The notes beneath the pieces are model-generated. The model did no database searches, had not been told where the DNA came from, and saw nothing but the letters and a program-made list of their open reading frames with translations. DNA of 64,000 nt. Origin: Macrostomum lignano. Taxonomy: Eukaryota. This document shows, one piece after another, positions 1 through 64,000 of the stretch. The stretch is from NCBI GenBank assembly GCA_002269645.1, contig NIVC01001020.1:248001-312000 (forward strand). Reading direction: 5' to 3'. A program made the translations under genes and the position numbers. Position 1 is the first letter of the stretch, and the number at the start of each line of letters is the position of its first letter.

Positions 1-18
1 GAAATAGAATGTGCTCAC

Positions 19-636
19 CTTGAGATAGGCAGACTTGAGTATATTTTCGCCACGGCGCTCCCGCTCGATCTCCGACATGAGAGCAGGAATCACCTGGGCC
101 TGGTGCGGCTTGAGCCAGTGCTCCTTCCAGGTGTTCAGAGCCAGTTGATAAACAAAGTAGATATTTTTGCGGCCCTCGTCGCACTCCCGTTTAACCCAGT
201 TCCTGTTCAGGTAGTTGAAAATTCCGTCAACTGTGACGCTGCACTTTCTGAAGCGGCTCCAGTGGGTGTAGAAATACTCCAGCAGGTCGTTGCCGACTTT
301 GCCATCGGCGCCGCGTTTCAGATCGACAACCCGAGCTTTGAGATCGTCTTTGAGCTTGGTGTAGAGCTCGTCGCCAACGAATCTGGCGCCGCCGCCCGTG
401 TCCTTGGCGCCTCTGGCCTCGCCTTTGCCTTTCTTAGCCAACGGCTGGGTGACGCAGTTCCTAGCCGGGTCCACCGAGGTGCAGTAGTTGTAGATGTCAG
501 TGTACATCTTCATGTATTGCGGCTTAGAGATGCCCTCCATGTTGTAGATTCTATCAATGCCCTGCTTCACCTGGGCCCACATCTCATTTAGGGATTGAAT
601 GGAGGTGGCACCGCCATAGGGTGGGTATCTGCTCAT
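19..636 (-). CDS. CUL1: Cullin-1 family protein, first coding exon (gene continues beyond window start)
   Basis: Hand translation from ATG at 636 (not in the ORF track): MSRYPPYGGATSIQSLNEMWAQVKQGIDRIYNMEGISKPQYMKMYTDIYNYCTSV...GGARFVGDELYTKLK...GIFNYLNRNWVKRECDEGRKNIYFVYQLALNTWK...IERERRGE. These match CUL1 N-terminal cullin-repeat motifs (YTHVYNYCT, GAQFVG, YLNRHWVRRECDEGRK). Donor AAG|GTGAGC at 19/18. Confidence 0.92.
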
Positions 637-2744
637 TGTGGCAGGAGCATTAGTGATATAATTTATTGCAATTAAATTACACTAGTTTATTCATTTTCAG
701 AGGCTATGACATAAAACATTAAATTCTATATTTTTTCTTCTTAAAATAAAAAAATGTACTTTAAAAAATCCAAGAGGCTTTTTTATTTGAAATACATTTC
801 TTTATATGCTTTTACTCATATAAATTTATATTCATTAAGTCTGACAAATTTGAAGCGATTTTTAGGGCAATTTGAAATTAATGATCTTTAATTTTCCTAA
901 AGATTCATATATATTAACAATAAGCCTAAATTTATCTATCTATATGAGCATGAAAACTTAAGCAATAAAACCTAGTAATAAATAAGGGCATAGCCATTAT
1001 TCTAGGTCATGCAGCTTATACTACGAGAAGTTATATAGTAGTATACTTCTACGAGAAGTATACTACTCATAGAAGTTATGCTATTATATAGGCTAATTAT
1101 GATTTGTATGGCATGATAACATGGGATTAAAGATATTTGACAAAGACTTTAGTGAATTATTTGAAGTGATTTTTAGCAATCTTTCTATTTCATTAAATAA
1201 ATCTCATTTGCTTTTGAAACAAAAATTATTTTTTAATATTGGTCAAGAAATAAAACCTTATACCTATTTACTATGAAGCTGAAGACTATTTTGAGTAAAG
1301 GTTATTAGTCAAATATAAGAACAAGACTCTGATGCAAGTCTGAGAGCTTTGCTTAGTGTTATAGCTATATGAGCTATGCCTAGTAATACTAGTCTATTAC
1401 TAGTATAATAAAGTAGCAAGTCAATTTGCCAAAAGTTGATTTGTTGAAAGTAGGTTGTTTTACTAAAAGTTGTTGTTTTGTCAAACAAAAAAATAACAAA
1501 CAAATATCAATGAGAAAATATATTTTAATGATGAACAATGTTTATTTTATCTCGTATATGTTTGTTTTGTTTAAAATTGCTATTTAACAATCCAAACACC
1601 CTGCCTGCAGCTAGTGAATCAATAGTAATTAGTCATAAGTCCAATGCAATGGGGCAAGGAAGGTGAAGAATAGGATAAAGGCAAAGATGGCTACTATAAT
1701 AGGCAAAATTGGGAAAGAAGTCTCTCAATACATATTGGCTTAACTATCATATAGCCTATAAGTAGTAGATTGTTGTACAAAATTATTTTTTCCATTTTTT
1801 ATACAATTAAAAAAATTGCACTAGCAAAAGGGTATTCCAAAATTGATAGAGGCCTAATGGATTAAAATAATTCTCAGCAATGACAACCAAAAATTGAACT
1901 TAAGACCTTTAGACCATTAGCCTAAGTATTATAAATTAATTGAATTGGTGGATATCAGTTTGCTAATCAGGTTTTCTGCAAGTAGACTTTTGGCAAAAAG
2001 ATATTTGGTAAATTGACTTTTAGCAAAAAAATTCCATGAATCATTTAGTATTTATATAATAAAATAGTAATCATATTATTATAGTAGTGGTTCTAAATTT
2101 GTTATGTAATTAGGCATATTTTAATTCTAAAAATTATTAGTATTTTATTGGTAATAATTTTAATCCCTAATAAAAACTTTTTAATAAGATTGTTTGTTTA
2201 AATATGCTAGTTGTTTTCATTAAAGCAAATTTTTATTTTAACTAATAAAGCTATTTTTGTTTTAAAACAAAGTTTTTTTAGTCACAATTTTGTTAGCCAA
2301 TGGGACATTTTTGATAATATAAATAGAAGTGAAATTGATGCAAAACAAATTTCAACCTTGGAAATTAGCTTGAATAGTTAACTTTTTTTCAGTTCAAAAT
2401 AAAACACAAGTCAATCTTTCTTTCTTAGTTATTTGAAGTGAGAAATGTGAGTCAATGATTGTCAAATAAAGCAAGATTGTGTAGTAGAAAAGCTTTATTA
2501 GACAGACTAAGGGCATTTTGCAAATTAAGCAAATGATTATTGAATAGAATGTCTTAGAAAGTAAGAAAGGCAGAGTGCCTAGTAAAAAGAGGGGATTCCC
2601 CAGAAGTAAACATAAACTGTTGCAGTTGAAATAGCATGATGCAATGTTAAGTTAAGATAGATAGTGCTGAAAAGCTGGAAAGCCAAAGACCCCTTAGTCA
2701 TTGGTAATGCCATGTTGGGCAATTTAAAATTAGTGATTAGTAAT

Positions 2745-3050
2745 CAATGATAATGGCTAAAGTTCTAGCACCGGAACCTGTTTTCTAATGGCTATGGATC
2801 TGGCAGTCTTCTATAGGCAGTTATCTACTAATGAAGTCTGAGCATTAAAAATATCTTTGTTTTGAATCTATCATTTCATTTTGATCTTATCTTGAACTAA
2901 ATCTCAATATCAACCACCTATTAAAAAGTAAAATGTTTCTGCTATATACTATATATATATAAATTGCACTATTGGAATACCATTGCCAGATCCATAGGCC
3001 TAGCCATTAGAAAATGGGTTTTAGTGCTAGAGCTCTAGCCATTGCCATAG
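2745..3050. mobile_element. Decayed MITE-like inverted repeat (about 65-70 bp arms)
   Basis: 2745-2807 aligns to the reverse complement of 2981-3050 with about 10 transitions, 1 transversion and one 6-nt indel. Confidence 0.6.
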
Positions 3051-4850
3051 TGTTTTATTGCTCAAGCACTAGAGTCTAGACTAGAGCTATCAGGGTAAAT
3101 TGTTCTTACAATAGCCCATATATATATAGTAAAAGATTCATAGTATATTGAATTAACAGAGATAAAATAAGGTCAAATAAATAATTTTGTAATATCAACT
3201 TAGTGGCTTTAGTAGGATAGAATAGGCCTAGCCTAACTAAGAGTAAATATACATGTAATAACTTGGTAGCTAACTGATAGAATTTTGATAAGATAAAAGA
3301 AAATCCCTTATACAACTTAATGCCAATGGCATCTGTAGGATTTTCATAGAAAGGGTTAGGCCTAATACTAGGCCTAATAGCATTATTATAGAATATAGGT
3401 CTAGTTAGGTGACTTTAATAAGCCCTAGAAAAGAAAATCATAGGCTTAGAGCCTCAGGCTAAATTAAAAATAGCCCTAAATGAAAAGAAAATAATCTAAC
3501 TTCAAGTCTTTATTTTATTTGTTAGGGATTCAAGATAGGCCCTATTATATGTATACAGTATATAGGCCTAGTATTATTTATTATAGGCCTAGGCCAATGC
3601 TCAGAAATAAATGACAATACTAATAGTAATAGATAGCAATAAAGGTTTATGCAAAAATACTAGGCCTAGCTAGAGTTTCCCTATTTTTATTCATGAAGAT
3701 TTGGGTTTTATTTAGGTCAAGTTTATAACTTAGATCTCAAAAGGCTCATTGCATTGCATTAGCCTATGTGAAATTGGATTAGGCCCTAGGGTCTAAGGCC
3801 TAAAATGGCGCATGACCAAGACCGCCACACACCAAGACCGCCACAGCTCTTACTGGCTACTGGAATTGAGGGGGAGCTACCAATCTTCCAGCATTGCTAT
3901 TGGTTGTGATGGGTTGTGGAGTTAGATGAGGAAGAAGCGTCCCAAGATTGGTCAGGAATAAGATGAATAATTAAGTGGCCCAAAACGATTGCAAGTCAAC
4001 AAGGGCAATTTTAAAAATATCTTTAACAAAAGCACAATTTGTTACTTTTAGCAGTGGATGAGCATGCTAAATTGAGCGCAACCGTTTAAATTAGCGGTCG
4101 TTTCGTCTGCCACCAGTTCGTCTGCCACCCTTTCGTCTGCAAGAATACGATACAGTTGTTTTGTCTGCAAGAATACGATACAGTCGTTTCGTCTGCCAAC
4201 GAATAGTAAAGTTTTAATAAGTTTAAATATGTCAGTTTGTTGTTATTAATTTGAGATTTGAGATATTCAAATTATTTTCAAATTATTGAAAATATAATTA
4301 TAAATTATTATAAATTATATAAATTCAAATTATTTGAGATATACACCATTATAACTAGGCCTATGAGATCCTTTTTGCATTTGAAATAGGTTTATTTAAA
4401 CAAATTTTCCTTAGGTAGCAAGTCCCATAAGCTAGGGCCTATATACAAGGTGGAAAAATTGAAAAACAGCATAAAAAGGTATCAACTTTAAAAGTGAATA
4501 AAAAAACAGTAAATAATATAAAAAAGCCACAATATTAACTAAAAAGTTTATAAGTTGATGAATGCTGCTTTCTGATAAGTGTCTAAGTGTTTAAATTGTG
4601 CAAGTATATAAAAAAGTTTTACTTGATCAAACTCTACATTTGTATTAAATTTTTAAAATGAAGCCAAAAAATAGGAAAAACATATGCTTCTAGAAAATTG
4701 AAAACTATTACAAAATTAAAGGAATATAACAAAAGGTAGTAAATACAATGGAATATAAATATATTTCTAGTAGAGTAGCTTGCTTAATAAATAAGAATAA
4801 AATGAATGAGAGAATAAACATTACCTTGTTTTATTTACTTTAATTTAATT

Positions 4851-4888
4851 ACCAATGCATTTTGACACTTGTAGGTCATCATCAGGGC
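4851..4888 (-). pseudogene. CpG-decayed hammerhead ribozyme relic
   Basis: Minus strand reads GCC CTGATGA T GAC-CTACAAGT-GTC AAAA T GC ATT GGT. Reverting four transitions, all at CpG positions, restores GTC GAAA C GC GTC GG. Confidence 0.6.
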
Positions 4889-6387
4889 AGTAATGAAATT
4901 TAAAATTTTAATAAACAGTTGAATAAATATATTTATAATAAGTTGAATATACAATATAAATTAATATGCATAGTTTTCAATTGAAACAAGTTCTAACACA
5001 CGGTGCAGTAGCATATACTTCAAACTAAAACATGCTGTGTTGGCAGCTAGCACCCCCCCCCCCAAGCTAGCTGGCAGTTTAGGCTTGGGTTCTGATCTTT
5101 GATGTACATAGCCTCTAAGATGTTCAAAGTGTGCTCATGGTGGCAGGAATTAATAATCTTAAATAAATCAAACAGTTTATTATTACAGCATGACTTGCAT
5201 GTGATAAAATGCTCTTGTATAGCAGATTTTTTGGTCTAGTGCTCCTTGATCCTAGTGTGCAAGTGTTGCTTAGTTTTTCCAATGTGCAAAATACCAGTGT
5301 TGGGTACCATTAATAAAAATCTTAACTTCCATTAATGGCAAAAGCATTAGCATTAAAACAAAAAATTTTTACTAATTTTTTACTACTAATTTTTTTAGAT
5401 CTTAGTTATAAGATCTCATAGTATTTAAAATCTATTTGAAAATCTATAATATGATATTTTTATTTTATACAGTCTAAGTCACTATTTTATCCTCTTATAA
5501 GTTATATACTAGGGCTTAGAACTTAAAGTGTATATAAGTATATCAATATCTTTTTGATTTTTTAGCAGAAATAAAAAAATGATTTTAATATGGATTTGGT
5601 TTTAAAAATAAATGCAACCTATAAAGTTGCTTTGACCATTTTGTTTCTTTGCTTTAGTTTTTTTTTCATTTTTGGTTATTAATTTTGATTTAGGCCTATC
5701 CTTGGTCTATCATAATTTATATTAGCCAGATTAGTTAAGTTTTATCTAGCAATAGTAGACATATAATTTAGATTTTAGTAGCTCTATAAAAGGATACTAA
5801 ACCTTGGCAAGAAAAACTGGTCCTTGTAGGAGAATCTTGGCATAAATATTTTCTAAGAAAACCTTGCTTTGAAAAAATTTGATAGGAAACTTGCCTATAA
5901 GAAAATCTTATGATTCCTAGTGCCTGACTATTTGCACTTATAAATAGCCTCTACAATACAGCCCGAGTTTTAAAAAAGTAAGTCACATATTTGTCAAAAC
6001 TAAGTTGCATAGCTAGTATAATTTCAGAGATTGCATATGCATTATTACCAAAGTAGACATGTGCTATGAATTAGCTACCATAGATTTAGATAAATAGATT
6101 TAAAAATGGAAGTCAAAATGTGATTGTTGAATCAACCAATGATAGGCCCCTAGGATTGTATAAATTTATAAAATATAGCCCAGCTAGGGGCTTGCATTCA
6201 ACTTTTGACTCATAATGATCTTTTGCAAAGCTTAAGCTTTGTTTTTACTTAAAGATTTTATAAGCAGCCAGTTTTTTAGTTTATTAATTAATAAGCCAAA
6301 TATCAATTTAAGCTGGTAAACTTTCATCAAAATGTAATGTAAAATATTTTCAGCTAGATCTCAGTATAATACCAAAGTTAAGCTGAG

Positions 6388-9300
6388 ATGAAGCAGACAA
6401 CCTTAGCCATGGCATGGGGTGGCCAAAAACCTGTTGCCATGCCAAGTGGTTTCAGCGCCATCAGTGGTGCCAGACAAGTGGCATCAGCGCCATCTACTTC
6501 AACAACTGCAGCAGTCTCTGCTGGCGCTGAGTCGACTTTTCCAACAGACATCAGTCAGCTGGATTTTCGAGCTAATGCAAAATTGCCATTGGCTTTGCGG
6601 GCTTCAAAGAATGATTCAAACACGTTGGAGGGTTTTGACGCTAGCGGAGAGGGAGCTGTGTGGGTCTACCCTGTGAATTTTCCGGTGAGACTTTTACAAT
6701 GATCTCGGAGGAATTCTATTGAATGCTAGGCTAGGCAATCCTGAATTTGAGCTGAAGTGTGAAGTCTATGGTAGTAATCGGCTGAAGTGTGATCTCAGCG
6801 TGATCGGCTGAAGCGGGATTAAAATGATTAATGATCAGTCGGATTAAGAGATTAGGCAGTTGAGATCAGTCGGATTAAGAGATTAGGCAGGTGAGATCAG
6901 TCGGATTAAGTCAGAGATTAGGCAGGTGAGATCAACCGGATTAAATCAGAGATTAGGCAGGTGAGATCAATCGGATTAAGAGATTAGGCAAGTGAGATCA
7001 ATCAGATTAAGAGATTAGGCAGGTGAGATCAATCGGATTAAGAGATTAGGCAGGTGAGATCAATCGGATTAAGAGATTAGGCAGGTGAGATCAATCAGAT
7101 TAAGAGATTAGGCAGGTGAGATCAATCGGATTAAGAGATTAGGCAGGTGAGATCAGTCGGATAAAGGGATTAGGTAGGTGAGATCAGTCGGATTAAGTCA
7201 GAGATTAGGCAGGTGAGATCAGTCGGATTAAGTCAGAGGTTAGGCAGGTGAGATCAATTGGATTAAGAGATTAGGCAGGTGAGATCAGTCGGATTAAGGG
7301 ATTAGGTAGGTGAGATCAGTCGGATTAAGAGAATATCTGATGTGGTGGCAACCGCAGGTGCGCGAATACCAGTACAACATAGTGGCCAGCGCCCTGGCCA
7401 AAAACACCCTGGTCTGCCTGCCGACCGGCCTCGGCAAGACCTTCATCGCGGCCGTGGTCATGATGAACTTCTACCGCTGGTACCCCGCCGGTCGGGTGGT
7501 GTTCATGGCGCCAACTAAGCCGCTGGTTGCTCAGCAGATCGACGCCTGCTATGGCATCGCCGGGGTGCCGGCGGCCGACACCATCGAGATGACCGGCTGC
7601 ATGCCGCCTGCGGCTAGGCGAGCTGCCTGGCAGGACAAGCGTCTGTTCTTCTGCACACCGCAGGTTGCTCTCATTGTTTTGCTTGTTTGTTTCTTTCTGT
7701 CTACTGTCAGTAGCTTTTTTAGACTTTGTATTTACATTTAAATAATAAACTACTCTTCATCTTCCTCTCCCCTTCCCCTCTCCTACCCCTCATCTTCCTT
7801 TCCCTCTCCCCTACCCTACAGTGACTCCCCATCTCCAGACCCAAGCCTACAGTGACTCCCCATCTCCAGACCCAACCCTACAGTGACTCCCCATCTCCAG
7901 ACCCAAGCCTACAGTGACTCCCCATCTCCAGACCCAAGCCTGCAGTGACTCCCCATCTCCAGACCCAAGCCTACAGTGACTCCCCATCTCCAGACCCAAC
8001 CCTGCAGTGACTCCCCATCTCCAGACCCAAGCCTACAGTGACTCCCCATCTCCAGACCCAAGCCTACAGTGACTCCCCATCTCCAGACCCAAGCCTGCAG
8101 TGACTCCCCATCTCCAGACCCAAGCCTGCAGTGACTCCCCATTTCCAGACCCAACCCTACAGTGACTCCCCATCTCAAGACCCAAGCCTACAGTGACTCC
8201 CCATCTCCAGACCCAAGCCTACAGTGACTCCCCATCTCCAGACCCAACCCTGCAGTGACTCCCCATCTCCAGACCCAACCCTGCAGTGACTCCCCATCTC
8301 CAGACCCAACCCTGCAGTGACTCCCCATCTCCAGACCCAAGCCTACAGTGACTCCCCATCTCCAGACCCAAGCCTACAGTGACTCCCCATCTCCAGACCC
8401 AAGCCTACAGTGACTCCCTTTCTCCAGACCCAAGCCTACAGTGACTCCCCATCTACCTACCTGTCAGGTGTTCGCCAACGACCTCACCAACCAGCTGTGC
8501 GACCCGGCCCAAGTCCGCTGCGTAGTGATAGACGAAGCGCACAAAGCCACAGGCAATCACGCCTACTGCGTGGCCATTCGCACTTTAGCATCGAGGCACA
8601 ACCAGTTCCGAGTGCTGGCTCTGTCGGCCACGCCCGGCTCGGATGTCCGGTCGGTGCAGGAGGTGATTAACAATCTGCTGATATCGCATATCGAGCTGCG
8701 CACCGAGCAGTGCAGGGATATTCAGCGGTATTCGCACGAGAGAAATGTGGAGAAGATTGTGGTGCCGCTCGGGCCCGAGGTGGAAGCTGCGGTGCGGCGA
8801 CTGGAGGCCATCATTGATGTCTATGTGTCCCGGCTCAAGCAGAACAAGGCAGGTTTGCGGCAGTTTGCTGTTGCGCACGAGCCTGGTTTGTATTGGGATC
8901 CTTGGGGAGTTAATTTGGGTTCAAAGTTCAAGGATATGGAATCAGGTTTTAAGGATTGAATTCTAGATTTATGGATGAACACAGGATCAATATTCTGGGG
9001 TTTAGGACCAACAGTCTAAGATTTTCGGATCAGTATTCTAGGATTTGGTATCAATGTTATGGGATTTGGGATCAATGTTATGGGATTTGGGATCAATGTT
9101 ATGGGATTTCGGATCAGTATTCTAGGATTTTGGATCAATGTTATGGGATTTAGGATCAATGTTATGGCATTTCGGATCAGTATTCTAGAATTTGGGATCA
9201 AGATTATGGGATTGGTGATCAAGATCCTGTGATTGGGGATCAAGATCCTGGGATTTAGGATCAGATTCAGGGATTTGGGATCAATTTTTTTGAGATTTAG

Positions 9301-11586
9301 AATCAAGATCCTGGGATTTGAGATAAAGTTCTGTGGGGATCAGGATTAAATTATTCAAAGACGTGAATAATTTAGCTCGTAGGTATTTAGGATTCAGCTG
9401 TTTGAAATCTTCAACTATCGATTGAATCCGCAGGCCGTGTACGCCAGTGTCCGCGTGGCCACCCTGTCCAAGTACGCGCTGATCATGCAGCGCCAGGAGT
9501 TCTTCCAGCGCTACGGCGGCAGCATACCGCCTGACCGGCAGTCCTTCATTCACCGCAACTTCGCCATGGCCATCTCGCTCTATCACGGCTACGAGATTGT
9601 GCAACAGCACGGGCTGAGGCCGCTGTACAATTTTCTCAAGGTTGGCAGTCTTTGTCCTGTCTTCCTGGCTGGTTATAGTCTTTATTATTGGGTATATAAC
9701 CATAACCAGGGTCTTTGCTCCTTAAGAGACTTATGCTAAGTATATATTTTGTAATTTTGACAATAGTGTTAGCTCGGATTTCTTTGTTCAGTCTTTGTTC
9801 AAGGGCTAAAATGTTAAACATTGGCAGCAGTAACTCCATATTGAGTCTTTGTTCAATGATTCCATAGAGTATTTTCTAAGACACCAAAAAGACTAATGAA
9901 TCTGTGTTCAGAAGCTCTTTAGGTATATCATCTTGTAGATACTGAATTGAGTCTTTGTTCAATAATTACAATGAGTATTATCATCGTAGATGCTGAAATA
10001 GAGTCTTTGTTTCGGTTCGAAACAACAAAGACCACAATCTCGCACTCCCCAGGGCGTGCTGGAGGGCGAGCGCGGCTCGAACTCCACCCGGCTAGAGCTG
10101 CAGCGGCAGCCGGCATTCGCAGAGCTGTGGGACAGCCTACTGGACAAGTTCAAGCCCGACCCCAACTCCACCCTGAGCAGTACTCAGGCCGCATTCGTTG
10201 GCGGTCACCCCAAGCTCAGCCGCCTGCTGGAGATTGTGCTGGAGCATTTCCAGTCAACCGAGGACCCAGCCGAGCGTCAGCGCACGCGGGTGATCATATT
10301 CTCGCAGTACCGCGACTCCGTGACCGAGATTGCCCGCATGCTCAAGCAGCACCGGCCGCTGGTGCGCTGCATGACCTTCTTTGGCCAGGCCAGCACGGGC
10401 AAGAATAGCAAAGGCTTGACGCAGAAGGACCAGCTGAGGGTGATGCAGGAGTTCCGGCAGGGCGCCTACAACACGCTGGTGTCCACCTGCGTTGGAGAGG
10501 AGGGTGAGTAACTGCAGAGCGACCCAGTCCCCAAGACCCAAACACTATAGAGTCACTTTCGCTTGTGTGCTCAAACTGACCAGTGGGTTGTCATGCTTTC
10601 AACTTTCAACCCGCAGGCCTGGACATCGGCCAGGTCGACCTCATCATCTGCTACGACGCCCAGAAGAGCCCCGTACGCCTCATTCAGCGCATGGGCCGAA
10701 CCGGGCGGGCGCGACAAGGCCGCATCGTGATGCTGCTGGCTGCCGGCAAGGAGGAGGCCAGCTACGGCGCCTCGCTTAGCAAGCGCGCTTCGGTGAACAA
10801 GGTCATCCTTGACGGCTTTCGCAAGCTGCAGTTCTACTCTGACACGCCCAGGATGATACCGACTGGCCTGCAGCCTACTGTCAGCCTGCGGCGTCTGGAT
10901 ATTCAACAGCGGCCCGCGGCTGGCGGAGCGGCTAGAAAGCGTCGAGCTGTTGGCAGCAGCGTCGCCGACGGCGGTGGCGGCTGCAGCTCCGCCAAGCTGC
11001 GACCCGACCAGGTGCTGGACTACGAGACCCGCCTGGCCTCCTCGGCGCCAACCTTTGCCCGCCTGCTGCCTCCCAGACTGCGCTGCCTGCCATCGACTCT
11101 GGCCGAGACCGAGGACGACCTTCGGCAACATCGACATCCGCAGCAGCAGATGCCGCTCGACCACTGCCGCCGCCCATCGCGATTCGCTTCCAACGGTCCC
11201 GCTGGCGGCGCCTCGGTGACCCGGCACCACTTGGTGGCCCTGGGCCGCCTGCTGGGCTGCCACCGCGCCGGAGCCACCAACCTGATGTTCCACGCTGTCG
11301 GACTGCGCGATCTTGAGGATGCCAACCTCACGGCGGTTGCCACTCAGACTGCGCGGCTCCTGCTGGCTGATGACGATCTCGACGAAGATTTCGCAGATGA
11401 TGACGACGTCCCCATCCCCATCGACGACGATCTGGACTGTCCCCGGATGTTCGACGACAGCGCTGAGGAGCAGCTGCTGATGCCGCCGCCTGCCGCGCAG
11501 CCACGGCTGCCGGCGGAGATGCCGCTGCTGTCAACTCAAACTCTGTTCCGAGGCGCAGCCGCTGCTGCAGGTTGTTGTTTACTCGT

Positions 11587-11625
<39 letters not shown>

Positions 11626-11686
11626 TTGATGATGTTGATGATGATGATGATGTTGATGATGATGTTGATGATGATGTTGATGATGT

Positions 11687-11751
<65 letters not shown>

Positions 11752-11833
11752 GTGTTGATGATGATGATGATGATGTTGATGATGATGATGATGATGTTGA
11801 TGATGATGGTGTTGATGATGATGATGATGATGT

Positions 11834-11880
<47 letters not shown>

Positions 11881-12240
11881 TTGATGATGGTGTTGATGAT
11901 GATGATGATGATGTTGATGATGATGATGATGTTGATGATGATGATGATGATGTTGATGATGATGATGATGTTGATGATGATGATGATGTTGATGATGATG
12001 ATGATGATGATGTTGATGATGTTGATGATAATGATGATGATGTTGATGATGATGATGATGATGATGATGATGTTGATGATGATGATGATGATGATGTTGA
12101 TGATAATGATGATGATGATGATGATAATGATATGATGATGATGATGATGTTGATGATGATGATGTTGATGATGATGATGTTGATGTTGATGATGTTGATG
12201 ATGATGTTGATGATGATGATGTTGATGATGATGATGATGT

Positions 12241-12272
<32 letters not shown>

Positions 12273-15200
12273 TTGATGATGATGTTGATGATGATGGTGT
12301 TGATGATGATGATGATGATAATGATATGATTATGATGATGATGATAATGATATGATTATGATGATGATGATTGTGATGATGATTATCATGATGATGATGT
12401 TGATGATTATAATGATGATGATTATGATTATGATAATGATGATGATTATAATAATGATGATGATAATAATGATGATGATGTTAATTGCAGACATCGCCAC
12501 CTTCTCCACCCCTCCTGCTGCTGTCGCAGATGCCGAGGCCCCTGCAGAAAATGCCAACGACCTTCAGACGGACGGCGCGCCGATTTCGCCCGTGTTTCGC
12601 AGCTCCGCAGCGGTCCGGCGGCATCGGCTATCGTCACAGGCTGCCGCCTCCGCCGCCTCCATTGCCGCGGCAGAGCCGACCATGTCGCTGGCCGAGGCAA
12701 CGTCGTCCAGGCGGCCTCTGTACTCGCTGCGTCCGTTCCAGCCCGCCACGGCCGCCGAGCTGGAGTCGCTGCAGTCGGCGATTCAATGCCTGCTGAGCGC
12801 CGACGAACCGGACGATGTCGGCGAAATTGTCGACCAGTTGGCCGAGGAGTGGCGGTCGGAGCGCAGCCGGCTGCTGCCCACGCTGCTGCTGAAGTCGAAG
12901 CCAGCCGCTGCTGATTGCGACAGCAACTGGCAGCTGCTGGACGGCGCCGAGAACTGGTCGGTGGACGATCTGTTCGCCTCGGCTGAGGACCAGAAGCCGC
13001 CGCCCGAGGACTTGGTGGTGCTGGCTAGCCAGCGGCCGCCCGAGGACTTGGTGGTGCTGGCTAGCCAGCGGCCAACCAAGTTCGGCTCCGTGTTCCAGAG
13101 CCTGCCGCGCTGCTCGCAGAAGCGGGTCAGCTTTGCTATCGCAGATTTGGGCAGCTTAGAGGAACAAAGACCAGTTCAGAAGAATAAAGACCCGGAGGAA
13201 CAAAGACCAGCACAGCAGAATAAAGACCTGGAGGAACAAAGACCAGCACAGCAGAATAAAGACCTGGAGGAACAAAGACCAGCGCAGCAGAATAAAGACC
13301 CAGAGGAACAAAGACCAGCGCAGCAGAATAAAGACCTGGAGGAACAAAGACCAGCGCAGCAGAATAAAGACCCAGAGGAACAAAGACCAGCGCAGCAGAA
13401 TAAAGACCTGGAGGAACAAAGACCAGCGCAGCAGAATAAAGACCCAGAGGAACAAAGACCAGCGCAGCAGAATAAAGACCTAGAGGAACAAAGACCAGTG
13501 CAACCGGTTAGTAGCACCGAGAATGCAACGCCTAGAACAATTGGCCGAATTGGCAGCCTAGGCTTCACTGTGTCTGCAAACAAAGACTACAGCCGCGATT
13601 TGGACAAAGACCTAGAAAAGCAAGTCGCCTTTGTTGTAGTTCCATCTGCCACTGATAATGACAACAAAGACCAGCTTGATGCGGAGTCAGCTGTACCTAA
13701 GACCGCCGCCGCCTCCACTCCTAAAGCCAGTCGGGAGTGTGAAAGGGGGGTACTATTTAAGCCGGACAAAGACCTCAATATCGCTACCCCTAGCCAGTCT
13801 ATTGGAACCATTGGCTGGGTAAACAAAAACCACAATTGCGACATCAAAGCAACAAAGACTACTGCTGTCTGCGCTTCGCCGATGCCTCCAGTACAGAACA
13901 CTCCCATTTGTAAAGATTCGAACAAAGACTCTAAATTGTTTGACTCAGCCGCCAGACGACGAGGCCGCATATTCTCGAAGATCTTCCAGCTGATGCCGGT
14001 CGCAACCCCGGAGGCGCCGACGCCGCTCGCGCGCCGACCTCTGACGGCCTGGTCGGTGGCAGAGCCGGCGGCGGCCCGTGCAGCTGCAGCTCGCAACGCG
14101 GACAACCAGCTGGACTTCTCGGCGGCGCTGCGCCTCCTTGAAGCAACAGACGACAGCGAACAGTCGTCCAACTTGCCCGCGGCTGTTCCGTCCTCTGTCA
14201 CTGCCGACATGTTTCGAATCGAGACCGACCTGTTCCAGCCAGTGGAGCCGTCGGCAGAAGCTTCCCCTGTGTTCGACAAGCTGGGCGCTTCATCTCAGAA
14301 ATTGATGAAGCAGCTGCCCCCAGCCACTCCTCCAAAGTGCAACGGCACTAATGATGACAAGGCTAATAAAATTGATGATGACGAGGACCTATTGATGCTG
14401 GACACAAGCTGGCTTGCCGAATTGACCCAACCGTTGAATTCTCCAGTTTTGCCAAAACAATCGCTTGAAAAGAAAAAGAGAAATGCAAATGATAAGCCTG
14501 CTGCTGCTGCTGCTGCTGGGGAGATAAACAAAGACTGCGACGATGACTTCTTGCGACCTCTGCCGCCCCCGCCTCCTAATCCGGCCACTCCGACTCGTCA
14601 TGCCCGGCTCAGCAGGGCGTCGCCGTCCCGCCCGATGAAGCGAAAATCGACATCCCCGACTCGGCCGGGATCCCCTGAGCTGAACGCCTCCGCCTCCTCC
14701 GCGTCCGCGTCTTCATTTCTTGCCTTGCAGAAGAAGATTCTGGCCAAGAAGAAGCAGAAGCCGAAGTCTTTGTCCAAGTCGCAGGCTCGCTCCCTGTCTT
14801 TGGCAGCCGCTTTGCCGGCTTCTGGAGAACGGGAGGAGCGGCCCCAGCGAGACCCGAGACCGAAGAGGCCTCGGCGACATCGCGGCGGAGGTTGCGACTT
14901 CCTTGACGACGAGGCCGCCCTGACTGACAGCGACGCGGATTTCGTGTCGAGCGATGAGGCATCGGATGCTGCGGACAGCGACGCCGGGTCGAGCTTCGTA
15001 GACGACGCCACCCAACAGGAAGCGGAAACTTCCGCTGTAGCCGCCGCTGGCGGTATGCGCGCAATCTACCTGCGCAGTTTGGCTACTGCGCAGCAGAGTC
15101 CCGCGCGCCGGTTTAAAATCCCCTCTCTGGCTGACCGGCCGTTCAATCCCGCCGAGGTGTTCTCCCAGCTGCCGCGGGCTGGCGTGCCGGAGTCGCCCGA

Positions 15201-15453
15201 GTCCGAGTACCAGTTCGACTCCTTCCTGGTGCCCAACGAGCAGGCCGTCAGCCCCGCCGCCGCCACCGCCAAGTCGCCGCTGTCTGCCGCCATCGCTCTG
15301 GGCAAGCGGCGAGCAAAAGCGGCTGTAAATAATACTACTAAAAGTAGTAAGCAGCAGCAGGCGAAACAGCAACGACGGAGGCTGGTGGTGATTCAGGAGG
15401 ACACACAGTTCTGCGCGGATGACGCGGATAACAGCTCGGACGATTTCCAGTGA
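6388..15453 (+). CDS. FANCM: Fanconi anemia group M DEAH helicase/translocase, about 1852 aa
   Basis: Exons 6388-6684, 7358-7663, 8468-8848, 9434-9640, 10053-10503, 10617-11570, 12491-15453 (5559 nt, phases consistent; intron 3 requires a GC donor). Motifs: WVYPVNFP-VREYQ, LPTGLGKT, VIDEAHKA, LSATPG, VIIFSQYR, GLDIGQVDLIICYD, IQRMGRTGR, and MM3-like FLDDEA...MRAIYLRS. Confidence 0.95.
6830..7330 (+). repeat. 31/35-bp minisatellite, FANCM intron 1
   Basis: Unit GAGATCAATCGGATTAAGAGATTAGGCAGGT. Confidence 0.95.
7815..8455 (+). repeat. 31-bp minisatellite, FANCM intron 2
   Basis: Unit ACAGTGACTCCCCATCTCCAGACCCAAGCCT, about 20 copies. Confidence 0.97.
8990..9330 (+). repeat. Degenerate 21-bp minisatellite, FANCM intron 3
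   Basis: Unit GGGATTTGGGATCAATGTTAT and variants. Confidence 0.88.
11587..12480 (+). repeat. (GAT)n trinucleotide microsatellite, FANCM intron 6
   Basis: About 900 bp of GAT with GTT, then AAT/TAT variants. It explains the poly-Met ORFs. Confidence 0.98.
13159..13500 (+). repeat. Coding 36-bp tandem repeat in FANCM exon 7
   Basis: Encodes (EEQRPAQQNKD[L/P]) about 9-10 times. Confidence 0.95.
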
Positions 15454-15574
15454 TTTTTATTGTTGAGAAACTCCTGAAAGACCTGCGTGAAGGACTGGCT
15501 TGTGAAACCATGCGTTCAATTTTTAAGTCTAGTTGATGAGCACTCATAAAGATGATGACCATTCTTGGAGAACC

Positions 15575-16090
15575 AGTTGAGGACCAGTTAAAGACCACTC
15601 TTAGAGGACCGATTAAGGACCAGTTGAGGACCACTCTTGAAGGACCAGTTGAGGACCAGTTGAGGACCACTCTTAGAGGACCAGTTGAGGACCACTCTTA
15701 GAGGACCAGTTGAGGACCACTCTTAGAGGACCAGTTGAGGACCACTCTTGGAGGACCGATTAAGGACCAGTTGATGACCACTCTTGAAGGACCAGTTGAG
15801 GACCACTCTTAGAGGACCAGTTGAGGACCACTCTTGGAGGACCAGTTGAGGACCACTCTTGGAGGACCAGTTGAGGACCACTCTTGGAGGACCAGTTGAG
15901 GACCACTCTTAGAGGACCAGTTGAGGACCACTCTTAAAGGAACCAGTTGAGGACCACTCTTAGAGGACCAGTTGAGGACCACTCTTGGAGGACCAGTTGA
16001 GGACCAGTTGAGGACCCTCTTAGAAGACCAGTTGAGGACCACCCTTGAAGGACCAGTTGAGGACCACCCTTGAAGGACCAGTTGAGGACT
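15575..16090 (+). repeat. 25-bp minisatellite 3' of the FANCM stop
   Basis: Unit GAGGACCAGTTGAGGACCACTCTTA. Confidence 0.95.
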
Positions 16091-16539
16091 ATGCTCAAAG
16101 ACAAGTTCAGGACCGGGCCTTTCCTTTCTTTTGGCGGCATTTCAATTAAAGTCATAAATCTTGCTCACACAGTTACTGCCTTCATTAACCTGGTCTGTTT
16201 TGCTTTAAAAACTCAATTCTTGCTCGGCTGCAGTTTTACAACTGTCAATTTGCATTTTTACTTCAAAATTTCTATAAGCTTTCGGTAAACAAGTTTGCAT
16301 TTTTTAATCTGAGTAATTGCAATTGAGTTATTCTCGTTATTTATTTCTACTGCTTGCTTGTACATTTGCTGCCGCCTGTGTGAGTTGCTTACAGTTTATC
16401 CCAGAATATATTATCCTATTCAATCATACCGGTTCCATTTTGCACACCCCTGTCAGTCACAGAGACTTCTTGAGTTTTGCTAAACTTTATGGCTTTTGTC
16501 TTTAATCAATTTTCTTTCATTATCTACAAGTATCCCAAA

Positions 16540-16935
16540 TCAGCCAGCCTCCCAGACCCTCTGTTGCTGGGGGCAGCCTCTCAAACCCTCAGTTGCTAGC
16601 GCCAGCCTCCCAGACCCTCAGTTGCTGGGCCAGCCTCCCAGATCCTCAGTTGCTGGGCCAGCCTCCCAGATCCTCAGTTGCTGGGCCAGCCTCCCAGATC
16701 CTCAGTTGCTGGGCCAGCTCCCAGAGTGTCAGTTGCTGGGCCAGCCTCCCAGATCCTCAGTTGCTGGGGGCAGCCTCCCAATCCCCAGTTGGTCGGCCAG
16801 CCTCCCAGATCCTCAGTTGCTGGGCCAGCTCCCAGAGTGTCAGTTGCTGGGCCAGCCTCCCAGATCCTCAGTTGCTGGGGGCAGCCTCCCAATCCCCAGT
16901 TGGTCGGCCAGCCTCCCAGATCCTCAGTTGCTGGG
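16540..16935 (+). repeat. 28-bp minisatellite with a higher-order unit of about 114 bp
   Basis: Unit GCCAGCCTCCCAGATCCTCAGTTGCTGG. Confidence 0.92.
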
Positions 16936-17512
16936 CAGACTAACGCTATAAACCTTTCTAATAATTGCTACATCTAATTATACCTACAGTATGACAATAA
17001 ATGAGTCGAATTTGCTGTGTGACTGTTTACCGTTTTGCAGGAAAACATCTATTAGACCCAGAAAAACATCGGAGTTAACTTTTGTTGATAAACAATGCAC
17101 TCCTGGGCATGGGTTATTTTGATTTTAGCAGCAGACTATTGTGCCACAGGTTCAAGTCTGCCTCTATGCGCGTGTTAGTGGTTACAACCGAGTGTGGCGT
17201 AAAGCAAAGCAACGCTTTTCTGAGTTGTTTCGACCCCAGCGAGTTTGCGCGAGCGTAATTGTTCAATTCAACTTTGTAAAGTGAAGCAACTGCCGTACAG
17301 GTCACCTGCAATGGTCGCTTAGCAACCATGCGCCAACCTCTCCTTTGCATGTCTGCCCTCGTGTTCTAAAAATAGCCCAGCCGTTATAGAGGCACTGGCT
17401 GGCTGGCTTGCAAATTCGCTGTGCATAGAAATGCCTTAACCCTGTCATATAATGCGGCCGCGTCTGTTTAATTCACAGAGCATCTGCAGTTTTTGAGCCA
17501 CCAAAGTGAGAC

Positions 17513-20500
17513 ATGTCTGCGCCAAAGCCTATGCCTACGGGTGAGTGAATGAGCTTTGAAGTAGAGTCTAAGTGTAGGAGCACATCACATAATGATTAAG
17601 GATCAGCTACTCTCTGATTCAGGATCAGGCACTCTGATTCAGGATCAGGCACTCTCTGATTCAGGATCAGGCACTCTCTGATTCAGGATCAGACACTCTC
17701 TGATTCAGGATCAGACACTCTCTGATTCAGGATCAGACACTCTCTGATTCAGGATCAGGCACTCTGATTCAGGATCAGGCACTCTCTGATTCAGGATCAG
17801 GCACTCTCTGATTCAGGATCAGACACTCTCTGATTCAGGATCAGACACTCTCTGATTCAGGATCAGGCACTCTGATTCAGGATCAGGCACTCTCTGATTC
17901 AGGATCAGGCACTCTGATTCAGGATCAGGCACTCTGATTCAGGATCAGGCACTCTGATTCAGGATCAGGCACTCTGATTCAGGATCAGACACTCTCTGAT
18001 TCAGGATCAGACACTCTCTGATTCAGGATCAGGCACTCTGATTCAGGATCAGGCACTCTCTGATTCAGGATCAGACACTCTCTGATTCAGGATCAGACAC
18101 TCTCTGATTCAGGATCAGGCACTCTGATTCAGGATCAGGCACTCTCTGATTCAGGATCAGGCACTCTGATTCAGGATCAGGCACTCTCTGATTCAGGATC
18201 AGACACTCTCTGATTCAGGATCAGACACTCTCTGATTCAGGATCAGACACTCTCTGATTCAGGATCAGGCACTCTCTGATTCAGGATCAGACACTCTCTG
18301 ATTCAGGATCAGGCACTCTCTGATTCAGGATCAGACACTCTCTGATTCAGGATCAGACACTCTCTGATTCAGGATCAGGCACTCTGATTCAGGATCAGGC
18401 ACTCTGATTCAGGATCAGGCACTCTCTGATTCAGGATCAGACACTCTCTGATTCAGGATCAGGCACTCTCTGATTCAGGATCAGGCACTCTCTGATTCAG
18501 GATCAGGCACTCTCTGATTCAGGATCAGGCACTTTGATTCGGAATCAGTCAGGATCACCGTGATTTAGGATCAGTCAGGGTCACTGTGATTTAGGATCAG
18601 TCAGGGTCACTGTGATTTAGGATCAGTCAGGATCACTGTGATTCAGGATCAGTCAGGATCACTGTGATTCAGGATCAGTCAGGATCACTGTGATTCAGGA
18701 TCAGTGAGGATCACTGTGATTCAGGATCAGTGAGGATCACTGTGCTTCAGGATCAGTCAGGATCACTGTGATTCAGGATCAGTCAGGATCACTGTGATTC
18801 AGGATCAGTCAGGATCACTGTGATTCAGGATCAGTCAGGATCACTGTGATTCAGGATGGACATATCGCTTATTGCAAAGCAGTGCAGAGCTAAATGCATC
18901 AGTCACGTGTATGGATAGGGATTAGGGATCATTGTGCGAAACAAAACGTCAGAAAAGTGCACGCGTACGCAACCCCCCTCCACAATGACTCAGAGGTCAG
19001 CCTGGACCTCTGTCACCGGGACAACGGGTTCCTGCACCACACCCGTCAGTACCAGCAGAACGAGGAGGCCCAGGCGGCCCTCGTGGTTCGCCGGGGCGCT
19101 CCCTTCCGCCTGATGTTGAAGTTCAACGCCGAGCTGAACTCGGGGATCAACATCATCGCCTTGACGATGTCGAATGAGAACTACGGGCAGGAGAAGCTGC
19201 GCAGGAGTTGGACGCTGCAGGAGGTGAAGGATGCGGGTTTCTAAATGCACCTGAAGCAAGGGGTATTTTATGGTTAATTTGGGACAGTTTATGCTTAATT
19301 TTGGATATTTTATGGTTAATTAGGGATATTTTGTGGTTAATTTGGGACAGTTTATGGTTATTTGGGACAGTTTATGGTTAATTAGGGATATTTTATGGTT
19401 AATTAGGGATATTTTATGGTTAATTTGGGACAGTTTATGGTTAATTAGGGATATTTTATGGTTAATTAGGGATATTTTATGGTTAATTTGGGACAGTTTA
19501 TGGTTAATTAGGGATATTTTATGGTTAATTAGGGATATTTTATGGTTAATTAGGGATATTTTATGGTTAATTAGGGATATTTTATGGTTAATTAGGGATA
19601 TTTTATGGTTAATTTGGGACAGTTTATGGTTAATTTGGGACAGTTTATGGTTAATTAGGGACAGTTTATGGTTAATTTGGGATATTTTATGATGTTCAAT
19701 TTTTTATAGTTTTTTTGTTACTTTACTTTTGTTTTCTACTGTATGATTGTTGATTAAAGTCTTATGCTACTTAATTTTGAATATTTTACAGTTAAATTGT
19801 GTCATTCCAGTATTATTAATGTTTGGATTCTTTATATTGTTTATTAGTAATATTTTATGATTGCAAATTTGGAATTTGTTGCTAATTTTGGAAGTATTTA
19901 TTGATTATTTCAAATCAAAGGACATTTGGCAGGCTTTGAAAATGTACTTTTCCTGTGTGACCTTCTGCATTCTGCACCGAATCTACATATACAAGAGGGC
20001 AGGCACTCTATTAAATTTAACATTCGAATTATTAAACTCTTAGTTTGGCTTTCAAATTTTTGCCTAAACGACCGGATGCATGGCTGGTTGAATTGACGTG
20101 TCGGTGCAGGACGAATTTGCACCGAAAATACTTCTGCTAGCCACCATTCTGCGCGTGGGCGGGTGTAGCTTCTCAATATGGCTTCTTATGGTTATTTAGG
20201 ACATTGCTTAGTCGTTGCACAGGATTTCCGGTGTCATTTATATTTGATAATTGCACATTGTATGCTTTCGGTGTCACTTGTTAAACAATAATTGCTGTTT
20301 GCTTGTTAAATTTTGCTATATCTTGTCTATTCTCATGGTCGATAATCTTATGGTCAATAGTCTCATGGTTAAAAATCTCATGGTCGATAATCTCACGGTC
20401 GATAATCTCATGGTCGATAATCTCATGGTCGATAATCTCATGGTCGATAATCTCATGGTCGATAATCTCATGGTCGATAATCTCATTGTTGATAATCTCA

Positions 20501-23500
20501 TGGTCGATAATCTCATGGTCGATAATCTCATGGTCGATAATCTCATGGTCGATAATCTCATTGTTGATAATCTCACGGTCGATAATCTCACGGTCGATAA
20601 TCTCACGGTCGATAATCTCACGGTCGATAATCTCATGGTCGATAATCTCATGGTCAATAATCTCATGGTCGATAATCTCATGGTCGATAATCTCATGGTC
20701 GATAATCTCATGGTCGATAATCTCATGGTGAAATCTCACCCCTGTCTTACTTCAGATATCCTCTCAGACGGGGGATGACAAATGCCCGTTCAAAATGAAT
20801 CTGGTGAGTGATGAAAGTAGATTCATGCCAACCCGTACCAGTGCTGCATGAAGTTAACTGCTGTGCTGATCAAATGTCAGGTGAAGAGCAAGTCTGACAG
20901 CACTACACTGTGCGTGCAGCTGAGCGCAGGCTTTGACGCTCCCGTGTCCAAGTACCGAATCACCAAGGTGACCCTGTTCCACTCGCCCAGCCTGGCTGTT
21001 TCTATGGAGGCAAATGTCGAGATTCTGCTGATCTACAATCCCTTTCACATTGGTGAGCTCGGGGCTGTGCAACAGTTATGCCAGCTGCTTAAATATTGTT
21101 TTAACCTGTTAGATATCAGGTCGAACTATGCTAGGTATCAGACTGGAACATGTTGGATACCAGATTAGAACATGTTAGATATCAGATCGGAACCTGTTAG
21201 ATATCAGATCAGAACCTGTTATGTATCAGACTGGAACATGTTAGATATCAGACTGGAAAATGTTAGATATTAGATCGGAACATGTTAGATATCAGCTTGG
21301 AACATGTTAGATATCAGATCGGAACTTGTTAGATATCAGATCGGAACATGTTAGATATCAGCTTGGAACATGTTAAATATCAGCTTGGAACATGTTAGAT
21401 ATCGGACTGGAACATGTTAGACATCAGATTGGAACCAGTCTTGTAGCTTGAGGCAACCTGAGCTTCAAAACCCTTCCAACCCCGAACCAGACGACCCCGT
21501 GTTCATGGGAGTCGACAAGGAGCGCCAGGAGTTCGTGATGGAGGACAGCGGGATGCTGTTCTTGCGCAACCCCGGCACCTGGCGGGGCCCCGGCAAGCCC
21601 TGGTTCTTCGGCCAGGTGAGGCATTGACATTTATAGGGGAGCCTCTCACCCTCTCTCCCTGTCCCCTCTCTCCCCTTAATCTCCTTCCCCTCTCTCCCCT
21701 CTCTCCTCTCGCCTCTCCCCCCTTTCCCCTCTCTCCTCTCCCCTCTCTCCCCTCTCTCCCCTCTCTCCTCTCTCCTCTCTCCTCTCTCCCCTCTCCCCTC
21801 TCCCCTCTCTCCTCTCTCCCCTCCATCCCACTCTCCTTTCCCCTCCACCTTCTCTCTCTTCTCTCCCCTTCCCTCTCGCATTTATCTCCTCTCTCCCTTC
21901 CATCCCCATCCCTCTCCCTCCCTCTCTCCCCTCCATGCCACTCTCCCTCTTTTCCCCGCTCTCTTTTCTTTCCCCCTGCCTTCTCCTCCCCTCTCTCCCC
22001 TCACTCTCCCAACTCTACTATCATCTCCCAGCCCTAGTTCCCCTTCATCCACCCGCTGTTCCCTCGCCAGTTCGAGTCTCCGGTCCTGGACTGCGTGCTG
22101 CTGCTGCTGTCCGGCTCCCAGCTGGCCTGGGAGGAGTGGGCCGACCCCGTCAAAGTGGCCCGCGCCCTGTCAGCCGTGATCAACTCCATCGACGAGGGCG
22201 GCCTGCTGGTCGGCAACTGGTCTGGGAACTACGAGGACGGCCGGAGCCCCACCGAGTGGACCGGCAGCTTGAAGATTTTCCGGGAATTTCACACCAACAA
22301 GCGGCCTGTGATGTTCGGGCAGTGCTGGGTTTTCTCTGGCTGCCTGACTTCGGGTGAGCTGGCAGATGGGGAGAGAAGGGTTGAACATCTTGATAGGGAT
22401 CAGGCGTACACTGGATGAGGAGGGTGTACACTGCCTGATGAGAGAGGGTGTCCATAGCGTGTGAGGGAGGGTGTCCATAGCGTGTGAGGGTGTCCATAGG
22501 GTGTGAGGGAGGGTGTCCATAGGGTGTGGAGGGAGGGTGTCCATAGGGTGTGGAGGGAGGGTGTCCATAGGGTGTGAGGGAGGGTGTCCATAGGGTGTGA
22601 GGGAGGGCGTACACATGTGCATATTGAGACGAGTATGTACATGGGTCGAATGAGACGGATTCTCCCTTCCTCCCGCAACTCCAGCCGGTCGCGCTCTCGG
22701 CATCCCGACCCGTAGCGTTACGAATTTCTCGTCCGCGCACGACACCCACGCCAACCTGCTGATCGACAAGTTCTACCACAGCACCGGCGAGCCGTTCCGG
22801 GACAAAAACAGCGACTCCATCTGGTTGGTTGGGGCTGAGCTCACACTGGGTGTACGCTCTGACTGGTTGTGGATGTACACACTTGACAGAGAGTGGGGCA
22901 GGATGTGTACATACTGTACATGGACTGGGGCAGGGTGTACACACTGTAAATGGACTGGGGCAGGATGTACACACTGTAAATGGACTGGGGCAGGATGTAC
23001 ACACTGTACATGGACTGGGGTAGGATGTACACACCGTACATGGACTGGGGCAGGATGTACACACTGTACATGGACTGGGGCAGGATGTACACACTGTACA
23101 TGGACTGGGGCAGGATGTACACACTGTACATGGACTGGGGTAGGATGTACACACTGTACATAGACTGGGGCAGGATGTACACACTGTACATAGACTGGGG
23201 CAGGATGTACACACTGTACATGGACTGGGGCAGGATGTACACACTGTACATGGACTGGGGCAGGATGTACACACTGTACATGGACTGGGGTAGGATTTAC
23301 ACACTGTACATGGACTGGGGTAGAATTTGCACACTGTACATAGACTGGGGTAGAATTTAGACACTGTACATGGACTGGGGTAGAATTTACACACTGTACA
23401 TGGACTGGGGCAGGATGTACACACTGTACATGGACTGGGGTAGGATGTACACACTGTACATGGACTGGGGTAGGATGTACACACTGTACATAGACTGGGG

Positions 23501-25912
23501 CAGGATGTACACACTGTACATAGACTGGGGCAGGATGTACACACTGTAAATGGACTGGGGCAGGATGTACACACTGTAAATGGACTGGGGCAGGATGTAC
23601 ACCAATAAAATCGTATCTCCAGGAACTTCCATGTGTGGAACGAGATGTGGATGACGCGGCCGAACCTCGGCAAGCGCTACAACGGCTGGCAGGCTGTGGA
23701 CGCCACACCGCAGGAAGTGAGCGGTGGGTTCTTCCAGACCGGGCCGTGTCCGCTCTTGGCCATCAGGGAGGGCGAGGTCAACGTGCCGCACGATGCCAAC
23801 TTTATCTTCTCGGAGGTTAACGCCTGCGTCAAGCGCTATGTGTCGCCCGACAACGGGGAGACTTGGATCGAGGCCCATTCTGACCCAGAGTCTGTTGGGA
23901 AGTTCCTCAGCACCAAGGTAGTTTGAGAAGAGTTTGAGTAAATCACCTGCAAAAGGTATTCAGAATCACCGCCACCCCAAAACACCCACCTCCCTAAAAC
24001 ATCCACCACCCCAAAACACCCACCGCCCCAAAAAACCCACCACCCCAAAACCCTCAACACCCCAAAACACCCATCACCCTACAACACCCACCACCCCAAA
24101 ACACCCACCACCCCAAAACACCCACCTCCCCAAAACACCCACCAACCCCAAAACACCCACCTCATCAAAACACCCACCAACCCCAAAACACCCACTAACC
24201 CCAAAACCTTCATTCCTGCAGGCTGTCGGGTCCTTCGAGCGTCAAGACTTGACGAACCTGTACAAGTACGAGGAGGGCAGCTCGGAGGAGCAGGCCACCT
24301 TCGAGCGGGCCCGCGAGCTCGCCAGGCAGGCCGGCAACGAGCGACTGCCTCCGCCGCGTGTCTCCCCTGACGGTCAGGAGGCTCCCGTGTGGCGCCTGCG
24401 CATCCTGCCTGGCCCGGACGCCGCCAGCTCCGGCATCGTGTTCGGCCAGGACGCCAGCGTGGAGGTGGCGGTGAAGAACCTGAGCGACAGGGACAGGGCG
24501 GGCTCCTGCTACTGCTCAGCGGTGCTCAGGAACAGCGCCGGCAAGGACCTCAAGGAGCTTAGCGTGGAGAATGTGAAGCTGGACCTTCCAGCTAATGTCG
24601 GTGAGCTCATTTAGTGACGGGGAGTTACAGAAAGGCACAGCAAAACTACAGGCACTTACAGTTAATTATAAAATTATAAAGGCAAAATCCCAAAAAGAAT
24701 TTTGTCTTGTGTTTCTTAGAAACCACTGCGAAGCTGTCAATCAATGCCTGGCAGTACACGGAGTTTGGCAACGAAGAGGTTGACATCGTCATTCAGGCTT
24801 CCCTCACCGACACGGAGAATCGAGTGCAGACCCTGGATCATGTGATCGGAATTCTGTACCCTGATCTGCTCATCAGGGTGAGATTTTAACCTCATTACTT
24901 GGGGTGAACCAGATGCAAAATCAGCTCCCAAAAACACACACCTCTCAAAAACACCCACCACCCAAAATTACCCACCACCCCAAAACACCCGCCACCCCAA
25001 AACACATGTCACCCCAAAACACCCGCCACACCAAATCACCCACCACCCCAAAACACCCGCCACACCAAAAAAGTCACCACCCCAAATCACCCAACACCCC
25101 AAAACACCCGCCACCCCAAAACACCCACCACCCCAAAACACCCGCCACCCCAAATCACCCACGACCCCAAAACACCCGCCACCCCAAAACTGCCACCACC
25201 CCAAATTCCCCACCACCCCAAAACACCCGCCACCCCAAAACAGCCACCATCCCAAAACGCCCACCACCCCAAGCACCCAAGTCCAGATCACGCCAAAAAG
25301 TTATATACTTTAATCACCCGATATTTTAATATTAACTGTGATCCCTATCTACTCTGAAGCACTGCAAATCCCGCCCGCCCATCCAGATTCCGGAGTCAAT
25401 TAAAAAGTACCGCACAAGCGAGATTGTGGTGGAGCTGAAGAACGACCTGGAGTTCGCGCTTACCGACGCGAAATTCTCCATCGAGGCGCCCGGCTTGAGA
25501 AGCTACGATTTGGAGCAGAAAGTCGAGTGAGTCATTGGCCTGATTTAGCTAAAACGGCCCTTTTGGGGCTATCGTATCTGACACTAGAAAAAGCACAAAA
25601 ATATGTTTCCACTGAAAGTCCTACTACTAACAGAAATCTATCACAGTACAGAAATATACTAAGGACAAAGCATAAGTAGTTTAGGCGCATTTTAATTCAT
25701 TAATTTTTTTAAAGCCGACTAAAATTATGATACAAAGAGGATTTTCAAACCTCTCTTCCCCATGCAGCGACATTGAGCCGGGTGCTGAAGCGGCTGCCAC
25801 CTTCAAGGTTCGCTTCTATCGGGCCGGTCCAATTACCCTGGTTGCTTCCTTCAGCAGCAAGCAGGTGACTGGAGTGTTCCAGCAGGCCTCCTTCTATGTG
25901 GATTATTACTGA
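17513..25912 (+). CDS. Protein-glutamine gamma-glutamyltransferase (transglutaminase, F13A/TGM family), about 713 aa
   Basis: Exons 17513-17540 (less certain), 18994-19223, 20756-20803, 20881-21052, 21491-21615, 22071-22353, 22685-22823, 23623-23917, 24222-24600, 24720-24877, 25387-25526, 25768-25912 (2142 nt, in frame). Motifs: LVVRRGAPF, YNPF, PWFFGQF, catalytic GQCWVF, VTNFSSAHD, WNFHVWNE (His), WQAVDATPQE (Asp), YKYEEGS, and C-terminal Ig-like domains. Confidence 0.93.
17605..18857 (+). repeat. Compound 20/22-bp and 26-bp minisatellites, transglutaminase intron 1
   Basis: CTCTGATTCAGGATCAGGCACT to about 18540, then GATCACTGTGATTCAGGATCAGTCAG. Both share the core GATTCAGGATCA. Confidence 0.95.
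19265..19692 (+). repeat. 21-bp minisatellite, transglutaminase intron 2
   Basis: Units TTATGGTTAATTAGGGATATT and TTATGGTTAATTTGGGACAGT. Confidence 0.95.
20330..20730 (+). repeat. 15-bp minisatellite, transglutaminase intron 2
   Basis: Unit GATAATCTCATGGTC. Confidence 0.97.
21105..21435 (+). repeat. 22-bp minisatellite, transglutaminase intron 4
   Basis: Unit GTTAGATATCAGATCGGAACAT. Confidence 0.92.
21645..22010 (+). repeat. CT-rich polypyrimidine low-complexity tract, transglutaminase intron 5
   Basis: Nearly all C/T, built from CTCTCCC-like units. Confidence 0.9.
22420..22610 (+). repeat. 24-bp minisatellite, transglutaminase intron 6
   Basis: Unit GGGTGTCCATAGGGTGTGGAGGGA. Confidence 0.88.
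22900..23602 (+). repeat. 30-bp minisatellite, transglutaminase intron 7
   Basis: Unit TGGACTGGGGCAGGATGTACACACTGTACA, about 23 copies. Confidence 0.98.
23965..24210 (+). repeat. CACCACCCCAAAACACC-type repeat, transglutaminase intron 8
   Basis: C/A-only degenerate units of about 17-19 bp. Confidence 0.9.
24925..25285 (+). repeat. CACCACCCCAAAACACC-type repeat, transglutaminase intron 10
   Basis: Same family as the intron 8 array. Confidence 0.9.
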
Positions 25913-26327
25913 GTTGAAGTTTGCTCTCAAAGCAGTTTGTCAAAGTGAAACTCAACTCTTTATTCATTTTTTATAACTTTTTAAACAAGTTTTTAAGGTA
26001 GCAGAACTAGGTTAAAATTTATGCTCAATATAAAAACTACTATCTAATTTAATGTTTTTTTTCAATTATCAAAAACATACTTTTTGTTAATTTATATGAT
26101 AAACATTACTTTTTAACCATACATTTTACTGCCTGTGCTCCTGTTTTCAACTCCAGTTCTGCTCTAGAATCTCAATTGATTTCGGTTTTATTGTCTGCCT
26201 GCCTGCTATAAACAGACTTTCTATCATTATTATATTGTCTGCTAATATTAGCTGTCTGCTAAATTTAGCAGGAAAACTCGCTTATTTCTACTTTTATCAG
26301 TAGTCTGATTAGAAAGCCATTAGAGAA

Positions 26328-27050
26328 TCTACGGCGCCGAAATGAGAATCGATGGCACCAAAGTTAAAATTGATGGCGCTGAAATGAGAATCAATGGCGC
26401 CAAAATGAGAATCGATGGCGCCGAAATGAAAATCGATGGCGCCAAAATGAGAATCGATGGCACCAAAGTTAAAATCGATGGCGCCAAAATGAGAATCGAT
26501 TGCACCAAAGTTAAAATTGATGGCGCCGAAATGAGAATCAATGGCGCCAAAATGAGAATCGATGGCGCCGAAATGAGAATCTACGGCACCGAAATGAGAA
26601 TCGATGGCGCCGAAATGAGAATCGATGGCGCCGAAATGAGAATCTACGGCACCGAAATGAGAATCGATGGCGCCGAAATGAGAATCGATGGCGCCGAAAT
26701 GAGAATCTACGGCACCGAAATGAGAATCGATGGCGCCGAAATGAGAATCGATGGCGCCGAAATGAGAATCTACGGCGCCGAAATGAGAATCGATGGCGCC
26801 GAAATGAGAATCTACGGCGCCGAAATGAGAATCTACGGCGCCGAAATGAGAATCTACGGCGCCGAAATGAGAATCGATGGCGCCGAAATGAGAATCGATG
26901 GCGCCGAAATGAGAATCGATGGCGCCGAAATGAGAATCTACGGCGCCGAAATGAGAATCGATGGCGCCGAAATGAGAATCTACGGCGCCGAAATGAGAAT
27001 CGATGGCGCCGAAATGAGAATCTACGGCGCCGAAATGAGAATCAATGTCG
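26328..27050 (+). repeat. 21-bp minisatellite
   Basis: Unit GATGGCGCCGAAATGAGAATC, with a TACGGC variant. Confidence 0.97.
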
Positions 27051-27949
27051 CCCACAACTGCATAACAGTAACGACCCCAAATGAGACTCAAAGGTGTTAT
27101 CAGAAGTGCATGTAATTAAAAATTGCATGGATAAGCCGCAGTTGTTTACAGCAATTTCTAAGCTGATAAAAATGCCAGCTATTTCTGTTCGCAAGTGCAG
27201 CAGCAACCACCACATGACTCGTGTTTACTTTATGACTGCAGTCTCTATAAATGCTGCTCAACCTGTCTGCTCAAATGCTTCCTTCAAATCTTCTTCATTG
27301 ACCCATTGACTGGTTTCAGAGTGGAGTGAAATTGCTCTCGGCTCGTTTGAAGTTATTGATTGCAACCCCCCCCCCCTGTCACCCCTCTCACCCTCTGCCC
27401 GGGCTGTTGCGGTAGAATGAGAGTGAATGTACATTCAGCTTGTGCACACCGGGCGCATGTGTACATTTTGCAGCTGTTAGAATTTCTCTGCGGGTGGGAA
27501 GGAATGTGTTGATTGTTGACAGAAGTTGCAGCGTACAACAAATACTACATACAATTTGTATTGCACAGAATTTTCATTGCTAATTGGATATATTTATAGT
27601 TTTCATTGTTTTTCACTTTAGAAAGAAAGGCCACACTGCTAATATAATCATGAGAGCATATGCCAGCCTAAATTTCACCTTTTTGTGTTACCACCAGGAA
27701 TTTCGTGTCTCATCCCCCCCCCCCGAGTCTAAGGGTCTTTTTGTTTGCTGTCTCATGTCTCATACAGACGCTCGGGTCTGTAGCGAGCGTACAGCATGGG
27801 GGGGGTCAGTACCGTTTAGTGCTCTCTGCTATTGCTGCTCCAGTTTTAGAGCAGTCTTTAGAGCCTGTGCAGGAGACTATGTAATTAAACACAGAGACAG
27901 AGGAGAAAAGAGGATAGAAGAGGAGAGAAAAGAGAATCAAAGCTAAGTG

Positions 27950-28925
27950 ACCAGAGACTACAGACACAAGACTAGAGATTGGAAACTAGAGACTAGAGGC
28001 CAGAGACTAGAGACCAGACGCTATAGAGACTAGAGTCCAGAGACTAGAGATCAGGGGCTAGAGACTAGAGATCAGGGGCTAGAGATCAGGGGCTAGAGAC
28101 TAGAGATCAGGGGCTAGAGACTAGAGGCCATAGACTAGAGATTAGAGGCCAGAGACCATAGACTAGTGGCCAGAGACTAGAGACCAGACGCTATAGAGAC
28201 TAGAGTCCAGAGACTAGAGATCAGGGGCTAGAGACTAGAGATCAGGGGCTAGAGATCAGGGGCTAGAGACTAGAGATCAGGGGCTAGAGACTAGAGATCA
28301 GGGGCTAGAGATCAGAGGCCAGAGACCATAGACTAGTGGCCAGAGACTAGAGACCAGACGCTATAGAGACTAGAGGCCAGAGACTAGAGACCAGACGCTA
28401 TAGAGACTTAGAGGCCCGAGACTAGAGATCAGGGGCTAGAGACTAGAGATCAGGGACTAGAGACTAGAGATCAGGGGCTAGAGGCTAGAGATCAGGGGCT
28501 AGAGACTAAAGATCAGGGGCTAGAGACTAGAGACCAGACGCTATAGAGACTAGAGATCAGGGGCTAGAGACTAGAGACCAGACGCTATAGAGACTAGAGA
28601 TCAGGGGCTAGAGACTAGAGATCAGGGGCTAGAGACTAGAGATCAGGGGCTAGAGACTAGAGATCAGGGGCTAGAGACTAGAGATCAGGGGCTAGAGACT
28701 AGAGACCAGACGCTATAGAGACTAGAGATCAGGGGCTAGAGACTAGAGATCAGGGGCTAGAGACTAGAGGCCAGAGACTATGGACTAGAGGCCAGAGACC
28801 ATAGACTAGAGGCCATAGACAAGAGATCAGAGGCCAGAGACCATAGACTAGAGGCCAGAGACTAGAGATCAGAGGCCAGAAACCATAGACCAGTGGCCAG
28901 AGATTAGAGACTAGAGACTAAAGAC
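27950..28925 (+). repeat. Compound minisatellite built on AGAGACT/AGAGATCAGGGGCT
   Basis: Mixed units AGAGACTAGAGATCAGGGGCT and AGAGACCAGACGCTAT. Confidence 0.92.
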
Positions 28926-29369
28926 AAGATCAATAAACTACGCCCGTAGATAAAGATGAGAAATCAGAGAGACCAGATAGAATGCTATTAATAGTTTGGC
29001 AATGCAAGGCAGACAGCTAAATGAGCCATAAATGAAGCCGAAAGCGGTCTGCAGAGCCTCGTGGGAACTCGCGGACTGTCAAGTGGACCGACAGGTTATT
29101 ATGAAAGAATTTTTCTACCTTCCAGTCACCGCCGCCATCATCGTAAACTGGAGAATGCTATGCTGGGTGTGCAGCCTAGGTGTAATTCATATTTAATCTC
29201 TATTAGAAAATTATAGTTCTCACACAGTTTTATTTTTCACTGCTAAACTAACCTAATACGTCGCAATTTTTTTGCGAATTCACACGAATTAATTGATAGT
29301 GAAATCTGATGTTATTTTTCTCACCTGCTTTAATGAAAAAATAGAAAAGACGAGACAAGACAATATGAG

Positions 29370-29500
29370 ATAGGGAAGAGAAGAGAGGAGAGGAGAGGGG
29401 AGGAGAGGAGAGGAGAGGAGAGGGGAGGAGAGGAGAGGGGAGGAGATGGGAGGAGAGGAGAGGAGAGGAGAGGGGAGGAGAGGAGTAGAGAGAGAGAGAA
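29370..29500 (+). repeat. (GGAGA)n polypurine tract
   Basis: Direct inspection. It abuts the 3' side of the hammerhead-bearing segment. Confidence 0.9.
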
Positions 29501-29552
29501 GAGAGGTCACGGCGTGTTTAAAAAAATCAAAAGACTTAATTAATTTAATATG

Positions 29553-29590
29553 GGCTACCGGTTTCGAGCCTCTGGGCTCTTCGTCAGGCC
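29553..29590 (-). ncRNA. Minimal type I hammerhead ribozyme (Penelope/retrozyme type)
   Basis: Minus strand reads GGC CUGACGA A GAGCC-CAGA-GGCUC GAAA C-CG-GUA GCC. It has the full catalytic core, a 5-bp stem II, a palindromic ACCGGU stem III, a GUA cleavage triplet and a 3-bp stem I. Confidence 0.82.
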
Positions 29591-30319
29591 AAAAAATCTG
29601 TGTGTCATGCAATGCAAGTTGGTCTTTTAAGTATTATCTTTCTTAGTCTGATAGAATTGATGAGTAGTTGTACATATGAGGGATGTACATTTAAAACCCT
29701 GTTTTGCCTAGCTCTAACTTGTCCCAGAGGCTTTCCACCATTCATTTTAAACGACAGTATATTTGTAATAAAAAAAATGTTATTTCGAAGTACTATGCGA
29801 TATGCGATACTATACGATTAGATGAAATGCCGGTATTGGGGGTAGGAGCATAAAAATCAATACTGAGCGTACAATTAAGCAGTTTGAATAAAATAAAATA
29901 AATGACACGCGAATAAATATTGTACGAGTACTTTAATAGGGTAAAAATAGCGCATTGGTTAAAATGATTAAATGTTTCCTGGCTGAGACTTGAACTTATT
30001 GGGAGCCAGGAGGCTCTGTAAGTTACGTTGCCGTGTAAAAGCGGGCAGTATGCGGGAGCCTGGTTTATTTTGTAGCTTATCAAAGTTTTTAGCAATCTCG
30101 TTGGCAAGCCAGACCGTAGATGGGTGAAAAGGAAGGACCATTGGGATGGGTCGGAGAATATGATTGTCGACCCTGATGTTCGTGCCTGGCGGTTTGTCAG
30201 TCCCTAGCTTTTTAATCCAGATTTCTTCCCTTAGTTCGATTTTGTTGTTATTAAGAACATGTTCGATAGCAATGGAGACAAAGTTTGCAATCGAGTGATT
30301 GGGGGTGAGAAAGTGCTCA

Positions 30320-31657
30320 GAGGGGAGGAGGGGAGGAGAGGGGAGGAGAGGAGAGGAGAGGGGAGGAGGAGAGGGAGGAGAGGAGAGGAGAGGGAGGAGG
30401 AGAGGGGAGGAGGAGAGGGGAGGAGAGGAGAGGAGAGGGGAGGAGGAGAGGGGAGGAGAGGAGAGGAGAGGGGAGGAGGAGAGGGGAGGAGAGGAGAGTA
30501 GAGGAGAGGAGAGGAGAGGGGAGGAGAGGGGAGGAGAGGAGAGTAGAGGAGAGGAGAGGAGAGGGGAGGAGAGGGGAGGAGAGGAGAGGAGAGGAGAGGG
30601 GAGGAGAGGAGAGGAGAGGAGATGGGAGGAGAGGAGAGGAGAGGAGAGGGGAGGAGAGGAGAGGAGAGGGGAGGAGAGGAGAGGAGAGGAGAGGGGAGGA
30701 GAGGGGAGGAGGAGAGGGGAGGAGGAGAGGGGAGGAGAGGAGAGTAGAGGAGAGGAGAGGAGAGGGGAGGAGAGGGGAGGAGAGGAGAGGAGAGGAGAGG
30801 GGAGGAGAGGAGAGGAGAGGAGATGGGAGGAGAGGAGAGGAGAGGAGAGGGGAGGAGAGGAGAGGAGAGGGGAGGAGAGGAGAGGAGAGGAGAGGGGAGG
30901 AGAGGGGAGGAGGAGAGGGGAGGAGGAGAGGGGAGGAGAGGAGAGTAGAGGAGAGGAGAGGGGAGGAGAGGGGAGGAGGAGAGGGAGGAGAGGAGAGGGG
31001 AGGAGATGGGAGGAGAGGAGAGGAGAGGAGAGGGGAGGAGAGGAGAGGGGAGGAGAGGAGAGTAGAGGAGAGGAGAGTAGAGGACGAGAGGGGAGGAGAG
31101 GAGAGTAGAGGAGAGGAGAGGGGAGGAGAGGAGAGGAGAGGAGAGGAGAGGGGAGGAGAGGGGAGGAGAGGAGAGGGGAGGAGAGGAGAGGGGTGGAAAG
31201 GGGAGGAGAGGAGAGGGGAGGAGATGGGAGGAGAGGAGAGGAGAGGAGAGGGGAGGAGAGGAGAGGGGAGGAGAGGAGAGGGAGGAGAGGAGAGGAGAGG
31301 GGAGGAGGAGAGGGGAGGAGAGGAGAGGAGAGGGGAGGAGGAGAGGGGAGGAGGAGAGGGGAGGAGAGGAGAGGAGAGGGGAGGAGGAGAGGGGAGGAGA
31401 GGAGAGGGGAGGAGAGGAGAGGAGAGGGGAGGAGGAGAGGGGAGGAGAGGAGAGGAGAGGGGAGGAGGAGAGGGGAGGAGGAGAGGGAGGAGAGGAGAGG
31501 AGAGGGGAGGAGGAGAGGGGAGGAGAGGAGAGAAGAGGGGAGGAGGAGAGGGGAGGAGGAGAGGGGAGGAGAGGAGAGGAGAGGGGAGGAGGAGAGGGGA
31601 GGAGGAGAGGGGAGGAGAGGAGAGGGGAGGACGAGAGGGGAGGAGAGGGGAGGAGAG
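30320..31657 (+). repeat. About 1.3-kb (GGAGA/GGAGGAGAGG)n polypurine tract
   Basis: Almost no pyrimidines on the plus strand. Confidence 0.98.
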
Positions 31658-32127
31658 ACGAGGCTTCAAATCAGAGAACGTCAAGAAAAATTGTTAGATA
31701 AAGCAAAAAAAAGTAAAAGCAGAGCGACACGAGAAATTGCTGAGAGGCGAAGGCGGAGCCGATGGCGCAACGGTGAAAACAGACCCCCCGCTAATTCAGT
31801 CTACTATCGATGTGAGTCAGCGCTGGATATTGCGCAAATCGCAGTGCCCATTGGCGCTGACCTTGGCCCAGCCCACGCAGTATTTTCTATTTGTGTTGGA
31901 AAAAAATTAATGAGCGTTGCATTAATTAGCCGCGGTGCGTGCGGAACCCTGCACGGTGCGGCCACGCTTTCTGTAATTGCACTCTCTGCTCTGCTTGTGC
32001 GACCGAATATGATTATTGTGGAGTGGAATGCAGAGCTCGGAACTGGGGCTCTGGCACTCTCGTTTGGCTTGCTTGAGTCTTCTGCTTTTGTTGCAATTGA
32101 GACAATCAGTTCTTTTCTTTTTTGTTT

Positions 32128-32560
32128 TCTCACCCATCTATCTCACTCTCCTTCTCACCCCAATTTCACCCTCCTTCAGCCAATCTCACTCTCCTTCTCA
32201 CCCCAATGTCACCCTCCTTCAGCCAATCTCACTCTCCTTCTCACCCCAATGTCACCCTCCTTCAGCCAATCTCACTCTCCTTCTCACCCCAATGTCACCC
32301 TCCTTCACCCAATCTCACTCTCCTTCTCACCCCAATGTCACCCTCCTTCACCCAATCTCACTCTCCTTCTCACCCCAATGTCACCCTCCTTCACCCAATC
32401 TCACTCTCCTTCTTACTCTCCTTCCCACCCAATCTCACTCTCCTTCTCACTATTTTTCTCACCCAATCTCACTCTTTCTCACCCCAATGTCACCCTCCTT
32501 CATCCAATCTCACTCTCCCTCTCACCCAATCTCACTCTCGCTCTCACCCAATTTCACTCA
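32128..32560 (+). repeat. 43-bp minisatellite
   Basis: Unit CTCACCCCAATGTCACCCTCCTTCAGCCAATCTCACTCTCCTT. Confidence 0.92.
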
Positions 32561-32928
32561 ACAAATCATGTTACAGAGCTTCATTTCAAATGAAGCATTC
32601 CGTTTTAAAATTTATAACCGATTTTGTTAAAACTGACAGAAAAAGACTGTTGAGAATTTCCACTCTAAGCAGCGGGGGGGTTATTAATAGTACAGGAGCA
32701 GATGAGCTCAGTGGGGAAGAGAGAATGGGGATCGGGGAACGGCGAGGAGCCGAGGTTGGCCCGGGAGGACTCATTCCACCTGTGTTTCTATTATTAGTAG
32801 GTAGCGGCAGTGCGGGATTTAGCCAGGGTGAGTCAGCAGCCAAATTAGGGATTTGTACGGCTTGGGAGCACCGGCCTCCATGCTCCCCTGTGCACTGCAA
32901 ATCCCCAGCCCCCGGCTCAGGCCAGGGG

Positions 32929-33021
32929 TATAAATCCGCCACAGACGGACGGGCCAAGGGACAGCATGAGCACAGCTGGGGAACAGACAACTCGCGCCGA
33001 CTTTGCTTTCAATATCTCTGG
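32929..33021 (+). promoter_or_regulatory. Candidate TATA promoter and non-coding first exon of the ELF/E74 gene
   Basis: TATAAAT at 32929-32935, a strong donor G|GTAAGT at 33021/33022, and an acceptor TTTCTGCAG ending at 34594, just before ATG 34613. Confidence 0.45.
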
Positions 33022-33924
33022 GTAAGTTTGCGCTACAGTGATTCTCTGAGACAAATAGCAATTGTTGCAGACAGTTAATTATCTTAAAGCAAACTCAACA
33101 GATAGGTCAAATATTTAGTTTATTGCTCTGATACAGCTGCGCCATATCTCTTTTAAGATACTTAGAGCCGGCCCATAGCATGTCCTGTCATTTATTCACA
33201 GGCCAAATTAGTCAGGCTTGGGTGGGCAGGCAGGCATTTCATTCACGCGCCTTGGGTTCTGCTAGATTGAGTGACTCACTTCAGCCAAGCATGTTTAGCA
33301 AATGTCTCTCTAGCAGGAATAAGCCAGCTGGCTAGAGTTCGTCCACGCGCATCGTATGCTTTCTTTGTTCTGTCTGGTTCTTGCTAAAGGCGAGTGGCCC
33401 AGTGGGAAACTCTCCACAGTGACTCACAGCCCAGCCCCGCAGCCGCAGTGCCTTCATATTTCATTGTGAATTACGCGCGGCCTGTGTGTGCACGCAGGTC
33501 AATGCGCCGTGTGTACGAATCCAGCCCTGGCCCCCAGAACTCGATAGCGCAGAGCTCCATAATAGGCTGCATGGGGTGGCTCCAGCTCGAGGCTCAATTT
33601 TAGACATTTCGTACCAAAAATGCGCGAATTAAGGAGGGAGGGAGGGGGGTTGGTGGAGAGAGGTGAAAAGGTTACACAGCGTGTTCGTTGGGGTTGTGTA
33701 TCGAGCGCACATATATAAATATAATATTGTGAAGGCACAGTCTCAAGTTAGCTTTGAAGCTTTTGTTCTATAGAAATTTTTTTCTGCTCAAATTAATTTG
33801 TATTTTTCCCATAGTCATCCGATACATTTATTAGTGTAATTGGTAAGTTTATTGGTTGTGTATTTGAGAATATTGGTTGGCAGGATTCGAACTTAAATGC
33901 ATCATTTCTGCAGTTCTCTCCCGT

Positions 33925-34142
33925 TACCTTGTGGCGCCCCTGTTCACCTTGTGGCGCCTCTTGTTCACCTTGTGGCGCCTCTTGTTTCCCATTGTGGCGC
34001 CTCTTGTTTCCCATTGTGGCGCCTCTTGTTTCCCATTGTGGCGCCTCTTGTTTCCCTTTGTGGCGCCTCTTGTTTCCCTTGTGGCGCCTCTTGTTCACCT
34101 TGTGGCGCCTCTTGTTCACCTTGTGGCGCCTCTTGTTCACGC
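33925..34142 (+). repeat. 21/22-bp minisatellite
   Basis: Unit TTGTGGCGCCTCTTGTTCACC / ...TTTCCCA. Confidence 0.93.
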
Positions 34143-34612
34143 GGTTGGACTTCAATGGGAATTTAAATTAGCGCGGGTTCCCAACGCTTATTGGGATATT
34201 TTGAAATAAAGATCGGATTAAGTCGGGCAGGTGAAGTGTCACTACTGGCCATAGTATTCCAGTCCCAGTGCTACGTGAATCGATAAGCTCATGGAACGCG
34301 GCAGAAAGCTCAGTTTGGCCGGAGCTGATTAGAGCAGTTTACACAACAATCGCCGAGTGCAAAACCTGCTGTGAAGACTCGGTGGGGGAGGGCGGCGGCG
34401 GCGGGCAGTTTTTCCTGTTGGTTTTGTTTCCAAGCTCAACAGTCGGCCGAGAGATAAGGAGAGCAGGGGCGCTGAGCGGTGTACACAGGCCCGTACACAC
34501 GGGGTGTGCGATTCTGACTGAGTCATTTCGAACTGCCTACAGCTGCAATGAGTCTTCTTACTAATAGCTCAACGCATTTCTCGCATTTCTGCAGATCGCG
34601 CACCCGACAGCC

Positions 34613-36388
34613 ATGACCAGCCTGGACGAGTTCGACTTCAGCGAGAACGGCTGGGAAATCCCGGAGTCCGGCGGGGTGGACATCTCCTTACTGAACGAGT
34701 CCACGCAGAGCTTCCTGGACGAGATGGTGAAGGTGAGCTGCCAGGCCGTCACAGAAGGGCTTCACAGTTGGGCTTCACAGAAAGTCAGAAATCAATGTAG
34801 CCGCAAGTACGGAATCGAACCTGGGACTTTGTTTAACTCTTTATCACTGATTGAACCGAAATCCCAACAGATGGAGGAGTCCACCGTCTCGTTGATCAAT
34901 GACGTCAACCTGTCGCTGGACGACTGGCTCCGGCAGATGCCGCCGCTGCCGTCGGAGTCGCCACAGTCGTCGCCAGCCGCGCTTGACGAGCAGCAGCAGT
35001 CGAAGGCGCCGAGCTCAGCCGGCAGCTGTCTCGGGCTGATCGATGACGACCAGACGGAGTCCGAGCAGGATCCCGAGGACATGATTGAGCTGGACGTGAA
35101 GCGGATTAAGATGTCGCTCGAGGAAGGCAGCATGTGGCACAGCGCCCAGCAGCAGCAGCCGCCGACGAGCCTCGGCAGTCGCCGTCGCAAGCTGCCCAGC
35201 CGGCCGCGGCAGCTCCGGATTCAGCCGATTGACGTCAAGCTGCCCAGCGATGGTGAGTTCGCTTGAAATCTGCGCGGATTTATCCTATATATGCGCGTAG
35301 AATAAATTTAGATAGCCATGTCCCAGTTTTTCTACTGCAGTCAGTAGAGAAGTAGGAGCGGGGAATGTATGCGCAAAATTTTGATTTGAAAAGAAATTCG
35401 AAAGGTGTCCAGAACGAAGTGAAGCGTTTACGCTGTCTGCAAACTGATGGCGCCATCCTCCAAGAGGTTCGCTACCCCCCACCCCCTAAAAACTGAGGCT
35501 GTGCTTGCCGGGTCCAAGGGGCTCCAACTGCGTAACCGCTAATTCGGCTTCCGCCCAAGTCCTGCCTACCCGCCCTGTTAATCCGAGGCATCTTGAATCT
35601 CATTGGTGCACAAGCACTGAACTTCTCTGCCTGGAACAGACTCTCCATTCACTGACTGCCGGTGACTCTGTGCTGCTGCTGTGTCTGGCTCAGGGTTGAT
35701 CGTTACATATCGCACCGAATTCTCTGTCCTCTCGCCCCCCTCTGCCTCAGCTGTCAGCGCCTCCCCTCACTTAATAAGTAAGTCGCAGCAGGCTTAATTA
35801 TTTGCTACAATCTGCTTGTCTCGCGCCTCTCCACCTGAGTTTGGATACAAAATCAGCATTCTGCATTTCTGTGGGAACAGCAGCTTTGGAAGTAGGGAAA
35901 CCAAACTGCCGGCAGCGTGTTAGCAGACTGTTCTGGGGTAGATTTTCATTCTTGTTGGTTTTTTCTTCTTTCCGCGCTCACGTGACTCGAGCCGGAGTCG
36001 GAGATTAGAGCAGGCAGAGAAGTGCCGCTGGCTGGAGTCACTGGTGGCTGCCTTATCAGGCCAACTGAAGAACAAATTCCACCAACTGCCGCTCCTGGAC
36101 TATAAAAGACCAAACTGCGTTTTTTGACTGTCGTGAAATCTCAGAGTTCTTCTCAAGTGAGCAGCAGAGAAGCAGTGCAGCCGATAGCGCAATAATTCAT
36201 ATTCATACAATAGCGAAGAGAGACAGATGGACCAGCAGCGCCACATGGATTTGGTGAGCAGGTATGAGCAGTACTTTGCCTACCTCTTCTGGCAACAGCA
36301 GCTCAGGCAGGCTTGCATCCAGCAGCAGCAGCAACAGCTGGCATCGGAAGCAGAGCTTTATCGATTTCAGCAACGTCTTCTGCTTCAG

Positions 36389-36429
<41 letters not shown>

Positions 36430-38361
36430 ACAGCAGCAGCAACAGGACTCCAGCCAGTGCTTTAAGAAGAAGCTACTGCAGCGCTACGTCACTCACGCTA
36501 GTACGTGGGTCCCCGCTAGCCTGTGAATGGGAAATTAGCGCGTTGTCATAGCAACTAGGCATAAACACTGCGATACGCCACCAGCTGGCACAGGGTGCAG
36601 ACTCGGAGCCTCAAGAAGACAAGTACAAACCCGAACCCCCGCGAACGCCCCCACCCTCCCCCAATTCCTTCCGAGTTGACATTTCGATCCGCAGGCCGCG
36701 AGGCGCCGCAGGCGTTTGTTAATCTTATCTCAGCCCAGCAAGGTATGGCTCGAGCTGGCTCAGCTGACCTTTGTCATTCTCCTCGCTCTCGAATCTGTCC
36801 CGAAAACGTTTCAAGTTGCACCTGGGGTCTTATCTGACCAGAAAAAAACTAAGTTATCTCGGGCCCCAACCCGAAGTCTACTCGAATGTTTTTCGGGCTA
36901 AGGACCCCAGCTAACAGCTCCGATAGCGAAATCAACAGAGCAAAGGTTGATCCCGCGCCAATCTGGGTTTTGTTATAATCAGCGGCTCAAGTTCAGGGCG
37001 ATTCCCCGCACTTGGCTACCAAACTCGGACCATACTCAACAGCCGAACTCCCCAACCCCCCACTGCTCAGATGAGTCCGAACTCGCCAGCCTCGTGCCGA
37101 GCAGCCCGACCGACTCTGGCGTGTCCGGCCTGTCCGAGTTCGACGCCAGCGAGATGGCAGCCGCGGTGGCCGGCCTGGTCAAGCCGAAGCCGACTTACCA
37201 GCTGCCGCACCAGCTGCCGCACCAGCCCCGCCAGGTGGTCGCAGGCGGCCTGTCCTGGCAGCAGTTCATCAAGACCCCGACAACGCCCGACTTCCCGATG
37301 CCCGGCGCCCCGACCGCCTCCGCCTCCGCCGGTCGGGTCGGCCTGCTGAGCAAAGCCGACGACCCTCCGATGCAGTCGGCCGTGCAGCAGCCGCCTCGGC
37401 CGCAGCCGTCGCACACGCACACGCGGATCAAGACGGCGCACCGGGTGACCCGCGACCAGCAGCTCAGGCTGGAGACCGGCGGCCAGTGCGATGACCTGGT
37501 GATCATGGACACCGACAGTCTGCGAAGGCACCGAATGGGCGAGTCCTTTGCTGCTCACGCCACTACTAAGCGAGGTGAGGACTCGATACAAAGTTTAACC
37601 TTAATTGACCTTATTACATTACTGTGCATGAATTCTAACAAGCTTATCCACTCGACTTGCACCTGCGCAGAGCACTGCACCTACAGTCCGTTCGGCGAAG
37701 AGGTTCAGCTCGTCTGCCCGAAGCGCAGGCGAGACGGCGGCCAGACCTACCTGTGGGAGTTTCTGCTCGACCTGCTGCACAATCCCACCTACAGTCCGCG
37801 CTTCATCAAGTGGCTGGACAAGGAGCGAGGCGTCTTCAAGCTGGTGGACAGTCGGGCCGTGTCCAAGCTGTGGGGCATGCTCAAGAACAAGCCGGACATG
37901 ACGTACGAGACAATGGGCCGAGCTCTCAGGTGAGAACACTTGACAACAGCATAGCAACAGCATAGCAAAAGCATAGCAACAGCATCGAAACAGCATAGAA
38001 ACAACATATAGAAACTGCATAGCAACAACATAGAAACAGCTTAGCAAAACCATTGTAACAGCATAGCAACATCATAGCAACAACATAGCAACAGCATAGA
38101 AACAGCATAGCAACAGCAAAGCAATAGCATAGCAACATCATCGTAACAGCATAGCAACACCAATGAAACAGCATAGCAACACCACAGAAACAGCATAGAA
38201 ACAGCCATAAATTTTACAATAATCTTCTCAAAATGTCCCTCAGATACTACTACGCCCGAGGAATTCTCAATAAAGTTGACGGCCAGCGCTTGGTTTACCA
38301 GTTCGCCAACCTGAAGAAGCTCAGAGAGCCACCGACAGCGGCGGGTCTGTGCGAGGCCTAG
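34613..38361 (+). CDS. ETS transcription factor, ELF/E74 subfamily, long isoform about 460 aa
   Basis: Exons 34613-34732, 34871-35252, 37071-37574, 37671-37929, 38244-38361 (1383 nt). The ETS domain [11 protein letters not shown]...[60 protein letters not shown] matches the ELF1/2/4-E74 signature. Confidence 0.92.
36227..36500 (+). CDS. Candidate alternative first coding exon (polyQ-rich) of the ELF/E74 gene
   Basis: TATAAAAG at 36101-36108 and ATG at 36227 open a Q-rich frame. The donor GCT A|GTACGT at 36500/36501 is phase 1, matching the phase-1 acceptor at 37071, and gives an isoform of about 384 aa. Confidence 0.62.
37945..38210 (+). repeat. CAGCATAGCAAC-core repeat, last ELF intron
   Basis: Degenerate 11/22-bp units. 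Confidence 0.88.
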
Positions 38362-39503
38362 GCGGAGTCAATAAGGTGCCTGCCTGTACACAGCTCCTCA
38401 CGGATGTACATACCAGCCCGCCACGCTTTGCAATTGTTCCTATCTGCTCCTCTCATAAACAAGCACGCGGCTTCGGCCACCTAGAAAAATCCATAATTGA
38501 ATGCCAGCCTGGTCAATACTGCCATAATCCAATATTTACCTGCCTCGGAGCGAATCAATCAATCAATTTATAAGGCCCTGTTCATGGGCCGCATTTCTCT
38601 ACAATGGACTCAACACTAATCCGATACTCATTCGAAATTTCAAAGTCAATTTTACCGTCAATGTCCCAGCGGCGCCCCAGCACTGTACATATCGGTACAC
38701 ATCTTTGACGCATTGTGAAATTACTCATTACATGTAATGCCGCTTCTTAGCTACCAATTTCCAAACTCGAATTTCTAGTATTCATGTTTTTGTTGTCACG
38801 TGCTATTTTCCAAGAACAGCGAAGTCAATTATCTACTTAGCTGTGTTTTAACACTCGCAGGAAAGTATAACATTGGCAGCTTGCTCTTTGCTGTCAATGG
38901 CTGTCACCTTTTATATGTGCAACAAATTCCGCTCTAGTACAGTTCTAGATGCAATTTTAATGAAAATTTGCTGCTGTTGTATGTATTGCCAAACTGTGGT
39001 GCTGAGCACACACACTCAACCCCAACCAATGCTTGTGATAACATCAGTGCTACACAGAATTCTTGATAGCTTTTTTATTAAGAGAAATTCGACATTTTAT
39101 CTGCCGTGATCGCGCACTAAACGGCTTCTCTCTACGTACATGTTGCTCATTAGAATATAAATATGTGTAAGCGAAATATACTACAGAATTATTACCTACA
39201 CCGCAGAAGTCTTGCGTTCAGTTCTTTGGCAGCCTGTTGCTATCAGATCTCAGGTGTCAGCCGGCATAAATTATCTGCGTTGCAGTGCGGCTTGCGGCTG
39301 CAAACCTGGCCTCTGTGTGTCACGGGGGCGACTGCTGCAGACCGCTTCTTGGTTGGAAATTCGATCGAAGAATAGAAAAACCATGGACAGGAAGTCCGCC
39401 ATGGGGCACAGGAGTTGCAGTGCCAGGCAGGTGAAATGCGAAATTGGGGCAGCAATGCAGACATGCAGGGCTGAAGATTGCTGCGAATTGGATCACAGAC
39501 TGA

Positions 39504-39916
<413 letters not shown>

Positions 39917-40399
39917 AGGAGAGACAGGAGAAATCTAAATGCATTAATTAACGAAGACAAAGTAAGTTTTGTTTTAACTTCGTTAAATGAAAAAAATAAA
40001 TGAAGTTCGTGCAAAAGAGAATGCCTGGATAAAAATATATTTATACACCAATCGGACTTATAACCACTAAGTAACGGTAAATCAGTGCAATTTACGAGGC
40101 AAAGTTCTTGCGAGAAAGTCTGCTTAAACTACGCAAAAATGTATTGGTGCGGGTGCACTGAAATGCACTTTAATTCGGCAGCCGAAGCAGCCAAGCGAAT
40201 TCCTGACGTCAATAAAATTACAGAAATCTGCCAGTCGAGAGCTGCATCATCTGCGTCACTCAGCCGCAGAAGTACTGCAGAGAAACGGTTGTTCGCAACC
40301 CCAAGTTGAAAATAAGTTTTAAAAAGGCACGAAGTTAATTAGCACTACATGGCTACAGTGGTATGTCCTACAGATCCAGTGCAGCAACAACCCAGCAGC

Positions 40400-40790
40400 G
40401 GCATAGCAACACAATCGTAACAACATAGCAACACCAATTAAACATCATAGTAACAGCATAGCAACACCGTAGTAACAGCATAGCAAGAAACACCATAGTA
40501 ACAGCACAGAAACATCATAGTAACAGCATAGCAACACCGTAGTAACAGCATAGCAACACCATAGTAACAGCACAGAAACATCATAGTAACAGCATAGCAA
40601 CACCGTAGTAACAGTATAGCAAGAAACACCATAGTAACAGCACAGAAACATCATAGTAACAGCATAGCAACACCATAGTAACAGCACAGAAACATCATAG
40701 TAACAGCATAGCAACACCATAGTAACAGCACAGAAACATCATAGTAACAGCATAGCAAAACCATACCAAGCCGCCTTAGAAACACCATAG
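40400..40790 (+). repeat. CAGCATAGCAAC-core repeat beyond the REV1 stop
   Basis: Units such as CATAGTAACAGCATAGCAACAC. Confidence 0.9.
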
Positions 40791-40798
40791 CAACCAAG

Positions 40799-43700
40799 TC
40801 AACACAAGGCCAGTTGCGACCCGGACATGTGGCGGGCCACTCCAGCCTGAACCGCGGCCACCAGCCGAGCGCAGGCGGCAGCCCAGCCGCCCCCCGCGGC
40901 CTCGGCCACGGATTTGAAATGGCGCACCAGCCGGTACAGCCGGGTCAGGTGATCCGGCAGGTGGGCCAGGAAGAACCGCAGCAGCAGGCGCTCGTCGGCT
41001 GGACGCGGCGACTCAGCCGAGGCTGTCCAGTCGGTCAGCAGCCGGCGGAGGTCGGCGAGTCGCCTGCCGCGGCCGCAGAGACTCGGCGGACGAAGCAACA
41101 GCGGCGGTGGTGCCCCGTCTCCGTCAAGACAGCCGGCGTCGAGGTGGTCGACCGCCGCCTCGGCCGTGGCCGCTGCGGCGACATCGGTAGCGGCCTCGGG
41201 TTCGACTGTCGAGGTCGGCGGTGACGGCGGCGGTGGCGGCAGCGGCGGCGGCGAGGGAGGCGCGGTCTGCGGTCTGCGAAACATCTCGGCCACAGTCAGC
41301 TGCTTGACGCCGGGTTTCTTCCTGGACGATTGGGGGGCCGTCCTGGAAATTGAGGCGCGATTGCGGCATGGGCTCATAGGGACGAAGCCAAACTCTCATA
41401 GGGACGAAGCCAAACTCTCATAGGGACGAAGCCAAACTCTCATAGGGACGAAGCCAAACTCTCATAGGGACGAAGCCAAAATCTCATAGGGACGAAGCCA
41501 AACTCTCATAGGGACAAAGCCAAAATCTCATAGGGACGAAGCCAAAATCTCATAGGGACAAAGCCAAAATCTCATAGGGACGAAGCCAAACTCTCATAGG
41601 GACGAAGCCAAACTCTCATAGGGACGAAGCCAAACTCTCATAGGGACGAAGCCAAACTCTCATAGGGACAAAGCCAAAATCTCATAGGGACGAAGCCAAA
41701 CTCTCATAGGGACAAAGCCAAAATCTCATGGGGACGAAGCCAAAATCTCATAGGGACAAAGCCAAACTCTCATAGGATGAAGCCAAACTCTCATAGGGAC
41801 GAAGCCAAACTCTCATAGGGACGAAGCCAAACTCTCATAGGGACGAAGCCAAACTCTCATAGGGACGAAGCCAAACTCTCATAGGGACAAAGCCAAAATC
41901 TCATAGGGACGAAGCCAAAATCTCATAGGGACAAAGCCAAAATCTCATAGGGACGAAGCCAAACTCTCATAGGGACGAAGCCAAACTCTCATAGGGACGA
42001 AGCCAAACTCTCATAGGGACGAAGCCAAACTCTCATAGGGACAAAGCCAAAATCTCATAGGGACGAAGCCAAACTCTCATAGGGACAAAGCCAAAATCTC
42101 ATGGGGACGAAGCCAAAATCTCATAGGGACAAAGCCAAAATCTCATAGGGACGAAGCCAAACTCTCATAGGGACGAAGCCAAAATCTCATAGGGACGAAG
42201 CCAAAATCTCATAGAGACGAAGCCAAGATCTCATAGAGACACACCCAAAATCTCAAAGAGACACACTCAAAATCTCATAGAAATACACAAAATCTCATAG
42301 GGACAAAGCCAAAATCTCAAGGGGACGAAGCCAAAATCTCATAGGGACAAAGCCAAAATCTCATAGGGACGAAGCCAAACTCTCATAGGGACGAAGCCAA
42401 AATCTCATAGAGACGAAGCCAAGATCTCATAGGGACAAAGCCAAAATCTCATAGGGACGAAGCCAAACTCTCATAGGGACGAAGCCAAACTCTCATAGGG
42501 ACGAAGCCAAACTCTCATAGGGACGAAGCCAAACTCTCATAGGGACAAAGCCAAAATCTCATAGGGACGAAGCCAAACTCTCATAGGGACGAAGCCAAAC
42601 TCTCATAGGGACGAAGCCAAACTCTCATAGGGACGAAGCCAAACTCTCATAGGGACAAAGCCAAAATCTCATAGGGACGAAGCCAAAATCTCATAGGGAC
42701 AAAGCCAAAATCTCATAGGGACGAAGCCAAACTCTCATAGGGACGAAGCCAAACTCTCATAGGGACGAAGCCAAACTCTCATAGGGACAAAGCCAAAATC
42801 TCATAGGGACGAAGCCAAACTCTCATAGGGACGAAGCCAAACTCTCATAGGGACGAAGCCAAACTCTCATAGGGACGAAGCCAAACTCTCATAGGGACAA
42901 AGCCAAAATCTCATAGGGACGAAGCCAAAATCTCATAGGGACAAAGCCAAAATCTCATAGGGACGAAGCCAAACTCTCATAGGGACGAAGCCAAACTCTC
43001 ATAGGGACAAAGCCAAAATCTCATAGGGACGAAGCCAAACTCTCATAGGGACAAAGCCAAAATCTCATGGGGACGAAGCCAAAATCTCATAGGGACAAAG
43101 CCAAAATCTCATAGGGACGAAGCCAAACTCTCATAGGGACGAAGCCAAAATCTCATAGAGACGAAGCCAAGATCTCATAGAGACACACCCAAAATCTCAA
43201 AGAGACACACTCAAAATCTCATAGAAATACACAAAATATCATAGAGACAAAGCCAAAATCTCATAGGGACGAAGCCAAACTCTCATAGAGACACACTCAA
43301 AATTTCATAGACACTCAAAATCTCATAGAGAAACCCAAGTCTCACAGAGACAAAGTCAAAGTCTCATAGGGACGAAGCCAAAATCTCATAGAGACGAAGC
43401 CAAGATCTCATAGAGACACACTTAAAATTTCATAGACACTCAAAATCTCATAGAGAAGCCCAAATCTCAGAGACAAAGCCAAAATCTCATCGAGACAAAA
43501 AACTCAGAGACACGATCTCGAGTCTCACCTGGAGACTCCGGACTTTCCAGCCAACCCGGCAGCCCCGCCAGCAGGAGCGGCATGGGTTCGATTCCTGCTG
43601 CCCTTCGGCCTGCCCCGTCCAGCCTTGCGCAGCGGCGGTGGGGGCGGCGGCGGCTGCTGCTGCCTTCTCAGCCTCTGCCGCTCCTCGGCAGCGTAGGCGG

Positions 43701-46700
43701 CATCCAGCTCGGCCCGGATTTCCGGCGGCAGGGCGGCCAGACAGGACTGGCTGAGCTGGGAGGCGGCTGGCAGCGGGACCACCTGATCCCGATCCTGATC
43801 CCGATCCCGATTCTGGTCCCGGTCCCGGAGCTGAGCTCGGATAGCAGTGGCCATGGAGTCCGGCAGGGCGGCAAGAAAATCTTCGTCGATTTGTGGAGCA
43901 CCGGAGTCGAAGAGGGCGGAGGACAGGTCGTACTGAGTGCAGTCCGCTGCTGAGGGGCTGCGGTGGTCAACATGCTGGTGAATGCTAGCATTGTGAATGG
44001 CTGATGGTGAATGCTAGCATTGTGAATGGCTGATGGTGAATGCTAGTATTGTGAATGGCTGATGGTGAATGTTAGTATTGTGAATGGCTGATGGTGAATG
44101 CTAGTATTGTGAATGGCTGATGGTGAATGCTAGCATTGTGAATGGCTGATGGTGAATGCTAGCATTGTGAATGGCTGATGGTGAATGCTAGTATTGTGAA
44201 TGGCTGATGGTGAATGCTAGCATTGTGAATGGCTGCTGGTGAATGCTAGCATTGTGAATGGCTAATGGTGAATGCTAGCATTGTGAATGGCTGATGGTGA
44301 ATGCTAGTATTGTGAATGGCTGATGGAGAATGCTAGCATTGTGAATGGCTGCTGGAGAATGCTAGCATTGTGAATGGCTGCTGGTGAATGCTAGAATTGT
44401 GAATGGCTGATGGTGAATGCTAGTATTGTGAATGGCTGATGGTGAATGCTAGTACTGTGAATGGCTGATGGCGAATGCTAGTATTGTGAATGGCTGATGG
44501 TGAATGCTAGCATTGTGAATGGCTGATGGTGAATGCTAGCACTGTGAATGGCTGATGGTGAATGCTAGTATTGTGAATGGCTGATGGTGAATGCTAGCAT
44601 TGTGAATGGCTAATGGTGAATGCTAGTACTGTGAATGGCTGATGGTAAATGCTACACTGTGAATGGCTGATGGTGAATGCTAGTATTGTGAATGGCTGAT
44701 GGTGAATGCTAGTATTGTGAATGGCTGATGGTGAATGCTAGCACTGTGAATGGCTGGTGGTGAATGCTAGTATTGTGAATGGCTAGTGGTAATATATGAC
44801 ATGGATCATATATCGGTCATACACACAAGTCATAGCACCGCTCTTACACACCAATCATTCATTAGCATCGCTCATACACACCAGTCATAGCATCGCTCAT
44901 ACAAACCAGTCATAGCATCGCTCATACACAACTGTCATAGCATCGCTCATACACACCAGTTATAGCATCGCTCATACACACCAATCATAGCATCGCTCAT
45001 ACACACCAGTCATAGCATCGCTCATATACACCAGTCATAGCACCGCTCATACACAACTGTCATAGCACCGCTCATACACACCAGTCATAGCATCGCTCAT
45101 ACACAACTGTCATAGCACCGCTCATACACACCAGTCATAGCACCGCTCATACACACCAGTCATAGCATCGCTCATACACACCAGTCATAGCACCGCTCAT
45201 CCACACCAGTCATAGCACCGCTCATACACACCAGTCATAGCATCGCTCATACACACCAATCATAGCATCGCTCATACACACCAGTCATAGCATCGCTCAT
45301 ACACCCCAGTCATAGCATCGCTCATACACCCCAGTCATAGCATCGCTCATACACCCCAGTCATAGCATCGCTCATACACACCAATCATAGCATCGCTCAT
45401 ACACACCAGTCATAGCATCGCTCATACACCCGTCATAGCATTGCTCATACACACCAGTCATAGCATCGCTCATACACACCAATCATAGCATCGCTCATAC
45501 ACACCAGTTATAGCATCGCTCATACACTCCAGTCATACTGGCACTCACAAGAACGCAAGCCTCACTCAAGGCAGTGTAACACAGATGATCAGAATCGGAT
45601 AAACTATTCTAAAATAAAACTCTCGCTCTCACGCGGCTCAAGTTTCCGGTGGCGCAGACTGCCAGCCTCACTGCTTCCAGGGGCAGCCAAGCAATAAATC
45701 TAGCATCGCACAAGCAAGGCTAAGTTCAATTTTGTGAAACCAAAGCAGAGCCGGAAACAGGAAGCAGTGACTCTTACACAGCTGGACTGTCGGCCCGTTC
45801 GTCGCCCTCTTCATCCTCTATCAGGCTTGGACCCGCGGCATTTGCAAAGAAATTTGCCTTTCCTGTCACTTTGTTTCTGTCATTGGAATAGCAGTTGGAT
45901 GAAGCCTTGCGGCCAAGCAGTTTTGCACCGGATGCACCGGATGCACCGGAAGTAGCGCCTGACGGGCCACCGAAGGTATTGCTAGAACTGGTGCCAGAAG
46001 CAGAGCTGAAAGACATAGAACCGGAAGTGGCGCCAGACATAGAACCGGAAGTGGCACCGGACATAGAACCGGAAGTGGCGCCGGACATAGAACCGGAAGT
46101 GGCGCCGGACATAGAACCGGAAGTGACGCCGGACATAGAACCGGAAGTGGCGCCGGACATAGAACCGGAAGTGGCGCCAGGCATAGAACCGGAAGTGGCG
46201 CCGGACATAGAACCGGAAGTGGCGCCTGACATAGAACCGGAAGTGGCGACGGACATAGAACCGGAAGTGGCGCCGGACATAAAACCGGAAGTGGCGCCAG
46301 ACATAGAACTGGAAGTGGCGCCAGATAGAGAGCTCGCAGCAGATCCGCTAGCAGCGAAAGGATTAACCTTTTTGGCAAAACGGCTGATATCCATGGACCG
46401 CCCGCCTCCTCCGCTGGAGCCGCTTCCGCCGGAACCGGTAGTCGCCGGCACCAGTCGAGTCATGTGGATGCCCAAGCCGCGCATATCCTGCGGCGCCAAG
46501 CGGAGCTGGCGCACAATGATCATGCACTCCTGCAGCAGCAGTCTGGCATCGTCGGTGTCTAGCGGCAGTGCGACGCTCTTGTTGACGGTGTTGCAGACGC
46601 CGTGGCCGCCGAATTTCGCCGTCTCCTGCGGAGCATCTGGCCGGCGCATCATAGCCTGCGGTGCGGTTGCAATGACAACACGGAATTGTTATCCCAGATC

Positions 46701-49700
46701 GAATTCCAGAATCGATATGTAGAGAATTGGGCGCATCGATGACGAAAACTTGTTAATTAAAAGTTAGCGACCACCTAGCAACCGCATAACAGCATAGCAA
46801 CCGCATGAGAACAGCATAGCAACCACCTAGCAACCGAATGAAATCTGCCTAGCAACCACCTAGCAACCGAATGAAAACAGCATAGCAACCACCTAGCAAC
46901 CAAATGAAAACAGCATAGCAACCACCTAGCAACCGGATGAAAACAGCATAGCAACCACCTAGCAACCGAATGAAAACAGCATAGCAACCACCTAGCAACC
47001 GAATGAAAACAGCATAGCAAGCGCAATATCTTACCTTGAAATGCATGGCCCTACCGCGCACTTTAGCCGCCCGCATTCTGGCCTGCAGCTCGCGGCACAG
47101 CCCGTCAAGGAAAGCCTCGCAGTCGGCCATGGTCTGGAATCGGACGCCGTAGTTAATCTCGGCCGAGATGGACTTCCGCTCGCGCTCGGCCAGCACCGGC
47201 CGGTCGTCGCGCCCGTTGGCCGCATCCAGCAGGGTCTGGGCCACCCGCGGCCCGAGTTCTCGGCCCAGCGCGGACACCTGAGCGCCGCGCAGCAGGCCGC
47301 AGGTGCCGAAACCCAAGCTGGTTAGGCGGGCCTCCAGCGCGCGTCCAACCCCGGGCAGTTCGCGGACCGGCAGGTCGCGCAGCAGTTCGGCGATCCCGGC
47401 CGGGTCCAGCAGCACCCGCTGGCCGTCCGGCTTGGCCTGCTTGGTTGCCAGGCGGGCCACCAGCAGGTTGGGGCCGAGGCCGCAGCTGAGTCCGGGTTTT
47501 GTCGGCAAAATTAATAACTAAATCGCATTGTTAAAACATCAGATAAAACGGACTTCTAAGGACGCAACTCATTTCTAATTATCCTACTATCAGTAGTCAA
47601 GGAAGTTTGAACTACGTCTTAATCAGAAAGCTATAAGAATGATAAAAAACCGGCCTCCTAAAATTTCCAAGAAACGTATCGTTTTCTCGTCCATCTACTT
47701 AGTAGTCCCTGTTAGCAGTTCACCTGGCAGTGCAGCCTCCAGTCCGCTCCTGCACCTCCTTGCGCACCAGAGAGGCCAGCTGGGCAGGCGACGCTCCCGT
47801 CTCCCTGAGCAGCTCGCCGCAGTCAACGAACAGCTCATCGCAGCTGACCGCCTGAAGGCTGTGCGTGAACTCGCCGAGCAGGCGGTACAGCTGGCTGGAG
47901 GCGGCTTCGTAGGCTTCGAACTCGTACGGCACCGCGACGAGCTCGGGGCACAGCTCGCGAGCCCGGCCAAGCAGCATGCCGTTGCGAACGCCGCAGGCCC
48001 GAGCCGCATAGCTGCAGGAGGCCACCTCGGACCAGGACTGGTGCAGGGAGCCGCAACTGGCCTTCTCTGAGCTGCGGGTTGGGAGCAGAATGGGGAATTA
48101 GCATCTGCATTGTGCGCAGCTGTTGGGGAGAGCGGATTGTGGGGGTAGAGCGAATCAAGGGCGGACCGGGGAGCGGATCGAGGAACAGATCGGGGAGCGG
48201 ATCGAGGGACGGATCGAGGGGCAGATCGGGGAGCGGATCGGGGAGCGGATCGAGGGTTAAATCGGGGAGCGGATCGAGGGGCGGATCGGGGGTTAAATCG
48301 GGGAGCGGATCGAGGGGCGGATCGGGGAGCGGATCGGGGGTTAAATCGGGGAGCGGATCAAGGGGCAGATCGGGGAGCGGATCGAGGAGAGGATCGGGAG
48401 CGGATCGAGGGATGGATCGGGGAGCGGATCAAGGGGCAGATCGGGGAGCGGATCGAGGGATGGATCGGGGAGCGGATCGAGGGGCGGATCGGGGAGCGGA
48501 ATTCAATCACGACAGGCCCAAAATAAGACTCTCACGCCACAGCACCGCCGTACTGCCGCATCTCCCAGTCTGGGTCGGCGCCTCGTCTGGCTCTCAGCCT
48601 GTCACCGCTGCCCCCGGCGTCCCCAGACGCCTGCCGCGACGACGTCGAAGCGTGCGACACGGCGACTGGTTTGCCGCGCAGCTCCGGCCGAGTGAGCAGC
48701 GCCACGGAGACAAAGAAGCAGTCCATGTCAATGTGCATCACAACTCGCTGGTGCTGCGGCTGCTCTCGACAGGCGGCGGCCGTCCCGCTGCGCTCGGCCT
48801 CGGCCATGGCGCGCAGCCGATCGGCGCCGGGGAATCTGGCGGCGCCTGCGGCCCGCATGTCTGCCACCAGCTGGCGCGCTTTCCCTGGGTTTTGTAGAGT
48901 TGGAGTCGTTCTCAGGTGAGATTCGAGCGATTCTTAGGTGAGATTGGAGCGATTCTCAAGTGAGATTGGGCGATTCTCAGGTGAGATTGGAGCGATTCTC
49001 AAGTGAGATTGGGGCGATTCTCAGGTGAGATTGGAGCGATTCTCAAGTGAGATTGGGGCGATTCTCAGGTGAGATTGGAGCGATTCTCAAATTAGATTAG
49101 GCGATTCTCAGGCGAGATTGGAACGATTCTCAAGTGAGATTGGGGCGATTCTCATGTTGGATTATCGGCGCTTATCAGATAGGATTATCGGCGCTTATTA
49201 GATAAGATTATCGTTGCTTATCAGATAGGATTATTTCTAAAATAAGAAGATAATCGCCCACCTGCCCAAGCAGAGATATGGTGCAGCCTGCTGTTTGCAT
49301 AGAACTGCCCGATGTATTCAGGCCGGCCCATCGCGGCTGAGGCTCCCTTCGAAGGCGAGCAGCTCGGCGGCGGAGGGTTCGGCGCCTCCTGACCGACCCG
49401 CAGTCTGTAGGGCGCCTCGTTCAGACGCTTGCCAGCCTTCAGACTGTCGGTGATCCACCGCGGTGTCACCACTATTCGGTCTGGCTGCAGGGCCTTTAGC
49501 TTACTGGTGGCCAGCTGGCTTGCTACAGTGTGGCTCACCTCAGCTCTGCTGTAGTAATGAGCATACCTGCGGTGGCCGGCGACAGGGGCAACTGAGAAAT
49601 TCTCAGAGGGGAGTTGGGGAGATTCTTAGAGAGAATTGGGGAGATTTTTAGAGGTGAATTGGGGAGATAAGACACAAGCTTTTAGCAGCAGCCAAAACCG

Positions 49701-50501
49701 GCTTCTACGAGCTAGTAGAACGTATAGAGGAATTGATGATTCCTAGAGGGGAATTTAGGATATTCTTAGAGGGGAATTTGGGAGATTCTTAGAGGGGAAT
49801 TTGGGAGATTCTTAGAGGGGAATTGGGAAGATTCTTAGAGGGGAATTGGGAAGATTCTTAGAGGGGAATTGGGAAGATTCTTAGAGGGGAATTTGGAAGA
49901 TTCTTAGAGGGGAATTGGGAAGATTCTTAGAGGGGAATTTGGAAGATTCTTAGAGGGGAATTTAGAAGATTCTTAGAGGGGAATTGGGAAGATTCTTAGA
50001 GGGGAATTGGGAAGATTCTTAGAGGGGAATTTGGAAGATTCTTAGAGGGGAATTTAGAAGATTCTTAGAGGGGAATTGGGAAGATTCTTAGAGGGGAATT
50101 GGGGAGATCCTTAGATGGTAAACTGGGGGAGATTCTCAAGTATCTCGTATAACTGGGAGAAATTCCAAATAAGATTGTCAAGCCAGACGATAGTAAAAAT
50201 TTTTGAACTTTATTATAAAAAACCGAGGGTCGCACCTGCCCCCGTATTTCTGCATCAGCCGCTTGAGCTCATGCGCCGGAGGCTCGGTGTACCCATCAAC
50301 GTGAATGCAGACTCCCGCAAATATCGGCCTGATGTGCTCAGCGCGATCCCCCGATGCAGCTTCATCCGCCTCGTCTGAGGAGATCTCCTGCTCAAACTGA
50401 GCAGCCAACTTGCTCTTCTTGGCCTCCATGTAGCCGCCGAATTCGCCCCAGCCATTGTCACCTGGGCCGCCGCGGCCGCGCCGACGCCCCCTTCCAGACA
50501 T
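40799..50501 (-). CDS. REV1: Y-family translesion deoxycytidyl transferase REV1, about 1189 aa
   Basis: Exons 50501-50236, 49566-49262, 48884-48536, 48071-47724, 47485-47035, 46655-45778, 43957-43529, 41342-40799 (3570 nt, phases consistent). BRCT region GWGEFGGYM..IFAGVCIHVDGYT, FYANSRLHHIS, catalytic HIDMDCFF and VSCDE, VASCSYAAR, ISAEINYGVRF, ETAKFGGHGVC, two UBMs (IDEDFLAALP, CLAALPPEIRAEL) and the C-terminal polymerase-interaction domain. Confidence 0.96.
41385..43500 (+). repeat. 22-bp minisatellite, REV1 intron 7
   Basis: Unit AAACTCTCATAGGGACGAAGCC (variant AAAATCTC), with a higher-order duplication of about 944 bp. Confidence 0.98.
43975..44790 (+). repeat. 29-bp minisatellite, REV1 intron 6
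   Basis: Unit TGAATGCTAGCATTGTGAATGGCTGATGG. Confidence 0.97.
44830..45540 (+). repeat. 25-bp minisatellite, REV1 intron 6
   Basis: Unit CATAGCATCGCTCATACACACCAGT. Confidence 0.97.
46015..46325 (-). repeat. Coding 24-bp repeat in REV1 exon 6 (SGATSGSM)n
   Basis: Plus-strand unit GACATAGAACCGGAAGTGGCGCCG, 13 copies. Confidence 0.96.
46780..47025 (+). repeat. 33-bp CAGCATAGCAAC-core minisatellite, REV1 intron 5
   Basis: Unit CTAGCAACCGAATGAAAACAGCATAGCAACCAC. Confidence 0.94.
48150..48500 (+). repeat. 12-bp G-rich repeat, REV1 intron 3
   Basis: Unit GGGGAGCGGATC. Confidence 0.92.
48912..49160 (+). repeat. About 22-bp minisatellite, REV1 intron 2
   Basis: Unit GAGATTGGAGCGATTCTCAAGT. Confidence 0.9.
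49745..50115 (+). repeat. 23-bp minisatellite, REV1 intron 1
   Basis: Unit GAGGGGAATTGGGAAGATTCTTA. Confidence 0.95.
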
Positions 50502-50649
50502 TGTTTATGAATTGCCGGACGGATATTGTTTGCCTTCAATACCCTGCGGCTGGAATATCCAGTTTCAACTGGTCAGTTTTTATTTGCGCTAGCAGTCCTT
50601 TATCTAAAATCTACTTGAAGCTGTGGGATTCTAATCCCCGGTTTGCTAG

Positions 50650-51452
50650 CCTAATCCCCAGCAATCCCATTTGACTGTGATCCCCAATCTCGAGCTTAAT
50701 CCCCTGAAATCCCATTTGAAACTATGATCCCTAATCTCGAGCTTAATCTCTTGAAATCCCATTTGAAACTATGATCCCCAATCTCGAGCTTAACCCTCTG
50801 AAATTCCCATTTGACTTTGTGATCCCCAATCTCGAGCTTAACCCGTTAAATCTCATTTGACTTCGTGATCCCCAATCTCGAGCTTAATCTCTTGAAATCC
50901 CATTTGAAACTATGATCCCCAATCTCGAGCTTAATCCCCTGAAACCCAATTTGACTTCGTGATCCCCAATCTCGTGCTCAATCCCCTGAAACCCAATTTG
51001 ACTTCGTGATCCCCAATCTCGATTTTAATCCTCTGAAATTCCCATTTGACATTGTGATCCCCAATCTCGAGCTTAACCCGTTAAATCCCATTTGAATTTG
51101 TGATCCCCAATCTCGAGCTTAATCCCCTGAAATCCCATTTTACTTTGTGATCCCCAATCTCGAGCTTAATCTCTTGAAATCCCATTTGAAACTATGATCC
51201 CCAATCTCGAGCTTAATCCTCTGAAACCCAATTTGACTTCGTGATCCTCAATCTCGAGCTTAATCCCCTGAAACCCAATTTGACTTCGTGATACTCAATC
51301 TCGAGCTTAATCCCCTGAAACCCAATTTGACTTCGTGATACTCAATCTCGAGCTTAATCCCCTGAAACCCAATTTGACTTCGTGATCCCCAATCTCGAGC
51401 TTAATCCCCTGAAATTCCCATTTGACTTTGTGATCCCTAATCTCGAGCTTAA
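50650..51452 (+). repeat. 47-bp minisatellite upstream of REV1
   Basis: Unit CCCCAATCTCGAGCTTAATCCCCTGAAACCCAATTTGACTTCGTGAT. One further partial unit lies at 56116-56150. Confidence 0.94.
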
Positions 51453-52069
51453 TCCTATATACTAAAAATGAGTTGTCTGTGGGTAGGTAGGTAGGTAGGT
51501 ATGCGATAGATTTCAGAAAAAATGGCTCAACCGATTTTCTTCAAACTTGCACCATTCGATCAGAAATTTTCCTGGGACGGTACATGCATCTTGGCTAAGA
51601 AATTGCTCAATTTTAAAGGGATTAAATATTCGAAAAACATGCTTTTTTGCAAAGGTCAAGCAGCTCTTTCGACCTGAAATGCATTGTAAGAATGCTAGAG
51701 AAAAAACTGACTGACTGAATTCCGATTGTGATAAAGATTGCATCACAACAAGTTGAAAACAGTACCGAAGAAATGCACACACGACTTGATTTAAATTGCG
51801 TAACCATATTGCTAACTTAAATTGAGACTGATACTGGCTGACTGAGAAATTGATTATGTCATAACTTTTTACTCCAATTGACTTGCTGTAAGAATTGAAT
51901 TATAAGGGCCACAATTCATGTTCTCCAATTGAAAAGAGATAGCCCTGATGCGAACAGACTGGAATGCTAATGTAGCGACCTGGGTTCGAATCATAGTAGT
52001 GCAAAAAGATTTTTTTATTAAAACACCTTAAAAACACAACAAAACTGCTAAACATCAAAGAAGCGCAAT

Positions 52070-55000
52070 GTCAAACATAGAAGAGCCAACATATCGAACA
52101 TAAAAGAGTTACCATGTCAAACATAAAAGAGCTACCATGTCGAACATTAAAGAGCTACCATGTCGAACATTAAAGAGCCACCATGTCGAACATAAAAGAG
52201 CCACCATGTCAAACATAAAACAGCCACCATTTCGAACATTAAAGAGCCACCATTTCGAACATTAAAGAGCCACCATTTTGAACATTAAAGAGCCACTATG
52301 TCAAACAATTAAGAGCCACCATGTCAAACATAAAAGAGCCAACATGTCAGACATTCAAAAGCCACCGTATCAAACATAAAAGAGTTACCATGTAGAACAA
52401 AAAAGATCCACCATGTCGAACATAAAAGAGCCACCATGTCAAACATAAAGAGCCACCATGTCAAACATTTAGGAGCCACCATGTCAAACATATATGTGAC
52501 TTTATGTCAAATATTAAAGAGCCACCATGTGAAACATTAAAGAGCCACCATGTCGAACATTTAAGAGCCACCATGTCAAACCTAAAAGAGCCACCATGTC
52601 GAACATAAAAGAGCCACAATGTCAAACATTAAAGAGCCACCATTTCAAACCTAAAGGAGCCACCATGTCGAACATTAAAGAGCCACCATGTCGAACATAA
52701 AAGAGCCACCATATCAAACATAAAAGAGTTACCATGTCAAACATTAAAGAGCCACCATGTCAAACATAAAAGAGACAACATGTCAGACATTAAAAAGCCA
52801 CCGTATCAAACATAAAAGAGTTACCATGTAGAACATTAAAGAGCCACCATTTCAAACCTAAAAGAGCCACCATGTCAAACATTAAAGAGCCACCATTTCG
52901 AACATTCAAAAGCCACCATGTCAAACATTAAAGAGCCACCATGTTGAACATAAAAGAGCCACCATATCAAACATAAAAGAGTTACCATGTCAAACATTAA
53001 AGAGCCACCATATCGAACATTAAAGAGCAGCCATGTCAAACATTAAAGAGCCACATTGTCAAGCATTAAAGACCCACCATTTCAAATCTAAAAGAGCCAC
53101 CAAGTCAAACATTAAAGAGCCACCATGTCGAACATTAAAGAGCCACCTTGTCAAATATTAAAGAGCCACCATTTCAAACCTAAAAGAGCCACCATGTCAA
53201 ACATTAAGAAGCCACCATGTCAAACATAAAAAAGCCACAATGTCAAACATTAAAGAGCCACTATTTCAAACCTAAAGGAGCCACCATGTCGAACATACAA
53301 GAGCCACCATGTCAAACATTAAAGAGTCACCATGTCAAACATTAAAGAGCCACCGTTTCAAACCTAAAAGAGCCACCATGTCGAACATTAAAAAGCCACC
53401 ATGTCAAACATTAAAGAGCCACCATGTCGAACATTAAAGAGCCACCATATCAAACATACATGTAAAAGAGTTACTATGTTAAAAATTAAAGAGCCACCAT
53501 GTCGAACATAAAACAGACACCATTAAGAACATTAAAGAGCCACCATTTCGAAAATTAAGGAGCCACCATGTCGAACATTAAAGAGCCACCTTGTCAAATA
53601 TTAAAGAGCCACAATGTCAAACATTAAAGAGCCACCATTTCAAACCTAAAGGAGCCACCATGTCGAACATACAAGAGCCACCATGTCGAACATAAAAGAG
53701 CAGCCATGTAGAACATAAAAGAGCCACCATGTCGAACATAAAAGAGCCACCATGTCGAACATAAAAGAGCCACCATGTCAAACATAAAACAGCCACCATT
53801 TCGAAAATTAAGGAGCCACCATGTCGAACATTAAAGAGCCACCTTGTCAAATATTAAAGAGCCACAATGTCAAACATTAAAGAGCCACCATTTCAAACCT
53901 AAAGGAGCCACCATGTCGAACATTAAAGAGCCACCATTTCGAACATAAAAGAGCCACCATATCGAACATAAAAGAGTTACCATGTTAAAAATTAAAGAGC
54001 CACCATGTCGAACAATAAAGAGCCACCATGTCAAACATAAAACAGACACCATTAAGAACATTAAAGAGCCACCATGTCGAACATTAAAGAGCCACCATGT
54101 CAAACATAAAACAGCCACCATTTTGAAAATTAAGGAGCCACCATTTCGAAATTTAAAGAGCCACCATGTCGAACATTAAAGAGCCACCTTGTCAAATATT
54201 AAAGAGCCACCATTTCAAACCTAAAAGAGCGACCATGTCGAACATACAAGAGCCACCATGTCGAACATAAAAGAGCAGCCATGTAGAACATAAAAGAGCC
54301 ACCATGTCAAACATAAAAGAGCCAACATGAAGAACATTAAAGAGCCACCATGTCGACCATTAAAAGAGCCACCATGTCGAACATACAAGAGCCACCATGT
54401 CAAACATAAAAAAGCCACCATGTCAAACATTAAAGAGCCACCGTTTCAAACCTATAAGAGCCACCATGTCGAACATTAAAAAGCCACCATGTCAAACATT
54501 AAAGAGCCACAATGTTAAACATTAAAGAGCCACCATTTCAAACCTAAAGGAGCCACTATGTCAAACATAAAAGAGCCACCATATCGAACATAAAAGAGTC
54601 ACCATGTTAAAAATTAAAGAGCCACCATGTCGAACATTAAAGAGCCACCATGTCAAACATAAAACAGCCACCATTTCAAAAATTAAAGAGCCACCATGTC
54701 AAACATTAAAGAGCCACCATGTCGAACATTAAAGAGCCACCATGTCAAACATAAAACAGCCACCATTTCAAAAATTAAAGAGCCACCATGTCAAACATTA
54801 AAGAGCCACCATGTCGAACTCTAAAGAGCCACCATGTCGAACATAAAAGAGCCACGATATCAAACATAAAAGAGTTACCATGCTAAAAATTAAAGAGCCA
54901 CCATGTCGAACAATAAAGAGCCACCATGTCAAACGTAAAACAGACACCATTAAGAACATTAAAGAGCCACCATGTCGAACATTAAAGAGACACCATGTCG

Positions 55001-55345
55001 AACATAAAAGAGCCACCATTTCGAAAATTAAGGAGCCACCATTTCAAACCTAAAAGAGCCACCATGTCGAACATTAAAAAGCCACCATGTCGAACATTAA
55101 AGAGCCACCATGTCGAACATTAAAAAGCCAACATGTCAAACATAAAAGAGCCACCATGTCAAACCTAAAAAAGCCACCATGTCAAACATAGAAGAGCCAC
55201 CATGTCAAACATAAAAGAGCCACCATGTCAAACATAAAAGAGCCACCATGTCAAACATAAAAGAGCCACCATGTCAAACATAAAAGAGCCACCATGTCAA
55301 ACATAGAAGAGCCACTATGTCAAACATAAAAGAGCCACCATGTCA
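52070..55345 (+). repeat. 3.3-kb 23-bp minisatellite inside the Helitron-like element
   Basis: Unit GAGCCACCATGTCGAACATTAAA, diverged copies. Confidence 0.98.
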
Positions 55346-55469
55346 AACATTCAAGATATACAATTTCAAATGTAAAGGTATAAAGCGCCATGCCAATTTA
55401 AAGGAGCCACTATAAAGCTAAGGAAATTGTCGCTCTAGCTACTTATTGTCTGGTGGATGGTTGCTATTT

Positions 55470-55965
55470 GGGGATGCTATCTATCTGGGGGATGCTTGCT
55501 ATTTGGAGGATGCTTGCTTTCTGGGGGATGCTTGCTATCTGGGCGATGCTTGCAATTTGGGGGATGCTTGCTATCTGAGGGATGCTTGCTATCTGGTGGA
55601 TGCTTGCTATCTGGTGGATGCTTGCTATCTGGTGGATGCTTGCTATCTGAGTGATGCTTGCTATCTGGGGGATGCTTGCTATCTGAGGGATGCTTGCTAT
55701 CTGAGGGATGCTTGCTATTTGGGGTATGCTTGCTATCTGAGGGATGCTTGCTATCTGGGGAATGCTTGCTATCTGGGGAATGTTTGCTATCTGGGGAATG
55801 CTTGCTATCTGGGGGATGCTTGCTATCTGGGGGATGTTTGCTATCTGGGGGATGCTTGCTATCTGGGGGATGCTTGCTATCTGGGGGATGCTTGCTATCT
55901 GGGGGATGCTTGCTATTTGAGGGATGCTTGCTATCTGGGGAATGCTTGCTATCTGGGGGATGCTT
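55470..55965 (+). repeat. 18-bp minisatellite inside the Helitron-like element
   Basis: Unit GATGCTTGCTATCTGGGG. Confidence 0.97.
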
Positions 55966-57059
55966 GTTGTCTTGGGAAGATTTCTTATTGCAATTCACTT
56001 CATTTGAGCAGTTTGTCTGTTGTCTTTGTGAAGGATTTTTTGGCTGTCTTTTTGTTACTTGTAGAGAACAGAGATTCTATCCAGATGTCCCCCATCGGGG
56101 GGCGAAGATTGCTAGTAATCCTCTGAAATTCCCATTTGACTTTGTGATCCCACTTTTGACCGCAAACCCAACTGAAATGAAATTTTATGACATGTTAAAT
56201 TTAAGCGACACTGTGCGTACAAACTACTTAGAAAGAGTAGACGCCTACTTTTAAAACTTTTGCAAGTAGCGTATCTATTTCTGTATCCGTGGTTTTCCCG
56301 AAGAACTATATTCCTCAGATTGCAAAATCGAGAGGGCTCGATAAATTATGTATTTCAGTTGACAATTCAGGACTTCAAACTTTCCTAGAAACGAATAAAT
56401 TTGTCGCTAGAAAAACAAATAAAGAACACGGAGAAAGTCCCACAAAGCCTCATGGGCAACAACCGTATTTTGTTTCTCAGTAAAAATAACGCCAAATTAA
56501 TATGAGCTGTCTGCACATTTATCGTCTGGTTATTTTCACCTATCCTTGATTGATTATTGAATGCGTGAATGCAGCAAATAGCAGTGCTTTTAAAATTGAA
56601 CAGTAAGAACTATAGGCAAATATACGGATGATGCGAACCGCCCGTGATAGAAACAAATGCGGGACAGACTACCAGAACTAGATTTACTCGATACAATTCA
56701 ACACACTTTGTTCCATAAAGATCGAATTATAACTGCAAAACAAACATAACGAAGCCATTAATTTGTTGAATAACAAGCGAAGTGTTTTAAACTAACATGC
56801 ACGCATGAGAATTGCAGATCGCACAGTGCATCTAACAGGCTGAGGTGGGGTTAGCAGAGAGTTGGAAATGTGGCCAGTAGCTGTGTGTGGGCCTTCATCC
56901 ATTGATCCATGTCAATTTGGTCTGCCGGCCGCTGCTGGGAATGCCAAAATCACTCAACTCCATCTAGGCTGGCAGCGAGCGGGAATATCAGATTTCATAT
57001 AAAGTTTGAAGCTGACCAAAAGCTTTTGCTAACAATCTCAGCCTTAGATTTAGAGTTGG

Positions 57060-57575
57060 ACAATCTCACTCTTACATTCTGAGTAGGAGTCTCACCCTTG
57101 GATTTTGATTTAGATAATCTTATCCTTTAGATTTAGAGTAGGAGAATCTCACCCTTAGATTTCGTTTGGATAATCTCTCCCTTAGGTTTTGAATGGGAGA
57201 ATCTCACCCTTAGATTTCGTTTGGATAATCTCTCCCTTAGGTTTTGAATGGGAGAATCTCACCCTTAGATTTCGTTTGGATAATCTCTCCCTTAGGTTTT
57301 GAATGGGAGAATCTCACACTTAGATTTTGAGTTGGAGAATCTCACCCTTAGATTTTGAGTTGGAGAATCTCACCCTTAGATTTTGAATGTGAGAATCTCA
57401 CACTTAGATTTTGAATGTGAGAATCTCACCCTTAGATTTTGAATTGGAGAATCCCACTCTTACATTCTGAGTTAGAGAATCTCCATATCTCCACTCTTAC
57501 ATTAAGATTTCGAATTGGAGAATCTCACCCTTAGATTTTGAGTTGGAGAATATCAGCCTTAGATTTAGAGTTTAG
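57060..57575 (+). repeat. 28-bp minisatellite downstream of TOM40
   Basis: Unit GAGAATCTCACCCTTAGATTTTGAGTTG. Confidence 0.92.
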
Positions 57576-57703
57576 CAATCGCACACTTATTACTCAAATA
57601 TGAAACAGTAAACTTCGGCAAACTAATTAATCTAAAGTAAGAATAAAAAAGATGAACTACACAATCAGACTAACAGACAGCCAGCGGCAGACTCCCAAGG
57701 CCT

Positions 57704-59107
57704 TCACTGGAAGACCAGGCCGATCCCGAACCGGTACTGATGCTTGACCTGGTGCGCCAGGCCGCTCAGAGCAAAGGTGAAGGGAAACGGCGCCAGCTTC
57801 TTCTCCATAGTAGCGGCCACAACCCATTCGGTGTCAATGCGAGCCTTGAATGTGAAGCCGCTCTTCGGCATCTCCCACTGGTATCCGATGTTGCCTAGCG
57901 AGGCCCGCTGGCTCAGGTCCACCTCCCAGTCGGACACCAGCTGCAGCTCATTAGTGAGCTTGCGCAGGTAGGAGGCGTGGAAACTGCCGTGCAGCGGAGT
58001 GGCAGACAGGTTCAGCTGCCACTTGTCACCAGCTAGGCGGGCGCCAAGGCCCAGCACGGCATTGTAGCCGCCAGGGATTCGAGGGTTGCAGCCCACAATG
58101 GCCATGCCTCCCACAGCGTGCCGGCCAAACACCGTGTGCATGTAGTCAGCCACCACTGTGCCGCTGCGGTGCTCCAGGTCCACATTGGCCACAGTCACGG
58201 CCAGGTTAGCCTTCGGCCAGCGGAACTCGTTAGTGAGCTGGGTGGCCAAGTTCTTGCCCTGCTTGAGCTGGGAGACCAGCTTCACTCGCCACTGCTCAGC
58301 GGGCTGGTGAATGATTTGACCGTTTAGATCACCCCCGGCTGGGCTGAACTCGCCCAGCAGGATGGGGTAAACCTCCGACTCGGAGTACTTCTTGGTCCCA
58401 ACAAATGTGAGGCCGTATTTGTAGCCAGACTGTGACGGATCGATGCTGCTCATCACCACCGTGTGCGAGGCCTGGGGAATTGCAGGCGGTGACTTAATTT
58501 GGGATCATTTTCCTAAGGCATTGATTCACAGCTCGGGTTTTGAGGAATAGGGATAAATATCCCAGATATTGGTATAGAGCTTGGGATTTGGGGAATAGGG
58601 ATAAATATCCCAATACACTGGTACAGAAATTGGGATTTGGGGAATAGGGATAAATATCCCAATACACTGGTACAGAACTTGGGATTAGGGAGTAGGGATA
58701 ATTATCCCGAAATTGGAGAAATCAGGAATAATTGTGAGTTTGAAATGTGAACAGCAGTTTAACGCACCACTTACCTGAAAATGATTACTCAATGGTTTAT
58801 TAACAACCAGCTTTCCACCATCGAATGGGGTAGGAAACAGGTCCTTGACCTTATTGTGCAGAGTCTCATTGGTACCCGGATTCAGTGCATACTTGTCCTC
58901 TGGCACAGCTGCCAGAATAGGCGCACCGCTTGATTGGCTGTCATCAGTGCCAGCTCCCACTTGACCAGGTGAGGATGGGGATTTTGGCACAAGGGTGACG
59001 CCACCAGTAGTAGAATCTCCAGCTGCTGGCGAGGCTGACATGGGTGCTGCCGACTGCTGCGGCTGATTGGGGGCAGAGCCTCCACCAGTACTGGATGCAT
59101 TGCCCAT
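57704..59107 (-). CDS. TOMM40: Mitochondrial import channel TOM40, about 366 aa
   Basis: Exons 59107-58775 (donor CAG|GTAAGT) and 58471-57704. Motifs: MGN start, [85 protein letters not shown]. Confidence 0.95.
58540..58710 (+). repeat. About 49-bp repeat, TOM40 intron
   Basis: TAGGGATAAATATCCC...TTGGGATTTGGGGAA, 3-4 copies. Confidence 0.85.
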
Positions 59108-59825
59108 TGCTTATATATATATATATAGCCTGTCTTCTTTAAAACTCGAACTGCCAATTCTTATTAGAAAATAGAAACTCTCAAAGCATAAAGAACATGA
59201 TTAAAAAATTATGAGATCTAGAATTCTATCAAATTTTATGATATTCTGCATGTCAATGAACCCCATTTGGTTACAAAGGGCTAAGAAAGTTTATCTATAG
59301 AATCAAAGGTTCTAATGTTTCTATAATTTTGAGTTTAAAGACTTTTAAGAGTCTTAGTGTAGGAAATAAATACAAGAATAACTTACATGTGTGTGTTGCC
59401 AATAGAAATGGCCGGGTGAATCCCTAGGTTGCGCCCAAGCATGATTCTGTATGACCCTAAGAAATCACAGACTTTTTGAACTTAAGGTATGTAAAATACT
59501 TCTAATTTTCCAATTTTTCTAAAACTTTTGCCAGAGTCTTAGAGGTTGTCCAAAATTATATTAAAGCAAAAACTGCAAAAATTACCTTCACGGTTAATAG
59601 GAGCTCGATTTTTAATCCCTATGTAATTAGTGATAATTTGATGCAAGGAGTTTTGGAGAACTGTATGTTTGAGAATAAAACTTTTAAGAATCATGACTTT
59701 CAAACATAAATTTGAAAGTATTATTCAAAGTCCTTCAAAGTTTCAAAGTTTCAAGCTTTATTACAATTCTCCCTTGTACCCCCTCAGTCTATGAATTTAT
59801 CTACCTCATCTACAATAGACCCCCA

Positions 59826-60188
59826 TTTTTTTATTAGAGGCAGGGGGGTTGTGTGCACCCTGGCGCAATTTAAGCATCATTGGCACACAACCGGCGAGAG
59901 GCATTACTGCCCATTCTGCCGACTCCCCTGAGCAGGCATACAAGCGCGCGGATACGTTACACAGGCACACACTCACACAGGAGTGTACAACGGCCCTAAC
60001 TTTATCAATTGTTAGGCATGTACACTTCTCTGCACATTGGGGGGTTGGCTCTCAAGGCCGTTAATTGCACAAGCAAGCCAAGCCAAGATTCCAATCCAGC
60101 CCCAAATTAATGTGACTGCACTTGGAATCGAGCCTAGGTCGCGGCACACCAGAGCAGCTACACTACTACTGGGCTACGCCCCCCCCCT
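59826..60188 (-). mobile_element. tRNA-derived SINE with 12-13 bp target-site duplication
   Basis: A-box-like TAGCCCAGTAG (60176-60166) and B-box-like GGCTCGATTCC (60134-60124) at tRNA-like spacing, with a 3' AATAAAAAAA tail. Direct repeat AATAGACCCCCA at 59814-59825 and 60189-60200. Confidence 0.72.
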
Positions 60189-60194
60189 AATAGA

Positions 60195-60570
60195 CCCCCA
60201 TGCCTCTATTGAAGTTTAATTATGTTAAATCAATCCCTATGAAGATTCTCCCCACCCTTAAACCCCTCATTCCCCATGCCTTGGTGGTTCAGTGGTCAGT
60301 GGTTGTTAGCCACCCCCCCCCTATTAGATCCCCCCTTGGGTTTGGAATTGATTTACCTAATCTTCAATAAACCCCCATGCCTCTATTGAAGTTTAGGTAT
60401 ATAAAATCTATCCTCATGAAGATTCTCCCCAAAATCTCCCCCCCCCATTCTCTATGCCCTATTGTTGGTGGTTATTAGACCTCTATGCCTCTATTAAAGT
60501 TTAGGTACATAAAATCATTTCCCACAAAGATTCTCCCCACCCTAAAACCCCCCATTCCCTGGTGGTTGGC
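60195..60570 (+). repeat. Three diverged local copies of CCCATGCCTCTATTGAAGTTTA...GAAGATTCTCCCCA
   Basis: Copies start near 60196, 60374 and 60480. Confidence 0.75.
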
Positions 60571-61027
60571 TTTAAGCTACAAAAAATGAAGCTTAAATTT
60601 CAAATCAGCACCATCAAAAACCTCTATAGCTATAGAGACAAAATTATGATCCTATCAAAATTGCAATTATTTTATATCTACCTAGGCCTAAAGTTTAAGA
60701 AGTCCAAAAATTTGAAATCATTAGTCTATGTGATTAGATAGTGCTGACTTAGATTGTAAGAGGTATCAAGTGTCTTAATTAATAGAAATTAGAGTTGCCC
60801 TGACCGACTAATGTCTCTTAGTTGGCCAGCTGGCCACCTTGCTAGAGCATTTGACCTTTGCCATCTGGTCCCATGTGGACTGCTAATAACTTACATTTAT
60901 ATTATATTATGAGCTTTCTTTAGCAAATAATAAAAAACTATTGGCCTTAGATTTAGTATTATTAAATACTAAGTATTAGTATTAATATTTTAGTATTATA
61001 ATACTAAAATACTATAGGAGTATAGCT

Positions 61028-61602
61028 AAAATATTTTGGCAATCTTCAAGTTTCGTTCATTAAATTATTTTTTCAATGATTTCTGAACTATCTTGCCCTG
61101 AGATGATTATTTTCAAGTTCCCCAGTGTACCCAGCCCTTTCCTAGCTGAGAAAGTAGCAGCTTTGTTAATATTATATATCTAATGTACCGTAAAGCCATT
61201 GGTAGGCAAAGGAATGTCTATGGCCCATATTACGGTAATATAATGATGATGTGGCTTTCACTGACATAGCATTTTAGCAAAGAACGTCTATCGGGAATAA
61301 AGATGCTACTGTATACCGTTGCTACTGAACTGGACTGCTACTACTGCCCCTGTTGTACCCCACTGTATTACTATTTCTGTCTGTTTGTACTTAGCGTTAC
61401 ATGTTAGCTTTGCTTGTTTGCATCTTATATTTCTGGCTTTATGGTAGGTTAGAGGTTAATATTAACAAAGCTGCTACTTTCTCAGCTAGGAAAGGGCTGG
61501 GTACACTGGGGAACTCAAAAATAATCATCTTAGGGCAAGATAGTTCAGAAATCATTGAAAAAATAATTTAATGAATGAAACTTGAAGATTGCCAATATTT
61601 TT
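61028..61602. mobile_element. Foldback/MITE-like element with about 146-bp inverted arms
   Basis: 61028-61174 is the reverse complement of 61457-61602 apart from 4 transitions and one 2-nt indel. The spacer is about 282 bp. No TSD was recognised. Confidence 0.72.
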
Positions 61603-63474
61603 ATTAGGCTAAACGCCTAAAGTTAAGCTAAAATTAAAACAGTAGGATATGAGTAGGTCAGCTTTAAAAGATAAATAATACCTTAGTTTTTAAAATAAAA
61701 GTTTCTACAAAGCACTCATTACTAAATTAGGACTCACTTTCTATATTTTTTACTTTTGTGTCCAATTCTAATTTAGGCCTATAATTTAGGCACCAAAAAG
61801 TAAACTGGGGCAGTAAATATTAGGCATTCAAAAGCATAGATATAAACATTTTTGCGCTTTTTTGTGCTAATCTTAATATGACAAAAAACTTGAACCCTTG
61901 AAGAAGTGTAGCCATAATTAATTTAAAGAAGTGTATATTACTATATTCTATTTGTGATATATAAAACAAAATTTATTGCAAATAGAAGGTTATTAGCTTC
62001 TAAAAAGGGGTCTTTTATTGTTGAAACTGAATCTAGGATTAATTTGATTCTACATAACATTATTTAATATGTAGGCCTATTCTATTGACACTGGCTGCTA
62101 ACGCCTAGGCAGCTAGGCTCATATAGTATAGTAGAGATATATATTATTAAATTGACAAATTACAGTTTTAGGAACAAAAAGGCAGTTTTGTACAGCTAGG
62201 CAAGCTAGGCCTAGCTACATACCTACACGGCTACAGGCACAGCCCAAAGGCTACATTCACTACAACTACAAATAACGCACGCAGTTATCTGAGAAGATTT
62301 CTGAAAACATTGCTAAATTTTACTTGATTTTTTAGGAGTTTCTGGATCTGTACGTCAATGTTCCTTGACATGACCACTGACCAGTACCATGAGGGCAAGA
62401 CATTAATTGTCGCAACATTTTTGGTTGTTTGTTTTATATTCAACTTCCACTTAACAACATAACTAATATACAACACAAAATTACGATAACAGTTTTTAAA
62501 TTTGTAGTGCCGATTAAAACAAGGTTATACGTATTTTTTGTGCTGATAACTTTATGAAACGCAATAATAATAAAAAAGTATTTAAAGCTTATTAAAGCAA
62601 ATAAATTAGCTGTTTAAAAAACTGCTGTATATAAATGTCGTTTAATCAGATTTTCAAGTTACATATTTTCTAAGAAAGCTTCCTTTATAAATACTAGGTA
62701 GTGCGATTTGATTTGATTGTATTCTGCTCTCTTGGATTGTTGTTGATCTTTATCTTACTAAGCTGATTATGCAGTGTCGAGATTGTATCGTAACTTTCAA
62801 AAAGAAAATCGAATTGATATCAGAAAATAATTTGCGTAAAACATCGTGAGCAGGAAAAAATAATGACGTTTTTACCCTCGTGTATTTTTGTGTCTTTGTT
62901 TTTATTAAATCTACTTGCAAAACAAGTTATATATATTTCCTGTTTGTACATGACACTTCAATTTATAATTTTAAATATTTTTCTCAATCACCAAAAGACT
63001 GGAAAACTGTACAAATTTGTAATAGGTAAATTGAAACTATATCAGTTGGTAATGGTATAGTAGTGAATAGTGCATATACAGTACAATGTAGCAATTGGGA
63101 CTGGGTTACCTAGCAGTTGGCTAGCTAGCTAGATAGCACAGTTAATAATTGAATATTGCGAGCTATTTCTAATTTTGTGTAATTTTCACAAAAATACAAA
63201 AATTTAAATTCGCTACAAAATATTTTGTTAACTATGTGTATCCTATATACTAAAAATGAAAATCTTGCTTGTGTGCTTGTATTACCTAGAAGTATTTAGA
63301 TATAGTTTTAGATAAAACACAGCTTCATTGTACCTAAAAAAGTTGGCGTGACATGTAAAAGCACATCAATTGTGTGACGTCTTGCGTGCATGATTTAAAA
63401 AAAAGTATTTATCGGATCCTTATGCTAAACAATACATATTTCAGACCCTGGTTTATGATCAATCTGGGGCAATA

Positions 63475-64000
63475 ATGATGGAAGAGCTTCCAAAGTTACC
63501 ACCCCGACAATGGGTATCAGTGTCTCAGCATGCACCAGAGGAAACGTTCACGCTGGCCTCTTACAACATTTTATCGGAACAGCTGCTCAGAAAATCGTCA
63601 TATTTTCACAAGATCAAACCGGAGAATTGGAATCGTGATGTGCGTCACCTACGGCTAATCACTGAACTCGAAAGTCTGAACACCGATCTACTCTGTCTGC
63701 AGGAAGTCGACAGGGACTACTGGGTGCAACATTTGGAGACGGACTTGCGGCTGCGTGGATTCACAATCTGTGCCTGCAGTTGGCGCAGCGCTGCTCCAGT
63801 CGAAGGTGTCGTCATTTGTGCCCGAGACGCTACTCTCCGACGAGTAAACGTCGCCAAAGAGAGTTCGGGTTTGAATGACGGCGGCTGTCTGTCAGATTTG
63901 GTGACGGCTCGATTGCTGAATGCCCGACAGCCAGACTTTGAAGCGCTCTCTGAATACGCATCGGCACCGCAGCGGTATTGCCTCCTGCGACTCGAGCATA
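63475..64000 (+). CDS. EEP-superfamily hydrolase, CCR4/nocturnin/angel/PDE12-like, 5' part
   Basis: Open frame to the window end: MMEELPKLPPRQWV...FTLASYNILSEQLL...RHLRLITELESLNTDLLCLQEVD. SYNIL and LCLQEV are EEP motifs. An acceptor TTTCAG at 63439-63444 lies in frame upstream, so an earlier coding exon is possible. Confidence 0.8.
   Translation, partial: MMEELPKLPPRQWVSVSQHAPEETFTLASYNILSEQLLRKSSYFHKIKPENWNRDVRHLRLITELESLNTDLLCLQEVDRDYWVQHLETDLRLRGFTICACSWRSAAPVEGVVICARDATLRRVNVAKESSGLNDGGCLSDLVTARLLNARQPDFEALSEYASAPQRYCLLRLEH

Follow-up and report, generated by a model that had tools for sequence, protein, structure and literature searches.

The locus and its two homologous counterparts

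The stretch of DNA analysed here, hereafter the window, covers 64 kb of the Macrostomum lignano contig NIVC01001020.1. It contains several exon-like ORFs with Pfam matches, namely to Helicase_C at 10583-11590 (+), to the IMS_C family of a REV1-like polymerase at 45774-46652 (-) and to eukaryotic porin/VDAC at 57704-58459 (-; 5.8e-33), as well as an ATG-initiated ORF of 1033 aa at 12352-15453 (+) in which no Pfam family was found at E<=0.01. An ELF-like transcription factor gene has its ATG at 34613. The proteins closest to the Ets-domain ORF at 36947-37933 are two M. lignano proteins encoded at two other loci of the same assembly (GCA_002269645.1), located on contigs NIVC01000616.1 (L001) and NIVC01002108.1 (L002). 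All three loci have the same gene order, in which a REV1-like gene comes after the Ets gene and is encoded on the other strand. Along 4 kb of the Ets gene, the window has 97.5% identity with L001 and 96.4% with L002; between L001 and L002 the value is 94.5%. Another allele or a homeolog within M. lignano, or a very close relative, would account for such values.

Tandem repeats, the lengths of which vary among the three homologous loci, make up most of the 8 kb of intergenic DNA upstream of the ELF-like gene. Just upstream of the ATG, at 33926-34140, lies an array of the 21-bp unit ACCTTGTGGCGCCTCTTGTTC, which is also found in L001 at about 8550-9526, much expanded, and in L002 at about 11040-11527; it may be a repeated binding site. 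Another 21-bp unit, GAGAATCGATGGCGCCGAAAT, forms a tandem array of about 35 copies at 26323-27052 (87% matches), with an array organization conserved in L001 and L002; it is open in frames of both strands (ORFs 26309-27091 on the minus and 26342-27115 on the plus strand). The palindrome GGCGCC is contained in both arrays. Two minisatellites, at 27969-28929 and 32140-32557, made of 21/42-bp AGACTAGAGACCAGAGACTAG units and 43-bp CT-rich units, flank the site of the insertion described below. In L002, the microsatellite end and its unique flank have undergone a tandem duplication of about 750 bp (6600-6850 versus 7351-7600), which includes a perfect hairpin, tcgtgtgaattcgca-aaaaaa-tgcgaattcacacga; the segment is single in the window and in L001, where only one of the two hairpin arms is found.

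An 812-bp block and its coding remnant

In this region, TRF delimited a main microsatellite array of about 270 (AGAGG)n units on the plus strand, at 30319..31657, and a distal segment of (CCTCT)n type on the minus strand, at 29373..29506, which is severed from the main array by an insertion. The main array aligns to L002 from 7461 onward, and the distal segment to L002 up to 6848 and to L001 at 5536-5849. Blastn comparisons aligned positions 27000-29504 and 30367-34138 of the window to L002, and the corresponding parts to L001; nothing from about 29505 to 30366 matches L001 or L002, both flanks being 82-91% identical. At these two loci, the (CCTCT)n array runs unbroken into the unique flank ctatctcatattgtcttgtct, which in the window follows the array at 29373. 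Because the L001 and L002 arrays are continuous and devoid of the block, the 812 bp at 30318..29507 have been inserted in the window, at a point about 130 bp from the end of the microsatellite. The window thus provides a filled site and L001 and L002 two empty ones, the pattern expected from the mobility of a Penelope-like element (PLE). The boundary at 29507 was placed at the point where the repeat units start again, with a margin of 1-4 nt owing to the simple-repeat flank. Both flanks consist of CT-type simple repeat, so that a target-site duplication is unreadable. The insertion lies upstream of the ELF-like gene and antisense to it, some 5 kb away from the ATG; the longer M. lignano gene model begins about 3.3 kb from it.

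All parts of the block (29507..30318) read on the minus strand. It opens with an ORF remnant of 116 codons (348 nt) without stops at 29971..30318, ended by a TAA at 29970..29968. An AT-rich 3' UTR of 377 nt (29591..29967; GC 0.33) separates the stop codon from a hammerhead motif at 29590..29553, which lies on the same strand in the non-coding flank of the ORF, as in PLEs. Beyond the hammerhead there is an AT-rich 3' terminal segment of 46 nt, CATATTAAATTAATTAAGTCTTTTGATTTTTTTAAACACGCCGTGA (29507..29552; GC 0.24), and the insertion ends 49 nt past the predicted cut site. The AT-rich tail and the CT-type microsatellite following it, already noticed in the initial annotation of this DNA, are both present. 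When the 812 bp were searched at the nucleotide level against the rest of the window and all the other loci, a single borderline match of 32 nt was obtained, in the coding part.

The frame of the ORF remnant is open from the junction base itself, 30318, and the tblastn homology begins there too. A phmmer search with the 116-aa fragment against 1.84 billion representative proteins retrieved 19 relatives (best E-values 1.5e-30 and 1.5e-27). The exhaustive search was needed, a word-indexed protein search with the fragment alone giving no match and Pfam only a sub-threshold one to DUF5371. The fragment aligns to the extreme C-termini of four long proteins (713-779 aa), covering residues 617-725 of 730 in P0125, 661-773 of 779, 590-705 of 713 and 625-740 of 741 in the others. 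Pfam recognised RVT_1 and/or GIY-YIG in three of the four: P0125, the only long relative with both families, matches each of them weakly, P0136 has RVT_1, the sole match to this family above the Pfam cut-off among the four, and P0135 has GIY-YIG; neither family was detected in P0138. GIY-YIG matches were also found in shorter relatives. By their domain order and size, these proteins are like those of canonical PLEs.

In the alignment, the fragment starts past the GIY and YVG motifs and retains ..HF....HS.. and RE..WIKKLGT..PPG.N. What survives is therefore the C-terminal third of the endonuclease (EN), that is, the end of the GIY-YIG domain and the C-terminal tail, the N-terminal two thirds being missing. 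After the GIY-YIG domain, the C-termini of P0121-P0128 and the window at 29971-30165 (minus) contain a module of about 65 aa with the pattern P.V.PFHP....L...I.........PAF.R..NLQ.L.AP.KF, which has no Pfam match and is common to all aligned PLE relatives.

Tblastn with twelve relatives identified 30318..29971 as the sole PLE-coding remnant in the window and gave no PLE-coding match in L001 or L002. With the full-length relatives, no reverse transcriptase (RT) was found anywhere in the window, this domain having been lost by the 5' truncation at 30318. The initial annotation had seen neither an RT nor a GIY-YIG ORF nearby; as regards the latter it was mistaken, since a GIY-YIG remnant lies directly upstream of the hammerhead. 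The window also lacks a pLTR, any tandem or inverted arrangement, any repeat of the block and a second hammerhead. The copy is accordingly a fragment of a PLE, an incomplete member of its class, and the class assignment rests on the EN C-terminus and on the relatives, at a locus without RT, pLTR or second copy.

A history of opposite polarity, in which an ancestral block was deleted from the microsatellite in L001 as well as in L002, appears very improbable. Microsatellites are prone to slippage and deletion, and the array lengths differ among the three loci; however, this history demands two independent precise losses or a single one in a common ancestor of L001 and L002, and these two loci are less alike (94.5%) than either is to the window (96.4% and 97.5%). 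Moreover, the anatomy of the block is exactly that of a retrotransposed 3' fragment, with coding homology from the junction base. We retain insertion in the window, and a recent one since the block is absent from M. lignano loci that are 96-97.5% identical nearby. As judged from these sequence comparisons, the 812-bp block is a recent 5'-truncated PLE insertion.

The hammerhead and its equivalents in related elements

The 38 nt of the minus strand at 29590..29553, GGCCTGACGAAGAGCCCAGAGGCTCGAAACCGGTAGCC, contain a complete type I hammerhead core with the layout GGC-CUGACGA-A-GAGCC(CAGA)GGCUC-GAA-ACCGGU-A^GCC. Stem I is formed by 3 bp between GGC (29590-29588) and GCC (29555-29553). Between these two strands, the first core box CUGACGA (29587-29581), corresponding to C3, U4, G5, A6, C7, G8 and A9, is followed by an extra A (29580), placed between A9 and G10.1, and by stem II, which consists of 5 Watson-Crick bp between GAGCC (29579-29575) and GGCUC (29570-29566), has the loop CAGA and is closed by G10.1-C11.1 (G29579-C29566). 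The second core box GAA (29565-29563), corresponding to G12, A13 and A14, precedes stem III, ACCGGU (29562-29557), a loopless 6-nt palindrome in which A15.1 and U16.1 are present. H17 is the A at 29556, and the cut is predicted between 29556 and 29555. Both by direct reading and according to a structural descriptor, every core position of a minimal hammerhead (min-HHR) is in place, including the A15.1-U16.1 pair and an H17 other than G, and the topology is type I, with helix I open and helix II capped. The initial annotation had proposed an intact minimal type I hammerhead on this strand, with an expected cut at this same position, and the core and stems read directly from the sequence agree with it.

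Cervera and de la Pena (2014; PMC4209133) considered the inserted nucleotide, the G10.1-C11.1 pair and the palindromic positions 15.2-16.2 as emergent signatures of PLE min-HHRs and argued that they are non-random. The motif has all of them: the unpaired nucleotide between A9 and G10.1, G10.1-C11.1 and the palindromic stem III. Of the ten contigs encoding the relatives found by the profile search, six carry a min-HHR (L004, L005, L006, L009, L010 and L012). The one in L004, ACAC CUGAAGA A GGCCUA(AUA)UAGGCU GAA ACCGGU C^GUGU, lies 395 nt after the stop, a spacing close to the 377 nt measured in the window. L006 and L012 have their hammerheads upstream of the ORFs, as expected of a 5' pLTR; that of L009 is downstream of the ORF, with AUAU as stem III; L005 has a U3-A8 core with ACGU as stem III; and L010 has a U3-A8 core on the strand opposite to the ORF.

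A palindromic stem III (ACCGGT, ACGT, ATAT or ATGCAT) characterizes all six motifs. Five have a single-A insert, and all five also have G10.1, paired to C11.1 in four and to U as a wobble in L004; in L012, which has no insert, the first pair of stem II is U-A. The strand is that of the ORF in five of the six motifs, which lie either 116-260 nt ahead of the ORF or some 400-900 nt beyond the called ORF. Core positions 3 and 8 are strictly C3-G8 or U3-A8, the latter in two relatives; the same covariant has been described in the Cercyon PLEs of flatworms (PMC4209133). The descriptor demanded stem pairing, so that pairing in the motifs of the relatives is not independent evidence; the unforced features are the insert, G10.1, the palindrome, the covariation of positions 3 and 8, and the location and strand. 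When these loci were simulated, 0.013 motifs with both insert and palindrome were expected, and five were observed.

No convincing motif was found in L003, L007, L008 and L011, and the contigs of L003 and L011 end at most 350 nt past the ORF. The sole match in L011, AT-rich, with U3/G8 and a non-palindromic stem III, was discarded as due to chance. A metagenome scan yielded two additional loci (L013 and L014), one with too little 3' flank and the other without a motif. The min-HHR of L010, at about 4014-4044 on the minus strand, overlaps the start of the called PLE ORF on the opposite strand; it may reflect an inverted truncated PLE copy abutting another one, an arrangement described for PLEs (PMC8557442).

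As stem III is a 6-nt palindrome devoid of a loop, it cannot close within one molecule. In the predicted minimum-free-energy fold of the monomer, core nucleotides pair with each other and the core is disrupted. By contrast, the predicted RNAcofold minimum for the homodimer is a double hammerhead, in which ACCGGU/ACCGGU builds an intermolecular helix III of 6 bp and helices I arise in trans, at -28.5 kcal/mol versus 2 x -12.5 = -25.0 kcal/mol for two monomers. Single PLE min-HHRs showed no detectable cleavage in vitro and dimers cleave only weakly (PMC4209133). Even if transcribed, the lone copy in the window would probably not self-cleave efficiently, and we regard its hammerhead as an intact but idle, probably inert passenger because no partner copy exists in the 64 kb. 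We infer likewise that the ribozyme needs a dimer in vivo and that this copy is inactive.

Origin of the copy and its likeness to known elements

The segment 30318..29507 (minus) is very probably a dead-on-arrival, 5'-truncated copy of a canonical PLE with a C-terminal EN, its hammerhead being the standard minimal ribozyme of such an element and a likely passenger. PLE integration is thought to be TPRT-like and to proceed via the GIY-YIG nuclease, with microsatellites as favoured targets; the copies frequently lack their 5' part and extend for a short distance past the hammerhead (PMC8557442). By analogy, the GIY-YIG endonuclease would have nicked the (CCTCT)n microsatellite, some 5 kb ahead of the ATG of the ELF-like gene, and reverse transcription of the element RNA would have been initiated a few tens of nt beyond the hammerhead. 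Copying would then have halted inside the endonuclease-coding region, so that besides the 46-nt tail, the hammerhead and the 3' UTR only 348 nt of the ORF remained. With a start within the EN coding region and an end 49 nt beyond the cut site, the copy is probably the product of one abortive retrotransposition into the (CCTCT)n array. The active fold of the ribozyme would consist of two copies paired via ACCGGU/ACCGGU, as in tandem or pLTR-bearing elements. The microsatellite target and the short 3' extension fit the published behaviour of PLEs (PMC8557442; PMC11167929).

The hammerhead is of the same kind as the min-HHRs of metazoan PLEs, including Cercyon of Schistosoma mansoni (PMC4209133): they are likewise of type I, without tertiary loop contacts, with the extra nucleotide, G10.1-C11.1 and the palindrome, and they also have a loopless stem III that needs a dimeric fold, are located in non-coding parts of PLEs and occur singly in truncated copies. 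Indeed, most min-HHR motifs are found singly in truncated PLEs, and thousands of such solo motifs exist in animal genomes, including that of a flatworm (PMC4209133). The U3-A8 core of two relatives of the window copy provides an additional likeness to Cercyon PLEs. The stems differ from those of the main S. mansoni families, stem II having 5 bp here versus 7-8 bp and stem I 3 bp versus 4-5 bp (PMC4209133), and the host is here a macrostomid flatworm. Our literature search found no published description of a PLE or a hammerhead for Macrostomum.

With regard to coding capacity, the relatives have an RT followed by a C-terminal GIY-YIG EN, as in the Penelope/Poseidon, Neptune, Nematis and Hydra clades (Craig et al. 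2021; PMC8557442), and the hammerhead near the 3' end or pLTR, the microsatellite target, the 5' truncation and the short extension are also in common with canonical C-terminal-EN clades (PMC8557442). The closest relatives, P0121-P0123 and P0125, come from ENA/Logan contigs, and in P0121 and P0125 there is a C-x4/5-C-x2-C pattern ahead of GIY-YIG that recalls the linker of Neptune and Nematis (PMC8557442), a likeness of pattern rather than a phylogenetic placement. Unlike canonical PLEs, the copy has neither RT, nor the N-terminal two thirds of the EN, nor a pLTR, and its relatives carry the module of about 65 aa after GIY-YIG.

A more detailed comparison is possible with the Poseidon element PAc of Anolis carolinensis (Frangieh et al. 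2024; PMC11167929), which has a pLTR hammerhead and in which reverse transcription starts internally, downstream of the ribozyme, fixing the ends of the genomic copies. The window copy similarly ends downstream of its hammerhead, 49 nt past the cut site. In PAc, however, the hammerhead overlaps the start of the ORF and reverse transcription starts 111-118 bp into the ORF (PMC11167929), about 85-92 nt past the cut site by our own subtraction, the cut being 26 bp after the start codon. PAc hammerhead mutants still inserted normally in vitro (PMC11167929).

The initial annotation had proposed a solo terminus of either a PLE or a retrozyme. The first of these is upheld by the ORF remnant, the 812-bp insertion, the empty loci and the hammerheads of the relatives. 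According to the second, the block would be a non-autonomous animal retrozyme or SINE-like hammerhead repeat, that is, a short non-coding unit propagated as circular RNA and mobilised by PLEs, which has very little chance of being the correct description. The resemblance is real, as retrozymes also possess a type I hammerhead whose stem III is weak and palindromic. The type I motifs of animal non-LTR retrozymes and Schistosoma Sm-alpha are active as dimers (PMC7229834), and animal retrozymes have been proposed to derive from PLE pLTRs (bioRxiv 10.64898/2026.07.22.740005; PMC7229834). Nevertheless, the block opens with 116 open codons homologous to the C-terminus of a PLE EN, and the window contains neither tandem units of this kind nor another hammerhead. 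The retrozymes and Sm-alpha of PMC7229834 consist of short non-coding tandem units with loop-loop contacts and helices of 6 bp and 4 bp, whereas the window copy is single, has a coding remnant and lacks conserved loops. A single copy with a coding remnant does not correspond to an animal non-LTR retrozyme, made of short non-coding tandem units, and we rejected this candidate.

The solo hammerhead of the 5'-truncated PLE copy might have been recruited by the host, for instance for the processing of an antisense RNA arising upstream of the ELF-like gene, or so as to work in trans together with RNAs transcribed from other copies. Such a co-option would be compatible with the fully intact core, an ORF remnant free of stops and the antisense location, at the distances from the ELF ATG and from the longer gene model start given above, yet we find it highly unlikely. 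The element is absent from both homologous loci and hence is not conserved, its intactness is explained by a young insertion whose flanks are 96-97.5% identical to the empty loci, and single min-HHRs are precisely those that failed to cleave detectably in vitro (PMC4209133).

The dead-on-arrival copy shows that a macrostomid flatworm harbours a PLE lineage of the canonical type with a hammerhead, and that near-identical loci differ by the presence or absence of an insertion ahead of the gene for an ELF-like transcription factor; it points to no new mechanism. Because the insertion is young, the ORF remnant stop-free and the ribozyme core perfect, the family might still be transposing in M. lignano or a very close relative, although we hold this to be rather unlikely. 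If it were active, M. lignano, a transgenic laboratory flatworm, would offer a tractable in vivo test of the role of the hammerhead in PLE retrotransposition.

The motif was the sole match in the 64 kb, on both strands, to the type I hammerhead descriptor, which was written on purpose for this analysis and applied in strict and relaxed forms. In 1500 windows simulated by a Markov model that preserved the local dinucleotide content, the permissive descriptor matched on average 0.03 times per 64 kb, and the observed motif, with its perfect 5-bp Watson-Crick stem II and 6-nt palindrome, is well above the descriptor minimum, being by our own arithmetic some four to five orders of magnitude rarer than that permissive minimum. 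The core pattern CTGANGA...GAAA...TH without stems was uninformative, its 22 overlapping matches at three sites not exceeding those in shuffled sequences.

The Rfam scan suggested in the initial annotation, with the hammerhead families Hammerhead_1, _3, _II, HH9 and HH10, gave no match at the gathering score in the whole window, nor at E<=10 in the 351 nt of 29400-29750. These models also miss the min-HHRs of the six related PLE contigs, so that this negative result says little about the motif; the Rfam hammerhead models evidently do not cover the PLE min-HHR variant. A mere chance likeness to the hammerhead consensus in AT-rich intergenic DNA, for which one could invoke the short core, the many loose-pattern matches and the missing Rfam match, is practically excluded, given an expectation that low and a motif that is far above the minimum, is located and oriented as a hammerhead should be after a PLE ORF remnant and has unselected features in common with the motifs of the relatives. 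In terms of annotation, what looks like a perfect intergenic ribozyme is the 3' end of a truncated retrotransposon that goes unflagged by the Rfam hammerhead models. Inside the 3' UTR of the element, on the opposite strand, Rfam reported a match to snoU13 at 29636-29728 (+), which we took as chance (13.7 bits versus a gathering score of 46; E 1.6).
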